Of a DNA stretch of 38,711 bases, positions 1 to 38,711 are shown one piece after another. Source of the DNA: an uncultured archaeon. GTDB lineage: Archaea; Hydrothermarchaeota; Hydrothermarchaeia; Hydrothermarchaeales; CAZSVW01. The notes beneath the pieces are model-generated. The model did not search any database and was not told the origin of the DNA. It saw only the letters and a program-made list of their open reading frames with translations. The DNA lies in contig CBFDVL010000001.1 of the NCBI GenBank assembly GCA_965613365.1, forward strand, positions 1 to 38,711, written 5' to 3'. The position numbers and the translations under genes were made by a program. Position 1 is the first letter of the stretch. The number at the start of each line of letters is the position of its first letter.

Positions 1-43
1 TCATGCCTAGTCTCGTGGGCTCGGAGATGTGTATAAGAGACAG
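1..43. other. Illumina Nextera adapter remnant (library artefact). Exact reverse complement of 38641-38683.
   Basis: Bases 10-43 read GTCTCGTGGGCTCGGAGATGTGTATAAGAGACAG, the Nextera read-2 adapter including the 19-nt Tn5 mosaic end. Bases 2-9 (CATGCCTA) are the reverse complement of the index TAGGCATG seen at the other contig end. Confidence 0.97.
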
Positions 44-44
44 C

Positions 45-812
45 CTTATATTCCTTTCTGAAAGCTTCTCCGACCAAATCACCTGTGCAATGAGATGGTG
101 CAACCTTTTCAACTTGCAATTTTTTAAATTCTTTAACACAAGATAGAGAAGGATGGTGAAACCCTCCTAAAACCAAGTATACCTTATCTCTTTTTATCAA
201 TTCTTTAGCTCTCTTTACAATGTTTACAATTCCGGGATGAGCACAGCCTGTAATAACTACTAATCCCTTTTTTGAATCAATGATCAAGGATTGCTCTTCT
301 GAAGGTCCATAAAGTTCTCCAGTTGTGTGAACAAAATCAGAAATTTTTCTTGGAGCTGAAATTTCTACAAATTTGGCTCTTTTCTGAATTATCATATTTT
401 TAATAGATTGAGGAAATGGATTCGGAATAAAGACAGTAACATTACTGTTTCTCTCTAAAAAACCTTCCAATCCTCCTAAATGGTCGCTATGAATATGAGA
501 AATGACCACTTTCTTGATTGAGAAAGGATCAATACCCAATTTTTCCATATTCGAAAGCAAAATTTCTGAGTTTCCTCCAGTATCAAAGAGCATTAGCTCC
601 TTAGGAGTTTTTATTACAGTAGCAAAACCCCAGGCAGTTTCTAAGTTAGGATTTACTTGGTAGTTGTCATAGACAGAAATCAAAGTTATTTCCGGTTTTT
701 CTTCTTTAGATTCAATAGAAATTTCTATCTGAGTCACTTTTTCATTTTGAATTGCAAACCAAATTCCTGTTCCAGTTAAAATTAAGATTCCGATTAAAAT
801 TTTGAGACTCAT
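45..812 (-). CDS. MBL-fold metallo-hydrolase with an N-terminal hydrophobic anchor or signal. Partial: the 3' end is cut by the contig/adapter boundary.
   Basis: The ATG at 812-810 lies 1 nt after the stop of the upstream paralogue. Translation: MSLKILIGILILTGTGIWFAIQ...VISHIHSDHLGGLEGF...ITGCAHPG...GGFH. The HxHxDH metallo-beta-lactamase motif is present. The ORF is absent from the ORF track because no stop is reached before the adapter. Confidence 0.8.
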
Positions 813-813
813 T

Positions 814-1452
814 CTACTCAACCTCAATTATTTTTCCTGCTCCCCCCTCAATATATTTTTCAGGATAAAGGTATTTTATCTCTGATTTGTATTGAGTGCA
901 ATGGGTTGGACAAATCAAATCTAAGTCCTTTAAGGATTCGGGTTTGGTTGCATGCAATCCTCCTATAATACCATAGACTTTACCAAATTGAGAAGCTGTT
1001 TTAAGGATGTGCTCCATTCTTGGGTGCGAGCATCCGGTTATGATTACGATACCTTTTTCCGTCTCAACACAGAGGGATTGTTCTATTCCATCGAGTTCAC
1101 CTGTAGAGTAAATTCCTTCATAAAGTTTTGTGGGTTTTTTCACTTCAATAACTTCTCTTGCATTCTTTGCTTCGGGGAAATAAGAAGGAATCCAGAGTTT
1201 CACTTTATTATTCAGCTGAAGAAAGGATGATAAACCACCTGTATGGTCCCAGTGAGGATGAGAAATGAAAACATCTTCGATCTTTTCTGGACTAATTTTA
1301 AGCTTTTTCATATTGGAAAGTAAAATATCTCCATTTGCTCCTGTATCAAAAAGAATATTCTTTCCTTTAACCTGGATAAGTGCCGAAAAACCCCAATCAG
1401 CTTTAAGCCCGGTTCTTAAGGCAGTATTATCATAAATAATCGTAACTTTCAT
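814..1452 (-). CDS. MBL-fold metallo-hydrolase, paralogue of 45-812 without the hydrophobic N-terminus.
   Basis: Contains the HPHWDHTGG (HxHxDH) motif, ITGCSHP and GGLH. I prefer the internal ATG at 1452 (MKVTIIYDN...), which is preceded by GGAGG (reverse complement of cctcc at 1461-1465). Confidence 0.85.
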   Translation of the reverse strand: MKVTIIYDNTALRTGLKADWGFSALIQVKGKNILFDTGANGDILLSNMKKLKISPEKIEDVFISHPHWDHTGGLSSFLQLNNKVKLWIPSYFPEAKNAREVIEVKKPTKLYEGIYSTGELDGIEQSLCVETEKGIVIITGCSHPRMEHILKTASQFGKVYGIIGGLHATKPESLKDLDLICPTHCTQYKSEIKYLYPEKYIEGGAGKIIEVE

Positions 1453-1624
1453 GTTTTGCCTCCTTCTGCAATCTTTCATCTAAAGTTCCATCGGGAAGCA
1501 TCCAATCTGGATGCACCTTGCCCTTCTCTTCCATTTGATAACGAATACAACTTTCCCAATCTCCTTTACAGTACAATTCTATCCACTTCTTATCTAACTT
1601 TCCTTTCTCATAAAACCTTTTCAT
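1430..1624 (-). CDS. Small conserved-looking Cys-containing hypothetical protein (64 aa).
   Basis: The ORF contains YCKGDWESCIRYQMEEKGKVHPDWMLPDG and is co-oriented with the MBL gene, overlapping its start by 23 nt. No function can be assigned from the sequence. Confidence 0.5.
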   Translation of the reverse strand: MKRFYEKGKLDKKWIELYCKGDWESCIRYQMEEKGKVHPDWMLPDGTLDERLQKEAKHESYDYL

Positions 1625-2455
1625 TGGACATTCCTGAGGATAAGGAAAGTTCCAGAAAAACCATGCTCTACAGGTTTCTGTCGAGAATAGAAGATAAGAG
1701 TTTCATTAACGTGATTTTGAGAATTCTAAACAAGCAGTGCGGGAGGAGAAGAAGAGGGAGAGCTTCTATCATAGTAGATTCCACAGACGTTCAGCTTGAC
1801 ATAAACTACTTTCGCAGGAGAATAAAGAAGGAAGATCTAGAGGATAGAGAGTTCAAGTGGGGCTACTCGCCCTCAAAAGGATACTACGTCGGCTACAAGC
1901 TCACTGTTGCTATAGACAAGAGCAATCTGATGCCCTTAGCCTTTCTTTTGCACGAGGGTTCGCCAAACGATGCCAAGCTTTTCTATCAGATATTGAAAGA
2001 GCTGAAAAAGAGGAGGGTAATCAGAAAAGGGGATGTTGTGATAGCAGATAAAGGTTACTACAGCTACAAAAACTACTTGAAAGGCATTACAAGGTTCAGA
2101 ATCGTTCCCTTAATTTCCAAGGAAGAACTTCAGTTTAAGCAGAGCTTTAGGTTTACTCTCCTATCCTCTGGATGTGTTTTGCTCCAATAGTCTTAGAAAG
2201 GATGTTTTCATAAAGTTGGCAAGGAAATTCGGGGAGATGATTTTAAAATGGGAGAGATACAGATCTATAAGAAGTAGAATGGAGGATTTGTTTAAGCTGG
2301 CCAAGAATGCTTTTTCCTTGGATAGATTGCACAGGTATACGAAGAAATCTGTTAAAAAGTTCGTTGGACTGAATGTCCTTTTACTGGGGATGGTTGTTTC
2401 AATGGGAATTAGGAAGAAAGAAGAGCTGCACAGGCTTGTTTACATGTAGATTTTG
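1625..2455 (+). mobile_element. Degraded IS4/IS5-superfamily DDE transposase remnant: N-terminally truncated and frameshifted.
   Basis: Two overlapping ORF pieces (to 2190, and 2174-2449) together carry a DDE_Tnp_1-like pattern: IIVDSTDV (D), VIADKGYYS (D) and RSIRSRMEDLFKLAK (E/K-R). Only about 50 aa precede the first D, so the DNA-binding N-terminus is missing. ORF-track residues encoded by 1456-1624 are just the antisense of the neighbouring gene. I could not find terminal inverted repeats. Confidence 0.7.
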
Positions 2456-2654
2456 GGAGGACCTTATTTTCTCTTATATTCCCTGGAATTTGTTTCACTG
2501 CTTCGCCTATAATCTCAAGGTTCCTTAAATACGGCATCTTTTGTTTTATCGTCTTTCATAAAATCGTCATAAGACATGCCAGAGGTATAAATTTTGATTT
2601 TTCTAATACACTCGAGTATATCAGCTATAAAATATCTCCAGTTCTTTTAGACAT
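2455..2654 (-). pseudogene. HEPN (DUF86-type) toxin gene remnant. It has at least two frameshifts and its 3' part is replaced by the IS remnant.
   Basis: An ATG at 2654-2652 follows AGGAGG and overlaps the MNT stop, the typical MNT-HEPN arrangement. Pieces read across shifted frames are MSKR / NWRYFIADILECIRKIKIYTSGMSYDDFMKDDKTKDAVF / NLEIIGEAVKQIPGNIRE. The sequence then runs into the end of the transposase, before the Rx4-6H catalytic motif. Confidence 0.65.
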
Positions 2655-2943
2655 AAACTAAATCCTCCTTTATACTGTTCCAAAGCAAGGGTTTTTGCTT
2701 TACTGCTTTGATTGTAAGCAGGTCAATTTTCACATCCAAGAGTTTTTCAAGTTCATCCCAGAGTTCAAAGAACTTAAATCCTATCGGTTTCTCAAGTTCA
2801 ACTAATATATCCACATCACTTATAGGAGTTTGCTCATCTCTTGCGTAAGACCCAAATATCCCAAGAATAACTACTCCATATTTCTTTCTTATCTCTTCTT
2901 TACACTGTGCAAGTATGCTCTTTATTTCTGTGAGGGTTTTCAT
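2647..2943 (-). CDS. MNT-type nucleotidyltransferase, the antitoxin partner of HEPN.
   Basis: Contains GIFGSYARDEQTPISDVDILV, matching the GS-x(n)-DxD minimal nucleotidyltransferase signature. Length 98 aa. Confidence 0.85.
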   Translation of the reverse strand: MKTLTEIKSILAQCKEEIRKKYGVVILGIFGSYARDEQTPISDVDILVELEKPIGFKFFELWDELEKLLDVKIDLLTIKAVKQKPLLWNSIKEDLVYV

Positions 2944-3007
2944 TTAAACAACCTCTTTTGCTTTTTATATAATTATTTTCAATTTAAATTTTAATATTCT
3001 TTTCTGC

Positions 3008-6000
3008 TTAGCGGAAAGAAAATATTTTTTCTAAAACCTTTCTTTTTCCCTTCGCCTTCTCCAGAATCTCGGGAAGATTCCATACTGGTTTGAGCTTTAT
3101 CGCCTTGGTGGGACATACCTCTTCGCATTTTCTGCAACCTATGCAGAATAGGGCATTGTAGCTTATCTTTCCAAACCCATATGCTTTTTCTTCGGTAACT
3201 ATAACCTTCGCATGTTTTCTTTTAATTTTTTGAATTATCTCTATAAGCATTTTAATTTTTTCAGGTTTTTCTTCCATCGCTTCATACTTTTGCAAGTCTA
3301 TAACGCCAGAAAAAGTTAAGGCATCATCTGGGCAAACTTCTTCACAAGCTCTACATGCTATGCATTTTGTATTATCGCATTCAACCGTTACAAACCCGGG
3401 AAGCTCCTTTCTTTTAACCAAGGGTTCCCATTCTTTATCTATCTCTGTAACCTTAATCTCTCTCGGAGTTACCTTGTAGGATTCAAGAACATCGATAATC
3501 TTTTTAAGTTTCTCAATGTCCTCTCTTTCAAGATTAATATTCCTAATTCTACTCAAAAGTGTTTTAGCTTTTTCATTTTCCAGTAAAGATAGCGTTTTCT
3601 CAAGTCTTGCGAGAATTTCTTCTCGGGAAGGCTCAGATTCATATAAAGCCTTTATCTTAGCTATTTCCTGCTCATCCTTAAAGTGAAGAGCCTGAATAGC
3701 CCCTACTGGACATTCTGCTACACAAGCTCCGCATCCCTTGCAAAGAGCCTCGTTGATTTTTGCCACAATTTTACCAGAGTTATTAATTGTAAGCACAGGC
3801 GCATTGTAAGGACAAGCATCCAAACATACCCCGCAAGCAAGACAAAGTTCCTCATCGACCTTGGCGATACTTCCCTCTGCAATAACCTCTCCTTTAACAA
3901 GAGATATTAATGCGCGAGAAGCTGCTCCGAGAGCTTGGGATATACTATCCTGAATATTCTTTGGAAAGGAGGCAACACCACAAACATATATTCCCTCGGT
4001 GGCAAATTCCACCGGCTTAAGCTTGAGATGCGCCTCAAGGAAAAATCCATTCGCATCTAAGGGAACCTTAAGCATCTTAGAAAGCTCCTTATTTTCTTTA
4101 TGTGGAATTATAGGTGTTGAGAGCACAACTTTATCTACAATAAGCTTGACCTTTCGGTCAAGCGAGGGAGAATAAACCTCAATACTTAGCTTTTCTCCTT
4201 CCTTTTTGACCTCTGGGGGAGAATCTTCGCGGTATCTCAGGAATTTTATACCTTTTTCAAGAGCTAGGGAATAAAGCTCCTCTTCACCCTGACCAAAAGT
4301 TCTTATATCCCTGTAAATTATGAAGACCTCGCTATTGTTGAGATTTTTAATCTCTATCGCATTTTTTATTGCATTATAGCAACAAATTCTCCCACAATAT
4401 TGTCTTTCCTTATCTCTTGCTCCCACACAAAGTATTATCGCATAGCTTTTTTCAACTTTGCCTTTCTTTAATTCTTGCTCAAGTTCAAAAACCGTTATAA
4501 CGTCTTCATACTCTCCATAACCATAATGACCAAAAGGTTTAAGAATTTCTCCTCCGGTCGCTAAGATTATACTACCAACGGTTATTTCCTTATCCCCAAG
4601 CCTCACCTGAAAGTTTCCTACATAACCTGAGATATCCTTAATTGTGGTTGAAGCGTAAATTTCGATGTTTTCATGGTTTTTAACCTTTTCAATTAAAGAC
4701 TTAACAATTTCTTCTCCATTTTTAAGTTCTCTTGCTATTCCTCCAAGCTCTTTCTCCTTCTCCACGAGATAAACCTTAAATCCATGATTAGCTATGCTTA
4801 GAGCACAACTCATTCCCGCTACTCCTCCACCTATTACAAGAGCAGAGGGAGTAACGGGTATTCTGTAATCATGCAAAGGTTCTAACAACCTCGCCTTTGC
4901 TACAGCCATTCTTACTAAATCCTTGGCTTTTTCGGTAGCCTTCTCGGGCTCGTTCGCATGAACCCAAGAGACGTGTTCTCTAATATTGCACATTTCAAAT
5001 AGGTAGGGATTGAGCTTAGCCTCTTTCAAAGTTTTTCTGAAAAGAGCTTCATGCGTTCTTGGTGTGCATGCAGCTATAACAATGCGGTTTAGCTTATGCT
5101 CCCCTATCGCTTTCTTTATCTTCTCTTGAGAATCGATCGAACATGCAAAAAGGCAATCTTCAGCATGCTTTACATAAGGCAAGCTTTTAGCATACTCAAC
5201 CAGAGCTTTGCAATCAACTACGCCAGCGATATTTTTACCACAGTGGCAAATGAACACGCCTATCCTCGGCTCTTTGCTTAGCTCTTTTTCTGGTACCTCT
5301 TTCTCTTCTTCTTGTTTTTTCTCTGGTATGCCAAGAAGCTCGGAAACCTTTGCACTCGCAGAAGAAGCGAGAGCGACAGAATCGGGAATATCCCTCGGAG
5401 ATAAAGCTACTCCGGCTATAAATATTCCCTCTCTACTCGTCTCCATGGGTGAGAGGTCTATGTTTCTGGGCTTGAAAAAGCCGTATTCGTCGGTTTCTAT
5501 TCCCAAAATCTCCGCAAGTTTTCTATTATCCTTGGGAGCAACGAGCGCTGAACTCAAAACTACAAGCTCAACCTCTAACTCCTTAGTCTCGTTGCTCTCG
5601 GTATCCTCGTATCTAAGAATAAGATTGTTGTTTTCTGTTTCTATTATTCTGGAAACCCTGCTTCTTATGTATTTTATGCCATTCGCTTTTGCTTGCTGAT
5701 AATATTCTTCAAAGCCCTTACCATAAGCTCTTAAATCCATGTAAAAAATGTAGCTTTCAAGCTTTGGATTATGCTCCTTGGCTATCATAGCTTGCTTGGT
5801 TGCAAACATACAGCAAACCCTTGAGCAATACTTATTGCATTTAACATCTCTTGAACCTACGCATTGTAACCAAGCTATTTTCTTAGCTTCCCTACCATCA
5901 CTAGGTCTAACCACTTTACCTTGAGTTGGACCACTAGCTGAGAGCAAACGTTCAAATTGTAGCGAGGTTATAACATTTTTATAAACCCCATAGCCATATT

Positions 6001-6604
6001 CTGGCTTAGCCCTTGGGTCAAACTCCTCGAAGCCTGTAGCAACTATTATTGCACCAACGTTAAGCTCTACTTCTTCTTCACCAGCGTTGAAATCTATGGC
6101 ATCGGCTTCGCATACTAACGAGCAAAGCCTACAACCAATGCATGCTTCCTCATCTATCTTATAGACTAAAGGAAAAGCCTGAGGAAAGGCTACGTAAATC
6201 GCCTTTCTTGCTCCTAAGCTAAGGTCAAACTCGTTTTCTTTAACCACTGGGCAAACGTCAGCACATGCTCCACAACCCGTGCATTTCTCGGGGTCTACAA
6301 AGGTTTTTTTTCTTTTAACCTTTACCTTAAAATCTCCAGCTTTTCCCTTAACCTCAACGACCTCGGAATTAACGAAAACCTTAACATTTGCATGTCTTCC
6401 AACTTCGACCATTCTCGGAGCAAGAATACAGGTGGAACAATCATTTGTGGGGAAAGTCTTGTCAAGTCTTGCCATATTTCCGCCTATGCTTGGTGTTTTC
6501 TCCACAAGAAATACGTCGTAGCCCTTATCAGCTAAATCAAGGGTTGCTTGCATCCCAGCGACTCCACCGCCTATTACTAAGCAAGCTTTAACCTTGTTTT
6601 GCAT
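3008..6604 (-). CDS. hdrA: Giant HdrA-like flavoprotein (1198 aa): two tandem HdrA-type FAD units with ferredoxin domains and an extra C-terminal di-ferredoxin tail.
   Basis: Two GGGVAGM Rossmann motifs are present (N-terminus and about aa 600). HdrA-type signatures seen: DCSTCILAP, CSRVCC/CGRICC and GVFICHCGKNI. There are multiple CxxCxxCxxxC(P) motifs, including CIACRACEEVCP and CIGCRKCEEVCP in the tail. Confidence 0.85.
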   Translation of the reverse strand: MQNKVKACLVIGGGVAGMQATLDLADKGYDVFLVEKTPSIGGNMARLDKTFPTNDCSTCILAPRMVEVGRHANVKVFVNSEVVEVKGKAGDFKVKVKRKKTFVDPEKCTGCGACADVCPVVKENEFDLSLGARKAIYVAFPQAFPLVYKIDEEACIGCRLCSLVCEADAIDFNAGEEEVELNVGAIIVATGFEEFDPRAKPEYGYGVYKNVITSLQFERLLSASGPTQGKVVRPSDGREAKKIAWLQCVGSRDVKCNKYCSRVCCMFATKQAMIAKEHNPKLESYIFYMDLRAYGKGFEEYYQQAKANGIKYIRSRVSRIIETENNNLILRYEDTESNETKELEVELVVLSSALVAPKDNRKLAEILGIETDEYGFFKPRNIDLSPMETSREGIFIAGVALSPRDIPDSVALASSASAKVSELLGIPEKKQEEEKEVPEKELSKEPRIGVFICHCGKNIAGVVDCKALVEYAKSLPYVKHAEDCLFACSIDSQEKIKKAIGEHKLNRIVIAACTPRTHEALFRKTLKEAKLNPYLFEMCNIREHVSWVHANEPEKATEKAKDLVRMAVAKARLLEPLHDYRIPVTPSALVIGGGVAGMSCALSIANHGFKVYLVEKEKELGGIARELKNGEEIVKSLIEKVKNHENIEIYASTTIKDISGYVGNFQVRLGDKEITVGSIILATGGEILKPFGHYGYGEYEDVITVFELEQELKKGKVEKSYAIILCVGARDKERQYCGRICCYNAIKNAIEIKNLNNSEVFIIYRDIRTFGQGEEELYSLALEKGIKFLRYREDSPPEVKKEGEKLSIEVYSPSLDRKVKLIVDKVVLSTPIIPHKENKELSKMLKVPLDANGFFLEAHLKLKPVEFATEGIYVCGVASFPKNIQDSISQALGAASRALISLVKGEVIAEGSIAKVDEELCLACGVCLDACPYNAPVLTINNSGKIVAKINEALCKGCGACVAECPVGAIQALHFKDEQEIAKIKALYESEPSREEILARLEKTLSLLENEKAKTLLSRIRNINLEREDIEKLKKIIDVLESYKVTPREIKVTEIDKEWEPLVKRKELPGFVTVECDNTKCIACRACEEVCPDDALTFSGVIDLQKYEAMEEKPEKIKMLIEIIQKIKRKHAKVIVTEEKAYGFGKISYNALFCIGCRKCEEVCPTKAIKLKPVWNLPEILEKAKGKRKVLEKIFSFR

Positions 6605-7166
6605 TCAACCACCTTTCTAGCTCTTCTAAAGCTTTTTCCTTTTCTTGCTCTGAGCTTACCGCAGAGAGCTGGAGAATGAGCTCAATCAGCCTTCTTCTTT
6701 TTGGCGGAAGTTTTTCCGCCTCCTCGCTAAGCTTAATCTTTCTTGAACTTCTATATCTTAAGGGGGAAGCTCCAAGCTCTTTTATCTCCGCAACAAAATC
6801 TTCAACAACTCTCTGGAATTTTTTTCCTTCTGAAGCCGAAACCCATTCAAGCCTAAGCCTTTTTGGATTTATACCTATACTCTCCATTAAATTTCTTACA
6901 AACTCCACTCTTCTCTTTGCCATTAGATTTCCGGTTATGTAATGACATTCGCCTGGGTGGCAACCTGAGATTAAAACACCGTCAGCACCAGCAAGAAATG
7001 CTTCAAGGATAAAATTTATGTCTATTCTACCAGTACACATCACTCTTTGTATTCTTATGTTCGCTGGATATTGAAGTCTGCTAACCCCAGCCAAATCTGC
7101 TCCGGCATAGCTACACCAGTTGCAAAGAAAGGCAATGATTTTTGGTTGAAAGTTCTCATTGTTCAT
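6588..7166 (-). CDS. mvhD: MvhD/FlpD-like protein (methyl-viologen-reducing hydrogenase delta-subunit family).
   Basis: Reads IIAFLCNWCSYAGADLAG...RVMCTGRID...GADGVLISGCHPGECHY, the typical MvhD Cys pattern. It overlaps both neighbours (11 and 17 nt). Confidence 0.85.
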   Translation of the reverse strand: MNNENFQPKIIAFLCNWCSYAGADLAGVSRLQYPANIRIQRVMCTGRIDINFILEAFLAGADGVLISGCHPGECHYITGNLMAKRRVEFVRNLMESIGINPKRLRLEWVSASEGKKFQRVVEDFVAEIKELGASPLRYRSSRKIKLSEEAEKLPPKRRRLIELILQLSAVSSEQEKEKALEELERWLNAKQG

Positions 7167-9036
7167 CGTTCATCCTCCTTACTTTTTCAACATATCTTTT
7201 TGCCTCATATCCAAAAAGATATAGAGACTCAACTTTTTTACCCAATCCTATTTCTTCTAAGATAGCGTTAGCCAGCTTGACCTGAGTTTCAGCATATTCG
7301 TTACCTTTTAAATAATGACATCCTCCTTCTCCACAGCCTGTTATCAAAACCTTCTCTGCTCCAAGCTCAATGGCTTTGAGAATTTCAACCACAGAGAGTC
7401 TGCCAACACAAGGCAAAGGAACGGGCAAAATATTCGCTGGATAAGTATAGCCTAAGGCTCCGGCCATGTCTATAGCCGAGTACCCACATTCATAGCAAAC
7501 AAAATTTACAATTGGCTTCTCTATCTCTGTATCTTTGAGAAGTCCCTCAAGATATGCAAATGTTTCTTCTTTGTTATTGAGCGGTAACTCAATTGCATTA
7601 TAAAGGCAGGAAGCAAGGCATATTCCGCAAGCTTTACATTCAAGTTCATTTATCTTTGCTTTGCCATTGCTCATTATAATAGCGTTGTGCGGGCAAACCT
7701 TAGCACATATTTCACAACCAACACAAAGTTTCTCATTTACTCTTGCAGAAGCTTTTTTCTCCTCGAGACTTTTCAACATTTTTATTACCTTTGCTACAGC
7801 TGCCTCGCTTTCTGCTATGCGTTCTTCTTCATCCTTTATACCGGTTGCACCTCCGCATACATATACTCCAAGCTTTTTAGTTTCCACTGTTCTGAGTTTT
7901 GAATAAAGCCTTTTAAAGAAACCATATTTGTTTAGCTCAATTCCTAAAATCTTCGCAAGTCTCCTATTGTCCTTCGCGGGTATAAAGGCACTTGCCAAAA
8001 CCCCAAGGTCTGCTTTAATATTAATAAAATCCTGAGTTAGGGTATCTTCGATTGCTATAAGCAAATTTCCATTCTCTGAAGCTATTGAGGAGGGCTTGCC
8101 ACGAATAAATCTTATTCCGAGTTCTCTTGCTTCCTTGAAATATTTTTCATTTTTCCCATAGGTTCTTATATCCATGTAGCAGATGATAACGCTTGCCTTG
8201 GGGTTCGTTTTTTTGATCTCGATCGCATTTTTTATAGCTAATGTGCAACAAATCTTAGAACAATACTCATGATAGCTATCTCTTGACCCAACGCATAAAA
8301 TAAAAACGACTTTTTCTATGTCTTTGAGTTTTTCTATGTCTTTATCTTTATACAAGATCTCTGCAAGCTCGCTCTGGGTTATAACATTTTTATAAACCCC
8401 ATAGCCATATTGCTTTATTTCATAGGGTTTCCATTCTTCAAAGCCTGTAGCAACTATTATTGCACCAACGTTAAGAGTTTTTTTAACACCATCGTTTGAG
8501 ATTAGTACTTTAAAATTACCCGCAGAACCAGAGATCTCTTCAATCTCAGAGCTTTCAACAACGTACGAAGTATAACCAAGGTTTTTGAGTTTTAAATTTG
8601 CGTGAAGACCTTCTTTTGTATTACCTATTATGAGAACGCTTTTTTTTACTTTTGATTCCTCAGAGTCAAAAGCAAAGGTTTTAGACTTTTTTATTTTTTC
8701 GATGCCCGCCTTTATTAGCGCCTTTGCTTTTTTGTTTGCCTCTATCTTATTGTCTCTATGAGGATAGGCACATTGCTCTCTTATATTCACGAATTCTAAC
8801 CTAGCTTTCGCATGTCTTTTAAATCTCTCTCCATAAATCTGGGGAGAGCAGGCAGAGATTACAATTTTCTCTTCCTTGCATTTGCTTAACTCTTGCAAGC
8901 CTTCCTTAAGGCAAAGGTTATTGTGGATTTTTACAAATTCCACACCCTCTATACCTTTAATATACTCCGCAATCTCCTCAAGGTTGAGAACCTTTGAAAT
9001 CTCGCCATTACATGAGCAGAGAAAAACGCCTACCAT
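7156..9036 (-). CDS. HdrA-like protein with a degenerate dinucleotide-binding motif, a C-terminal 2x[4Fe-4S] ferredoxin and a fused MvhD domain.
   Basis: The N-terminal domain reads MVGVFLCSCNGEI. IIGNTKEG stands where the paralogues have IIGGGVAG. The ferredoxin motifs are CVGCEICAKVCP and CKACGICLASC. The C-terminus (FVCYECGYSAIDMAG...CVGRLS...ITGCGEGGCHY) is MvhD-like. Confidence 0.8.
   Translation of the reverse strand: MVGVFLCSCNGEISKVLNLEEIAEYIKGIEGVEFVKIHNNLCLKEGLQELSKCKEEKIVISACSPQIYGERFKRHAKARLEFVNIREQCAYPHRDNKIEANKKAKALIKAGIEKIKKSKTFAFDSEESKVKKSVLIIGNTKEGLHANLKLKNLGYTSYVVESSEIEEISGSAGNFKVLISNDGVKKTLNVGAIIVATGFEEWKPYEIKQYGYGVYKNVITQSELAEILYKDKDIEKLKDIEKVVFILCVGSRDSYHEYCSKICCTLAIKNAIEIKKTNPKASVIICYMDIRTYGKNEKYFKEARELGIRFIRGKPSSIASENGNLLIAIEDTLTQDFINIKADLGVLASAFIPAKDNRRLAKILGIELNKYGFFKRLYSKLRTVETKKLGVYVCGGATGIKDEEERIAESEAAVAKVIKMLKSLEEKKASARVNEKLCVGCEICAKVCPHNAIIMSNGKAKINELECKACGICLASCLYNAIELPLNNKEETFAYLEGLLKDTEIEKPIVNFVCYECGYSAIDMAGALGYTYPANILPVPLPCVGRLSVVEILKAIELGAEKVLITGCGEGGCHYLKGNEYAETQVKLANAILEEIGLGKKVESLYLFGYEAKRYVEKVRRMNDEQ
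8243..8475. repeat. Copy A of a 233-bp, 100% identical direct repeat shared by two adjacent HdrA-like genes.
   Basis: A base-by-base comparison with 9493-9725 (offset exactly 1250 bp) shows no mismatch. Flanking bases differ on both sides (8242 t vs 9492 g; 8476 a vs 9726 c). Confidence 0.95.
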
Positions 9037-10259
9037 TACCTTAAGTCCTCCATCACATTTATAGCTACTTGAGACGCTTGAGTAATGCTTTCAGGCACAT
9101 CTTTTATGCCTGAGGCACAACCGCAAACATATACCCCTGCTCTTGCCTTTCCACCATTTTCTGTTATGATAAATCCATATTCATCTTTATTTAGACCTAA
9201 AAGCTTTGCTATTTCTTCTGTCCCCTTTGATGGGATTAAAGCAGGGGTTAGAACTACCAAATCGCACTCTATAAGCTTAACCTCATTGCAAAGCGTATCT
9301 TCTACGCTCACTAAAAGCTTCTTATCTTCTCTTTGAATGACCTCTCCAGGCTTGCCTCGAAGGAATTCTACACCTTCCTCTCTTGCTCGTAGATACCACT
9401 CCTCATATTCACCTACGGTTCTTATATCCATGTAGCAGATTATGACTTCCTTGCCAAGCTTTTTTAAAGCTCTCGCATGCTTTATCGCATAGGTGCAACA
9501 AATCTTAGAACAATACTCATGATAGCTATCTCTTGACCCAACGCATAAAATAAAAACGACTTTTTCTATGTCTTTGAGTTTTTCTATGTCTTTATCTTTA
9601 TACAAGATCTCTGCAAGCTCGCTCTGGGTTATAACATTTTTATAAACCCCATAGCCATATTGCTTTATTTCATAGGGTTTCCATTCTTCAAAGCCTGTAG
9701 CAACTATTATTGCACCAACGTTAAGCTCTACTTCTTCCTCGCTTTGCTCAAGGTTTATGGCTCCTTGCTTGCATACTTCAACACAAGCCTTACAATGGCT
9801 ACACTTATTAATATCAATAGTGCAAACCTGAGGCAATGTTCTATAATCAAAATAAATAGCACCGCTTTTACAAACTTCAATGCAAGCCTTACAGAGAGTG
9901 CATTTATTAATGTCTATGTAACGAGGATGTTTTATCAGCCTAACTAGAAAATTTCCTTTTTCCCCTTTCACTTCGGCTAAGGAAGTATTGGTTAGGATGT
10001 CAAGATTTTTAATCTCGCTTAGACTCAAACGATAGAAGCACTTTCTTATGCCTTTAAGAAATTGTGGCGAAGCGAGACAAAAGGAACAATCTTTGGTGGG
10101 GAAATATTCATATAAGTTCAAAGCATTTCCACCAAGATAGGGCTTTTTCTCAACGAGATAAACTTCAAAACCAAGCTCCGCTAATTCTATGCTTGCTTGC
10201 AGTCCGGCTACTCCTCCACCAATAATGAGGACTTTTTTATTCATGCTTTCATTTTTCAC
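9036..10259 (-). CDS. hdrA: HdrA-like FAD (TrxR-like) unit with an inserted 2x[4Fe-4S] ferredoxin.
   Basis: Contains VLIIGGGVAGLQASIELA, DCSFCLASP, CTLCKACIEVC, CSHCKACVEVC and CSKICC. Its stop overlaps the next gene's start as TAATG at 9034-9038. Confidence 0.8.
   Translation of the reverse strand: MKNESMNKKVLIIGGGVAGLQASIELAELGFEVYLVEKKPYLGGNALNLYEYFPTKDCSFCLASPQFLKGIRKCFYRLSLSEIKNLDILTNTSLAEVKGEKGNFLVRLIKHPRYIDINKCTLCKACIEVCKSGAIYFDYRTLPQVCTIDINKCSHCKACVEVCKQGAINLEQSEEEVELNVGAIIVATGFEEWKPYEIKQYGYGVYKNVITQSELAEILYKDKDIEKLKDIEKVVFILCVGSRDSYHEYCSKICCTYAIKHARALKKLGKEVIICYMDIRTVGEYEEWYLRAREEGVEFLRGKPGEVIQREDKKLLVSVEDTLCNEVKLIECDLVVLTPALIPSKGTEEIAKLLGLNKDEYGFIITENGGKARAGVYVCGCASGIKDVPESITQASQVAINVMEDLR
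9493..9725. repeat. Copy B of the 233-bp identical direct repeat.
   Basis: Identical to 8243-8475. Both copies encode ...NVGAIIVATGFEEWKPYEIKQYGYGVYKNVITQSELAEILYKDKDIEKLKDIEKVVFILCVGSRDSYHEYCSKICCT. Sub-blocks of 35 and 47 nt recur at 5965-5999 and 6029-6075 in the 1198-aa gene. Confidence 0.95.
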
Positions 10260-10268
10260 AATTATTTA

Positions 10269-10793
10269 TCATGATTTATCATTATTGAAAATCGCGCAAG
10301 CTTTAGAAGGCCTGTCATGATTTGATAATCCGAGTTCCTTTGCAATCCTTCTTACTTCCTGCTTTGTTATGCCAAGCTCCGCCAACGGACTTCTTATTCC
10401 AAGTTCTCTCAAAGCTTTTATTCCCGGTCTATGGGAGTGCAAATCATCCTTGTTTGTTCCATCGACTATTGTTTTTATTCCTCTATCTCTTGCGATTTTT
10501 ATAATGTTTTGCATCATGGCCTTTTTGCAATAGTAACATTTTTTATCCTCGCTTTTGTAGAATTCCTCTGGTAGCTTGTGTTCAAATATTATAAGCTCTA
10601 TTCCGATCTCTCTCGCAATCTTTATGGCATGCTCAAGTTCTTCTAATGGAAGAAGCTCGGAAATTGCAATAGCTGCAACCGCATTACCTTTCAAAACATC
10701 AAAGGCAACCTTGGCAACTACACTGCTATCCACACCACCAGAAAAGGCAACGAGCACAGAGGTTTTATCTCGAAACCATAAGAAAAGCTCCAT
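10269..10793 (-). CDS. PP-loop ATP pyrophosphatase of the LarE/COG1606 type (sulfur-transferase family), unusually short.
   Basis: Contains VLVAFSGGVDSS (SGGxDS PP-loop), CYYCKK, VDGTNKDD and RPSKAC. The protein stops about 8 aa after the LarE-type PSxAC cysteine, at 174 aa, where family members as I recall them are about 260 aa. Confidence 0.65.
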   Translation of the reverse strand: MELFLWFRDKTSVLVAFSGGVDSSVVAKVAFDVLKGNAVAAIAISELLPLEELEHAIKIAREIGIELIIFEHKLPEEFYKSEDKKCYYCKKAMMQNIIKIARDRGIKTIVDGTNKDDLHSHRPGIKALRELGIRSPLAELGITKQEVRRIAKELGLSNHDRPSKACAIFNNDKS

Positions 10794-10799
10794 GTTTAA

Positions 10800-10825
10800 C
10801 TTTTTTATATCTTGGATATAAAAAG
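10800..10825. promoter_or_regulatory. Palindromic AT-rich element in a 37-bp divergent intergenic region; candidate back-to-back TATA boxes.
   Basis: Reads cTTTTTTATATC-ttg-GATATAAAAAg, with 8-bp perfect arms (TTTATATC/GATATAAA), centred at 10813. That is 20 nt from the ATG at 10793 (minus strand) and 18 nt from the ATG at 10831 (plus strand). Each TATA-like arm sits about 21-31 nt upstream of one start codon. Confidence 0.5.
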
Positions 10826-10830
10826 TTTAA

Positions 10831-11886
10831 ATGATGCTTTACCTTGTAAGATATGACGAAATAGCTTTGAAGTCCGAGCATGTAAGAAAAAAATGGGAAG
10901 AAGTTTTGATAAAAAACATAGAGCAAGCAATAGATTGCAGCATAAGTAGAGAAAGGGGAAGAATCTGGGTTTATAGCGAAGATGAGAAAGCTAAGGAAAA
11001 GCTGAGAAAAATCTTTGGAATTACATCTTTTTCTCCTTGCATAAGCTGTGAGCTTGGCAATTTAAAGCATGAGGCTATGAAATTTGCTGGGGAGGTTTTA
11101 AAGGATAAGAAAAGCTTTGCCCTTCGTGTAAAAAGAGTAGGTAAGCATAGCTTCACCTCAATAGATGTAGCAAGAGAGCTTGGAGAAGAGATAATAAACA
11201 AAATTCCAATAAAAGTAGATTTAAAATCTCCAGAAAAGGAAGTTTTCATAGAAATTAGAGAAAACCGATGCTACATCTACGATGAGATTATACCTGGAGT
11301 CGGAGGACTGCCTCTTGGGGTAGAAGGGAAGGTAATCTCTCTATTCTCTGGAGGGATAGACTCGGGCGTTGCGACTTGGTTAATGATGAAAAGAGGCTGC
11401 GAGGTCATGCTTGTGCATTTTTATATAAGCAAAGAGAGCTACGAATCCGCATGCCTATGCTATGAGGTTTTAAAAGAATATAATCCCGAGCTTAAGCTTA
11501 TAAAGATCGAGCATTCTGATTTTCTAAGGAAAATTGATAAGCAAAATTATACGTGCATACTATGTAAGAGAGAGATGCTGAGAAAGGCTCAAGAAATAGC
11601 TATTGAAATAGGAGCTAAAGGAATAGTAACGGGAGACTCTCTTGGTCAGGTAGCTTCTCAGACCCTTGATAATCTATTTGTGATAAGCCAAGCTATTTAT
11701 TACCCAATCTACAGACCTCTGATAGGAATGGACAAACAGGAAATTATTTCGCTTGCCAGAAAAATCGGAACCTACGAGAAATATCTCGAAGCTCCTCAGC
11801 TTTCTTGTCCATATGCTCCAAAGAAACCCGTGGTAAAGGCAGAGCTTGATAAGGTTTTGGAGATTGAGAAATGCTTAAAGAGGTAG
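10831..11886 (+). CDS. thiI: tRNA 4-thiouridine/thiamine sulfur-transfer protein ThiI (THUMP plus PP-loop, no rhodanese domain).
   Basis: Contains YDEIALKS..., the LFSGGIDSGV PP-loop, CILCKREM (CxxC) and a third Cys in LSCPYAPKKP. This matches the three-Cys archaeal ThiI type. Confidence 0.85.
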   Translation: MMLYLVRYDEIALKSEHVRKKWEEVLIKNIEQAIDCSISRERGRIWVYSEDEKAKEKLRKIFGITSFSPCISCELGNLKHEAMKFAGEVLKDKKSFALRVKRVGKHSFTSIDVARELGEEIINKIPIKVDLKSPEKEVFIEIRENRCYIYDEIIPGVGGLPLGVEGKVISLFSGGIDSGVATWLMMKRGCEVMLVHFYISKESYESACLCYEVLKEYNPELKLIKIEHSDFLRKIDKQNYTCILCKREMLRKAQEIAIEIGAKGIVTGDSLGQVASQTLDNLFVISQAIYYPIYRPLIGMDKQEIISLARKIGTYEKYLEAPQLSCPYAPKKPVVKAELDKVLEIEKCLKR

Positions 11887-11888
11887 AG

Positions 11889-12545
11889 ATGATAAAATCT
11901 GGGAAAAAGTTGAAAGATTATATTGCAGAGGATATTAGGTTTAAGCTTGTAATAAATGGCAAAAGCTTTACCTTCAGAATATCGCCCATGCTCAAGGAGG
12001 AGTTTGTCATAGGATATTGCTTTGGAGAAGGTCTTATAGAAGACCTTGAGGATTTTAAGGAAATAAAAATTGAAAAAAATGTAGCCAAAGTTAAAATTAA
12101 TATTAAAAAGAGGAAATTATCCAAAATAAACTCTGATCTGGTTGTATCCTACAAAGAAATAATCGAAAGCATGGAAAGACTTAAAAACGAATCAGAAACC
12201 TGGAGGAAAACCGGTGGAGTGCACATTTCTGCCATTGTTAGCGGGGAAGAGTTTATTTTGGTGGAGGATATTAATAGACATGCATGTATAGATAAGCTTT
12301 TGGGAATAGCTTTGAAAAGGAGCTTAAAGTTCTCAAACTCCTACGTGGTTTGCAGTGGAAGATTATCCGAAGGGAGAGTTAAAAAGATAATTATGGCGGG
12401 CGTGCCAATAATTGCTTCGATGGCAGCGCCTTTATTCTCTAGTGTCGAATGCGCAAAAAAATATGGGCTAACTCTCGCAGGTTTTGTGAGAAATGGAAAA
12501 ATTAATATATATTCTTGCCCTGAAAGAATTAGAAACGAGGTGTAA
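11889..12545 (+). CDS. fdhD: FdhD-family protein (Mo-bisPGD sulfuration/insertion accessory) lacking the CxxC loop.
   Basis: Contains FVIGYCFGEGLI, TGGVHISA, NRHACIDKLLG, CSGRLS and LTLAGFVR. The ATG at 11889 is preceded by GAGGT; an alternative in-frame ATG lies at 11871. Confidence 0.75.
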   Translation: MIKSGKKLKDYIAEDIRFKLVINGKSFTFRISPMLKEEFVIGYCFGEGLIEDLEDFKEIKIEKNVAKVKINIKKRKLSKINSDLVVSYKEIIESMERLKNESETWRKTGGVHISAIVSGEEFILVEDINRHACIDKLLGIALKRSLKFSNSYVVCSGRLSEGRVKKIIMAGVPIIASMAAPLFSSVECAKKYGLTLAGFVRNGKINIYSCPERIRNEV

Positions 12546-12547
12546 AA

Positions 12548-12985
12548 ATGGAAGTGGAAGGATTTGAACTTAGGGAAGATTTGTACTATGACCCATGGGG
12601 CGCATACATTTGGGCTAAGGTTGAAGGAGACATGGTAATTGTAGGAATAACCCCGTTAGGAGTAGCGGTTGCAAAAGACTTTGCTTATATGGAGCTTCCT
12701 TTTGAGGGGGATGAAGTCAAGCAAGAAGAAGCCTTCGGAGTAATTGAAACGATCAAAGCCACGGGTGAGCTTCTTGCTCCAGTTAGTGGAGAAGTGGCAG
12801 AGGTAAATGAAGAGGTAAGAAGCGACCCTGCAAGCATAAAAGAAGCACCTTACGAAAAATGGTTAATCAAAATAAAGCCTTCTAACTTGGAAGAGGAACT
12901 TAAAAACTTAATGGACTTCGAAAAAGCCAAAGAATGGTATGCTGAAGAAATTAAAAAGCTTAGAGAAGACGAAGTAATAGAATAA
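12548..12985 (+). CDS. GcvH-like lipoyl-carrier protein.
   Basis: Contains GVIETIKATGELLAPVSGEVAEVNEEV...PYEKWLIKI, the GcvH lipoyl-lysine signature (E-x-x-K ... PVSG-x-V-x-E-x-N). GAGGTG precedes the ATG. Confidence 0.8.
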   Translation: MEVEGFELREDLYYDPWGAYIWAKVEGDMVIVGITPLGVAVAKDFAYMELPFEGDEVKQEEAFGVIETIKATGELLAPVSGEVAEVNEEVRSDPASIKEAPYEKWLIKIKPSNLEEELKNLMDFEKAKEWYAEEIKKLREDEVIE

Positions 12986-13123
12986 TTCTTTTCTTTTTTA
13001 TTATTTTAGAAAATATATTTCTAAAAGAGTGAAAAGAAGCATTTTAAATTTAATTTAATCAAAAGATTTAAATAGGTTTTAGATATAAGTTAAATAATAC
13101 CGGTGAAGGAGGTGAAGTGTCGG

Positions 13124-15925
13124 ATGAGCGAAAATTTTTCGGAATTTATGAAAGACAGAGCTAAGGTGTTTAAATTTCTTTCGGCAATCTACAGAGACGA
13201 AATACCAAAAGAACTTCTAAGTAAGATGAAGGATGAGAAATTTTTGACAGCGATTTCAAAGGTTCCCGGAGGAGAAAAACTCGCTGAAGTTATGAAAGAT
13301 GCAGATGTAGATAAGGTTTTTAATGAGCTTAGATATGAATATGCAGATATCTTTTTGAATGCTGGTGTAACTCCAGTTTTTCCATACGAATCAGTTTACG
13401 TAACCGGCGAACCATTAGTAATGCAAAAGCCAGTTTTTGAAGTAAGAAAATTTTTCAGAGAGGCTGGAGTACATAAATCAGAAGACTACCCTGACTTAGA
13501 TGACCACATTGCAGTAGAATTTGAATTCATGAGGTATCTCTGTGAGAACGAGAAAGTAGAGCTACAGGCAAACTTTGTGGCCGAGCATTTCAAATGGATG
13601 AAGGACTTCTGCGACAACCTGAAGAAATATTCTCAAGCAGATTTCTACAAGGCTGTAGCAGAATTAACTGAAAGCATAGTTTCAATGGAAGAGAAAATAG
13701 TAGATGACATAAAAAATTCTAAACTTCCAGAAGCATCAATTGTAGATGCAATAAAAGCTATCGCAGAAGCAGTGAATGTACTTGACATTGGAGATGAATA
13801 TGTAACCATAAAAGAGGGAGCCAAGCCTGAGGAACCAGAAAAGATAATAAATACTCATTGCTATCTCTGTGGTGGATTATGCGGCCTGAGAATAACAGTG
13901 AAAGATGGCATAATGGTAAAGGTCGCTGGCTTACCAGGAGACCCAAAAAGTGGAGGAATGATATGTCCGAAGGGAGCTTCGAACATACAGCACACTTATA
14001 GTGCCTATAGATTAAAGTGGCCTCTAATAAAAGAAAATGGAAGGTTTAGAAAAGCTACTTGGGAAGAAGCTATGTCAAAGTTTGCAGAGTTGCTCAAGAG
14101 TATAGAACCTTCAAAGGTAGGCTTCCTGAGAGGCAATAATTTCAATGCTTGGCTAACTGCGGGCGTTTTCAAAGCCTATGGAGCTTATGTAACTACCCAT
14201 AGGCCAATGTGCGATAACAGCATAAGAATGGCCAATGAACATAACCTTAATGACAAGAGACCATGGATAGATTATAGGGAGTCTGATTATATCATTCTCT
14301 GGGGAGTAAATGAAACGTGCACTTCCTATGGAAGAAGGAAAGTAAAGTTCTTCCAAGACGCTCTCAAGAGAGGAGCAAAACTTGTGGTATTTGATACAAG
14401 GAAAAGCGAGGTTGCAGAGCTTGCAGATGAATGGATCGCTCCAAAGCCTGGCACAGATGGCGCAATAGCAATGGCAATGTGCTATGTGATAGTGAAGAAT
14501 GAGCTTTACAATAAAGAATTCGTTGAAAACTGGACATATGGTTTTGAGGACTTCAAGAAAAGATTACTTGGTGAAGAAGATGGAGTGCCAAGAACTCCGG
14601 AATGGGCTGAAAAGATAAGTGGCGTGCCAGCAGCTACGATAGAAAGAATAGCAATAGAATTTGCAAACGCAAAGCATCCAGCAACAATATGCTGGGCAGG
14701 TATAGCCCAGACTCCAAATGGATTCTATGCTACACAGGCAATAATGGCATTAAATGGATTAATGGGGACATTTGATGCACCCGGAGGGCCAAGCCTACCA
14801 TTCAAGCGCAAGCTAAAGAGCCCATTTGGAGATGGGCCCAAGCTACCAAACAACTCACCAAAGGAAAAGCTTGATAAGGCAAAGATGTGGGCTGGATGGA
14901 TTCCCGCATACTTCCCGAGGGATGTTGAGGAAGGTAAGCTTCAGGCTTTGGTATGCTATTGGGGTTCTCCAGTATTGTCATGGACTAATCAAGACGCCGC
15001 AATAGAAGCTCTCAAGAAGCTTAAATTCATAGTGACGATAGACGCTTTTATGAATAACACCGCAACACTGAGCGACCTCGTAATTCCAAGCGTATCGAGC
15101 TTAGAAATGGAGTGGATCCATCCAGATTGGTTATATGATGCCTTCATATCTTCGCATAGAAGAGCAATAGACCCGCTATTCAATTGCAAGCCAGAATGGT
15201 GGATCTTCATAGACTTGGCTAAGAGACTCGGATTTGGAGAATACTTCCCATCCGATGACATAGAATACTACCTCAGAAACATGCTAAAAGGTACGCCATG
15301 GGATTATGATGAACTCATGGAAAAAGGCTATATAATAACGGATAAGGCAGAATACTACAAATACAAGAAGTGGGGTAGCCTTAATCCACCAGAAGGTTAT
15401 GGCTCATCAGGCAAAACCAAGACGGGCAAATATAACTTCAAGAATCCAGTAGCAGAGGAAAAGGGCATAGACCCGCTTCCAGACTACAAGCCTATCGAAG
15501 AAGAGTATCCAGAGCTTGTACCCGACGAGAAGTATCCACTTATTGCTCAGAGCTTTAGATTGTTGCAACATGAGCATAGCTCAACCTTTAATAATCCATA
15601 CTTAATGAAACTTAGAGGAACAAATCCACTTTGGATTAATCCTCTAGATGCCAAGGAGAGAGGAATCGAGAACGGAGATAAGGTGATAATCGAATCTCCA
15701 TGGGGCAAGGCAGAAGCTACCGCTTATGTAACATGGAAAATTAGACAAGGTGTAGTAGGTGCTGCGGGCGGCTTTGGACACTGGCGTGGATTAGAAGCAG
15801 ACCCAAGGTTCCCGCAGTATGGTGGATTTAACATCGGCGGACTAATGCCTCCGAACTATCCAGATAAATATGGCGGAAATCCTCTCTTGAAATACATAAA
15901 AGTGAACGTCAGAAAAGCAGAGTAA
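13124..15925 (+). CDS. Fusion protein: a TorD/DmsD/NarJ-type chaperone domain (about 230 aa) joined to a molybdopterin (MopB/DMSO-reductase superfamily) catalytic subunit.
   Basis: N-terminal part: RAKVFKFLSAIYRDE...ELRYEYADIFLNAG...PYESVY...DDHIAVEFEFMRYL (TorD-like). This is followed by HCYLCGGLCGLRI...ICPKG (an N-terminal CxxCxxxC...C 4Fe-4S motif), a candidate Mo-ligand Cys in THRPMCDNS, and a MopB C-terminal barrel (INPLDAKERGIENGDKVIIESPWG). No RRxF twin-arginine motif is visible. The ATG at 13124 follows GAAGGAGGTGAAG. Confidence 0.8.
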   Translation: MSENFSEFMKDRAKVFKFLSAIYRDEIPKELLSKMKDEKFLTAISKVPGGEKLAEVMKDADVDKVFNELRYEYADIFLNAGVTPVFPYESVYVTGEPLVMQKPVFEVRKFFREAGVHKSEDYPDLDDHIAVEFEFMRYLCENEKVELQANFVAEHFKWMKDFCDNLKKYSQADFYKAVAELTESIVSMEEKIVDDIKNSKLPEASIVDAIKAIAEAVNVLDIGDEYVTIKEGAKPEEPEKIINTHCYLCGGLCGLRITVKDGIMVKVAGLPGDPKSGGMICPKGASNIQHTYSAYRLKWPLIKENGRFRKATWEEAMSKFAELLKSIEPSKVGFLRGNNFNAWLTAGVFKAYGAYVTTHRPMCDNSIRMANEHNLNDKRPWIDYRESDYIILWGVNETCTSYGRRKVKFFQDALKRGAKLVVFDTRKSEVAELADEWIAPKPGTDGAIAMAMCYVIVKNELYNKEFVENWTYGFEDFKKRLLGEEDGVPRTPEWAEKISGVPAATIERIAIEFANAKHPATICWAGIAQTPNGFYATQAIMALNGLMGTFDAPGGPSLPFKRKLKSPFGDGPKLPNNSPKEKLDKAKMWAGWIPAYFPRDVEEGKLQALVCYWGSPVLSWTNQDAAIEALKKLKFIVTIDAFMNNTATLSDLVIPSVSSLEMEWIHPDWLYDAFISSHRRAIDPLFNCKPEWWIFIDLAKRLGFGEYFPSDDIEYYLRNMLKGTPWDYDELMEKGYIITDKAEYYKYKKWGSLNPPEGYGSSGKTKTGKYNFKNPVAEEKGIDPLPDYKPIEEEYPELVPDEKYPLIAQSFRLLQHEHSSTFNNPYLMKLRGTNPLWINPLDAKERGIENGDKVIIESPWGKAEATAYVTWKIRQGVVGAAGGFGHWRGLEADPRFPQYGGFNIGGLMPPNYPDKYGGNPLLKYIKVNVRKAE

Positions 15926-15926
15926 A

Positions 15927-16349
15927 CTAATTTTCTTTTTCATTTTTTAAATAAGAGTTTGCTTTTTTCAAAAGTTTCTTTGAGTTGTTAAATGTTATTT
16001 TCTCTAAAGCTTTCTCAAATGGAAGCCAACAATAATCTTCATGCTCATAAGATAATCTTACCTTTTTTTCCTTTGTTTCTGCAAGATAAAAAACAACTTC
16101 CTTGTAAACCAGATCCTTTCCTTTTCTATAAAAATACGAGATTTTTTCTTTAAAACCTTTCAAAAATTTTAAATCTTCTATCCCCGTCTCTTCTTTTGTT
16201 TCTCTTATTATTGTTTCAATTTCGTTTTCACCTTTTTCTATGTTACCCTTAACAAAATCCCAGTGCCCATATCCATATTTGAGGAGTAGATATTTTATTT
16301 CTTCATCCCTCCTAAAAATAATCACACCTGCAGATTTTTCAACGAGCAT
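15927..16349 (-). CDS. Nudix hydrolase (Ap4A-hydrolase-like size).
   Basis: The Nudix box reads GNIEKGENEIETIIRETKEETGI (Gx5Ex7REUxEExGU). Its start overlaps the helicase stop by 11 nt. Confidence 0.85.
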   Translation of the reverse strand: MLVEKSAGVIIFRRDEEIKYLLLKYGYGHWDFVKGNIEKGENEIETIIRETKEETGIEDLKFLKGFKEKISYFYRKGKDLVYKEVVFYLAETKEKKVRLSYEHEDYCWLPFEKALEKITFNNSKKLLKKANSYLKNEKEN

Positions 16350-18042
16350 GAAATCTCCTCACCTCCTTAGGTATTTCATCTATATCGCAAAGCTCAAGGT
16401 TATGGCTAATTTCATCTGGGAAATACTTAAAGTATTCTATCCTATCATCCAAGAAAACTATGCTTGCTTTGTCTCTCTCACTCCTTATCGCTCTTCCGAT
16501 TGCTTGCTGAACTTTATTAATCATTGGTAATACCCATAGAAGGAAAAATCCTTTGCCATATCCAAAGGCTTCGTCGTAAAGCTCTTTTCTAAGCTCCATT
16601 TCAAAGTTCGGCACGGGAAACGGAAACCCAGCGATTATAATTGTTTTTATTATGCTCTTACCATTTACTACGAATTCTACACCCTCCGAGAGTTTACCAC
16701 CGCAGACAGCCAAAACGAGCTTTTTATCTTTATTTTTAACATTTTTAATAAACATGGGTAGTTCTCTATTCTCTTTTGGTTCTTTGATGCTATAAGGTAA
16801 ATGCTCTGTAACCACGCTTAAAATCTCATAAGAAGGGAAAAAGACTAAAGTGGTTTGGGGAGTAGCCTTATAAATTTCTTCTATAATCTTAGCATATTCT
16901 TCCCAAAGTCTTTCGTTCCTCTGCTCAAGCTTTGTGTTTAATCCTTGCTTAATCCCCATGTATAAACGGTTAGCAATTGGAAATATGCTTGGCATTTCAT
17001 AAGTCTCTGCTTTCTCTAAACCAAAGAGAATCTTATATCCTTCTATTGGCGAAAGCGTTCCGCTCATAAAAAGAAGCTTTCTACATTGCTTTAAGGGCTC
17101 TATAAGCTTAAAGGGAAAAACTGGCTTAAGAAAAAGTCTTTTCTCTTGTCTGAAAAAAATCCAATTTTCATCTCTTCTCAACTTATAAACATTTAAAAGA
17201 AAAGACGCTGTACGAAAGGTGAAAGAAATCTTCTTTCTCTTTAGTATCTCAACTCCCCGCTCGTATAAAGATAAAATCTCATCCAAAGAAACAAAGTCAA
17301 GAAGATTAAGCCTTTCATCTTCTCCCTCAAAAACAGATAAAAAGCTAAGCCTTTGGTTTAATTCCTTGCATGCGAGCTTTACTGTTTTTCTACTTAGACT
17401 TCTGCTCACCAAGTCAAGGTTACTCAGGTTATGGGCTTCATCAACTATAACTAAAAGCTCCTCTAAGCTCTTACCAAGCCTAAGCAAAAAAGTATCTCGC
17501 ATAAAGGGATGAAGCAGGTAATTATAGGAAGCTATTACAACATCGGCGTAAGGCAACAGCTCTTGAAGAATCAGGTAAGGACAGCCATAATTAAATAAGT
17601 CAAAGTTTTCATATTCTCTGCTTAGAGATATTCTATCTGCAAGAAGCTCGATATTGCTTCTAAACTCAAGAAATTTTTTTCTATGCTCGCATTCCTTATT
17701 GAGTTTGCAGAGCTGGGCGAACTCCTCATAGGTAATCTCAGAGCTATATAAAGGGCAGAACTCTTGCTTTGACTTTAAATGCAGAGCCAATAAAGGTTTT
17801 TTGATTTTTTTGGATATTCCAGCAGTTTCCTTCAGGAAGATTCTCGCCTGAGATTTCGTTCTTGTGAGTACCACGACCTTCTCATTACTTAGCCTGTCTC
17901 CAAGAAAACCGCACAGGGAAGCTACTGACTTACCAACACCAGTAGGAACGTCACAAAGCATTACTTCTGAGGTGAATATCCTGTCTATAAGCTCGTCCTG
18001 AAAAGGTCTCGGTTTATACGGAAGATATTCTAAAGCGAGCAT
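16339..18042 (-). CDS. XPD/Rad3 (DinG-family) Fe-S superfamily-2 DNA helicase.
   Basis: Motifs seen: Walker A (DVPTGVGKS), the DEAH box (VDEAHN), four Cys between them (EFCPLY, QLCKLNKEC, YGCPY) in the position of the XPD Fe-S domain, and C-terminal motifs GKLSEGVEF and QAIGRAIR. The ATG is at 18042; an in-frame TTG at 18051 would overlap the herA stop. Confidence 0.8.
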   Translation of the reverse strand: MLALEYLPYKPRPFQDELIDRIFTSEVMLCDVPTGVGKSVASLCGFLGDRLSNEKVVVLTRTKSQARIFLKETAGISKKIKKPLLALHLKSKQEFCPLYSSEITYEEFAQLCKLNKECEHRKKFLEFRSNIELLADRISLSREYENFDLFNYGCPYLILQELLPYADVVIASYNYLLHPFMRDTFLLRLGKSLEELLVIVDEAHNLSNLDLVSRSLSRKTVKLACKELNQRLSFLSVFEGEDERLNLLDFVSLDEILSLYERGVEILKRKKISFTFRTASFLLNVYKLRRDENWIFFRQEKRLFLKPVFPFKLIEPLKQCRKLLFMSGTLSPIEGYKILFGLEKAETYEMPSIFPIANRLYMGIKQGLNTKLEQRNERLWEEYAKIIEEIYKATPQTTLVFFPSYEILSVVTEHLPYSIKEPKENRELPMFIKNVKNKDKKLVLAVCGGKLSEGVEFVVNGKSIIKTIIIAGFPFPVPNFEMELRKELYDEAFGYGKGFFLLWVLPMINKVQQAIGRAIRSERDKASIVFLDDRIEYFKYFPDEISHNLELCDIDEIPKEVRRFHAR

Positions 18043-18047
18043 GATAA

Positions 18048-19562
18048 TCAATCAAAAATATCAATGTTACTTGCTATTTCCTTGATTTCTTCGCTATCCA
18101 TATTTTTTAGTATTCTTTTTAGGTTCGCCACGTTATAATTAAGAACTTCTATTACCGTAGGAATAGGAAGAGCATCTCCCATGGCTAATACATTTCTCGG
18201 AGGCATTGTCGAAACTATTCCTTCCCAAGTGCCTTTATCTGGAACGCCACTAAGCGCTGCAGATACATCGCTTGGTTCTTTTAAGGACATAATAAGTCTA
18301 TTCGCAAGCTGACTTCTTACCTCTTCATCTATCCTCGATGGTCTTTGATCAACCAGAGCTAATATCAAATTAAACTTTCTTGTTTCCCTCGCAAGTTTGT
18401 TAAAAATTGTATGCTGTGCTACCTTCGGCTCGAGGAATTTGTGCGCTTCTTCAAGAAAGAGAATTAACTTAGGAAGATTCTCTTCCTGTCTTGTATAAAT
18501 TGAGTATAACCTTCTTGTTATGATGTTCGCTATGAAAAGATATGAGGTTGTGCTTAGTCCATATTTTCCAAAGTCCAGTACAATGGACTTACCAGCTTTG
18601 ATAAGACTCAGCATTTGGGTAAAGCTGTCTTCAACACCTTCTCTTACAAAATCAAATCTTCTTAGCCTTTCTATTCTCCTCTTCAATGCCAATAAACTAC
18701 TACTATGTATTTTACCTTCATATTCCTCCGGCTCTGCTTCTCTTATAGTAGTTACAAGGTCTCTGCTACCCTTTTCTCTCTCCAGAATATATAAGGCATC
18801 TATCATGCTCTCGGATAAGTCCTGAAAAGCTATTATTATGTCAGAAGGTGTTATCTTACTTTGCTCTATGAAAAAGGGCTTTGCTTCTCTATTAGCTACC
18901 GGATCTAATGCGAATACCTCTACCCTTTCTGGAAAAAAATACTTTAAGCCGGGGGTGTTGTCTGTTTTTGAAAAAAGCCCATACTCTTGGTGCATATCGA
19001 AGATAAGTACATTGCCTACTTCCTTTGCAAGTATCGAGTTGCATACTATTTTGCATAGAATACTTTTACCAACTCCGGTTCTACCAAATATGCCAAAGGG
19101 TTTTTCTGCCAGTTTTCCAAAGTCCAAGTTAACCTCAAAGCTTACTCCACGAAGGTTACCCATCGGCAAAGAGGTTTCATTGGGTATGTAGATTTTCTCA
19201 AGGTCTTCCTTTCTCGCAAGCCTTACCTCCGCAAGATAGGGAGGAATGGTCTCTGGTTCTTTAAGCTCGCCTTTTTCGTTAATAAGCTGAATAACCTTCA
19301 GTTTTGCCATACAGGGAAATAAATTTCCATAGGCTGAGTCATGAGCTTCTATTGGTATCATTTCTTCTTTGCCGATTCCCGCGATTCTTTCTATGACCTT
19401 GGATTTTGGGGTGTAGATATCTTGCACTACGCAGTAAAAATCATATTTTTTGCCTTTCACAATTGTAGGATAGCCTACTCTAAGCTCCTCAGGATTATTT
19501 AATGTTAATTTAACCTCTATTCCCCCAAGCACAGAGGCTGAGATTACTTCTCCAATTTTCAT
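18048..19562 (-). CDS. herA: HerA-type hexameric DNA translocase/helicase.
   Basis: Contains Walker A (FGRTGVGKS) and Walker B (LILFLEEAHKF), and sits directly next to nurA. Confidence 0.85.
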   Translation of the reverse strand: MKIGEVISASVLGGIEVKLTLNNPEELRVGYPTIVKGKKYDFYCVVQDIYTPKSKVIERIAGIGKEEMIPIEAHDSAYGNLFPCMAKLKVIQLINEKGELKEPETIPPYLAEVRLARKEDLEKIYIPNETSLPMGNLRGVSFEVNLDFGKLAEKPFGIFGRTGVGKSILCKIVCNSILAKEVGNVLIFDMHQEYGLFSKTDNTPGLKYFFPERVEVFALDPVANREAKPFFIEQSKITPSDIIIAFQDLSESMIDALYILEREKGSRDLVTTIREAEPEEYEGKIHSSSLLALKRRIERLRRFDFVREGVEDSFTQMLSLIKAGKSIVLDFGKYGLSTTSYLFIANIITRRLYSIYTRQEENLPKLILFLEEAHKFLEPKVAQHTIFNKLARETRKFNLILALVDQRPSRIDEEVRSQLANRLIMSLKEPSDVSAALSGVPDKGTWEGIVSTMPPRNVLAMGDALPIPTVIEVLNYNVANLKRILKNMDSEEIKEIASNIDIFD

Positions 19563-19568
19563 ATTTTC

Positions 19569-20543
19569 TCACCACTCCGAAATCTCATCTAAGTATGTAT
19601 GGTAGGCTCCATAACTTCTGCCTTCGGCATTGGTAATTCCCCCAAGTATCTCATGCAAAGGAATTCCCTTTCTCAAGGCTTCCTCTTTAAACCTTTCCTC
19701 ATAAATCTCTCTGAGCTGGTTTACCTTTATTGCAAGCTTATGAGCTTCAACGAGAGGATAAACATAGCCCAAGCTTAGTTTTGACCTTGCATAACATGAA
19801 AGCTGAGAAAACACAAGCTTAGGAGGAGCTTCGTTGGCTATGTCTATTCTAAACCACCTTGCTTTTGGGAAAAGTCTTGCAAAATAGGCTTTACCATAGA
19901 GAGGGGGCTTACATCTCTTAATAAAACTCTCTGGAAGCTCCACATAACAATAATCTTTATCCTTAGCTTTTCTTTCAAGCAGTTCAACATCCGTTATGCT
20001 ATGATGAAAAGCATGAGTTTTTGAATCCTTCGCAACTCCTATGAGCAAATTTTCATTTTTCTTACATATCTCAAGAATCTTTTTAACTTCTTCATCGAGT
20101 CCTTTTAAAAATGTAGTAGTTAAAGCTCCATCCATTGCAATAATAACATTTTTCTTCTCTTCTGCAATCTTCCTGAGAAGATTAATCTCATACAATCTTC
20201 TCAACTCATTTATTATGAAATTTGGAGTTGCAAAAGGAAAATTGCGTAGCAATTTATCTTGAATGTCGTTCAAAGCTTTATGGGTAGAGATTATCTCTAC
20301 ATACTCCTCTTCTCTTCTGTCTCTCAAATAATACCCATTTTCAAACTCGTATTCTAATGCACATACTCTTATTATGCCTAACCAGAGAGTTGAGACATTG
20401 AATATAAACGTAGCGGAGCCATCTATTGCTATAAGATTTAAAGGTTTTTCACCGCAAGGTTTATACTCGGAAAAATTGACTTCTACGTTGAAATCTTGAG
20501 TTAAACATTCCTTAATCATATCAATAGCTTCATCTAAGTTCAT
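19569..20543 (-). CDS. nurA: NurA 5'-3' nuclease.
   Basis: NurA-like IAIDGS and AMDGAL motifs are present, the size is 324 aa, and the gene sits between rad50 and herA. Confidence 0.75.
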   Translation of the reverse strand: MNLDEAIDMIKECLTQDFNVEVNFSEYKPCGEKPLNLIAIDGSATFIFNVSTLWLGIIRVCALEYEFENGYYLRDRREEEYVEIISTHKALNDIQDKLLRNFPFATPNFIINELRRLYEINLLRKIAEEKKNVIIAMDGALTTTFLKGLDEEVKKILEICKKNENLLIGVAKDSKTHAFHHSITDVELLERKAKDKDYCYVELPESFIKRCKPPLYGKAYFARLFPKARWFRIDIANEAPPKLVFSQLSCYARSKLSLGYVYPLVEAHKLAIKVNQLREIYEERFKEEALRKGIPLHEILGGITNAEGRSYGAYHTYLDEISEW

Positions 20544-22927
20544 CTCAGCACCTCAACTCTTGATTTTCCTTCTTCAGTCATATATACTCTGAGCTTTCCC
20601 TCGAATTTCTCCGCAACCTCTGAGAGATGAGTAATCAATATAATCTTCTCGAAGAATTTTCCCATGTCAAATAACTTTCTGACAAAAAGCTCCCTACTTC
20701 CTTCGGTATCCAACGAACCTAAATCGCCTTCGTCTATGAATAAAGTTTTCATTCTTCCATAACTACCTTTTATACTCGCAAGCTCTTTTGCTATCGCAAA
20801 TCTCAAAGCAGCATTTATCTGCGTTTTTTCACCTCCGCTGAACTCTTGAACATCGTGTGGTATTCCATCTACCCCAACAACTTTTATCTTTATACCATAT
20901 CTGTTGTTGCTTTCATAAGGCGCGAGCTTAACCCTTGTGAATCTCCCGTCGGTTAAATCCATTAGATTTTCAGATGTTTCCCTTGCAAGATTTGGTAAAA
21001 TCTGATTTAGAGCATGCATCACCACACCACGTTTATGAAAAATCTTATCTTTAAGAAGAGAGTAAATTTCAGCATCCTCTCTAAGTTTTTCAAGCTCCTT
21101 TTTTAATTCCTTAATCTCATCTTCGAGTTTCTCTATCTCAGCCTTTTTTCTTTCCAGCTCCTCCTCTCTTACTTTTTTCTCGCCTTTTAATTTTATAAGC
21201 TCGCTTTCTATTCTTCTTTCTTCTCCTTTCAACTCATCAAGCTCTTTTTTGGCTTTATTATATCTTTCTTCAAATTCTTTAAGCTTTTGATACTCTTCTT
21301 CGAGTTCATTTCTCTCTTCTTTTAATTTACTCAGCTCTTCGGCTTTGCTCCTTATTTCCTCATCTACATTTCCTATTTCTCCCAATTTTTTCAATATTGC
21401 TTCAAATTCTCTTCTTTTGTTCTCTTTTTCATGCAGTTTCTTCGAAAGTTCATACAATCTTCTCTCCTTCTCGCTATCAAATCCAAGAGAATTTATTTTC
21501 TGCTCATAATCTTTTATTTTTTCAATAATTTTTAATCTCTCAGATTTTTCTTCGTTTTCTATGATAGAAAGCTCGTTCTTTAACTCTTCGAGCCTTTTTC
21601 TTATTTCAGAGAGAACAAAGCAGTCTTCATTTATTAACTCTATCTTTCTGCTTATTTCGTTAAGCTCTCTTTTTGATTCTTCTTTTTCTCTTATAAGTTT
21701 ATTTATAAGCTTTATATTATCTTTTAACCAAGTAATTTCCTTGTCTATTCTTGTTATTCTCTCGTTTAATGCTCCTTCATTTCTCAATAGAAAGAAAGCT
21801 TCTTCTTTGCTTAGTGTTGTTTTTAGATTTTTGATTCTTCTATTTTCTAATTCTATTTTTGTTAATATGCTCTTCTTTCTATTTCTGTATTTCTGCATCA
21901 ATTCGCTAAGATTCTTTTCATGTATGCTTTTCTCCTTTATTAAGCTCTCCTTCTTCAACTTTATTTTCTCAAGTTTTTCCTTTTCGCTACGAATTTCATC
22001 TATATCTTTTATCTCGTTCTCAAGCTCTTTTTTTAATTCTATTAAGTTTTGTGCTTCTTTCCTTTTGTTTTGAGCTTTTATAAACTCGTATTTTGTCTTA
22101 TCGATAAGCTTAGCCAAATGCTCAAATTTTGTCCTTATTTTTATGAATTCTTCATGTTTTTTGCTCAGAGTCTCGACTTCCTTCTGCTTCTCTTCTATTT
22201 CCTTCTGTTTTTCCTCAAGATTTTTCAGTATTGCAATTATTCTTTTGCTTAAATTTTCTATTTCCTGCTTTCTTCTTGGTATCTCCTCTTTTTCTTTGCT
22301 TAATCTTGATATCTCCCTCTCCAAGAGATTCTCTATTGCCTTTATATCTTCTTTTACCTTTCTTAGCTTTTCATCCGCAAGCTCCTTTGCTTTTTCAAAA
22401 ACATCTAACCTGAAAAGTTTCTGAAAGATTTCTAATCTCTCAGAGCCCTTAGCTGAGCCAAGTTCTTTCATCTCTTCTTGTCTTATAAATGTGGAATTTC
22501 TAAAACCGACATAATCTAAGCCAATAATGTTCTCTATCTCAGCATCAAGCTCCTTGATATTTCCTTCTATGCGTTTTCCGTTCTTTTTTAAAATTAAATA
22601 GGGTTGAGAAGAAAGCTTTATCCCTCTCTCAACCTCATATTCATCTCCATGTGATAAAAACCTTAATTTTACATAACCTCCAGGTTTGCAGACATCTTCG
22701 ATTTTAACTCCAGATAAATCCGTTCTTGAAGTTCTTTTATACAAAGCAAAGGTTATTGCATCCAATATAGAGGTTTTACCAGCGCCGGTTTTTCCAACGA
22801 TCACCATGAACTTTCGGTCAAACTTTATTCTGGTCTTGTCAAGATAACGCATAAATTTGCAAAGCTCAAGCTCCTCTATTATAAACCCGTCTCTGGTTAC
22901 AACTTTGAAGAAATCCTCAAGCTTCAT
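20540..22927 (-). CDS. rad50: Rad50/SbcC-type SMC-like ATPase without a CxxC zinc hook.
   Basis: Contains Walker A (GKTGAGKTS), a long K/E-rich coiled coil, the signature motif (FSGGEKTQ) and Walker B (LFIDEG). Its start overlaps the mre11 stop as ATGA. The protein has only three Cys in total, and none forms CxxC. Confidence 0.85.
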   Translation of the reverse strand: MKLEDFFKVVTRDGFIIEELELCKFMRYLDKTRIKFDRKFMVIVGKTGAGKTSILDAITFALYKRTSRTDLSGVKIEDVCKPGGYVKLRFLSHGDEYEVERGIKLSSQPYLILKKNGKRIEGNIKELDAEIENIIGLDYVGFRNSTFIRQEEMKELGSAKGSERLEIFQKLFRLDVFEKAKELADEKLRKVKEDIKAIENLLEREISRLSKEKEEIPRRKQEIENLSKRIIAILKNLEEKQKEIEEKQKEVETLSKKHEEFIKIRTKFEHLAKLIDKTKYEFIKAQNKRKEAQNLIELKKELENEIKDIDEIRSEKEKLEKIKLKKESLIKEKSIHEKNLSELMQKYRNRKKSILTKIELENRRIKNLKTTLSKEEAFFLLRNEGALNERITRIDKEITWLKDNIKLINKLIREKEESKRELNEISRKIELINEDCFVLSEIRKRLEELKNELSIIENEEKSERLKIIEKIKDYEQKINSLGFDSEKERRLYELSKKLHEKENKRREFEAILKKLGEIGNVDEEIRSKAEELSKLKEERNELEEEYQKLKEFEERYNKAKKELDELKGEERRIESELIKLKGEKKVREEELERKKAEIEKLEDEIKELKKELEKLREDAEIYSLLKDKIFHKRGVVMHALNQILPNLARETSENLMDLTDGRFTRVKLAPYESNNRYGIKIKVVGVDGIPHDVQEFSGGEKTQINAALRFAIAKELASIKGSYGRMKTLFIDEGDLGSLDTEGSRELFVRKLFDMGKFFEKIILITHLSEVAEKFEGKLRVYMTEEGKSRVEVLR

Positions 22928-24102
22928 CTCATAACCTCATTTAAAATTTCAAACCCGTGCTTGAGTATTTCATTCTTCTTTTCATGTTCCGCATAATTTA
23001 GTTCTATAAAGCTTTTGAAAAGCTCTGTTGGTTCCATAGTGTATTCTGCAAATCCTATCTTTTCTTCAGTAGTCTCGTTCCATCTTATTTCATAATAAAA
23101 AGCTTCACTTAGCTTTCTTGCTATTTCAACTTCATCCACAAGCTTTCTTTTTCCCTCAGGCAGCGTAATCTCAAGCCTAAGCAGTTTCTCCTTTAAATCT
23201 GGAAGTAAACTTAATATCTTGGCCGTAGGGTTCTCTTTTTCCTTTACCTCTATGCTTAGCTTTACCATCTCTCGGCATGGTAGCTCTATGAATTTATACT
23301 CCCCCGAGGTATCAACTTCAAGGAAACCCTTTGCATCGCTAAACTCTCCCCAGTCTATCCTTTCTACCGAGCCCGTATAAACGATCTCAGCATTGCTTGT
23401 TCTCAAGCTTTGGTGAAGATGAATATGCCCAAATATTGCGAGATTTACCTTTGGCAGGGCATAAGGCTCAAGTTTAAATTCGCCGGGCAAAACCACAGAG
23501 TAAGAGGTCTCGCTCAACTTAAGCTTGTGATGCTGCACGTAATAATGCCCCAAAAGTATTTTGTTCCCTTCGCATTCCTTTGCTTTTCTTTCAAGCCAAT
23601 TTTTTAAAGTCTGCTGAGCGACCTCATAGGCTTTTTCTCTTGGGATTTCCTTGCCCGTCTTTTCTTCCAACCACGAAACAATCTGCTCTGGATGTAAGTA
23701 AGGTAAAATTATGAAATAATCTTCTCCTATTTTTCTTATGCACGGCTTTCTGAATACTTCAACATGAGGATAGCCCCTAAAATCTTCTATTGATGAACTC
23801 CTCTCATAGTTTCTTGGTTGGTCATGATTGCCAGCGATAATCCATACCTTAATTCCAGCTTTGCCTAAAGGTTCTATAATGTCTCTTCTGACAAGTTCTC
23901 TAAATATAGGTGCAACATTAGGTCTTTCAAATAAATCTCCCGCTATGACAAATAGCTTAGTTTTTTTCTCTATCGCATATTTACATGCTCTTATAAAGTT
24001 CCCATGAATGTCAAGGGCTCTTGCTGATATTCCCGTCGCTATATCTACTTTATAAGGGAAGTTTACCCCCTCATGTATATCTGCTGTTACGATGAATTTC
24101 AT
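22924..24102 (-). CDS. mre11: Mre11/SbcD metallophosphoesterase nuclease.
   Basis: Phosphoesterase motifs seen: ADIHEG, AGDLFE, AGNHD and GHIHLHQ. Confidence 0.85.
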   Translation of the reverse strand: MKFIVTADIHEGVNFPYKVDIATGISARALDIHGNFIRACKYAIEKKTKLFVIAGDLFERPNVAPIFRELVRRDIIEPLGKAGIKVWIIAGNHDQPRNYERSSSIEDFRGYPHVEVFRKPCIRKIGEDYFIILPYLHPEQIVSWLEEKTGKEIPREKAYEVAQQTLKNWLERKAKECEGNKILLGHYYVQHHKLKLSETSYSVVLPGEFKLEPYALPKVNLAIFGHIHLHQSLRTSNAEIVYTGSVERIDWGEFSDAKGFLEVDTSGEYKFIELPCREMVKLSIEVKEKENPTAKILSLLPDLKEKLLRLEITLPEGKRKLVDEVEIARKLSEAFYYEIRWNETTEEKIGFAEYTMEPTELFKSFIELNYAEHEKKNEILKHGFEILNEVMR

Positions 24103-24186
24103 CGCTATAATATTCTCTATGCAAGGTTATGAATTTTTTGCAAGAGCTGAGGAAAAGTAAAAAAGATGTAGAAGATAGTTATAGAC

Positions 24187-25095
24187 ATGGGAAAAAAAGA
24201 GCTTGTTATCATAGGTGGTGGAATCGCTGGTTTAACATCTGCTATCTATGCTTGTAGAAAGGGGCTAAACAATGTTGTTCTTGAAGCTGAGCTACCAATG
24301 GGACAAACTGCCTTAGCACCTATGGTTGAGAATTATCCAGGATTTCCCGAGGGAATAACTGGCATGGAGCTTATGCAGAGAGTAGAGAAGCAAGCAAGAA
24401 AATTCAATGCAGATATTAGAACCTTTGAGAGAGTTACAGAGCTTAACGTGAAAGAAAATTCTTTTATTGTTACTACAAATAAACAGAGCTATGAAGCTAT
24501 TGCTGTGATAATAGCGGTTGGCGCAAAACCGATAAGAATACCAGAAGGGCTTGGAATAAACGAAGAAAAATTTCTTGGCAGAGGGCTTAGTTACTGTGCA
24601 ACTTGTGATGGGCCTTTATTCAAAGATAGAGAAGTCGTGGTGATAGGCGGAGAAAACGAGGCTTTCAACGAAGCTTTATATTTAGCCGAGCTTTGCAGTA
24701 GGGTTACAATAATAACCCAAGATGAAATTAATGCCGATAAAATTCTCATAGACAGGTTTAAGGAAAAAGGAGAGATAATAGAGGGCAAAATAAAAGAGAT
24801 TAGGGGAAAGGACTTTGTTGAAGGAGTAGTTCTTGAAAGTGGAGAAGAGATAAAAGCAAGCGGCGTTTTTGTAGCCCTTGGAAGAAAAACTCCCAGTATA
24901 GAAATCTTTGAGAAGGCTGGAATCAAAACATCAGGAAAGTTCATAGAGGTTAATAGAAAACAAGAAACGAACATCTCTGGCATATTTGCAGCAGGAGACG
25001 TTACAGGATTGCCCTTTCAAATAGCAAAGGCTGTTGGAGAGGCATGTGTAGCAACAATAAACGCTTATAACTTTATTAAACAACACAAACTTTAA
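24187..25095 (+). CDS. trxB: Thioredoxin-reductase-like flavoprotein (CATC active site) with degenerate NADPH-binding motifs.
   Basis: Contains VIIGGGIAGL (FAD) and the redox disulfide CATCDG. VIGGENEAFNEALYLAELCSRVTIITQDEINA occupies the position where E. coli TrxR has GGGNSAVEEALYL...HRRDxxRA. Confidence 0.8.
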   Translation: MGKKELVIIGGGIAGLTSAIYACRKGLNNVVLEAELPMGQTALAPMVENYPGFPEGITGMELMQRVEKQARKFNADIRTFERVTELNVKENSFIVTTNKQSYEAIAVIIAVGAKPIRIPEGLGINEEKFLGRGLSYCATCDGPLFKDREVVVIGGENEAFNEALYLAELCSRVTIITQDEINADKILIDRFKEKGEIIEGKIKEIRGKDFVEGVVLESGEEIKASGVFVALGRKTPSIEIFEKAGIKTSGKFIEVNRKQETNISGIFAAGDVTGLPFQIAKAVGEACVATINAYNFIKQHKL

Positions 25096-25134
25096 ATTGA
25101 AAAAAATAAAATTAAAAAAAGGAGGTGAAAAAAA

Positions 25135-25479
25135 TTGCTTGAGAGAATTCTGGCTGACCTTAATAAAACTCCTGGAATAATAGGAAGTTTAATCTCAGGA
25201 AAAGATGGCCTACCTATTGCTCATGCTGTTCCTCCCGATATAGATGTTGAACTCGTTTGTGCTATGGCTTCTGCTGTTTTTGGAACAAGTGAAAGGTCGG
25301 CGGGAGAGCTAAAGCAGGGTGAACTAGATAGGGTGATGATTGAAAGTGGGAATGGTAAAACTCTAATAGTGGATGCTGGTGAGGGAATTTTAGTAGTTCT
25401 CACAAAACCCGATGTTAACTTAGGATTAATTAGACTTGAAATGAAGCGCGCTTCTCAAGAGATTAAATCACTAATTTAG
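25135..25479 (+). CDS. Roadblock/LC7 (MglB-like) domain protein.
   Basis: The 114-aa pattern is [21 protein letters not shown]...[10 protein letters not shown]...[20 protein letters not shown]. It uses a TTG start at 25135, preceded by GGAGGTG. Confidence 0.75.
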
Positions 25480-25481
25480 AT

Positions 25482-26186
25482 ATGAAACTTCCTAAGTGCC
25501 CCTATTTAGTCAGAAAAGGTGATATTAAAGAGGCTATAGATTATTTTAAAAAAGATAAGTTAATCGGATATGCTAGAGTAGTATCTATACATGAAAACAA
25601 ACTTTTTGATGGAGTTATAATATTTGAAAAAGGGAGAATAGTGCTTTCTTATTTATCACAGGGGAATAAAGAATTCTTTGGGGATTCTGCTCTCAAAAAA
25701 ATAATCGATATCGGCGAAAATTTTACTGTAGAGTGCTTTGAGATGGATGTAGAGAAATTAGAACTTCTAAAAAAGTACTATCCCGAAGCAAGAGTTACAC
25801 GGGAATTAGAGATTCCTCAAGCTTTGCCTTCTCTCGAGAAAAAGGAATTAAGTAGAGAAGAGCTGCTCAAAAAGTATAAAATCCGTGTGCCTACAGAGCA
25901 AGAAATTTCCACCATAATATTAAACTTCTTTGAAATAAATAATCTTGAAAACGATGTCAAAGAAGACATAAAAAGAGAACTCTCACCTTTCGTGGAAAAA
26001 ATGGATATAAACCTTCTTTCTCATGGATATTTCCTTGAATGTGACGGCAAGGTTATAGTGCCTTACCAGAATAAGAATAAAGTAGAAATGATTAAAGAAA
26101 AAATAGAAAATTGCCTGAATAAACTCTCCAATAAACTGGGAATAGAAGTTAAAAATAGCGTGGATATATTAATAGGGGGTAATTAA
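25482..26186 (+). CDS. Hypothetical protein with a DUF4388/PATAN-like N-terminal region.
   Basis: KGDIKEAIDYF...GYARVV...GVIIFEKGRIVLSY...FGDSALKKII...FTVECFE resembles the DUF4388 pattern as I recall it (G.L..., tG.L.v, G.i.f..G.iv.A, G.eAl..ll, f.f). The start lies 2 nt after the Roadblock stop. Confidence 0.5.
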   Translation: MKLPKCPYLVRKGDIKEAIDYFKKDKLIGYARVVSIHENKLFDGVIIFEKGRIVLSYLSQGNKEFFGDSALKKIIDIGENFTVECFEMDVEKLELLKKYYPEARVTRELEIPQALPSLEKKELSREELLKKYKIRVPTEQEISTIILNFFEINNLENDVKEDIKRELSPFVEKMDINLLSHGYFLECDGKVIVPYQNKNKVEMIKEKIENCLNKLSNKLGIEVKNSVDILIGGN

Positions 26187-26187
26187 A

Positions 26188-26289
26188 ATGATTGAATGCC
26201 TAGCTGCAGTTGCATATATAGCACAATATGATGTTGTTTTTAAAGAATGTAAAAACAAAAAAAAGTTGCCGAAGAAATGGTGGCATTGA
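26188..26289 (+). CDS. 33-codon leader ORF ending in or after an A8 run; possibly the true 5' part of the next gene.
   Basis: The ATG follows GGGGGT by 8 nt and lies 1 nt after the previous stop. The ORF contains A_AAA_AAG (26259-26265) in the phase needed for -1 slippage into the 26277 frame. Confidence 0.3.
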   Translation: MIECLAAVAYIAQYDVVFKECKNKKKLPKKWWH

Positions 26290-26774
26290 ATATCATAAAA
26301 TCAGGATTTGACATTGGCGAGAGGATGAAACAGGAAGAATATTCCTCTTTTGAGAAGTTTCTCGAAAAATTTAATAAAGATGCAACAAGCCTAAATAAAA
26401 TAGAGTACTCTACCGAATATTTTGGAAATGGAATATTTGTTAGAAGTGTGTGTGATTTCGACTTAGCTATAAGTGACTGGATGAGTCTCTATGGCTCATT
26501 GCCAGAATGGCATGACAACGTTATCAAAGAACTCAGAAAGAGAGGAATACCAGTCATATGCATGCTCTGCGGACTTCATCAAGCATTGAGGCAGAAAATC
26601 GGAGAGAAAACTTTAATAAATAAAAGACCATGCAATGTCTATCATTTAGCCTCAAGAGACATAGAAGGAAATAAATATTATCAGGAAAATCTTGATAAAA
26701 AAGATAAAAAGGAACTTGAAAAATTGCTTGATGAATATTCGTGTATATTCTACTTCTATCCAAAAACAAGGTGA
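26277..26774 (+). CDS. Hypothetical protein, possibly a divergent V4R-like Cys protein.
   Basis: A 165-aa ORF co-oriented within the cluster. VICMLCGLHQAL...C is faintly V4R-like. The frame is open from 26253. Confidence 0.5.
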   Translation: MVALNIIKSGFDIGERMKQEEYSSFEKFLEKFNKDATSLNKIEYSTEYFGNGIFVRSVCDFDLAISDWMSLYGSLPEWHDNVIKELRKRGIPVICMLCGLHQALRQKIGEKTLINKRPCNVYHLASRDIEGNKYYQENLDKKDKKELEKLLDEYSCIFYFYPKTR

Positions 26775-26780
26775 TGATAT

Positions 26781-27206
26781 ATGGAGTTTCTGCACAGATT
26801 AATAATTGGGTTCTCTGCGGGAATTGAAAAGGTCATGGGTTCTGGAGCGCAAGCCGCGACAAACATCGCTGGCTATTATGCCGGCATGGAACTTGGAAAA
26901 GAGCTTCTTGAAAGAGAGATAATCTCCCAAGAAGACTCTGAAGAGGATATTATATCGAGGGTTTTGGATACCTTAAACCTTGCAGGAAACATAGAACTAG
27001 AAAAAAAAGAAGATAAGATAGAGATAACTGTTACAGAATGCCACATATGTCCAAAAAGAGTCGGAAAATATCCTCTGCAATATACCGCATGTCCTGTAGG
27101 TGGGATGCTTACAGGACTCTTGGACCTCGTGAAAGGAAGAAAAAGACAGAGACTTTTCATGAACCTCAAGGGGGGTGAAATCTGCAACATAGAAGTAAGG
27201 ATTTAG
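26781..27206 (+). CDS. V4R (4-vinyl-reductase) domain protein.
   Basis: The C-terminal part reads ITVTECHICPKRVGKYPLQYTACPVGGMLTGLLDLV...GGEICNIEV, matching the V4R Cys/Gly pattern. Confidence 0.65.
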   Translation: MEFLHRLIIGFSAGIEKVMGSGAQAATNIAGYYAGMELGKELLEREIISQEDSEEDIISRVLDTLNLAGNIELEKKEDKIEITVTECHICPKRVGKYPLQYTACPVGGMLTGLLDLVKGRKRQRLFMNLKGGEICNIEVRI

Positions 27207-27214
27207 AAAAGGAG

Positions 27215-27700
27215 ATAAAGATAGTAGTCCTTGGGAGACATAACGTCGGAAAAACAACGTTCTTAGAGAGTTTGTTGGGTAATATATTAAAGGTAGAGCA
27301 TAATGGAGATACCATTTCCTTGGATTATGGAAGGCTGAGAATAGGTGACAAAACGTTACACTTCTTTGGAACTCCTGGTCAGGAAAGATTCGAAATTATA
27401 AGAGATGTAATAATGAGAGGAATGCAAGGAGCTATTCTTGTTATCGATTCTACTAAGGGAATAGGAGAGTTCGAAATAAAATTATTAAGAAAACTTAAAA
27501 AAGAAAAAATACCTCTGGTGGTTGCATTAAACAAGTGGGACTTAAATAGCAACCTCAACGTAGACCACATTCCAGAATTCAGAGGAATTAAAGTTATCCC
27601 TATGATAGCCACAAAAGGCATAGGTATAAAAGAAGTAATTACCTCCCTAATTAAATTTTTTATAATTATGAAAGTTAAGAAAAAATTAAACCGGAGATAA
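27215..27700 (+). CDS. Small MglA-like/COG2229-type Ras-superfamily GTPase; start codon unresolved.
   Basis: G1 is VVLGRHNVGKTT (27224-27259), G3 is FGTPGQERF (TxxGQ as in MglA) and G4 is NKWD. The first canonical start in frame (TTG at 27272) lies after the P-loop. The upstream in-frame stop is at 27176. Only ATA (27215, 27221) or CTG (27182) are available, and AAGGAG lies at 27209-27214. Confidence 0.7.
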   Translation: MKIVVLGRHNVGKTTFLESLLGNILKVEHNGDTISLDYGRLRIGDKTLHFFGTPGQERFEIIRDVIMRGMQGAILVIDSTKGIGEFEIKLLRKLKKEKIPLVVALNKWDLNSNLNVDHIPEFRGIKVIPMIATKGIGIKEVITSLIKFFIIMKVKKKLNRR

Positions 27701-27703
27701 TTT

Positions 27704-28477
27704 ATGGTTCGTACTATAACCATAGCTTCAGGAAAAGGAGGAACGGGAAAAACCACAATTGCTGCAAACTTAGCTATAGCGCTTGCAGATATAGGTATAA
27801 AGGTATGTGTTTTAGATGCCGATATTGAGATGGCTAATCTTGAGCTTATTTTAGGCATGGAAAATAAGAGGATAACCCTCCTAGATGTTCTTGCTGATAG
27901 AGCCGATATAAAAGATGCAATATATATTGGTCCAAAAAGCGTCCTAGTTATTCCAAGTGGGATAAGTCTAGAAAAATTAAGAAATGTTGACCCCGAGAAA
28001 CTTAAAGATGCAATTAAAAAAATTATTGATGTTGCCGAGATTTTTATTATTGATGCTCCTGCTGGAATAGGAAAAGATACTCTTATAGCTATATCTAGTG
28101 CAAGAGAATGCTTACTTGTTGTGAATCCCGATATTTCTTCGCTTTCTGACGCTCTTAAAACCAAAATAATCGCCCAGAGACTCGGAAGTGAGATAATAGG
28201 AGCTGTACTCAATAGAGTAGAGGAAACTACGGGGAAGCTTACTGCTCAGGAGGTGTCAACAATACTTGAGGTACCTGTTATGGGCGTGGTTCCTGAGGAT
28301 AAGAATGTGAGAAGGGCTGGTATATACGGAGAGCCTCTAATCTTGAGATATCCTAACTCTCCAGCGTCTGTGGCTATTAAAAAACTTGCTAGAAAGATGG
28401 CAGGATTACCAGTAGAAGAGGAGAGAGAAAAGAGGAGCGTAATTTCAAAATTGCTCGGTGGTCTTTTAAGAAAATAA
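27704..28477 (+). CDS. minD: MinD/ParA-family ATPase with a C-terminal amphipathic tail.
   Basis: Contains the deviant Walker A SGKGGTGKTT, the IIDAPAG Walker B region and the basic/hydrophobic tail SVISKLLGGLLRK. Confidence 0.85.
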   Translation: MVRTITIASGKGGTGKTTIAANLAIALADIGIKVCVLDADIEMANLELILGMENKRITLLDVLADRADIKDAIYIGPKSVLVIPSGISLEKLRNVDPEKLKDAIKKIIDVAEIFIIDAPAGIGKDTLIAISSARECLLVVNPDISSLSDALKTKIIAQRLGSEIIGAVLNRVEETTGKLTAQEVSTILEVPVMGVVPEDKNVRRAGIYGEPLILRYPNSPASVAIKKLARKMAGLPVEEEREKRSVISKLLGGLLRK

Positions 28478-28544
28478 TGTTTAGTTTAATGTTTAAATGT
28501 TTAATATACTTGACAACTTTTTTCAACTTACTTCGGAGGAAGTT

Positions 28545-30904
<2,360 letters not shown>

Positions 30905-31093
30905 TCTATGAGAAATAGGCGAAACGGTTAAATAATTAATTCCTATACTATTTGATAGTAATCTATTGTAAATAATAGTTATGGTGAGAAGTTTGGATAA
31001 AGAGTTCGAGAAGATGAGCCTTGTTGAAAAATGGCGATATCTCAACAAAAAGATTAAAGAGGTAGATGAGAGAGTAAAGGAAATTGAAGAGAA

Positions 31094-32398
31094 ATGGAAA
31101 CGTGGGTTGAAAAGTATAGACCAAAAAGATTGAAGGACGTTGTTGGCAATTCTTCAGCTGTTAACACTTTGGTTAAATGGGTGGAAGAATGGAAGAGAGG
31201 AAAGCCTGAGAAAAAGGCAATTTTGCTATATGGTCCACCAGGCGTAGGGAAAACCTCGGTAGCTTATGCATTAGCTAATGAGCTTGGCTATGATTATATA
31301 GAGCTTAATGCTTCGGATACTAGGACTTATAACATTATTAATAGAATAGTTGGCTCAGCCTCTACTACCTCAACTTTAAGTCAAGAAGCGATGGGAAGAA
31401 AACTAATAATACTCGATGAGGTAGAAGGAATCCACGGTAAATATGATTTTGGAGGGTTAAAAGCTCTGAGGAACTGGATAAAGAAGACAGAACAGCCAAT
31501 AATACTTATAGCCAATGACCCATGGGCATTGCCAAGAGAGTTCAGAGACCTCGTTTTAATGGTGGGTTTTAAGAAGATACCAACGAGAACCATAGTGAAG
31601 GTTCTAAAAGAGATTTGTATGAGAGAGGGAATCAAAACCTCGGAGAAGGTTTTGCAAATCATTGCAACAAATGCCAATGGAGACTTAAGAGCAGCTATTA
31701 ATGATTTGCAAGCCCTTGCTCAAGGTAAGGAAACCTTGGAAATGCATGATATTGAGCTTTTGAATTTGAGAGACTCACAGATTAAAATCTTTGATGTTTT
31801 GATAAGAATTTTAAAAACAAGATACATAGGCAGAGCATTGGAAGCTGTTCAGGAGGCTGAAGAAGACCCTGAAAGGATTTTAAGGTGGCTTGTAGAAAAT
31901 GTGCCAAAGGAATATGAAAAACCTGAAGACCTTGCTAAGGCTTTTGACTATCTTTCAAGGGCAGATATATTCTTTGGAAGGATAAGAAGAAGACAGGACT
32001 GGGGACTAATGAGGTATGCAATAGATTTCATGTCGGCTGGAGTGGCAATATCAAAGAAAGAGAAATATTCGAAGTTTGTTAAATATGGCTATCCCGAGAT
32101 TTTCGTTATCTATGCTAAGACCAAAAAGCTCAGAGAGCAAGTTGATGCCATTGCAGAAAAAATAAAAGAAAAGCTACATTGCTCGAAAAGAGAAGCAAGA
32201 GAGATATACTTCCCGTTGCTTGAGATTGTTTTACAATCCGAGGAAGGTCCAAAACTTGCGCACGAGCTTGAACTAACTCTTGAGGATATACAATTCTTTG
32301 TTAAGGACGAAAAACTCAGCAAAGAGGTCTATAAAAAGGCAAAGGAAATTGAAAAGAAAAATAAAAAGCAGCTTTCCATTGTGGAGTGGAGCTATTGA
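31094..32398 (+). CDS. rfcL: Replication factor C large subunit.
   Basis: Contains WVEKYRPKRL, Walker A (GPPGVGKTS) and ILDEVEG. The C-terminal KQLSIVEWSY resembles a PIP box. Confidence 0.9.
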   Translation: METWVEKYRPKRLKDVVGNSSAVNTLVKWVEEWKRGKPEKKAILLYGPPGVGKTSVAYALANELGYDYIELNASDTRTYNIINRIVGSASTTSTLSQEAMGRKLIILDEVEGIHGKYDFGGLKALRNWIKKTEQPIILIANDPWALPREFRDLVLMVGFKKIPTRTIVKVLKEICMREGIKTSEKVLQIIATNANGDLRAAINDLQALAQGKETLEMHDIELLNLRDSQIKIFDVLIRILKTRYIGRALEAVQEAEEDPERILRWLVENVPKEYEKPEDLAKAFDYLSRADIFFGRIRRRQDWGLMRYAIDFMSAGVAISKKEKYSKFVKYGYPEIFVIYAKTKKLREQVDAIAEKIKEKLHCSKREAREIYFPLLEIVLQSEEGPKLAHELELTLEDIQFFVKDEKLSKEVYKKAKEIEKKNKKQLSIVEWSY

Positions 32399-32411
32399 AT
32401 GTTAAAGGTCG

Positions 32412-32438
32412 CTTGCAGTCCACTGCAAAACTATTTTT
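32412..32438 (+). terminator. Hairpin plus T5 tract downstream of rfcL.
   Basis: TTGCAG-tcca-CTGCAA (32413-32428) is followed by TTTTT at 32434-32438. Confidence 0.35.
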
Positions 32439-32495
32439 CCTTTGGGCAGAGTACATATAAAGAAGAATTAAAAGAGTTGATGAGTGAAAAGAAAA

Positions 32496-33716
32496 ATGCT
32501 GCTCAAAAATTGCAAAATTATAACCTCTAAGGAAATTATCGAAGCTGATATTTTAATCGAAGATGGAAAAATAGCAAAACTTGGAAAAAATCTGAAGGGA
32601 AATGGAGAAACAATTAACTTAAAAGGCAAACCGGTGTTTCCTGGATTGGTAGATATACACGTGCATGCAAGAGATTTTAAGCAAAGTTACAAAGAAGATT
32701 TTGCTTCATGCACAAAAGCTGCTTTAGCCAATGGCATAACGATGGTCGTTGACATGCCAAATACTTTGCCTCCGGTCATGGACAAAAAAACCTTTGATAA
32801 AAGAGTTGAAATAGCTTCTTTGAAATCCTATGTAGACTTTGGGATAAACTTTGGTGTAGCAGATATAAACAAAGAAGAAATTGAAAACCTACTTAACGCC
32901 AAAGGCGTTAAACCATTTGCCTTCAAGATTTACATGGATGACACCCTTGGAAAAGTTTCCTCTGAAACCATTGAGCGAGCGATAGAAACCTATGTTTGCT
33001 GTGTACATGCTGAAGAGCATGGAATAATAGAGGCAAAGGGTAGAGTTAAGGAGGCAGAGATACTTGCGGTTAAAAAAATATGTAAGCTTGCAGAAAGATA
33101 CAGAAAGCATGTACATATATGCCACATCTCATGCAAAGAATCTCTAAGGTATTTAAATAGGTATGTTACATGTGAAGTAACACCACATCATCTATTATTG
33201 ACTCATAAGGATTTTAAAGAGCTTGGGAGCATAGCAAAGGTCAATCCTCCTTTAAGGACGAGAGAAGATAATAAAGCTTTGCTTGAAGCTCTAAAAAATG
33301 GCATGATTCAGATAATTGCAAGCGACCATGCTCCACATACCCTTAGTGAGAAGGAATCAGAAAACCCACCAGCAGGAATTCCTAACCTAGATGTGATGTT
33401 CAAGCTCTTGTTAACTTTGGTTAATAAAAAGATTCTCAGCTTGCATAATATTGTATTAGCTCTATGCGAAAACCCTTGCAAAATTTTTGGCATAAAAAAT
33501 AAAGGCATTGAAGTAGGTAAAGATGCAGATTTGATAGTTCTCAACTTAAAAAAAGAAGGAAAAATAGTACCAGAAGAATTTTATTCAAAGGCAAAGTACT
33601 CTCCATTCGAAGGTTGGAAAACGATTGGAGAAGTAGAAACAGTAATTTTCAGAGGAAAGATTGCATATGTCGATGGAGAAATAATAAAAAATAAAAAAAG
33701 TGAAAAAAGGTTTTAG
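32496..33716 (+). CDS. pyrC: Dihydroorotase.
   Basis: Contains DIHVHARD (HxH), VVDMPNT and ASDHAPH. I prefer the ATG at 32496 over the GTG at 32484. Confidence 0.85.
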   Translation: MLLKNCKIITSKEIIEADILIEDGKIAKLGKNLKGNGETINLKGKPVFPGLVDIHVHARDFKQSYKEDFASCTKAALANGITMVVDMPNTLPPVMDKKTFDKRVEIASLKSYVDFGINFGVADINKEEIENLLNAKGVKPFAFKIYMDDTLGKVSSETIERAIETYVCCVHAEEHGIIEAKGRVKEAEILAVKKICKLAERYRKHVHICHISCKESLRYLNRYVTCEVTPHHLLLTHKDFKELGSIAKVNPPLRTREDNKALLEALKNGMIQIIASDHAPHTLSEKESENPPAGIPNLDVMFKLLLTLVNKKILSLHNIVLALCENPCKIFGIKNKGIEVGKDADLIVLNLKKEGKIVPEEFYSKAKYSPFEGWKTIGEVETVIFRGKIAYVDGEIIKNKKSEKRF

Positions 33717-33721
33717 GAATT

Positions 33722-33922
33722 TTATTCACTGGCTAACTTTATATCTTCAGCTTTTACCGTTTTTCTTCCCGCATGTTTTGCGTATTTGCCAGCTCTTTCA
33801 GCGATCTCTGTACCTATTTCCTCTAAGACCTTTACAAGCTCTTTTGCTGCATCAGTTCCTACTCTCATCTTAGTAGCTTTCCTAATAATTCTATCTGCTG
33901 CTGCAACTGGAATATCTCCCAT
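33722..33922 (-). CDS. Archaeal histone (HMf-like histone fold).
   Basis: IPVAAADRIIRKA...RVGTDAAKELVKVLEEIGTEIAERAGKYAKHAGRKTVKAEDIKLA. GGTGA lies upstream of the ATG at 33922. Confidence 0.85.
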   Translation of the reverse strand: MGDIPVAAADRIIRKATKMRVGTDAAKELVKVLEEIGTEIAERAGKYAKHAGRKTVKAEDIKLASE

Positions 33923-33994
33923 TTTCATCACCTTTTAGTAATTTTAAACTTTTAACAATATAAAGTTTTCTAAGATATGATTTATATGGTGATA

Positions 33995-34153
33995 TTATTT
34001 TCTTTTGGACTTTAATTTTTTTGCTAAGTCTCCATCCTCTATTATTAAAGCTCCTCTATAACCACAATCTTCACATTCATATATAGACCACATTTGGGGC
34101 AAAACCCACTTAACCTTATCAGAACCACATACCGGGCAATATTTTTTAGCCAT
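33995..34153 (-). CDS. Small Cys4 zinc-ribbon protein (52 aa); below the ORF-track cutoff.
   Basis: MAKKYCPVCGSDKVKWVLPQMWSIYECEDCGYRGALIIEDGDLAKKLKSKRK. The ATG (34153-34151) overlaps the aminotransferase stop by 8 nt. Confidence 0.55.
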   Translation of the reverse strand: MAKKYCPVCGSDKVKWVLPQMWSIYECEDCGYRGALIIEDGDLAKKLKSKRK

Positions 34154-35300
34154 TTTTATTTACAAATCTTTCTATTCTCTGTAAAGCTTCATCTATATTC
34201 TCAATAGAATTGGCATAGGAGCAACGAATAAAACCTTCTCCGCATTTACCAAAAGCATTACCTGGCACGACCGCAACCTTCTCTTCCTTTAAAAGTCTTT
34301 CAGAAAATTCTTCAGAGCTCAGCTTAGTGATTTTTATTGAGGGAAATGCATAAAATGCTCCTTTCGGCTCAAAGCACTCTAATCCAATCTCATTTAATCT
34401 TTTAACTATGAATCTTCTTCTTTGATTATATTGCTCAACCATACTATTGACTTCTTTTTCACCGTGCTTTAATGCCTCTATTGCAGCCTTTTGCGAAGCT
34501 ATAGAAGCGCAGAGCATTGAATACTGGTGAATTTTCATCATAGCTTCTATGAGCTCTTTATTTGCACAAGCATAACCTATTCTAAACCCTGTCATTGCAA
34601 AAGCTTTTGAAAAGCCATTTAACAATAAAGTTCTCTCTTTCATGCCATTTAATGAAGCAAAACTCACATGCTTTCCGTTGTAGGTTAGCTTAGCATAGAT
34701 TTCATCGGAGATGACAAATAAATCATGTTCTACAACTACATCTGCTATCTCCTCAAGATGTTTTTTCTCCATCGTTGCGCCTGTTGGATTATTTGGATAG
34801 TTCATTATCAGGATTTTTGTCTTAGGAGTGATTTTCTTCTCAAGTTCTTCTGGAGTAATTCTAAACTCCTCTTCTGGCTTAGTTTCCAGTGTCATAACCT
34901 TTCCTTCAGAAAAAATCACGCATGGTTTATAGGCTACGTAGCTTGGCTCATGGATTATTACTTCGTCGCCGATATCTACCAAGGCTCTTATTCCGAGGTC
35001 TAAGCCTTCGCTCACTCCAACAGTAACGAGAATTTCATTCTCGGGATTATACTCTACTTTGAAATTTCTTTTGATGTATTCAGAGATTTCTTCTCTTAAT
35101 TCAAGAAGCCCATAATTGGAGGTGTACATGGTATAGCCTTGTTCTATTGCATATATGCAAGCCTCTCTAATATGCCATGGCGTAACAAAGTCGGGTTCCC
35201 CTACCCCTAAGGAAATAACATCCTCCATTCTCTCAACTATGTCAAAGAACTTTCTTATGCCAGAGGGAGGAACCTTTTTAACTCTGGAAGCAAGTTTCAT
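34146..35300 (-). CDS. Class I/II PLP-dependent (aspartate/aromatic-type) aminotransferase.
   Basis: Contains NYPNNPTGA and SKAFAMTGFRIGY (the PLP lysine). Confidence 0.85.
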   Translation of the reverse strand: MKLASRVKKVPPSGIRKFFDIVERMEDVISLGVGEPDFVTPWHIREACIYAIEQGYTMYTSNYGLLELREEISEYIKRNFKVEYNPENEILVTVGVSEGLDLGIRALVDIGDEVIIHEPSYVAYKPCVIFSEGKVMTLETKPEEEFRITPEELEKKITPKTKILIMNYPNNPTGATMEKKHLEEIADVVVEHDLFVISDEIYAKLTYNGKHVSFASLNGMKERTLLLNGFSKAFAMTGFRIGYACANKELIEAMMKIHQYSMLCASIASQKAAIEALKHGEKEVNSMVEQYNQRRRFIVKRLNEIGLECFEPKGAFYAFPSIKITKLSSEEFSERLLKEEKVAVVPGNAFGKCGEGFIRCSYANSIENIDEALQRIERFVNKNG

Positions 35301-35311
35301 TTAAAATTCCT

Positions 35312-35794
35312 CTATGGAGTTATGGCAAGCCTTTTATTCTTCTCTTTCTCGACCAAAATATCTCCTTCTTCTTTGTATATTTTTAGGAGGAAATGCGTGG
35401 TAGTGCTTTGTACCTGCTCCAAAGGAGCTAACTTCTCTGCTACAAAGCTTGCAACCTCTTTCATGCTGTCTCCTTGCACTAATACCGAGAGGTCATACAA
35501 CCCAGAAACTAGGTATAAATTTTTCACCTCAGGGAAACGCATTATCCTCTCTGCTACACTATCGTAACCTTTATCTCTCTGAGGCGTAACCTTAACATCT
35601 ATGAGAGCATAGACCTTCTCTTTGCCAAATTTCTCCCAGTTGATTACAGTTTTATACTTCCTTATTATTCCCTTTTCTTCAAATTCCTTTATTTTTTTCT
35701 TAACTTCCTCCTCACTAACTCCGAGTATCTCCGCAATTTTACTTTTAGAAATTCTTGCATCTCTTTCAAGGATTTTAAGGAGTTCTTCCTCCAT
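35312..35794 (-). CDS. Lrp/AsnC-family transcriptional regulator.
   Basis: The HTH reads ARISKSKIAEILGVSEEEVKKKIKEFEEKGII and is followed by a RAM-like C-terminal domain. The ATG at 35794 is preceded by GGTGG. Confidence 0.8.
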   Translation of the reverse strand: MEEELLKILERDARISKSKIAEILGVSEEEVKKKIKEFEEKGIIRKYKTVINWEKFGKEKVYALIDVKVTPQRDKGYDSVAERIMRFPEVKNLYLVSGLYDLSVLVQGDSMKEVASFVAEKLAPLEQVQSTTTHFLLKIYKEEGDILVEKEKNKRLAITP

Positions 35795-35829
35795 GGGAAC
35801 CACCTTGCTTAGTTAAGATTAACTACGTG

Positions 35830-36100
35830 AACTACTCCGCCCTTACGGACGGAGCTTCTACCTTCAGAGGCATTGGCCTCATCATTATCATCGGTAGTTC
35901 GGGCTGGTTCATGGCAGCCCCCGCTCCCTCGAGGAGCACTTTAGTTTTAGTGCTCTTTCAGCCGACCCTAGGCAGAGGTTCGATGTCCACAGGCATTCGG
36001 GACCGTCCCAGCCCCACATCCGTTATAATAGATGTCTTACATCGTATAAATATTTATCGGCTCTCATCCCCTCCCTTTTGGAAGGGGATTTCCCGCCGAT
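35830..36100 (-). ncRNA. GC-rich structured RNA of unresolved identity; boundaries uncertain.
   Basis: This is a G+C-rich island in an AT-rich contig. On the minus strand, CUCCGUCC-GUAA-GGGCGGAG (35835-35854) forms an 8-bp stem with a GNRA loop and a U-G pair, which would be a C-A mismatch on the plus strand. Also on the minus strand is a box C/D-like K-turn hairpin, CUACC-GAUGAUAAUGAUGA-GGC-CAAU-GCC-UCUGAA-GGUAG (35858-35897). Further hairpins are GAGCACU/AGUGCUC, GGGCUG/CAGCCC and 36056-36100. The overlapping ORF 35827-36102 has a composition unlike the local proteome. Confidence 0.5.
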
Positions 36101-36222
36101 AAAGTTAAAGTACTGGAAAAATTTCCCTTGATAAGAGCTGATATAAAGAAAATAGGGCAAAAATGTATAGATTAAGGTTGGAGATATTATAATAATTTTT
36201 GACTATTCAAAGTGAGATAAAC

Positions 36223-36468
36223 ATGGCTAAGAAAATTTTAGATGAATTAAAATGGCACCCCAAGAAAAACCTTAAGAACGTATATATAGTATATTTACAT
36301 AGAGGAGTCCCTGGAAACAGAATTATCGTGCCCGCAGAAAATATAAAGCTTGAGAAATCCTTCTTTGTATTGGAGAACAAAGAAGGAACTTCAACTAGAA
36401 TACCCTACCACAGAATCCTTGAGATAAGAAAAGGCGAGGAGATAATTTGGAGAAGGAGAAAAACATGA
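36223..36468 (+). CDS. Small DUF504/UPF0248-like protein.
   Basis: MAKKILDELKWHP...YIVYLHRG...IPYHRILEIRKGEEIIWRR. The assignment is pattern recall only. Its stop overlaps the next start (ATGA at 36465-36468). Confidence 0.5.
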   Translation: MAKKILDELKWHPKKNLKNVYIVYLHRGVPGNRIIVPAENIKLEKSFFVLENKEGTSTRIPYHRILEIRKGEEIIWRRRKT

Positions 36469-37244
36469 GAGTCAGGGAGTACATGTCAAAAAACGTTATT
36501 ACCGTAAAACCCGAACAGAGCTTGGATGAAGTGGTAAAATTAATGAAAGTTAGCAAGCACGATGGCTTTCCAGTAGTTGACAATGGAAATGTCGTAGGAA
36601 TGATAACCACAAGAGATATTCTTCTTAAAAAAGGGAAAACTGTTAAGGATGTAATGTCAAAGCAAGTTGTGGTGACCTTTCCGGAGGTAAAAATAATAGA
36701 TGCAGCAAGGGTGATGTTCAGAGAGGGATTCTCAAGAATACCGGTGGTGGATAAAGAAACTAAAAAGCTCGTAGGAATAATAACGAACACCGATGTTATA
36801 AGGTCGCATATAGAAAGAGCAACTCCAGACAAAGTAAAGAAGATCGCAGAATCCTTGGAAAAAATATATGGGGTAAGAACATTAATAAGAACACGGGAGG
36901 TAAAACTCAACGAGCTAAGACCTACTCAGAATAAAATCTCCCCCGATGAATTTAAGGGTAGAGAGTATGAAATCAAGCGTGGCTTGGCAGAGCCAATTAT
37001 AGTAATAAAAACTGGAAATAGGTTAATCTTAGTAGATGGGCATCATCGCGCTCTCGCTGCAAAAAAGCTTGGCATAGAAAAAATAAAGGCTTACGTCATC
37101 GCTCTAAGCAAGGACATAGAGCTTGGATTAGAAAAAACCGCAAAACTAATGGGGCTTAACTCACTTGATGATATTAAAGTTGTGGAAGAAGAATACAGCG
37201 GGGTTGCTGAAATAATAGGTGGAAAAAATGAAGATTCTGGATGA
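36465..37244 (+). CDS. CBS-pair domain fused to a ParB/Srx-like domain.
   Basis: Two CBS repeats are present ([17 protein letters not shown]...GFPVV; [16 protein letters not shown]...RIPVV). They are followed by LRPTQN...[27 protein letters not shown] (ParB-like DGHHR). Confidence 0.7.
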
Positions 37245-37506
37245 AGTTTTTGAGGTAATAAAGGATAGAAAGAAAAATCCAAAGGAAAATTCATACGTTT
37301 GCTCACTTTTTAGCAAGGGTGAAAATAAAATCTTGGAAAAAATTGGAGAAGAAGCTGTTGAGCTTATCTTAGCTTCTAAGGAAAATAAGAAAGAAGAAAT
37401 AATTTATGAAACAGCGGACCTTATTTTTCATGTTTTAGTTTTGCTCGGCTACAAAAACATAGAGCTCGAAGAGATTTACGGGGAGCTTAGAAGGAGAAGA
37501 CGGTAA
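37228..37506 (+). CDS. hisE: Phosphoribosyl-ATP pyrophosphohydrolase.
   Basis: Contains SYVCSLF...[16 protein letters not shown]...[15 protein letters not shown]. The ATG at 37228 follows AGGTGG and overlaps the upstream gene by 17 nt. Confidence 0.8.
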
Positions 37507-37539
37507 AATTTTTATTATGCGTAGTAAATTTTTTCTCTC

Positions 37540-38640
37540 ATGAATTATGACGTTGCTATAATAGGCGGAGGAGTCTGTGGTCTTATAGCTGGAAAGGAGA
37601 TAGCTAAGGAAAGCTATGACGTTTGCATAATCGAAGAGCATCAAGACGCTGGAATACCTACGCACTGCTCAGCTTTATATAGCATTCGTGGTTTAAAGCA
37701 AGTAGGTATAAAGCTTGAGGATGAGCTAATAGCCAATATTATCAGAGGGGGAAGATTTTATTCTCCCAGCGGTAAGGAAATCTTCGCTTATTCAAGGCAA
37801 GACAGAGCAATAGTAACAGAAAAGAAAATGTTCGATAAATACTTAGCGAGAGAAACTGCGAGGGCTGGAGCTGAGATAAAATTCAGAACTATTGCAAAAG
37901 ATGTAGAGATAAGCGACGAAGTTAAAGTAAAAGTAGAAGGCTTGCATAAAGGTTTGATAAAATCCAAGCTTTTAATTAATGCCGAAGGGCTAAAAAGAAG
38001 AATAGCAAAGAAGCTTGGATTTAAAACTTTTGAGAAGTTTGTAACTGCTTGTAGAGTTGAGGTTGAGAAGATAGAGGTCGAAGAGGATGTTGCTGAGATG
38101 TATCTTGGTAATGAATTTGCTCATGGTTTCTATGCTTGGATTTTGCCCAAAGGTGATGTTTACGAAGTTGGCTTAGGCACAGCCAAAGGAAACCCTTGGG
38201 ATTATCTCTTAGAATTTATGAAAAACAATAAAAAAATAAAAGGTAAAAGCATGCTTGAAGTAGCACGAGGTTTTATACCCACAGACTACCCAAGTGAAAG
38301 CGTGAAAGAAAAGGTTTTGTTGGTAGGAGATGTTTGCGCTCAAAACAAAGCCACCACTGGTGGAGGAGTTATAACAGGTGGCATATGCGCAAAGATAGCG
38401 GGAGAAGCTTGCATAAAGGCTTTAAGTGAAGAAAATTTTTCAAAAGATTTTCTTAAGCGAGAATACGAAAACAAGTGGAGAGAGGAAATTGGAAAAGAGC
38501 TTGAAATACATGCGATGCTTAGGGAAGGATTCAACTCCCTGAGCGATGAAGAGATAGATATGCTATTCGACATAGCAATGAGCGAAAATCTCCAAGACGT
38601 GCTGATAAAGCTCCCAGACACGGATAGACCTTCTGAATTT
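37540..38640 (+). CDS. Geranylgeranyl-reductase-family FAD flavoprotein. Partial: the C-terminus is cut by the adapter.
   Basis: MNYDVAIIGGGVCGLIAGKEIA... (GxGxxG), THCSALYS and LLVGDVCAQNKATTGGGV. The frame is open for 367 codons up to the adapter junction. It is not in the ORF track because no stop is reached. Confidence 0.8.
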
Positions 38641-38711
38641 CTGTCTCTTATACACATCTCCGAGCCCACGAGACTAGGCATGATCTCGTATGCCGTCTTC
38701 TGCTTGAAAAA
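38641..38711. other. Illumina Nextera adapter read-through (library artefact).
   Basis: CTGTCTCTTATACACATCT (Tn5 mosaic end) + CCGAGCCCACGAGAC + TAGGCATG (8-nt index) + ATCTCGTATGCCGTCTTCTGCTTG (P7) + AAAAA. Confidence 0.98.

Follow-up and report, generated by a model that had tools for sequence, protein, structure and literature searches.

In the 38.7 kb of DNA analysed here (the window), from an uncultivated archaeon that is probably a member of the Hydrothermarchaeota, domain content, motifs, synteny and a gene-conversion tract were observed. We read one operon as coding for the flavin/Fe-S core of a soluble bifurcating or confurcating system of the Hdr type, with two asymmetric HdrA 'dimers' and with HdrBC or HdrD and FrhB as partners. 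We put the probability of this reading at about 70%. The asymmetric HdrA design has already been published in both its split and its fused form; the operon holds the two versions together. The features of the locus are as follows.

1456..2449, plus strand: IS element ORFs, DDE transposase, 244 + 91 aa (Pfam DDE_Tnp_1)
2467-2646, minus strand: hepT remnant (toxin-antitoxin cassette)
2647-2943, minus strand: MNT antitoxin gene (toxin-antitoxin cassette)
3008..6604, minus strand: P0004, fused double HdrA, 1198 aa (PDB matches, motifs)
3008..3637, minus strand: P0004 tail (aa ~990-1198), helical linker and 2x[4Fe-4S] ferredoxin
3650..5272, minus strand: P0004 module 2 (aa ~445-985), N-domain, second flavin core, C-terminal ferredoxin
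5315..6604, minus strand: P0004 module 1 (aa 1-430), A6-like flavin core with inserted ferredoxin (PDB match, motifs)
6024..6079, minus strand: second, shorter conversion-like tract (P0004 module 1), 56 nt, matching 9685-9740 at 95% identity
6588..7166, minus strand: P0003, free MvhD ([2Fe-2S] adaptor), 192 aa (Pfam FlpD)
7156..9036, minus strand: P0002, A12-type HdrA fused to MvhD, 626 aa (Pfam, NCBIfam, PDB, motifs)
8243..8475, minus strand: P0002-gene copy of the conversion tract, 233 nt, exact match to 9493-9725
9036..10259, minus strand: P0001, A6-type HdrA, 407 aa, GTG start (Pfam, NCBIfam, PDB, motifs)
9493..9725, minus strand: P0001-gene copy of the conversion tract, 233 nt, exact match to 8243-8475
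10269..10793, minus strand: LarE-like PP-loop sulfur transferase, 174 aa (NCBIfam TIGR00268 LarE)
10831..15925, plus strand: divergent conserved arm of four genes (profile matches)
10831-11886, plus strand: ThiI
11871-12545, plus strand: FdhD
12548-12985, plus strand: GcvH-like lipoyl protein
13103-15925, plus strand: TorD-fused Mo/W-bisPGD oxidoreductase

As originally predicted, the four HdrA/MvhD genes are co-oriented and overlap (by 1, 11 and 17 nt, all on the minus strand), and Pfam, NCBIfam, PDB and motif evidence places all four products in the HdrA/MvhD family. The operon begins with the LarE-like gene (180.7 bits against NCBIfam TIGR00268, cut-off 150), 9 nt 5' of the P0001 gene, a position kept in another assembly of the family (G001, locus L019) and in the JGI metagenome contig L099. 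At the 3' end of the operon lies a mobile toxin-antitoxin cassette (MNT/hepT, 2467..2943).

P0001 matched residues 143-566 of solved HdrA in a PDB search (E 1e-77 to 1e-87) and consists of a TrxR-like FAD core without N-domain or C-terminal ferredoxin. It carries GGGVAG, DCSFC (equivalent to Cys194/Cys197; its own Cys58/Cys61), CVGSRD...YCSKICC, a clade-specific insertion (GIRKCFYR) and an inserted 2x[4Fe-4S] ferredoxin with CxxCxxCxxxC motifs at residues 120 and 153; the Lys409 equivalent is kept and Glu356 is replaced by Ala. Among the solved HdrA chains 5odc/8rvu/9sfi its E is 2e-87. P0002, which matched these chains with an E of 5e-83, runs from an HdrA N-terminal Fe-S domain through a flavin-type core and a C-terminal 2x[4Fe-4S] ferredoxin (motifs at residues 438 and 467) to an FlpD/MvhD domain (residues 509-624, 102 bits, Pfam). 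The N-domain, C-terminal ferredoxin and MvhD of this protein had been recognised correctly, while its 'HdrA-like core' required correction: IIGNTKEG stands where GxGxxG is expected, a Pyr_redox Pfam match is absent, and ~45 aa including EKxxxLGG are missing relative to orthologs. The core has no Cys197, keeps the Lys and has Ala at the Glu356 position. The loss of FAD motifs, a new observation confined to P0002, was reproduced in the independent contig L099 (protein P0136), and the motifs suggest that FAD binding has been lost with them.

P0004 matched HdrA (5odc_A) in three stretches with an E of 2.6e-232, module 1 aligning with residues 145-562 (E 1.5e-148). It contains two GGGVAG motifs (residues 12 and 592), a single DCSTC (residue 55, in module 1) and six CxxCxxCxxxC motifs (residues 108, 155, 921, 955, 1081 and 1154), with Glu356 and Lys409 equivalents in both modules; the GGGVAG core of module 2 has neither Cys197 nor an inserted ferredoxin. 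With two TrxR cores, and with Cys197 and the N-domain in complementary modules, P0004 corresponds to a type II HdrA, and ~1000-aa proteins of many archaea share 49-55% identity with it across ~82% of its length. The [4Fe-4S] ligands Cys386/399/403/404 (CVGSRD...YCxxxCC) are present in all four flavin cores, those of P0001, P0002 and both P0004 modules. The P0004 tail was expected to span ~240 aa and to add two more CxxCxxCxxxC motifs; the motifs are there (at aa 1081 and 1154, after a ~90-aa helical linker) and the size is ~210 aa. Its best PDB matches are FwdF/NuoI-type proteins, and it has homologues among free ferredoxins of 154-161 aa whose genes follow hdrA2 in two genomes (G036/G037). 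The ferredoxin tail is a separate protein in sister lineages, which is new here; outside family f1 the tail is shared by P0008/P0131 only. The free MvhD, P0003, matches FlpD over residues 10-132 (189 bits, Pfam) and ends in a ~55-aa helical extension that is common to family f1 and missing from the MvhD of other families.

The operon had been described as holding two versions of one module, and this stands for domain architecture but not for recent descent. Module 1 (P0001 and the N-terminal half of P0004) has Cys197 and the inserted ferredoxin without an N-domain; module 2 (P0002 and the C-terminal half of P0004) has the N-domain and a C-terminal ferredoxin, without Cys197 or inserted ferredoxin. 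Being encoded by adjacent genes with complementary Cys197 and N-domain, P0001 and P0002 form a tandem A6 + A12 pair; such complementarity of tandem and of fused HdrA has been published (PMC9012536, PMC12054007). The pair falls in a clade shared with families f11/f12, apart from the fused gene, and AU tests of the deeper relationship gave p values of 0.09-0.49. The phylogeny indicates that the split pair has long been a lineage of its own; an origin of P0001/P0002 as a recent copy of the fused gene was rejected on this separate old clade.

Profile scans of ORFs across the whole 38.7 kb confirmed that the window holds no HdrB/C, hydrogenase or FdhB/FrhB genes. The accompanying idea of an HdrA/MvhD-only cluster that feeds an unidentified partner fails because the lineage keeps hdrBC close by, in L027 as well as in sister families. 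In L027 (GCA_053937045.1), a close relative, hdrC-hdrB-frhB-hdrA2 begins 0.9 kb downstream of the cluster in the same orientation, in the order typeII-MNT-HepT-hdrC-hdrB-frhB-hdrA2-GGR. In the window's own genome, hdrC-hdrB-frhB-hdrA2-GGR lies on another contig (C28), with 81% DNA identity to L027 up to 80 nt upstream of hdrC, and the alignment of the window to L027 stops at position 2467, the IS truncating hepT exactly at this break. We propose that an IS-associated rearrangement moved hdrC-hdrB-frhB-hdrA2 to C28. That the block is not adjacent to the operon in its own genome counts against the reading favoured here. In other families of the order, hdrD-frhB lies directly upstream of the fused gene, ten loci showing hdrD-frhB-typeII-mvhD-hdrA2 or parts of it; sister families and L101 read gcvH-hdrC-hdrB-A6-A12M-hdrA2, with hdrC-hdrB directly upstream of the split pair. 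In L103 no hdrBC or gcvH gene occurs within 8 kb of the split pair, a further point against the favoured reading. The genome contains HdrB/HdrC on contigs other than the window's, two canonical hdrA2 loci (C28 and C18) and F420/H4MPT genes (Mtd and FrhB-like); no McrA, GcvT or Mvh-type hydrogenase was found in it. Consistent with the expected lack of mvhAG, the one clear [NiFe] hydrogenase of the genome is membrane-bound, includes a cytochrome b subunit and has no MvhD neighbour.

In this genome lacking McrA, GcvT and Mvh, the GcvH-like lipoyl protein recurs beside the Hdr genes, an association new here. In L037, L042, L096, L091, L093 and L101 its gene immediately precedes hdrC-hdrB; in L100 it adjoins A6-A12M-MvhD, and in the window a distance of 2.3 kb separates it from the operon, G001 being arranged alike. 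It is possible, although we consider it unlikely, that the HdrA pair and the nearby Hdr genes act with this protein as an anaerobic archaeal counterpart of sHdr-LbpA: HdrBC would reduce or oxidise the dithiolane of lipoyl-GcvH or its bound sulfur, and the HdrA modules would couple this chemistry to ferredoxin and F420, fed perhaps by the LarE-like, ThiI and FdhD sulfur transferases and the TorD-fused Mo enzyme. The protein retains the lipoyl-lysine motif and scores under the NCBIfam GcvH equivalog cut-offs (110 vs 117 and 92 vs 116), the lack of GcvT and McrA points the same way, and sHdr depends on LbpA (PMC6067878). The sHdr-LbpA system comprises hdrC1B1A-hyp-hdrC2B2, LbpA (with lipoyl Lys and two conserved Cys), lipoate ligase and DsrE/TusA; in comparison, the split pair of G036 is flanked by two hdrCB sets. 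However, the two cysteines typical of LbpA are missing from the GcvH-like protein, Pfam scans found no lipoate ligase, DsrE or TusA genes among the window ORFs, and the HdrA types are unlike the small sHdrA. Moreover, the GcvH-like protein occurs in 20 of the 38 genomes of the class, some of them in families without the split pair, and L103 has the pair without gcvH.

P0001 and P0002 also have the layout of QmoA/QmoB, a ~410-aa flavoprotein with inserted Fe-S motifs and an N-domain flavoprotein with C-terminal MvhD, with bona fide examples in the archaeal order to which the window belongs (L045, in which aprB, aprA and qmoC all exceed curated cut-offs). A Qmo-like pair would pass electrons, without bifurcation and independently of HdrBC, to a sulfur-metabolising enzyme, for example the neighbouring TorD-fused Mo enzyme. 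Glu356 is replaced in both proteins, and the ThiI-FdhD-GcvH-Mo enzyme arm is conserved in G001, L099 retaining ThiI and part of FdhD up to its contig end. We nevertheless find this role doubtful, since neither qmoC nor aprAB adjoins the pair, the Qmo-like A6 proteins, such as that of the L045 aprBA-qmoABC locus, form a separate clade (SH-aLRT 100), the pair is flanked in sister families by hdrCB and not by the Mo enzyme, and the inserted ferredoxin and CxxC pair of bifurcating HdrA are retained.

Relaxed constraint on a redundant, decaying duplicate might likewise explain both the FAD-motif loss and the homogenised tract of the split pair: only P0002 has lost GxGxxG and ~45 aa, the nonsynonymous share of changes between strains is highest in P0002 (8/18), and mobile elements surround the locus. 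Such decay is very improbable given that two strains have both frames undamaged and with start and stop codons that overlap, that Fe-S ligands and MvhD motifs are all retained, that nonsynonymous changes are fewer than the neutral expectation, and that BamE provides a precedent for a non-catalytic second flavin domain with a structural role. All four HdrA/MvhD genes look functional, their frames being intact in the two strains (98.9% identical) and codon changes between these mostly synonymous (synonymous:nonsynonymous 5:2 in P0001, 10:8 in P0002, 9:0 in P0003 and 13:4 in P0004).

The two 233-nt tract copies are identical against a codon-aligned background identity of 45-65% between the 407-aa and 626-aa genes; the partner of the 56-nt P0004 tract also lies in the 407-aa gene. 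The earlier finding on these genes made no mention of the 233-nt exact repeat. In L099, 98.9% identical to the window, both copies are resolved and the tract has unchanged boundaries, with only 3 substitutions and a 12-nt indel between the copies. One strain-specific base reads A in each window copy and G in each L099 copy. These data confirm genuine gene conversion between the P0001 and P0002 genes, which is new here and by which the two evidently keep overwriting each other. An assembly artefact of the metagenome-assembled genome is barely credible beside the boundaries, near-identity and strain-matched base of this independent contig, even though other assemblies of the family have trouble at this very spot, where G001 has an N-gap, the L006 contig breaks off and the gene in L027 is chimeric.

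Tandem HdrA heterodimers and fused HdrA3/4 or type II proteins have been described (Chadwick 2022, PMC9012536; Lyu, Yu & Lu 2025, PMC12054007). As in the tandem HdrA5/6 and HdrA12/13 (Chadwick 2022) and type I A6/A12 (Lyu 2025), the P0001 and P0002 genes are adjacent and overlapping, and Cys197 without N-domain is paired with N-domain without Cys197. They differ in the fused MvhD of P0002 and, in its own species, the degenerate FAD motifs, in the shared conversion tract, and in sharing an operon with a fused type II HdrA. P0004 resembles type II HdrA in its two TrxR-type cores, with Cys197 and inserted ferredoxin N-terminal and N-domain and ferredoxin C-terminal, and in the Lys409 and Glu356 equivalents of both modules; the clusters of its relatives, with mvhD, frhB/fdhB-like, hdrD/hdrBC and further HdrA genes, match published ones. 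By contrast, P0004 adds the ~210-aa linker and 2x[4Fe-4S] ferredoxin, its host is a non-methanogen without McrA, frhB and hdrBC are missing from the window, and the neighbouring Mo enzyme is TorD-fused, PsrA/PhsA/FdhA-like and on the opposite strand; the published cluster includes a non-catalytic FdhA homolog, of which this enzyme may be a counterpart.

P0004 with P0003 also parallels BamE/BamF, a fused dimer with a longer-than-usual MvhD-type adaptor. BamE, from the class II benzoyl-CoA reductase of Geobacter metallireducens, is a fused HdrA dimer by cryo-EM, in which one of the two flavin domains (TrxR1) bifurcates and the other is structural (bioRxiv 10.64898/2026.04.10.717634), an arrangement paralleled by P0001 and the FAD-motif-less P0002. 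Here the likeness follows from the published description, no BamE chain being among the PDB matches of P0004. BamE has Gln in TrxR2, whereas P0004 keeps Lys in both modules, and no BamB/C (AOR-type tungsten enzyme), BamD or BamGHI genes occur among the window ORFs. A flavin/Fe-S core, MvhD fusion and FrhB-type F420 input are shared with HdrA2B2C2 of Methanosarcina acetivorans (PMC5296606) and HdrABC-MvhAGD (PDB 5ODC); the window proteins instead split the HdrA domains over two modules, and the genome lacks both the MvhAG hydrogenase and Mcr.

For the Hdr-type system favoured here, heterodimer formation, electron paths and substrates are modelled on solved HdrA and BamE structures and on published comparative work; no biochemical data exist for any archaeal type II or tandem HdrA (PMC12054007). 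A heterodimer of P0001 and P0002 is predicted, to which P0001 would contribute the FAD, the Cys58/Cys61 CxxC pair and the inserted ferredoxin as a low-potential exit towards ferredoxin. P0002 would contribute the N-terminal Fe-S domain, its cluster completed by the Cys197 equivalent of P0001, the C-terminal ferredoxin as a route towards HdrC/HdrB, and its built-in MvhD [2Fe-2S] as entry domain. Judged by its motifs, the flavin site of P0002 has decayed, so that the pair would be expected to hold one functional FAD, in parallel with BamE and its sole bifurcating domain, TrxR1; and since both proteins have Ala at the Glu356 position of bifurcating HdrA, the split pair may transfer electrons without bifurcating. 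P0004 would provide the equivalent arrangement in one polypeptide, with both flavin sites intact by sequence and P0003 as its adaptor. HdrC/HdrB (or HdrD) disulfide reductase subunits, an FrhB-type F420 subunit and HdrA2 are the putative partners. The net reaction would be an interconversion of F420H2, ferredoxin and a thiol/disulfide couple; with McrA missing from the genome, CoM-S-S-CoB is probably not the disulfide involved.

Pfam, NCBIfam and PDB sequence searches assigned the four proteins of the locus, P0001–P0004, to the HdrA/MvhD family, as the original prediction had proposed. Together with the ORF listing, these searches also bore out the predicted set of four co-oriented, overlapping genes and their domain orders; neighbouring frames overlap by 1, 11 and 17 nt.

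Genes of the HdrA/MvhD operon.
10269–10793, minus strand: LarE-like PP-loop gene, 9 nt upstream of the 407-aa gene.
9036–10259, minus strand: P0001, 407 aa; a motif scan finds GGGVAG, DCSFC, two inserted CxxCxxCxxxC motifs and CVGSRD..YCSKICC.
7156–9036, minus strand: P0002, 626 aa; HdrA N-domain, flavin-type core, two C-terminal Fe-S motifs and FlpD/MvhD at residues 509–624.
6588–7166, minus strand: P0003, 192 aa; free MvhD.
3008–6604, minus strand: P0004, 1198 aa; the domain order of P0001 (module 1), then that of P0002 lacking MvhD (module 2), then a tail.

By class, P0001 is A6-like, P0002 is A12-like with MvhD (A12M), and P0004 is a type II HdrA. The P0004 tail carries the two additional CxxCxxCxxxCP motifs anticipated for it, within a stretch measured at ~210 aa rather than the ~240 aa first given. 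Otherwise the original description needed only two additions, the degenerate FAD motifs of P0002 and a 233-nt repeat between the P0001 and P0002 genes. It is homologous to a free 154–161-aa 2x[4Fe-4S] ferredoxin encoded 3' of hdrA2 in two related genomes (G036 and G037) and to a 157-aa free ferredoxin in a further related locus (L103), and it resembles FwdF/NuoI-type ferredoxins. The C-terminal ~55 aa of P0003 (window 6588–6750) form a helical, basic extension that is not found in the MvhD of the order's other families; this recalls BamF, an extended adaptor.

The architecture itself has precedents. Tandem HdrA genes (HdrA5/6 and HdrA12/13), in which one partner lacks the N-domain but has Cys197 (numbering of the solved HdrA), were inferred to form a heterodimer breaking the two-fold symmetry of the solved HdrA dimer, and the fused HdrA3/4 show the same complementarity (Chadwick et al. 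2022, PMC9012536). The fused form has been named type II HdrA and derived from type I classes A6 and A12; it clusters with mvhD, fdhB/frhB, a molybdopterin protein, hdrBC or hdrD and further HdrA, and was described as being without any biochemistry (Lyu, Yu and Lu 2025, PMC12054007). Relatives of P0004 number in the thousands, at ~1000 aa and 49–55% identity (Archaeoglobus, Bathyarchaeia, Methanomassiliicoccales, Asgard lineages and others), some of them with a C-terminal MvhD. Since the HdrA architecture was already published, the finding as first stated is not new. What is new here is the ferredoxin-tailed type II protein, the A12-MvhD partner without FAD motifs, the joining of both systems within a single operon, and the concerted evolution of the predicted heterodimer partners.

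The description of the locus as two versions of one architecture holds for the domain layout, whereas recent descent of one from the other is not supported. P0001 and P0004 module 1 share 42% identity, and the identity of P0002 to type II proteins generally is ~28–34%. An insertion, GIRKCFYR..., is common to the A6 proteins of the window, of the related genome G001, of a locus in GCA_053937045.1 (L027) and of families f11 and f12, and is missing from type II module 1. Among 38 genomes of the class, the related ones compared being all fragmented MAGs, full-length P0002 orthologs occur only in f1, f11 and f12, while type II HdrA occurs in f1–f10, such that f1, the window's family, is the sole family with both systems. 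In a maximum-likelihood tree of the flavin core downstream of a gene conversion tract (165 columns), pair-A6 grouped with pair-A12M (SH-aLRT 95), and type II module 2 was placed together with HdrA1-like proteins (SH-aLRT 97). A grouping of A12M with module 2 was unrejected in AU tests (core, p = 0.094; N-domain, p = 0.49; C-terminal ferredoxin, p = 0.17). Judged from these sequence comparisons, the split pair is an old, separate lineage and no recent copy of the fused gene. The two systems have a common architecture, are both old, and are joined in one operon in the window's family.

The two systems differ at their flavin sites. The P0002 core reads IIGNTKEG where GxGxxG is expected and is missing ~45 aa, including the EKxxxLGG motif; the same lesion is present in an independent JGI metagenome contig (L099), and the P0002 orthologs of G001 and G035–G037 have intact FAD motifs. 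The flavin site of P0002 is probably empty or purely structural. Equivalents of the bifurcation-linked residues Lys409 and Glu356 of the solved HdrA are present in both P0004 modules; P0001 and P0002 keep the Lys409 equivalent and have Ala at position 356, and Asp or Glu replaces the Lys409 equivalent in sister-family A12M proteins. Between two strains, synonymous to nonsynonymous codon changes were 5:2 for A6, 10:8 for A12M, 9:0 for MvhD and 13:4 for type II. Because changed codons are mostly synonymous, all four genes look functional, A12M appearing the least constrained. A single in-frame TGA occurs in many frames for HdrA2-like and type II HdrA proteins of relatives (G016:C48, G028:C97, G025:C45, G017:C59, G003:C135 and G035:C134, among others) and may encode selenocysteine, as in some methanogen HdrA/MvhD and BamF.

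The A6 and A12M genes have also undergone gene conversion. Positions 8243–8475 and 9493–9725 are 100% identical over 233 nt, against a codon-aligned background of 45–65%. A second stretch, between P0001 and P0004 module 1, is 95% identical over 56 nt; A12M and type II module 2 share a 71-nt stretch at 94% identity in another related locus (L006), and the A6 and A12M proteins of G036 share 30 identical residues. Every other assembly of the window's family is disturbed at the tract site, with an N-gap between near-identical flanks in G001 and a contig break in L006. The JGI contig, 98.9% identical to the window over 7.6 kb, resolves both tract copies with boundaries as in the window; 3 substitutions and a 12-nt indel separate its own two copies, and one tract site is A in both window copies and G in both copies of the JGI contig. 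This independent resolution with a strain-specific shared base indicates that the repeat is real and that conversion is ongoing. The indel (window 8332–8343 versus ~3878 in the JGI contig) lies inside a tandem AAAGACATAGAAAAA x2 (KDIEKLKDIEK) and looks like replication slippage. The first gene of L027 (173–1945) is an A6/A12M chimera with the order T1n, half of the inserted ferredoxin, T1c, cFd, MvhD. Its junction is the exact upstream edge of the conversion tract, two ferredoxin half-motifs having collapsed as well, and it represents either true unequal recombination or assembly collapse.

By analogy with the solved HdrA and BamE, and with the published complementarity, P0001 and P0002 would form one asymmetric HdrA dimer. 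BamE, of class II benzoyl-CoA reductase, is a fused HdrA dimer in which the bifurcating FAD resides in TrxR1 alone (Lys280), TrxR2 being structural (Gln768), and BamF is its extended MvhD adaptor (2026 preprint, bioRxiv 10.64898/2026.04.10.717634). The PDB sequence matches included no BamE chain. In the predicted dimer, electrons would enter at the MvhD domain, pass to the N-domain cluster completed by P0001 Cys61, and arrive at the P0001 FAD. There they would be split, the inserted ferredoxin leading to ferredoxin and the P0002 C-terminal ferredoxin to HdrC/HdrB. P0004 with P0003 would be the covalently linked counterpart of the pair, with two intact flavin sites, and its ferredoxin tail may connect it to an additional partner. 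FrhB would act as the source or acceptor of F420 electrons.

Pfam scans of ORFs revealed no HdrB/C, hydrogenase or FrhB/FdhB genes in the rest of the window. The original prediction had accordingly described an HdrA/MvhD-only module with an unidentified partner; judged by the prediction's own criterion, this stands with regard to mvhAG but not hdrBC, which are near neighbours in relatives such as L027. In neighbourhood maps from a custom ORF/phmmer pipeline with Pfam/NCBIfam spot checks, ten loci of the order's other families read hdrD-frhB-type II (~1005 aa, tailless)-mvhD-hdrA2, as far as each contig reaches. L027, of the window's family, reads [pair]-mvhD-type II with tail-MNT-HepT-hdrC-hdrB-frhB-hdrA2-GGR, and sister families f11 and f12 and the related locus L101 read gcvH-hdrC-hdrB-A6-A12M-hdrA2-(free ferredoxin)-hdrC-hdrB. 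The same order also has bona fide aprB-aprA-qmoA-qmoB-qmoC loci with an identical two-protein layout. In one of these (L045, G010:C13, 3490–10914), AprA, AprB and QmoC all exceed NCBIfam cut-offs, so some relatives in the order are likely sulfate reducers.

The window's genome (1.39 Mb, 156 contigs, ~98% complete), archaeal by its HerA-NurA-Rad50-Mre11 and DUF2226 genes, holds two canonical Hdr loci: hdrC-hdrB-frhB-hdrA2 (800 aa)-GGR on contig C28 and mtd-polyferredoxin-frhB-like-hdrA2 (787 aa) on contig C18. The genome encodes a single clear [NiFe] hydrogenase, which includes a cytochrome b subunit and has no MvhD beside it. The hdrC of L027 and 80 nt upstream align to C28 at 81% identity, and the window's hepT breaks off near residue 63, at position 2467, precisely where the IS transposase ORFs start. 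We attribute the lack of hdrBC/frhB in the window to this local, IS-associated rearrangement.

MNT-HepT toxin-antitoxin cassette.
2467–3010: cassette in the window.
2647–2943: MNT antitoxin gene.
2467–2646: hepT remnant, truncated by the IS.
L027 6100–6660: counterpart in GCA_053937045.1.

Cassette DNA is 99–100% identical between the genome and GCA_053937045.1, far exceeding the ~72% of the adjoining type II hdrA, which implies that the cassette moved or recombined recently. In L006, type II hdrA is followed by a 441-aa ORF (5523–6848) that at its 3' end shows 70% identity over 108 nt to the IS region of the window (2374–2480); there may be a mobile-element hotspot 3' of type II hdrA.

McrA was not found in the genome, and given the absence of Mcr, CoM-S-S-CoB is unlikely to be the disulfide substrate. 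GcvT was likewise not found. In five or more lineages, a gene for a GcvH-like lipoyl carrier immediately precedes hdrC-hdrB or the A6/A12M pair.

GcvH-like genes in the window and related loci.
Window, 12548–12985.
L037, 1115–1549.
L042, 5105–5539.
L096, 1613–2056.
L091, 241–669.
L093, 8197–8625.
L101, 3–401.
L100, 174–608.

As GcvT and McrA are missing and the gcvH-hdrCB linkage recurs, the GcvH-like protein may be a thiol/disulfide partner of Hdr. In its full form, this proposal holds that HdrBC and the pair (and the type II HdrA) couple lipoyl-dithiol chemistry, or sulfur carried there, to F420 and ferredoxin in these non-methanogens, as an anaerobic relative of sHdr-LbpA, while recurrent conversion between heterodimer halves keeps the flavin-core segment identical; we consider it unlikely, at a probability of about 0.2. 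Consistent with it, the gene is directly upstream of hdrC-hdrB in f5, f11, f12 and L101, adjoins the pair in L100, and in the window is 2.3 kb from the hdrA operon, an arrangement identical in G001; the pattern resembles sHdr-LbpA (PMC6067878). The window's protein has the lipoyl Lys and scores below GcvH equivalog cut-offs. However, it has no Cys and so lacks the LbpA cysteines, GcvH-like proteins also occur in families without the pair (20 of 38 genomes encode one), and L103 is without the gene.

In the window, only 37 nt (10794–10830) separate the divergent larE-like/hdrA and thiI-fdhD-gcvH-Mo-enzyme operons, an interval so short that the two promoters must overlap; this suggests that they are regulated together. 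The latter operon encodes a 940-aa Mo/W-bisPGD oxidoreductase (13103–15925) with an N-terminal TorD/DmsD-type chaperone fusion, which is kept in the divergent arm of G001.

Flavin-based bifurcation of the Hdr type lies at the heart of energy conservation in anaerobes. For the Hdr substrate outside methanogens, the recurring gcvH-hdrCB linkage offers a concrete candidate, here in a genome that lacks both glycine cleavage and Mcr. The conversion tract documents concerted evolution of two predicted partner subunits cleanly and with independent confirmation. Split and fused asymmetric HdrA dimers, side by side in one organism and with one flavin site lost by sequence, form a natural comparison, and for this reason the locus would be useful for testing the idea, derived from BamE, of a single bifurcating flavin.

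Follow-up and report, generated by a model that had tools for sequence, protein, structure and literature searches.

Gene content and organization of the locus

In the stretch of DNA analysed (38,711 nt, hereafter the window), Pfam and NCBIfam profiles confirmed nine genes lying on two divergent strands (Table 1). One arm carries a larE-like gene followed by four hdrA and mvhD genes, and the other carries thiI, fdhD, a gcvH-like gene and mopB, which encodes a TorD::MopB fusion. The arms are separated by a palindrome that contains two back-to-back TATA-like TTTTTATATC boxes, 21-30 nt from each ATG, implying leaderless transcripts in both directions. The arrangement is kept in the related locus L082 and is looser in L023 and L084. 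Genes are tightly packed, with overlaps, inside both operons: the HdrA operon begins with the larE-like gene, 9 nt separating it from hdrA, and the start of mvhD overlaps the stop of its upstream gene by 11 nt.

Table 1. Position of the genes and regulatory regions of the locus, with their supporting matches
Feature	Position	Strand	Length	Evidence and remarks
Tandem ("type II") HdrA	3008..6604	-	1198 aa	Two FAD modules; PDB 5odc mapping
MvhD-like [2Fe-2S] electron-transfer protein	6588..7166	-	192 aa	FlpD PF02662, 2.8e-56
Fusion of HdrA N-terminal-domain/thioredoxin-reductase-like part, 2x[4Fe-4S] ferredoxin and MvhD	7156..9036	-	626 aa	
HdrA FAD core with inserted ferredoxin domain	9036..10259	-	407 aa	
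Short LarE-like PP-loop ATPase	10269..10793	-	174 aa	TIGR00268, 180.7 bits (cut-off 150)
Palindromic divergent promoter region	10794..10830	both	37 bp	Near-perfect palindrome
Archaeal-type ThiI	10831..11886	+		TIGR00342, 326.8 bits (equivalog cut-off 264.5); PF22025, PF02926, PF02568
FdhD	11871..12545	+	224 aa	TIGR00129, 181.2 bits (cut-off 140.9); PF02634, 172.9 bits
GcvH-like lipoyl-carrier protein	12548..12985	+	145 aa	PF01597, 102.8 bits, above cut-off
gcvH-mopB intergenic region	12986..13123	+		Poly-T tract, TTTAAATA box, GGAGGTG Shine-Dalgarno before ATG 13124
TorD::MopB fusion (P0001)	13103..15925	+	933 aa	Likely start ATG 13124

The earlier note, made from the sequence alone, had grouped both arms around this one palindromic promoter. 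All nine genes and the 37-bp palindrome were recovered, and the promoter does join exactly two operons, larE-hdrA/mvhD and thiI-fdhD-gcvH; mopB does not seem to belong to either. Indeed, the poly-T tract, the TATA-like box and the Shine-Dalgarno sequence ahead of mopB are conserved in 4/4 clade contigs, the tract after gcvH is terminator-like, and the region is a probable separate promoter, so that the palindrome probably does not drive mopB. Two further claims of that note, the fusion of TorD to MopB (PF02613 together with the MopB Pfam domains) and the lack of cysteines in FdhD, agreed with the profiles and alignments described below.

The whole window is without a gene for HdrB or HdrC (CCG), a hydrogenase, FrhB, an FeS beta subunit or a membrane anchor, and no match to PF02754 (CCG) was found among the window proteins scanned.

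The TorD::MopB protein and its family

The MopB part of the fusion matched PF00384 (121 bits), PF01568 (61 bits) and PF04879 (45 bits), all above the Pfam cut-offs. It contains the bis-PGD binding domains and an FS0 [4Fe-4S] motif formed by C253, C256, C260 and C288, and this HCxxCxxxC...C motif is invariant across the TorD::MopB family. PsrA (PDB 2vpw) was the best match by sequence (2.6e-60) and also by structure (28% identity, TM 0.75 normalised to the target); MopB is thus placed nearest PsrA by both, as a predicted PsrA/PhsA-like enzyme. Its Mo/W ligand C370 aligns with the cysteine of the SVSLC motif of PsrA, the Mo ligand Cys173 of the Thermus thermophilus protein. Against the NCBIfam PhsA equivalog the score was 270 bits for a cut-off of 694, and no NCBIfam equivalog cut-off was reached. 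PDB 7bkb was also among the matches. Acetylene hydratase, the second-best sequence match and also a stand-alone enzyme, was rejected: the position after the second FS0 cysteine, occupied in that enzyme by the catalytic Asp13, is a glycine in MopB (HCYLCGGLCG).

The N-terminal domain is of the REMP (TorD/NarJ) type (PF02613, 85.9 bits against a cut-off of 22.2, residues 60-170) and is matched by the TorD structure 1n1c at 6.6e-13. Each of the 120 listed homologues that cover the N-terminus shows this fusion; it is missing only from a partial protein (P0080). No twin-arginine motif was found in TorD::MopB, whose N-terminus is the TorD domain itself. The domain is therefore fused in cis to a client without a Tat leader, and is not a separate leader-binding chaperone, which suggests that the enzyme is cytoplasmic.

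The family occurs in at least 576 species genomes, mostly of Desulfobacterota and Archaeoglobaceae, including the isolates Desulfofustis glycolicus DSM 9705 and Dethiosulfatarculus sandiegensis SPR and a MAG assigned to Desulfocapsa sulfexigens. In the (limited) library of literature that we searched, we found no description of the fusion family or of the clade gene cluster. The recurrent neighbours of MopB are a TauE/SafE permease and regulators: TauE was found in 29/70 loci, and beside MopB in 5/6 of the Archaeoglobaceae-type ones. Clade MopB nests within this archaeal MopB-TauE group in a neighbor-joining tree, and its closest archaeal relatives (67-69% identity) show the order LysR-MopB-TauE instead of the clade arrangement.

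The lack of a dedicated electron-transfer subunit, reported by the earlier note for this locus, extends to the whole family, since a ferredoxin-motif ORF of any kind lies within 4 kb of MopB in only 6/70 loci; likewise, no conserved beta or gamma subunit was found across the family loci compared, and MopB is not tied to the classical subunits elsewhere. The association of MopB with a TauE/SafE-type anion permease and with regulators, in a cassette that contains no FeS or membrane subunit, points to an anion as the substrate and to a soluble electron carrier. Furthermore, MopB keeps ~55% identity across domains, and this conservation suggests a substrate and a partner that probably do not differ between lineages, pointing to a TauE-linked role rather than to a clade-specific carrier.

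The HdrA/MvhD operon

Tandem HdrA was aligned to PDB 5odc_A at 2.6e-232 in three segments (residues 7-370, 444-602 and 824-988). The first part of the protein (residues 7-430) is an HdrA core without the N-terminal domain, and the second part contains an N-terminal FeS domain (residues 444-602) and a C-terminal ferredoxin domain (residues 824-988). The protein also has a C-terminal extra 2x[4Fe-4S] domain (Cys 1081-1091 and 1154-1164). This tail, previously read as a poly-ferredoxin, exists, but it amounts to only one extra two-cluster ferredoxin domain. It is confined to P0204 and P0205, i.e., to the clade, while homologues of ~1000 aa are widespread in archaea.

The HdrA FAD core protein and the product of the next gene represent a split counterpart of tandem HdrA. 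The two genes share a 266-nt repeat, 95% identical, and the GxGxxG motif of the fusion is degenerate (IIGNTKEG). The FlpD domain is present in two proteins of the operon.

In six other lineages, the homologues of tandem HdrA have a CCG (HdrB-like) protein, MvhD and a variable input module adjacent to them in 6/6 cases. Conversely, no electron-input module (MvhAG hydrogenase, FdhAB, FrhB or NuoF-like) was found in the window beside the clade genes. With no CCG protein, no input module and an extra ferredoxin domain, the operon is a true orphan within the window, as the earlier note had proposed for HdrBC and hydrogenase partners. MopB is the only redox enzyme adjoining it. No GcvH, ThiI or LarE was found beside HdrA homologues in any other lineage examined.

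The sulfur-handling genes

The LarE-like protein spans only positions 11-172 of the 259 of its model, the C-terminal domain being missing, and has an SGGVDS motif, C86xxC89 and C166, the latter aligned to Cys176 of LarE; neither LarB nor LarC is encoded in the window. ThiI has ferredoxin-like, THUMP and PP-loop domains, C242xxC245 and C326, and is without a rhodanese domain. In FdhD the catalytic cysteine loop is deleted: residues ~104-153 of Escherichia coli FdhD are unmatched, and the protein is ~25 residues shorter at the loop than Bathyarchaeota FdhD, which carries SACGSG there. This loop-less short form was found in the clade only. Having lost the relay loop, FdhD would have to receive its sulfur from partner proteins.

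The GcvH-like protein falls just under the NCBIfam GcvH cut-offs (110.4 against 117, and 92 against 115.85), and no GcvP, GcvT or GcvL gene was found in the window. Its K70 aligns with the lysine of the VESVKATSD motif of the pea H-protein, the lipoylation site. It is also the most conserved small gene of the cluster, with 78-94% identity.

The presence of three neighbouring proteins from families that mobilise or carry sulfur is therefore real. The earlier suggestion that a substrate is presented on a carrier agrees less well with the context of these genes in other genomes. Full-length LarE-like genes overlap canonical fdhD genes by 4 nt at two loci (L098 and L126), adjoin a cysteine desulfurase at another (L124) and TtuA-like genes elsewhere, and the LarE/FdhD/PP-loop grouping recurs without HdrA and without TorD::MopB. 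Such translational coupling of larE and fdhD is easier to reconcile with sulfur trafficking and maturation of the cofactor than with the carrying of a substrate. At the same time, a larE-like gene tied to fdhD elsewhere and co-transcribed here with HdrA genes indicates that the two arms are not cleanly independent.

Conservation of the arrangement

The gene units stand together only in one small archaeal clade. Co-occurrence of the two arms in related genomes had been set beforehand as the test of the HdrA-MvhD/Mo-enzyme/sulfur reading, and the outcome was largely negative: among 79 other TorD::MopB loci, the HdrA/MvhD/ThiI/FdhD/GcvH set was found only at L023, which belongs to the same clade. 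Outside the clade, HdrA/MvhD genes lie within 10 kb of TorD::MopB at 1/79 loci, in a separate gene block; a distant GcvH-like match was found at 1/79; and neither ThiI nor FdhD was found near TorD::MopB at any of these loci outside the clade. The only bacterial locus with HdrA near MopB (L016) was not accepted as a true association, as HdrA is 6 kb off with five genes between, one of them on the other strand. Desulfobacterota carry many HdrA paralogues, and for this reason the proximity was treated as chance. Thus, the genes, the promoter and the three gaps of that reading stood, and the co-occurrence of the arms did not hold beyond the clade.

Within the clade, L084 and L023 keep the whole arrangement even though their FdhD and HdrA are only 51-53% identical and the downstream flank is different, which suggests some selection for the cluster. 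In L082, collinearity runs on into unrelated housekeeping genes (Nudix, XPD helicase, HerA and NurA). The mopB gene is mosaic and phylogenetically incongruent with its neighbours; it appears to be transcribed on its own and to be exchanged by recombination without them.

Interpretation of the locus

The reading that we favour, with a probability of roughly 0.5, is that three separable units, with functional roles that we infer, lie side by side in this clade alone, and that the locus is not one demonstrated machine. The first unit, mopB, would be a soluble, monomeric PsrA/PhsA-like Mo/W-bisPGD enzyme with a TorD-type chaperone in cis. Most likely, its substrate is a transported small anion, probably a sulfur compound, and electrons are exchanged between the FS0 cluster and a soluble carrier, for example ferredoxin. 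The second, thiI-fdhD-gcvH together with the larE-like gene across the promoter, could be a sulfur-trafficking and cofactor-maturation set, with FdhD expected to act on the bis-PGD cofactor of MopB, handling and sulfurating it. The third, the operon larE-hdrA-hdrA/mvhD-mvhD-hdrA(tandem), would be a flavin-based HdrA/MvhD module from which the usual subunits of the CCG (HdrB-like) and input types appear to be lost and to which an extra ferredoxin domain has been added; its probable role is to supply or drain a pool at the ferredoxin level. Any link between MopB and HdrA in the clade would be at most lineage-specific, and as likely indirect as physical.

Some observations count against the three-unit reading. 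HdrA modules are normally encoded beside their partner, and MopB is the only redox enzyme nearby; the cluster is retained in the diverged L084 and L023; and the LarE-like gene lies in the HdrA operon. Moreover, we know of no case in which a ThiI with a THUMP domain, or a lipoyl protein, takes part in maturing the Mo cofactor.

The same observations bear on a rather unlikely alternative, in which HdrA/MvhD and TorD::MopB form a soluble complex through the extra ferredoxin domain and/or MvhD, with the Mo reaction, on a sulfur substrate that the GcvH-like lipoyl carrier might present, coupled to bifurcation or confurcation. Such a complex would account for an HdrA operon without the partners found in 6/6 homologous clusters and with MopB as the sole adjacent redox enzyme, for a ferredoxin tail restricted to the clade, and for synteny retained in clade members with different flanks; pterin enzymes on HdrA/MvhD modules are also known, from Fdh-Hdr (PDB 7bkb), from type II HdrA with a molybdopterin oxidoreductase (PMC12054007; PMC9012536) and at L161. 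However, the association is missing from the other TorD::MopB loci, the closest archaeal relatives included (the HdrA of L016 being the distant one mentioned above), and the cross-domain conservation of MopB points to the TauE-linked partner. The mopB gene has its own promoter behind a terminator-like tract and recombines independently, and bifurcation needs three redox partners, of which one candidate is present. In addition, to our knowledge, all HdrA-pterin enzyme precedents include a CCG/HdrB-type subunit. We regard as decidedly unlikely the more specific proposal that a type II HdrA/MvhD module shed HdrBC and its input subunit, gained a ferredoxin domain and was hard-wired to a TorD-fused PsrA-like cytoplasmic Mo enzyme. 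If true, it would be a flavin-based molybdoenzyme complex of a new type, working by bifurcation or confurcation, in which the Mo site (possibly with the lipoyl GcvH-like protein) takes the place of heterodisulfide reduction.

It is also quite doubtful that the adjacency has no functional meaning, i.e., that ThiI (tRNA s4U) and the GcvH-like protein (glycine cleavage) are housekeeping, that FdhD serves other Mo/W enzymes, that the partners of the HdrA operon are encoded elsewhere and that synteny reflects limited divergence of the clade. Coherent with this are the collinearity of L082 into housekeeping genes, a ThiI above its equivalog cut-off with a THUMP tRNA-binding domain, and the absence of the association outside the clade. 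On the other hand, both operons are tightly packed with overlaps, their shared promoter region is conserved, the cluster is kept in L084 and L023 despite a different downstream flank, and the loss of the cysteine loop from FdhD, seen in the clade alone, goes together with this gene context.

Very improbable is that only the divergent pair is a functional unit, an sHdr/LbpA-like protein-bound sulfur system made by HdrA/MvhD plus LarE and ThiI-FdhD-GcvH with MopB as a mere neighbour: the palindromic promoter is shared by precisely these two operons and mopB has another, the GcvH-like gene is highly conserved with its lipoyl lysine kept, and Hdr-like systems reportedly use GcvH-like LbpA proteins (Cao et al. 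2018, eLife), but the window is without HdrB/HdrC (CCG), TusA/DsrE, lipoate-ligase or LipS genes, no other lineage examined has GcvH, ThiI or LarE with its HdrA homologues, and the LarE-FdhD linkage occurs elsewhere without HdrA.

If the coupling between MopB and HdrA were true, a CCG-free, Mo-dependent branch would be added to the HdrA-based electron-bifurcation systems. Regardless of it, the TorD-fused cytoplasmic MopB with its TauE cassette is a large, strongly conserved family, uncharacterised in the literature searched, with members in Archaeoglobaceae and in Desulfobacterota that reduce sulfate or disproportionate sulfur; the named species given above are amenable to study. Likewise, the recurrent, sometimes translational coupling of fdhD and LarE-like genes suggests that Mo-cofactor sulfuration in anaerobes may draw on a route of sulfur delivery not recognised so far.

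Comparison with known systems

With PsrA/PhsA, as in T. thermophilus PsrABC (PDB 2vpw), MopB has in common the FS0 motif and the aligned Mo-ligand cysteine. PsrABC has a Tat signal and the partners PsrB (4x FeS) and PsrC (membrane), whereas clade MopB is without these and has TorD fused; a PsrB/PsrC-type partner is absent here and in 64/70 family loci. The MOLY cluster of sulfur disproportionators (MolyA, MolyB and a TorD/DmsD chaperone; PMC12998232) also combines a PsrA/PhsA-type MopB with a TorD-family chaperone in Desulfobacterota, as the TorD::MopB family does. An identity of MopB with MOLY was rejected, since MOLY has a separate chaperone and the FeS subunit MolyB and is predicted to be extracellular (PMC12998232).

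Compared with the FdhD/IscS sulfuration of Mo-bisPGD (E. coli FdhD, PDB 4pde), clade FdhD keeps the fold and the C-terminal cofactor-binding part and is encoded beside a Cys-ligated MopB. It is without the loop residues Cys121/Cys124 that relay sulfur in E. coli, and its neighbours are PP-loop sulfurtransferases instead of a cysteine desulfurase. In sHdr-LbpA, a sulfur-oxidising heterodisulfide-reductase-like system, genes for HdrA-type flavoproteins adjoin those for a GcvH-like lipoyl protein and sulfur-transfer proteins, as at the clade locus; no sHdrB1B2C1C2, TusA/DsrE or lipoate-assembly genes were found among the window proteins scanned.

Class II benzoyl-CoA reductase (BamBCDEFGHI) places tandem HdrA-like and MvhD-like subunits on a pterin (W) enzyme, BamB being of the AOR family and BamD a CCG protein, and a Bam-like cluster of AOR and tandem HdrA was found at L161. 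These systems also have NuoEFG-like subunits, whereas the clade locus has MopB and neither CCG nor NuoEFG-like proteins.

Type II (tandem) HdrA is found in ANME archaea and methanogens in gene clusters that also encode a molybdopterin oxidoreductase, FdhB/FrhB, MvhD and HdrBC (PMC12054007; PMC9012536). Like the clade locus, these clusters have a fused double HdrA with complementary domains, MvhD and a neighbouring MopB-family gene; they also have HdrB/C/D (CCG) and FdhB/FrhB, both absent from the clade locus, whose tandem HdrA carries the extra ferredoxin domain. Their MopB belongs to an FdhA-like clade predicted to have lost catalysis (PMC12054007; PMC9012536), whereas clade MopB is PsrA-like, with Cys ligand and FS0 intact, and is encoded on the strand opposite to hdrA with its own promoter.

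Finally, the methanogen formate dehydrogenase-HdrABC-MvhD supercomplexes (e.g. PDB 7bkb) contain FdhB, HdrBC and a true FdhA, none of which is present at the clade locus. Nevertheless, they are the mechanistic template for the proposed MopB-HdrA coupling: in them, electrons pass from a MopB-family enzyme to FeS proteins and MvhD, and from these to the bifurcating FAD of HdrA.

Gene content and organization of the locus

The best-supported description of the locus is that of three separable units; only in one small clade of archaea are they co-located, with two of the three co-regulated. The first would be a cytoplasmic, PsrA-like Mo/W enzyme (MopB) that stands alone, is fused to TorD, and elsewhere works with a TauE permease and soluble carriers, the second a sulfur-trafficking and maturation set, and the third an orphan HdrA/MvhD operon. 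The contig is archaeal (it encodes HerA, NurA, Rad50, Mre11, RFC, and GyrB; GC ~37%), and its nearest named relative is contig L023, which bears the label Candidatus Hydrothermarchaeota. All nine genes named in the earlier note were recovered by Pfam and NCBIfam.

Coordinates of the genes and features in the window and in the compared loci
Feature	Sequence	Positions	Strand	Basis
DDE transposase (possibly frameshifted)	window	1456-2449		
MNT-type nucleotidyltransferase	window	2647-2943		
Tandem HdrA, 1198 aa	window	3008-6604	minus	Pfam/NCBIfam
MvhD	window	6588-7166	minus	Pfam/NCBIfam
HdrA-part/ferredoxin/MvhD fusion	window	7156-9036	minus	Pfam/NCBIfam
HdrA FAD core	window	9036-10259	minus	Pfam/NCBIfam
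Short LarE-like gene	window	10269-10793	minus	Pfam/NCBIfam
thiI, fdhD, gcvH-like	window	10831-12985	plus	Pfam/NCBIfam
gcvH-mopB intergenic region	window	12986-13123		
mopB, from ATG 13124	window	13124-15925	plus	Pfam/NCBIfam
266-nt repeat, two copies	window	8210-8475; 9460-9725		
Bam-like cluster	L161	1130-10696		
Desulfobacterota mopB cassette	L078	1286-7712		
TorD-less MopB paralogue region	L007	15460-20477		
LarE-like gene overlapping fdhD by 4 nt	L098	1034-2736		
LarE-like gene overlapping fdhD by 4 nt	L126	369-2074		
LarE-like gene, cysteine desulfurase, fdhD	L124	7974-10765		

From the larE-like gene to the tandem HdrA gene, a 9-nt gap is followed by overlaps of 1, 11, and 17 nt, and this tight packing places the five minus-strand genes in one operon. 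On the plus strand, thiI, fdhD, and gcvH overlap by 16 nt or lie 2 nt apart. The divergent start codons are separated by a 37-bp, near-perfectly palindromic spacer with two TTTTTATATC boxes back to back, each 21-30 nt from its own ATG, a distance that implies leaderless divergent transcripts. The clade contig L082 shares this arrangement; L023 and L084 have a looser version. After gcvH come a poly-T terminator-like tract, a TTTAAATA TATA-like box, and a GGAGGTG Shine-Dalgarno preceding the mopB ATG, a pattern kept in 4/4 clade contigs, which suggests that mopB is probably transcribed from its own promoter. The strong Shine-Dalgarno of mopB differs from the divergent operons, which are apparently leaderless.

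Conservation within the clade and mosaicism of mopB

The larE gene divergent from thiI-fdhD-gcvH-mopB is carried by three sublineages: the window with L081 and L092; L082 and L083 (identity to the window: FdhD 67%, GcvH 94%, MopB 78%); and L084, L085, L093, and L023 (FdhD 52-53%, GcvH 78-79%, HdrA core 51%, MopB 89-91%). The complete HdrA arm is also present in L023. In L082, collinearity continues into unrelated housekeeping genes, so this copy is hardly informative on function; L084 keeps the cluster with a different downstream flank, which is modest evidence for its integrity.

The MopB tree is incongruent with the relationships of the neighbouring genes. Furthermore, mopB is a mosaic: over residues 8-67 its product matches L082 at 98% identity, while from ~residue 128 on its identity to L084 is 77-100% (≥90% in most 60-residue blocks) and that to L082 is 57-92%; the flanking genes are all closer to L082. 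Mosaicism and incongruence together point to recombination affecting mopB alone; the gene has thus been exchanged among clade members separately from the genes around it. Along with its probable promoter, this sets mopB apart from the rest of the cluster.

The HdrA/MvhD operon

Three segments of the tandem HdrA map onto the Methanothermococcus HdrA (5odc; residues 7-370 on 145-511, 444-602 on 2-160, and 824-988 on 487-650); the protein is thus a fusion of two complementary HdrA units, described as “type II” or tandem HdrA (PMC12054007, PMC9012536). It also carries an extra 2x[4Fe-4S] domain (Cys 1081-1091 and 1154-1164), which the homologue search showed only in proteins P0204 and P0205. The two HdrA genes upstream resemble the tandem pair in split form, and they share a direct repeat, 95% identical, whose ~80-aa translation is the same in both products, which looks like recent gene conversion between the paralogues. 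The GxGxxG FAD motif is degenerate (IIGNTKEG) in the ferredoxin/MvhD fusion and intact in the other three HdrA modules, suggesting that the split pair may include one flavin-free subunit.

Tandem HdrA homologues of ~1000 aa, at 50-55% identity, occur commonly in Bathyarchaeia, Asgard archaea, Methanocellales, Theionarchaea, and Hydrothermarchaeota. In six independent lineages, they are flanked by a CCG-domain HdrB/D-like protein, MvhD, and a variable input module: FrhB (L091, L172), a [NiFe] hydrogenase (L174), a tungsten enzyme of the AOR type within a Bam-like cluster (L161), or, at a greater distance, FwdB/D-like genes (~5 kb, L089) or an FrhB homologue (a few kb downstream, L173). The Bam-like cluster, also present in L149 and L162, comprises a PaaX regulator, the AOR-family enzyme, ferredoxin, CCG protein, tandem HdrA, and MvhD-ferredoxin; in L161, a divergent fdhD and an fmdE-like gene adjoin it. 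In contrast, neither a CCG protein nor an input module was found in the window operon, which is therefore a real orphan, as the earlier note had claimed in describing HdrA/MvhD proteins without HdrBC or hydrogenase partners. The transposase and nucleotidyltransferase genes lie immediately downstream of the operon, and their region (1456-2943) is a possible rearrangement point at which a former partner gene could have disappeared.

The TorD::MopB family

At its N-terminus, MopB carries a TorD/NarJ domain; it also has the FS0 cysteine motif and a Cys that aligns to Cys173, the Mo ligand of PsrA, and its sequence contains no Tat motif. The best match is PsrA, both by sequence and by structure comparison. 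The architecture is common to hundreds of proteins of ~55% identity, mostly from Desulfobacterota MAGs (at least 576 carriers in a scan of one genome per species), and as far as our searches showed this large family is uncharacterised.

The nine window proteins were searched by tblastn against the best 80 TorD::MopB loci, with flanks of up to 10 kb on each side. Only the same-clade L023 had the full set, so the conservation of both arms with MopB, proposed earlier as a check, did not extend beyond the clade among these loci. The bacterial locus L016 has an HdrA gene 6 kb from MopB, in a different gene block; one other LarE-like and one GcvH-like match were obtained, and the remaining loci gave no window-protein match within these flanks except marginal short HdrA fragments (L013 and L032).

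Clustering of all ORFs flanking the MopB loci was informative for 70 loci. A TauE/SafE-family permease lies within 4 kb of MopB in 29/70, and in 5/6 Archaeoglobaceae-type loci, whose cassette is LysR-MopB-TauE. Bacterial loci have a receiver-only response regulator directly upstream, as well as histidine kinases and a sigma-54-type regulator; the Desulfobacterota cassette consists of receiver-only response regulator, MopB, (GAF) histidine kinase, TauE permease, and small membrane protein, as in Desulfofustis glycolicus DSM 9705 (L078, among the surveyed L001-L080). A ferredoxin-motif ORF lies within 4 kb at only six of the 70 loci; thus, the missing beta/gamma subunit, correctly noticed from the contig, is a family-wide trait and not peculiar to it. 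In the neighbor-joining tree, the window clade falls inside the archaeal MopB-TauE group, so the gene context of its MopB is derived. At L007, the fusion gene is followed downstream by a second MopB paralogue (703 aa) that lacks TorD and is accompanied by a Fer4_11 beta subunit of its own, a GltD-like NAD(P)H flavoprotein, and a further receiver protein.

Sulfur-family genes

The LarE-like protein keeps the PP-loop, the CxxC pair, and the Cys aligned to LarE Cys176, ending eight residues later without the C-terminal domain. FdhD lacks the loop bearing the sulfur-relay cysteines, a short form found only in the clade in a 5.8-billion-protein search and a metagenome scan. The GcvH-like protein keeps the lipoyl lysine and scores just under the NCBIfam GcvH cut-offs. 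At five of 78 loci with canonical FdhD, a full-length LarE-like gene lies directly upstream of fdhD; in L124 the two are separated by a cysteine desulfurase gene, and in L098 and L126 a TtuA-like PP-loop gene stands opposite the pair. None of these five contains HdrA or TorD::MopB, which marks FdhD with PP-loop sulfurtransferases as a sulfur-trafficking neighbourhood that recurs. For larE, thiI, and fdhD at this locus, the simplest reading would be cofactor and thionucleoside sulfur handling, with FdhD presumably serving the adjacent Cys-ligated MopB. LarE-fdhD translational coupling may represent an unrecognised sulfur-delivery route for Mo-cofactor sulfuration.

Possible HdrA-MopB coupling

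The earlier note had proposed, as a plausible reading, a soluble complex in which HdrA-MvhD exchanges electrons with MopB. Its strongest argument is that HdrA modules habitually encode their partner next door, MopB being the obvious candidate for the orphan operon. However, a CCG subunit is kept in every known precedent (Fdh-Hdr complexes, type II HdrA with a molybdopterin oxidoreductase and FdhB, the Bam complex), and bifurcation needs three redox partners while a single candidate is visible in the window. Direct coupling is possible but unlikely. To read the divergent pair as an sHdr/LbpA-like system is more doubtful still. The gene content described in the note is confirmed, and its interpretation is partly supported. 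More robust leads than such coupling come from the TorD::MopB-TauE family, which is uncharacterised, and from the linkage of LarE to FdhD. Nothing at the locus is categorically new, and it would be a variant of the known HdrA-plus-pterin-enzyme systems.

Follow-up and report, generated by a model that had tools for sequence, protein, structure and literature searches.

A conserved in-frame fusion of a TorD-type chaperone module with a Psr/Phs-like Mo/W enzyme, predicted to be cytoplasmic

NarJ is a redox-enzyme maturation protein (REMP) for the non-exported Mo-bisPGD enzyme NarG; it binds the N-terminal region of NarG and helps cofactor insertion. Acetylene hydratase is a monomeric, cytoplasmic, Cys-ligated W enzyme with one [4Fe-4S] cluster. 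The chaperone action of NarJ on NarG has been reviewed together with that of TorD, which binds the TorA core at a second site and promotes insertion of the cofactor even when no signal peptide is involved (PMC10609526). In sulfur-cycling Desulfobacterota, Psr/Phs-like molybdoenzymes are represented by the MOLY cluster, comprising MolyA, MolyB and the TorD-like MolyC (PMC12998232). A cytoplasmic PhsAB-like enzyme, a TauE/SafE transporter and a companion membrane protein rise during thiosulfate disproportionation in sulfur-disproportionating Desulfobacterota (PMC13490349), and TauE has been proposed to transport sulfite (PMC3949148). The fused enzyme investigated here is mentioned in neither PMC12998232 nor PMC13490349. 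In searchable full texts on natural TorD/REMP-client fusions, on TauE with molybdoenzymes and on cable bacteria, neither of the two fusion families treated below is described, and the words 'fusion' and 'fused' are absent from the REMP survey of Bay et al. 2015.

The window, i.e. the whole analysed stretch of 38,711 nucleotides from an uncultured archaeon, contains one complete ORF for the fusion protein (Table 1). Two starts are possible, GTG 13103 and ATG 13124, and the latter is likelier because the Shine-Dalgarno-like sequence sits 8 nt 5' of it. An oligo-T tract just past the stop of the gcvH-like gene precedes the TATA-like box, which suggests that the fusion gene has an archaeal promoter of its own. 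In the protein homologue search, entry P0001 was 100% identical to the encoded protein. All motifs quoted in an earlier note on this DNA were found (RYEYADIF, PYESVY, DDHIAVEFEFMRYL, KPEEPEKI, HCYLCGGLC...C281 and THRPMCDNS). The HMM domain calls proposed there placed PF02613, PF04879, PF00384 and PF01568 in the one ORF, and all four matches exceeded the curated (gathering) cut-offs.

Table 1. Features of the fusion gene and its upstream region in the window
Feature	Position	Strand	Basis or remark
thiI	10831-11886	+	Pfam, NCBIfam
fdhD	11871-12545	+	Pfam, NCBIfam; 580 nt 5' of fusion gene
gcvH-like	12548-12985	+	Pfam, NCBIfam; directly upstream of fusion gene
TATA-like box TTTAAATA	13067..13074	+	read from sequence
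Shine-Dalgarno-like GGAGGTGA	13108..13115	+	read from sequence
TorD-MopB fusion CDS, complete	13124..15925	+	933 aa + stop; ORF list, four Pfam domains
TorD/DmsD-type REMP module, aa 1-197, all alpha-helical	13124..13714	+	Pfam, NCBIfam, profile, Foldseek
Ordered linker, aa 198-240 (43 aa)	13715..13843	+	AF2 pLDDT, conserved pattern, dN/dS
FS0 [4Fe-4S] motif H245-C246-x2-C249-x3-C253	13856..13882	+	PF04879; alignment
Fourth FS0 ligand C281	13964-13966	+	alignment
Molybdopterin oxidoreductase domain, aa 296-701	14009..15226	+	PF00384
H359-R-P-M-C363-D-N, Cys363 = predicted Mo/W ligand	14198..14218	+	PsrA alignment
Molybdopterin dinucleotide-binding domain, aa 808-922	15545..15889	+	PF01568, E 1.1e-16

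The TorD-like nature of residues 1-230, which had been read from motifs alone, was highly significant both by sequence and by fold. PF02613 (Nitrate_red_del) matched aa 53-163 with E 3.4e-24 and 85.9 bits, where the cut-off is 22.2, and the NCBIfam TorD model scored 81.7 bits. A profile of the N-terminal part aligned end to end with Shewanella TorD (1n1c, TorD residues 2-200, E 1.5e-27). The significant Foldseek matches of an AlphaFold2 (AF2) model of aa 1-238 were REMPs only, namely DmsD, YcdY, TorD, AF0173, AF0160 and TtrD. The module carries the motifs YEYADIFLNAG..PVFPYES and DLDDHIAVEFEF. PPWGS and EPEDH, two motifs of the DmsD pocket, match FPYES and DLDDH of the window protein in the profile alignment. 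YADIF, PYES and DLDDH, the counterparts of the REMP pocket patterns aromatic-xxLF, PW/Y-x-S and E/D-x-x-D-H, are invariant or nearly so across the fusion family. A dN/dS of 0.065 for the TorD part indicates strong purifying selection. The module is not the separate, dissociable protein that a REMP usually is, but is fused in frame in every intact family member; that it acts on its own catalytic body is our inference.

The linker comprises an amphipathic helix (204-218) and a strand (229-231), followed by the acidic KPEEPEK. Its pLDDT exceeded 90 in the full-length AF2 model; in the aa 1-238 model, where it remained ordered on the TorD module without the enzyme body, the values were 88-96. According to these models, the linker is an ordered helix and strand packed on the TorD module. 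The acidic stretch KPEEPEKI reported previously is present, but a floppy acidic tether is not what was found. Across the family the linker follows the pattern A..LA.A...L.L...Y.T(L/I).EG, the junction is conserved as Y.T..EG.....P.K...THCY.CG, and the linker dN/dS of 0.077 likewise indicates strong purifying selection. As expected from the claim that a twin-arginine motif is lacking, no RR or KR pair was detected by a sequence scan of aa 1-245 of the window protein, and no RR motif occurred in any of the 118 family N-termini examined. An HMM of aa 198-243, compared with the N-termini of 45 Tat-bearing unfused relatives, gave no usable signal of a fossil Tat peptide in the linker: it scored 2.2 bits at best, whereas shuffled controls reached 4.3 bits, with a Mann-Whitney p of only 0.04. 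The HMMER alignments of P0212 and P0275 ran on into the signal-peptide region and were not significant.

AF2 modelling of chaperone and enzyme together, likewise suggested beforehand, gave a confident single body for the full-length fusion (pTM 0.91). The aa 1-238 model alone reached a pLDDT of 92. In the pocket region (residues 70-100), however, pLDDT fell from about 95 in the full-length model to 77-80 when the body was removed, which is indirect evidence that the conserved TorD pocket may face the enzyme body.

The remainder of the chain is a full enzyme body of the MopB (DMSO reductase) superfamily with a predicted Mo/W-bisPGD cofactor. PF04879 matched aa 240-293, and the FS0 residues H245, C246, C249, C253 and C281 were invariant in 32/32 aligned family members. 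The PF00384 match spanned the full model length (1-353, E 6.9e-35). Cys363 aligned opposite the Cys of SVSLCTAP in Thermus thermophilus PsrA, which is the Mo ligand Cys173, and H359, R360, M362, C363, D364 and N365 were invariant in the family alignment. Foldseek matched the enzyme body to ArrA, PsrA, Nap and Fdh with E about 1e-40.

A search for the same fusion in other genomes, as had been recommended, turned up more than 118 independent clusters of proteins, with 54-89% identity, that have the four domains in one frame; they were drawn from NCBI, ENA, JGI and Logan assemblies. The in-frame junction was present in about 88 loci from different assemblies. The hosts were Ca. Hydrothermarchaeota, Archaeoglobaceae, Desulfobacterota and cable bacteria. 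The family is thus widespread and tight, and the window gene is no one-off. Clustering at 50% leaves a single representative of the family (1535 bits); the full-length relatives that come next are all unfused and score at most 304 bits with at most 36% identity. Placement of the enzyme was based on NCBIfam scores and on a neighbour-joining tree that took in its closest unfused relatives, in which the fusion family was monophyletic on a long stem. A TorD-only search for stand-alone versions of the window's TorD clade yielded just fragments and partial proteins. A second family, in which TorD is fused to DmsA/YnfE-type enzymes (represented by P0291), was found in Clostridia, Halanaerobiales and Treponema; about 35 of the best 120 clusters were fused, and the isolates include Natroniella sulfidigena and Lachnospiraceae bacterium ZAX-1. 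Its members are interleaved with unfused DmsA relatives, and this fusion arose independently.

In the window, thiI, fdhD and the gcvH-like gene (10831..12985) are translationally coupled upstream of the fusion gene, and downstream lies a NUDIX gene on the opposite strand. The earlier note was accurate in placing fdhD nearby and in reporting no adjacent four-cluster PsrB-like or membrane-anchor gene; PsrB/PsrC-like genes were neither adjacent in the window nor conserved across the 88 loci. The thiI-fdhD-gcvH-like order recurred in a Ca. Hydrothermarchaeota MAG (L006, 91% identity) and in locus L012 and was absent from the remaining family loci, i.e. the fdhD neighbour is lineage-specific. The most conserved neighbour was a TauE/SafE permease gene. 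Among the 34 loci whose flanks both extend for 3 kb or more, it was present in 22 and lay within 3 kb in 19, and it adjoined the fusion gene in all Archaeoglobaceae loci. In the window, the 13 kb upstream and the 22 kb downstream of the fusion gene contain no TauE gene. Genes for a PhnD-like binding protein, a histidine kinase and a sigma54 regulator were frequent neighbours, and in some loci a MopB, 4Fe-4S and GltD-like set adjoined the fusion gene. A sigma54 promoter match with at most 2 mismatches occurred in 21 of 83 bacterial loci, a weak enrichment over the 9.6% of control windows.

We consider it rather probable that the protein is a soluble cytoplasmic Psr/Phs-like Mo/W enzyme matured in cis by its fused TorD module, with a sulfur oxyanion as the guessed substrate. 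A complete TorD-type REMP would occupy the N-terminal place that the Tat signal peptide holds in exported relatives and would stay tethered through the ordered helix-strand linker. From there it could keep the nascent catalytic body cofactor-competent and aid Mo/W-bisPGD insertion, using the 'core-binding' activity already described for both TorD and NarJ. Such a role would need no signal peptide, because of the precedent of NarJ with NarG and the core-binding site of TorD. If the enzyme is never exported, a Tat proofreading and release step is not required, and chaperone and client could therefore become one gene. In the mature enzyme FS0 would be the single [4Fe-4S] cluster and the Mo/W centre would be ligated by Cys, and since no dedicated PsrB/PsrC partners are encoded, electrons would have to be exchanged with a soluble carrier such as ferredoxin.

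Our best guess for the substrate is a sulfur oxyanion of the thiosulfate, sulfite or tetrathionate class. This guess is based on the family-wide TauE/SafE anion permeases and nearby PhnD-like sensor systems, on the large number of invariant basic residues near the metal site, and on the restriction of the family to lineages with dissimilatory sulfur metabolism; because the window has no TauE gene, it relies on the relatives. Points that weigh against it are the PhsA score far below the equivalog cut-off and, in the pairwise alignment, the want of residues matching His145 and Arg332 of PsrA. The neighbouring fdhD may provide the cofactor with a sulfido ligand in the window archaeon, and the thiI-fdhD-gcvH-like neighbourhood is a possible source of cofactor sulfuration. 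Against a role of fdhD, the neighbour is lineage-specific and the fusion gene is apparently transcribed from a promoter of its own. The fuller proposal, that TorD is docked through the surfaces used by free REMPs and that the enzyme is a cytoplasmic thiosulfate/sulfite-type oxidoreductase working with a TauE/SafE permease, is put forward only tentatively and is rather unlikely as a whole.

Maturation in cis must be weighed against an exaptation of the TorD domain, which would then have no maturation role and would serve the mature enzyme permanently as a structural element, in gating or in docking a partner; it might, for instance, close the substrate funnel as a lid or receive an electron donor. 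The AF2 model, which places TorD confidently in one rigid body with the enzyme (pTM 0.91), would suit a permanent structural role as well as a chaperone role. The ordered linker in place of a flexible tether, the absence of a dedicated electron-transfer partner encoded nearby, and the strong selection on the module, as expected of a domain needed throughout the life of the enzyme, also point in this direction. Nevertheless, all peptide-binding pocket motifs of DmsD/TorD are retained, and the independent TorD-DmsA fusion is more simply derived from an ancestral chaperone-client relation than from two exaptations. We regard exaptation alone as an unlikely explanation; the two roles are compatible and do not exclude each other.

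If the protein were a Mo/W hydratase or hydrolase with no redox function, in the manner of acetylene hydratase, the absence of an encoded electron-transfer partner would be explained, and acetylene hydratase was indeed the second-best solved relative (E 1.7e-46, Foldseek TMt 0.78). PsrA is, however, closer (E 2.6e-60, TMt 0.80), and Gly250, within the family consensus CG(A/G)LCG, takes the position of the Asp directly after the second FS0 cysteine, which is essential in acetylene hydratase. This reading is accordingly improbable. Even less can be said for a formate dehydrogenase, as suggested by fdhD 580 nt upstream and by the 257 bits scored with the Fdh-alpha model TIGR01591: that score lies far under the cut-off of 666, fdhD is missing from the neighbourhood in all other lineages, and the ligand context M-C-D-N shows neither a His after the Cys nor Sec, in agreement with the earlier remark that the Cys/Sec-His dyad of formate dehydrogenases is absent. 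We judge this identity very improbable.

That a frameshift or mis-assembly joined separate torD and mopB genes is practically ruled out, because more than 118 independent clusters from archaea and bacteria carry the same in-frame domains and junction with conserved residues under purifying selection (linker dN/dS 0.077), although in two database entries (L092 and L093) the TorD part has an ORF to itself, that of L092 being a 'split' by deletion of the CxxCxxxC motif with a change of frame and thus itself a damaged sequence. L093 was rejected as a genuine two-gene form, its apparent split being an overlap. Conservation of the junction in homologues is stronger evidence than the read-level check of the window contig that had been envisaged.

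If the proposed reading is true, both fusion families would be natural single-chain REMP-client complexes and could provide a first high-resolution view of the grip on the enzyme core, which bears on how TorD, DmsD and NarJ bind the apo-enzyme core and hand over Mo-bisPGD. A conserved fused chaperone-client pair, partly from thermophiles and with a confident AlphaFold model, is an evident candidate for structure determination by crystallography or cryo-EM and for separating what the chaperone does in cis and in trans. The fusion also shows that once export is given up, a REMP can replace the signal peptide in the gene, with at least two occurrences. The enzyme would be a cytoplasmic sulfur-oxyanion oxidoreductase of sulfate reducers, cable bacteria and Archaeoglobi, and the family, being linked genetically to TauE/SafE permeases, is therefore a candidate for a missing piece of cytoplasmic sulfur-oxyanion metabolism. 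The automatic labels 'thiosulfate/polysulfide reductase chain A' and 'DMSO reductase chaperone' are neither of them justified.

Among known enzymes, PsrA of T. thermophilus (PDB 2VPW) is the closest solved structure for the catalytic body (phmmer E 2.6e-60, Foldseek TMt 0.80), and PhsA is the closest curated model, being the best NCBIfam match with 269.8 bits against an equivalog cut-off of 694 (NF012032). PsrA and the window protein both have the FS0 motif, and the Cys that ligates Mo in PsrA is aligned with the Cys predicted to do so in the window protein, but the two are only about 27% identical. In the pairwise HMMER alignment alone, Gly337 lies opposite His145 of PsrA and a gap opposite Arg332. 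Unlike PsrA and PhsA, which face the periplasm, the window enzyme has an N-terminal TorD domain, no Tat signal and no PsrB/PsrC genes, and is predicted to be cytoplasmic. Acetylene hydratase of Pelobacter acetylenicus (2E7Z), with W-bisPGD, resembles the predicted window enzyme in being monomeric, cytoplasmic and Cys-ligated, with one [4Fe-4S] cluster and no partner subunits, but has no TorD domain, and its catalytic Asp beside the FS0 Cys is Gly here. Canonical PsrA/PhsA, acetylene hydratase and formate dehydrogenase identities were each rejected on defining features. The MOLY system has a separate chaperone gene and an enzyme predicted to be extracellular, and the PhsAB-like enzyme a separate B subunit, in contrast to the fused window protein.

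The stand-alone chaperones TorD (Shewanella massilia, 1N1C) and DmsD (E. coli, 3EFP) have the same all-helical fold and pocket motifs as the window module, which differs from TorD in being joined to its client, in an additional C-terminal helix and strand, and in a client without a Tat peptide. NarJ with the cytoplasmic NarG is the closest functional precedent for a cytoplasmic chaperone acting without export; NarJ, however, is not joined to its client and departs from the mature NarGHI complex, whereas the window module is covalently fused, and it resembles TorD and DmsD, no NarJ structure having been matched in the profile search. The TorD-DmsA/YnfE fusions have a body of another subfamily (TIGR02166, 867 bits, above cut-off) that is 29% identical to the window protein, but with an N-terminal PF02613 domain followed by MopB in 940-1050 aa they have the same architecture.

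The in-frame fusion of a TorD-type chaperone domain to a MopB enzyme, which the earlier note had proposed, proved to be real. A protein search covering 5.8 billion clusters yielded at least 118 full-length fused clusters (904-973 aa; 118 of the 120 matches listed), all with the same four domains and 54-89% identity, which derived from NCBI, ENA, JGI and Logan assemblies. Carriers among the matches listed were Deltaproteobacteria/Desulfobacterota, Desulfobulbaceae, Archaeoglobus and others, and when the TorD part was searched by itself, fragments from Ca. Electrothrix (cable bacteria) were matched as well. The fusion gene was in frame at 80 metagenome loci and 6 genome loci; the best genome match of the protein was a Ca. 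Hydrothermarchaeota MAG (91% identity), followed by Archaeoglobaceae (68-69%). The junction is conserved across the family as ...Y.T(L/I).EG.....P.K...THCY.CG, and a Tat motif was not found at any family N-terminus inspected. Compared with the nearest relatives, the TorD part has a dN/dS of 0.065, the linker one of 0.077 and the catalytic part one of 0.019; the value for the TorD part indicates that the chaperone domain is kept by selection rather than decaying. A separate TorD ORF was observed only in two metagenome contigs, L092 (6001-8773), where the CxxCxxxC segment is deleted, the frame is changed and an Rnf cluster lies 3' of the gene, and L093 (6001-8794), where the TorD-part and enzyme ORFs lie in overlapping frames. 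Both splits are likely to be pseudogenes or assembly errors, and a genuine two-gene form was rejected, since these sole examples are damaged.

Two start codons are available to the fusion ORF (see table), of which the ATG is the probable one; GGAGGTGA can be read 8 nt 5' of it. A TTTAAATA box and an oligo-T tract after the stop of the preceding gene were also read from the sequence, and on these grounds the fusion gene probably has its own archaeal promoter. All motifs cited in the earlier note were recovered in the 933-aa product, and the twin-arginine motif, said there to be absent, was indeed missing, with neither an RR nor a KR pair within residues 1-245. The product is predicted to be a cytoplasmic single chain of an intact TorD module under selection, an ordered linker, an FS0 (N-terminal [4Fe-4S] cluster) domain and a Cys-ligated MopB body, without an export signal and without dedicated redox partners.

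Coordinates of features in the window and in the fusion protein
Feature	Position	Strand	Remark
DDE transposase (PF01609) ORF	1456-2190	+	TTG start
HdrA-like cluster	3008-10793	-	unusual set
Adjacent HdrA-like genes	7156-9036 and 9036-10259	-	
Direct repeat, 266 nt	8210-8475 and 9460-9725		95% identical
thiI, fdhD, GcvH-like lipoyl-carrier gene	10831-12985	+	translationally coupled: 16-nt overlap, 2-nt gap
TTTAAATA box	13067-13074		
Fusion ORF	start 13103 (GTG) or 13124 (ATG), stop 15925	+	from ORF list
Nitrate_red_del / TorD family	aa 53-163		Pfam, E 3.4e-24, over curated cut-off
Molybdop_Fe4S4	aa 240-293		Pfam, over curated cut-off
Molybdopterin	aa 296-701		Pfam, over curated cut-off
Molydop_binding	aa 808-922		Pfam, over curated cut-off
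Only segments with AF2 pLDDT <50	14252-14260 (aa 377-379), 14777-14803 (aa 552-560), 15347-15415 (aa 742-764)		

The TorD identity claimed for the N-terminal part was borne out by a profile of residues 1-238 of 20 family members, which matched Shewanella TorD (1n1c) with E 1.5e-27 over TorD residues 2 to 200 and E. coli DmsD with E 1e-9. In the profile alignment, the DmsD motifs PPWGS and EPEDH correspond to FPYES and DLDDH of the fusion protein, the residues of which are (nearly) invariant within the fused family. An AF2 model of residues 1-238 (pLDDT 92, pTM 0.91) gave significant Foldseek matches to redox-enzyme maturation proteins (REMPs) only, i.e. DmsD, YcdY, TorD, AF0173, AF0160 and TtrD. 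Residues 198-240 extend past the canonical end of TorD, with 204-218 modelled by AF2 as a helix and 229-231 as a short strand; as their pLDDT of 88-96 persisted in the 1-238 model without the enzyme body, the linker is modelled as an ordered extension packed against the TorD module.

The full-length model (pLDDT 89.9, pTM 0.91) was predicted as a single, confidently assembled body. In the stretch that carries the conserved pocket motifs (residues 70-100), pLDDT was about 95 in the full-length model versus 77-80 in the truncated one, and this loss upon removal of the body is indirect evidence that the pocket surface may touch the catalytic body. The low-pLDDT segments (in the order of the table, the NDKRPW loop, APGGPSLPF and EYYKYKKWGSLNPPEGYGSSGKT) rank among the family's most conserved stretches; these loops probably contact the cofactor or the substrate, and the cofactor would be needed to model them.

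The nearest solved relative of the catalytic body was the polysulfide reductase subunit PsrA of T. thermophilus (E 2.6e-60, Foldseek TMt 0.80), with acetylene hydratase and ArrA as further near relatives. The family is invariant at the FS0 ligands (H245/C246/C249/C253/C281) and throughout H359-R-x-M-C363-D-N, a segment in which Cys363 is aligned to the Mo ligand of PsrA. Alignment and family conservation agreed with the earlier claim that the formate-dehydrogenase dyad is missing, and in pairwise alignment only, PsrA His145 and Arg332 had no counterpart. The NCBIfam classes PhsA (thiosulfate reductase; 270 bits versus a cut-off of 694), Fdh-alpha (257 versus 666) and DmsA/YnfE (253 versus 778) were rejected, as was acetylene hydratase, whose Asp was not found at the aligned position. 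Invariant basic residues near the ligand segment and in the conserved loop 551-564 (R336, R360, R368, K378, R379, K561, R562 and K563) would fit an anionic substrate.

When 1.84 billion 50%-identity representatives were scanned exhaustively with HMMER, one of them (P0008, 1535 bits) stood for the whole fused family. The full-length matches next in rank scored no more than 304 bits, with 29-36% identity, and are unfused, as their alignments set in only near query residue 240; a Tat motif was present in about one third of these relatives and missing from the other two thirds, and PhsA was their best curated model, in every case under its cut-off. In a neighbour-joining tree, the fused proteins lay on a single long stem with archaeal sequences nested among bacterial ones, a topology that, in this distance tree, would fit a single fusion and later transfer between domains. 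A different fusion, represented by P0291, joins TorD (PF02613) to a genuine DmsA/YnfE-subfamily enzyme (TIGR02166, 867 bits, over the cut-off). This architecture was observed in about 35 of the best 120 clusters of a follow-up search, with carriers including Anaerocolumna, Lachnospiraceae ZAX-1, Natroniella sulfidigena and Treponema. These fused proteins are interleaved with unfused DmsA proteins (~745 aa), so that fusion of TorD to a client has arisen at least twice. Other unusual MopB fusions were found among the relatives (P0194, P0322, P0256 and P0365), comprising MopB with a class-V aminotransferase/cysteine-desulfurase domain (1139 aa), MopB with an [FeFe]-hydrogenase large-subunit domain (1158 aa), a 4Fe-4S ferredoxin domain with MopB (910 aa), and TorD combined with a DmsA-type MopB body and several 4Fe-4S ferredoxin domains (1170 aa).

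In the window, the fusion gene comes after the thiI-fdhD-gcvH-like operon, an unusual grouping of sulfur-transfer proteins with a lipoate carrier, and is divergent to the PP-loop ATPase and HdrA-like/MvhD-like cluster. The same gene order was observed in a Hydrothermarchaeota MAG (L006), and the same operon part in an identical metagenome contig (L012). GcvH-like proteins are partners of sulfur-oxidising Hdr-like systems. The HdrA-like cluster encodes a 1198-aa double HdrA-like protein with many 4Fe-4S domains, MvhD/FlpD (192 aa), an HdrA-MvhD fusion (626 aa), an HdrA-like protein (407 aa) and the PP-loop ATPase (174 aa); HdrB/HdrC and hydrogenase genes were not found in the window. Divergent from thiI-fdhD-gcvH, it is possibly a flavin-based electron-bifurcating module and might in principle supply the fusion enzyme with electrons. 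Its two adjacent HdrA-like genes have the direct repeat in common, which encodes an identical stretch of ~75 aa (NVGAIIVATGFEEWKPYEIKQYGYGVYKNV...CSKICCT) and is suggestive of recent gene conversion between these tandem paralogues, or else of a collapse during assembly. The transposase ORF adjoins a metallo-beta-lactamase-fold gene and is possibly an insertion sequence near the window start. Archaeal gene content of the window included Mre11-Rad50-HerA-NurA, XPD, the RFC large subunit and DUF2226.

Genes up to four positions from the fusion gene were clustered for 88 loci. Response-regulator, sigma54 and PAS-kinase genes were the top neighbours (31 loci), small membrane proteins were also among the most conserved, and a TauE/SafE (PF01925) permease lay nearby in 29. 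Of the 34 loci flanked by 3 kb or more on each side, 22 had the TauE gene, 19 of them no more than 3 kb away, and in every Archaeoglobaceae locus it directly adjoins the fusion gene, mostly with a LysR regulator; it was not found in the window. The archaeal TauE/SafE neighbours are plain permeases of 339 aa; the bacterial ones (e.g. L091 gene +2, L054) have ~563 aa, including a signal peptide and, N-terminally, an extracytoplasmic domain of ~250 aa without a Pfam match. PhnD-like binding proteins with sensor kinases also recurred. No PsrB/PsrC partner was conserved among the 88 loci; for the gene in the window, the earlier note had already stated that none is adjacent. In a subset of bacterial loci, a separate set of MopB, 4Fe-4S and GltD-like genes was found close to the fusion gene. 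At L007 (15511-20013) and L009 (13174-17753), and also at L018-L020 and L093, a small membrane protein and a PAS histidine kinase follow the fusion gene; a second, unfused MopB, a 4Fe-4S subunit and a GltD-like NAD(P)H oxidoreductase come next in this subgroup, a set that may be of the 'cytoplasmic PhsAB-like' type reported from sulfur disproportionators.

TauE has been proposed to transport sulfite (cited in PMC3949148), and when Dissulfuribacter disproportionates thiosulfate, levels of a TauE/SafE protein and of its companion membrane protein go up (PMC13490349). A sulfur oxyanion is the favoured, though tentative, candidate for the substrate, given the link to TauE, the sensors of PhnD type, the basic residues around the active site and the family's confinement to taxa with dissimilatory sulfur metabolism.

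NarJ and NarG provide a precedent for a cytoplasmic chaperone and its client. We infer that, while Mo/W-bisPGD is being inserted, the TorD module works in cis, on the catalytic body of its own chain; binding of TorD to an enzyme core without the signal peptide is documented (PMC10609526). The fusion would be tolerated because no Tat hand-over is needed. FS0 would pass electrons to or from a soluble carrier, and, more speculatively, FdhD of the window archaeon may sulfurate the cofactor. The main alternative is that the TorD domain has become a permanent structural or docking domain, which the rigid-body AF2 model fits as well as it fits a chaperone and which is compatible with action in cis. 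The fused protein gives direct access to the question of where on the enzyme core a REMP binds.

The family would represent a conserved cytoplasmic molybdoenzyme of sulfur-cycling anaerobes without a function assignment. No natural REMP-client fusion was found described in the searchable full-text literature, including the main REMP survey and review. Databases hold hundreds of TorD-MopB fusion proteins, some of which are tagged in IMG with both COG names ('anaerobic selenocysteine-containing dehydrogenase/TorA maturation chaperone TorD'). The architecture is that of a MopB enzyme and a REMP, both of known kinds, joined in one chain.

Follow-up and report, generated by a model that had tools for sequence, protein, structure and literature searches.

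Two putative P-loop NTPase switch sub-modules sharing Roadblock and DUF2226 genes in a six-gene cluster of an uncultivated hydrothermarchaeon

A cluster of six co-oriented genes in a metagenome-assembled genome of an uncultivated Candidatus Hydrothermarchaeota member has, in our estimate, a slightly better than even chance of being a composite of two P-loop NTPase switch sub-modules that share a Roadblock protein and a DUF2226 protein. One would be of a known kind, an archaeal MglA-family GTPase with a Roadblock/MglB protein, here joined by DUF2226 and a four-cysteine MJ0207-family protein. The other, an archaeal MinD with one or more Roadblock proteins, DUF2226 and a Cys3His protein (g3), has no earlier description as far as we could find in the literature. 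Each sub-module recurs in other lineages, and since the MinD link is limited to genes of the g1–g3 type while the GTPase module occurs separately, the window (the whole 38,711-nucleotide stretch of DNA that was analysed) looks like a merger of the two.

All six ORFs (g1 to g6, Table 1) lie on the + strand between positions 25135 and 28477, as the earlier note had placed them. The cluster is real and not an assembly artefact, because independent assemblies (L001–L003) carry the locus at 99.8–99.96% identity to the window. The close spacing of 1–7 nt claimed before holds for the first three junctions (1–6 nt), but g4 and g5 are either 14 nt apart or overlapping by 25 nt, and the 3-nt gap between g5 and g6 belongs to the window strain alone. 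There it arises from a 1-nt insertion (+1 T); the corresponding spacer in a 98%-identical strain is 32 nt. Between these two strains pN/pS is 0.04–0.20 for g1–g3 (0.10 for g1 and 0.20 for g3), and purifying selection is therefore acting; the cluster genes of the window and of the related locus L004 likewise differ with pS far above pN.

Table 1. Positions of the genes, motifs and candidate control elements of the cluster
Feature	Position	Strand	Basis or remark	Spacing to next gene
TATA-like element TTTAAATT	25091..25098	+	pattern scan; 44 nt upstream of g1 start	
g1 Roadblock/LC7 (MglB-type), 114 aa	25135..25479	+	Pfam Robl_LC7 E 7.9e-17	2 nt
g2 DUF2226 protein, 234 aa	25482..26186	+	Pfam PF09987 E 5.4e-18	1 nt (to leader ORF of g3)
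g3 Cys-rich protein, 194 aa, one gene	26188..26774	+	intact single-frame alleles in 98% strain	6 nt
A8 homopolymer	26257..26264	+	interrupts g3 frame; sister strain has A6	
g4 MJ0207-family protein, 141 aa	26781..27206	+	precomputed PF27343 match	14 nt with ATA 27221 start; 25-nt overlap with CTG 27182 start
g5 MglA-family small GTPase	27182..27700 (frame open 27179-27700)	+	small_GTP TIGR00231 E 4.9e-20	3 nt; specific to window strain
g5 G1 GRHNVGKT	27233-27256	+		
g5 G3 GTPGQ	27368-27382	+		
g5 G4 NKWD	27530-27541	+		
TATA-like element TTTTTTATAATT	27656..27667	+	45 nt upstream of minD ATG	
g6 archaeal-type MinD ATPase, 257 aa	27704..28477	+	TIGR01969 342 bits (cutoff 201.75)	
g6 deviant Walker A GKGGTGKT	27731-27754	+		
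g6 C-terminal amphipathic tail SVISKLLGGLLRK	28436-28474	+		

The Roadblock assignment of g1 is upheld, with a Robl_LC7 score of 61 bits (cutoff 23). The gene starts at a TTG preceded by GGAGGTGA, and its product contains a K-D-G pair; a D-G pair is conserved in the MglB partners of MglA groups 2–5 (PMC4316618). Its closest solved structures are the Asgard Roadblock proteins 7f8m and 7yh1 (E 1e-13), followed by CvnB5 (3leq, E 1.4e-5) and LAMTOR2. The product of g2, to which the earlier note had given a DUF4388/PATAN-like N-terminus, belongs instead to the DUF2226 family, and the DUF4388 profile has no match to the window protein. What survives of that claim is a remote similarity of the N-terminal beta/alpha domain (residues 1–105), with sub-threshold DUF4388/PATAN matches in 10 of 26 DUF2226-family members (best E 1e-4). 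The protein also contains the conserved helix motif REELLKKYxI and, at its C-terminus, a ferredoxin-like alpha/beta domain (residues 125–234), for which a Foldseek search of the PDB with the AlphaFold2 model (pLDDT 88) returned MamM/CDF C-terminal domains and EscJ at E 1e-3 to 1e-2.

The proposal that g5 encodes an MglA-family GTPase is borne out by the TIGR00231 match and the G1, G3 and G4 motifs, all of which are intact. The G3 motif had been read out of register as TxxGQ; it is G-T-P-G-Q, in which Gly replaces the Asp of DxxG, and GTPGQ is the signature of MglA groups 2–5 as TVPGQ is of Myxococcus-type MglA (PMC4316618). The frame contains no ATG, GTG or TTG ahead of the P-loop, and automatic gene calls give a 141-aa protein that lacks it. 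Its start is non-canonical, either the CTG at 27182 (172 aa, the NCBI call) or the ATA at 27221 (159 aa), a position homologous to a GTG in L004 and an ATA in L108. The nearest named relatives of this GTPase are Methanococci.

For g4 the V4R assignment stands only as a modest likeness of fold. The protein belongs to the MJ0207 family (PF27343), and hmmscan against a local Pfam copy gave no match, V4R included. Its AlphaFold2 model (pLDDT 65, built from a two-sequence alignment) is predicted to resemble, to a modest degree, Bet3/TRAPPC3 and V4R sensor domains: the sole full-length Foldseek matches in the PDB were Bet3/TRAPP subunits and the V4R domains of PoxR, MopR and DmpR (TMq 0.5–0.61), with non-significant E-values of 0.2–3. 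By analogy with Thor-TRAPPC3 and PoxR (PMC10933270), its four invariant cysteines (C87, C90, C104 and C135) are better explained as a structural Zn site.

The product of g3 is, as described before, a Cys-rich protein without family assignment in profile searches, and we regard it as a so far undescribed family with four invariant residues (Cys88, Cys127, His130 and Cys185). The window strain has the gene in two pieces, a 'leader' ORF of 33 aa (26188-26289) and an ORF of 165 aa (26277-26774), and the 'leader' is the true 5' end of g3: the 98%-identical strain carries intact 194-aa single-frame alleles (L096, L111, L112 and P0170), and in L004 a single frame runs through both the N- and the C-terminal part. 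The A8 allele is found in the window and in L001, L002 and L003. An A_AAA_AAG string (26259-26265) lies in register with the leader frame, and a −1 slip there would restore full-length g3.

Such lesions might be signs of a cluster in decay in this clade and partly non-functional in the window strain, in which case nothing about function could be read from the gene order. Besides the frameshifted g3 and a GTPase without an ATG, GTG or TTG start, the window strain has the +1 T, which changes the GTPase C-terminus (the final ten codons, MKVKKKLNRR, are a read-through specific to this strain). In the L004 clade g3 is a 55-aa remnant whose central domain was lost by internal deletion, the GTPase is frameshifted near its C-terminus in L004–L007, and in L008/L009 DUF2226 is truncated and a deletion has fused g4 to g5. 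We nevertheless consider decay improbable, given the low pN/pS of g1–g3. In addition, the P-loop segment before the first canonical start of g5 differs between species by 9–10 synonymous versus 2 non-synonymous codons, the window and L108, two species, share the non-canonical start position as an ATA, intact g3 is a common allele in the population (194 aa in five of nine cluster members), and all motifs of the GTPase and of MinD are preserved. Part of the system may still be weakly expressed or inactive in the window strain.

The sixth gene encodes a MinD, as called before, with A. fulgidus MinD-1 (1hyq) as its closest solved structure (E 4.7e-79) and an amphipathic tail whose hydrophobic moment of 0.54 is reached by 7% of shuffles. 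Both TATA-like elements in Table 1 are candidate promoters, TTTAAATT (overlapping the stop of the preceding thioredoxin-reductase gene) for the cluster and TTTTTTATAATT for minD, although the AT-rich window has about 3.2 such strings per kb on each strand. In the window strain only, the extra T at 27666/27667 places TTTTTTATAATT inside the g5 frame; in L111 and L108 the element is conserved 3' of the GTPase stop. Given this element and the 32-nt spacer of the sister strain, minD may be transcribed separately.

The same features favour an alternative that we hold to be possible but rather unlikely, namely that the functional unit is g1–g5 only, an MglA/MglB-type switch with lineage-specific accessories, while minD came to lie beside it by rearrangement and functions independently, from a promoter of its own (at the same distance as the element at g1). 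Comparison across genomes offers this reading further support. MinD is present in none of 80 GTPase-family loci from GTDB (36 archaeal and 44 bacterial), nor was it found in the Roadblock–DUF2226–GTPase loci of the closest relatives (L004–L012) or in the Methanococcales loci. Those relatives retain Roadblock, DUF2226, MJ0207 and GTPase genes with no adjoining minD, and in L004 the gene order changes right after the GTPase, where aconitase genes follow directly. The GTPase sub-module itself recurs: Roadblock–DUF2226–GTPase is seen in L004–L007, L010 and L011/L012, an Altiarchaeota contig (L034) has a KaiC-like/GTPase fusion followed by Roadblock and then DUF2226, the Methanococcales loci have a GTPase–Roadblock pair, and 21 of the 36 archaeal loci carry a same-strand Roadblock gene within 1.5 kb.

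What argues against the g1–g5 unit is the locus L113 of a distant archaeon, which under that reading would be separate and share common archaeal families by chance. There a tight operon encodes a TM protein, a g3 homolog (BLASTP E 4e-18), two Roadblock proteins and an archaeal MinD (TIGR01969 296 bits; 42% identity to the window MinD), and it is divergent from an adjoining DUF2226 paralog, P0012. MinD and Roadblock genes are packed translationally (one gap is 0 nt, one overlap 11 nt). In the 116 loci compared (1.49 Mb), neither a TIGR01969-like MinD nor the rare full-length g3 is found without the other; the window species and L113 alone have the pair, both times with Roadblock and DUF2226, and the clade that has no adjoining minD has also lost the g3 central domain. 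The MinD–Roadblock–g3–DUF2226 set is thus seen in only two independent lineages; L108 is a possible third, resting on three codons (M-A-R) at a contig end. MinD appears to travel with Roadblock, DUF2226 and g3, not with the GTPase. The earlier note would have given up its module if related genomes showed no conserved linkage of the GTPase and Roadblock genes to minD; such linkage is missing for the GTPase (0 of 80 loci), yet L113 links Roadblock to MinD.

The earlier note had further proposed a ligand-gated linear pathway in which a V4R-like sensor acts through Roadblock on the state of the GTPase and thereby on MinD-dependent localisation. Every component does lie in one co-oriented cluster in the window species, the g4 model resembles ligand-binding V4R domains and Bet3, and MJ0207 is linked to Roadblock and GTPase in ANME-type contigs. 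We find this chain very doubtful. The MJ0207 gene travels with Roadblock and GTPase and not with MinD: Roadblock follows MJ0207 in 8/8 loci with downstream DNA, and the GTPase follows both in 6/6 loci that extend far enough, as well as in L030 and L054. Outside the window species, GTPase and MJ0207 occur without MinD among the loci examined, and the genome that has both systems keeps them apart, with its Roadblock–DUF2226–GTPase module at L011 and MinD at L113. Moreover, g4 has no V4R HMM match and its cysteines suggest a structural role. Of the proposed switch, a MinD link to part of the gene set remains; the chain from V4R through GTPase to MinD is not directly supported.

Among characterised systems, the GTPase sub-module is most like MglA/MglB of Myxococcus xanthus and Thermus thermophilus, in which a small Ras-like GTPase gene also adjoins a Roadblock/LC7 gene, the canonical Asp is missing from G3, G4 reads NKxD and Roadblock has the conserved D-G pair. 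The M. xanthus proteins themselves are only weak matches (E 3.5e-7 for MglA and 0.5 for MglB), and unlike group 1 MglA the window GTPase has neither TVPGQ nor an intrinsic Arg finger (its G2 has D-T). It fits the GTPGQ signature of groups 2–5 and is archaeal, like group 4 (PMC4316618). Group 4 mglA had no conserved neighbours in the 2014 survey of Wuichet and Sogaard-Andersen (PMC4316618), whereas DUF2226, MJ0207 and KaiC-like fusions recur around window-type GTPases. The actinobacterial conservon (CvnA–D) shares FGTPGQERF in its CvnD-type GTPases (the pattern also recovered Streptomyces loci), a Roadblock protein in CvnB, and a multi-gene operon that includes a third subunit of unknown function. 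It differs in that profile searches found no CvnA histidine kinase and no CvnC/DUF742 among the window cluster genes, in G4, which is NxFD in group 2 (PMC4316618) and a canonical NKWD in the window, and in the window's accessory genes, DUF2226, g3, MJ0207 and MinD.

The window MinD is of true archaeal type (TIGR01969, 1hyq), akin to Haloferax volcanii MinD4 and MinD2 and to the A. fulgidus and Pyrococcus structures, with a membrane-targeting tail like that of MinD4. We know of no MinE- or MinC-like partner for archaeal MinD. The neighbours named in the MinD4 paper are che and archaellum genes rather than Roadblock; the window MinD, in contrast, sits with Roadblock, DUF2226 and g3. The Dip system of Haloferax (DipA GTPase, DipB DUF2073, DipC Zn-ribbon), which acts in divisome positioning and is reported absent from Methanococci (preprint PMC13228585), is also an archaeal small-GTPase system in a small operon; by oscillation and placement of cell machinery it stands in for a bacterial Min system. 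DipA, however, belongs to another GTPase family (with DTPG and an amphipathic helix at its N-terminus), it is paired with a SepF-like DUF2073 protein rather than Roadblock, and there is no MinD. Eukaryotic TRAPP (a Rab GEF built of Bet3 and longin subunits) and Ragulator/LAMTOR-Rag resemble the window in that its cluster combines genes for a Cys4 protein of predicted Bet3/V4R-like fold, a Roadblock-fold protein and a small GTPase, but the likeness is of folds only, the window GTPase being MglA-type and not Rab or Rag. In a cultured Asgard archaeon Roadblock/TRAPPC3-type genes are reported as non-operonic (PMC10933270), whereas they are operonic in the window and in ANME-type contigs.

Under the composite reading that we prefer, a Roadblock dimer would bind the nucleotide-loaded NTPase and set its rate of hydrolysis or exchange, as MglB does for MglA, with DUF2226 as a possible PATAN-type adaptor. 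MJ0207 would serve the GTPase and g3 would serve MinD, each as a specific accessory subunit that binds metal, and MinD with its membrane-targeting tail would bind the membrane in an ATP-dependent manner and position a cargo. We infer the protein–protein interactions of this scheme, together with Roadblock regulation of MinD and any cross-talk between GTPase and MinD. The analysis names Roadblock, DUF2226 and g3 as candidate partners of archaeal MinD.

The window belongs to a Candidatus Hydrothermarchaeota MAG, and proteins identical to those it encodes are tagged DRN88_00645 to 00660 and DRN88_04965 at NCBI. The locus recurs in three other assemblies (L001–L003) at 99.8–99.96% identity and in a sister strain (L096, L111, L112) at 98% identity. 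The six genes that the earlier note had placed side by side, here g1 to g6, were confirmed in position and orientation, all on the plus strand. The upstream arrangement of helicase, HerA, NurA, Rad50 and Mre11 genes next to a thioredoxin-reductase gene is retained in L004, one of the nearest relatives. Elsewhere, between the HxlR-family and RFC large-subunit genes, the sister-strain locus L111 carries a 69-aa gene and a PIN-domain gene (a VapBC-like toxin-antitoxin pair) at a junction where the window has a 45-nt spacer only. Bacterial-type promoters and terminators were no more numerous than in shuffled sequence, a scan that is uninformative for an archaeal host.

Positions of the cluster genes, their internal features, the flanking genes and the compared loci
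Feature	Locus	Position	Strand	Remark
g1, Roadblock	window	25135–25479	+	
g2, DUF2226	window	25482–26186	+	
g3, Cys-rich protein	window	26188–26774	+	
33-aa 'leader' ORF	window	26188–26289	+	
A8 tract	window	26257–26264		
A_AAA_AAG	window	26259–26265		
g4, MJ0207 family	window	26781–27206	+	
g5, GTPase	window	27182–27700	+	
P-loop GRHNVGKT	window	27233–27256		
G3 FFGTPGQERF	window	27368–27382		
G4 NKWD	window	27530–27541		
TATA-like element	window	27656–27667		45 nt upstream of minD
Extra T	window	27666/27667		
g6, MinD	window	27704–28477	+	
DEAD_2 helicase, HerA, NurA, Rad50, Mre11	window	16339–24102	−	complete archaeal DNA-end-resection cluster, divergent from thioredoxin-reductase gene
Thioredoxin-reductase-like gene	window			directly upstream of cluster
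gyrB	window			downstream of cluster and convergent on it
HxlR/RFC spacer	window	31049–31093		
69-aa gene and PIN-domain gene	L111	7421–7964		
Eroding cluster	L004	10725–11780		
Eroding cluster	L008	3866–4885		
~200-aa protein	L010	1578–2186	−	convergent on GTPase
~200-aa protein	L011	8428–9027	−	convergent on GTPase
288-aa multi-TM protein	L113	4000–4866	−	operon gene 1; at least 4 TM-like segments; C-terminal domain soluble
203-aa g3 homolog	L113			BLASTP E 4e-18 over 168 residues
Two Roadblock proteins	L113			E 4e-15 and 5e-10
Archaeal MinD	L113			TIGR01969, 296 bits; 42% identical to window MinD; basic-hydrophobic tail

The Roadblock identity proposed for g1 was upheld by the Robl_LC7 HMM (PF03259; E 7.9e-17, 61.2 bits against a gathering cutoff of 23), as was that of a MinD-type ATPase for g6, which scores 342 bits with the archaeal MinD model TIGR01969 (cutoff 201.75) and carries the deviant Walker A motif KGGxGK[ST] as GKGGTGKT. 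The C-terminal tail of g6, SVISKLLGGLLRK, a candidate amphipathic helix for membrane targeting, has a hydrophobic moment of 0.54, a value that 7% of shuffles also reach. Bacterial Min systems encode MinE and/or MinC with MinD, whereas the window cluster has neither, a Pfam search returning no MinC or MinE match in any cluster protein. To our knowledge archaeal MinD has no MinE- or MinC-like partner.

The second protein, g2, was earlier described as DUF4388/PATAN-like at its N-terminus. Its family is DUF2226 (PF09987; E 5.4e-18, 65.8 bits against a cutoff of 22, residues 11–220), and the DUF4388/PATAN HMM (PF14332) has no match in the window protein; its N-terminus would resemble PATAN only remotely, 10 of 26 DUF2226 relatives giving sub-threshold matches to that model (best E 1e-4, 22.8 bits; cutoff 25). 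These relatives are highly divergent: a search of 1.8 billion representatives recovered only the 26 proteins with an E-value limit of 1e-3. In an AlphaFold model (pLDDT 88) g2 folds into two domains, of which the C-terminal is ferredoxin-like; no PATAN-domain protein appears among the PDB matches of this model, and PDB sequence searches with DUF2226 gave no meaningful match. One relative (P0023) has a sub-threshold MinE match of 21 bits. MinE was not recovered in PDB profile searches with either the full DUF2226 family or its C-terminal region, and a MinE-like domain was ruled out, the g2 model resembling EscJ and the ferredoxin-like C-terminal domains of CDF proteins rather than MinE.

The fifth gene encodes a small GTPase by TIGR00231 (E 4.9e-20), with Methanococcales GTPases as its nearest named homologs (41–47% identity). 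A P-loop of the form GxxxxGK[ST] is present and lines up with the N-terminal ends of 20 homologs, the G4 motif is canonical, and in G3 a Gly takes the place of the Asp of DxxGQ. Across the family alignment the F, T, G, R and F of G3 are invariant and its G, P and Q nearly so, giving a near-invariant FGTPGQERF alongside LNKxD and a standard P-loop. The G2 region of g5 reads G-D-T-I-S-L-D-Y-G (family consensus GTTVALDYG), with Asp, not Arg, before the invariant Thr, and there is no intrinsic Arg finger beside that Thr. The earlier note's 'TxxGQ' G3 motif was out of register, the actual motif being GTPGQ; its assignment to the MglA family was nevertheless right, because GTPGQ defines MglA groups 2–5 and the motif set of g5 matches the definition of those groups (Wuichet and Sogaard-Andersen, PMC4316618). 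In the same survey groups 2–5 have T-T in G2 in place of the Arg finger, a canonical G4 ([NT]KxD) occurs in groups 1, 4 and 5, and group 4 is exclusively archaeal (PMC4316618). Judged by its motifs, then, g5 appears to fit the GTPGQ type of the MglA family (groups 2–5; archaeal group 4), and it is coupled to the MglB/Roadblock gene g1 in the same cluster. Group 1, the type of Myxococcus and Thermus, instead combines TVPGQ with a G2 Arg finger (PMC4316618), where g5 has GTPGQ and D-T.

The GTPGQ motif is also common to Streptomyces conservon GTPases and many Chloroflexi proteins. Unlike the window cluster, the actinobacterial conservon operon includes a CvnA histidine kinase and a CvnC (DUF742) protein; an HMM search with kinase and DUF742 models found no match in the six cluster proteins or in the upstream thioredoxin reductase. 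The Dip system joins a DipA-type GTPase (DTPG, N-terminal amphipathic helix) to a DUF2073 protein and a Zn-ribbon protein (PMC13228585). Here, in contrast, G3 is GTPG and the partners are Roadblock and DUF2226, with no DUF2073 match among the cluster proteins in a Pfam search, and GTPase motif and partner content together rule out the Dip system, which has a GTPase of a different family, as the identity of the module. An anti-phage defence identity was likewise ruled out by PADLOC, which gave weak generic P-loop matches only.

Both ends of g5 are unusual in the window strain. Automatic gene calls yield proteins of 131–141 aa without the P-loop, and no ATG, GTG or TTG lies upstream of the P-loop between 27179 and 27272, leaving a start that must be either CTG 27182 (the NCBI call) or ATA 27221. 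The position homologous to this ATA is also ATA in a further species (L108; ENA FORT17 scaffold_312681) and GTG in L004. The 17 codons from the ATA to the first canonical start are translated, with 9–10 synonymous and 2 non-synonymous differences between species. At the 3' end, an extra T relative to L111 makes g5 read through a conserved TATA-like element, TTTTTTATAAT, adding the tail MKVKKKLNRR and accounting for the 3-nt gap between the GTPase and MinD genes in the window; the sister-strain GTPase ends 30 nt further upstream, with a 32-nt spacer before minD. L108 also keeps the element downstream of its GTPase stop, and the next gene there, which may be minD, begins M-A-R at the contig end.

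The product of g4 had been taken for a V4R-domain protein. A precomputed match (E at most 1e-5) to the identical protein in L001–L003 places it in the MJ0207 family (PF27343), and a copy of Pfam without the PF27343 model gave no match. The V4R (PF02830) HMM matched neither g4 nor any of 10 relatives with E-values as high as 10 allowed, and PDB sequence and profile searches with g4 gave no match. At the level of fold, the top match of a structure model built from a 2-sequence alignment (pLDDT 65) is Bet3 (2j3t_A; TMq 0.61, probability 0.85, E 0.23), and the other full-length matches are only to TRAPP subunits or to the V4R domains of PoxR, MopR and DmpR (TMq 0.5–0.61, E 0.2–3), which is consistent, as a weak call, with a V4R/Bet3 fold. 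The invariant residues of g4 include four Cys.

No Pfam or TIGR family was assigned to g3 by HMM search, and PDB sequence searches gave no meaningful match. The 33-aa 'leader' ORF encodes the genuine N-terminal part of g3: L004 joins this peptide to the g3 C-terminus in a single frame, as an in-frame 55-aa protein consisting of the N- and C-terminal segments only. The A8 tract, an A6 in the sister strain, shifts the frame in the window strain; with A6 the g3 gene is intact and its product is 194 aa long, the length of five of the nine members of the g3 90% cluster. With 8 synonymous and 7 non-synonymous differences (pN/pS 0.20), g3 is under purifying selection, and for that reason the A8 allele would be either very recent or decoded by slippage. 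A −1 slip that could rescue the A8 allele is conceivable because A_AAA_AAG is in register with the leader frame. The order of Cys elements in g3 resembles by eye that of g4; g3 as a paralog of g4, and hence a second V4R-like protein, was not supported by hhalign (probability 0.2%, whether g3 was entered singly or as its family alignment).

The earlier note had tentatively combined these genes into a ligand-gated positioning module, with GTPase and minD as linked parts. Using the GTPase family as anchor, we scanned GTDB species genomes and annotated the ORFs of 80 loci (36 archaeal and 44 bacterial) with HMMs made from the window genes. A conserved GTPase-minD linkage was not borne out: a MinD/ParA homolog lay within 10 kb of the GTPase at none of the 36 archaeal and none of the 44 bacterial loci. 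A ParA-like match in L100 was dropped, being CooC-type by eye (weak MinD profile match, E 2.5e-7), and a 47-aa fragment with KGGTGKT, lying on the other strand at one edge of L020, is too short to classify. Roadblock adjoins the GTPase in 21 of the 36 archaeal loci, and in 24 of the 36 the reading frame exceeds 330 codons. Six of these long GTPases were read (~390 aa), and their N-terminal domain, fused to the GTPase, is KaiC/RecA-like by eye; a first reading of such extensions as fused DUF2226 was dropped. Many ~390-aa archaeal GTPGQ GTPases of this kind, with a degenerate Walker A in the N-terminal domain, occur across L029–L050, L054, L059, L073 and L099–L105, almost always with a Roadblock gene beside the fusion.

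MJ0207 is followed by Roadblock in all eight ANME-type metagenome loci having downstream DNA, and then by the fused GTPase in all six that extend that far. In Methanococcales an HMD (H2-forming methylene-H4MPT dehydrogenase) paralog precedes the GTPase and Roadblock follows it, an order conserved between Methanocaldococcus and Methanococcus (L013, L109); L110, also of Methanococcales, keeps the HMD paralog and GTPase with no Roadblock gene called. An MJ1341_C-family gene adjoins the GTPase-Roadblock pair in L013 and L109 and lies ~4 kb off in L110; as a DUF2226 equivalent it was ruled out by a negative hhalign comparison.

The nearest relatives of the window, like the Methanococcales loci, have no minD beside the GTPase module. 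L004–L007 have the order thioredoxin reductase, Roadblock, DUF2226, g3 remnant, MJ0207 and GTPase, followed by aconitase genes, and L010 and L011 have Roadblock, DUF2226 and GTPase. The cluster is eroding in these relatives: a frameshift interrupts the L004 GTPase close to its C-terminus, with the rest continuing as IIPELQGVEVVPMVATRGIG in another frame, and L008 and L009 hold a decayed version with a truncated DUF2226 and with g4 joined to g5 through deletions. The conserved ~200-aa protein encoded beside the GTPase in L010 and L011 has weak sub-threshold matches to MetOD1 (methanogen output domain 1; E 0.002–0.012) and is unrelated to g3. Taken alone, the GTPase-anchored survey, these relatives and the spacer evidence would make MinD look like an incidental neighbour.

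The evidence for an association of MinD comes from the other genes of the cluster. Through a distant DUF2226 relative (P0012) we reached L113, a MinD operon of a distant archaeon, in the same genome as L011. A divergent DUF2226 gene lies there 134 nt from a tightly packed operon that encodes a g3 homolog, two Roadblock proteins and an archaeal MinD; Cys88, Cys127, His130 and Cys185 are invariant between g3 and this homolog. The multi-TM protein of the operon has no homolog among the other loci examined and could be a membrane anchor or cargo of the MinD system. Among 116 loci (1.49 Mb), a TIGR01969-like MinD and a full-length g3 are never found apart, both being present in the window species and in L113 and nowhere else, and in the clade without minD beside the cluster g3 is cut to 55 aa. 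Pairing of DUF2226 with Roadblock is also seen in an Altiarchaeota contig (L034) and, weakly, in Methanothermococcus. Methanococcus maripaludis carries DUF2226 with a Roadblock-like gene as well as a pair of GTPase and Roadblock genes.

The cluster is therefore best read as two NTPase sub-modules with a common Roadblock and DUF2226, one comprising the MglA-type GTPase and Roadblock, with or without DUF2226 and MJ0207, and the other MinD, Roadblock (one or more), g3 and DUF2226. The two lie at separate loci in one genome (L011, L113) and are merged and co-oriented in the window, with the caveat that the window strain carries a frameshift in g3 and a non-canonical GTPase start. Their gene content and recurrence are observed directly, the MinD set in two lineages and perhaps a third; that the proteins interact, and that Roadblock or the GTPase regulates MinD, we infer.

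In archaea, oscillating MinD proteins position the machinery for motility and chemotaxis, and a Haloferax study concluded that MinD4 must rely on another patterning system. One rather unlikely possibility is that Roadblock dimers, the PATAN-like DUF2226 and the Cys3His protein g3 would act as the regulatory partners of archaeal MinD, in the role of MinE/MinC; in Hydrothermarchaeota this system would then be wired through the shared Roadblock and DUF2226 to the MglA-type GTPase switch as a dual-NTPase polarity or positioning machine. The searchable literature yielded no account of MinD associated with Roadblock. Roadblock proteins were reportedly proposed as NTPase regulators by Koonin and Aravind in 2000; if the possibility held, regulation of a MinD/ParA-class ATPase by Roadblock-fold proteins would be without precedent. 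Should the MinD link prove incidental, the remainder would be an ordinary further MglA/MglB-type module. In the 2014 survey archaeal (group 4) MglA had no conserved gene neighbours (PMC4316618), a picture that the cluster extends. It also links a candidate Bet3/V4R-like protein, a Roadblock and a small GTPase at the operon level outside Asgard archaea, which bears on the origin of TRAPP- and Ragulator-like GTPase regulators, and the recurrent set of MinD, two Roadblocks, DUF2226 and a new Cys3His family provides concrete candidate partners of MinD that are testable in vitro.
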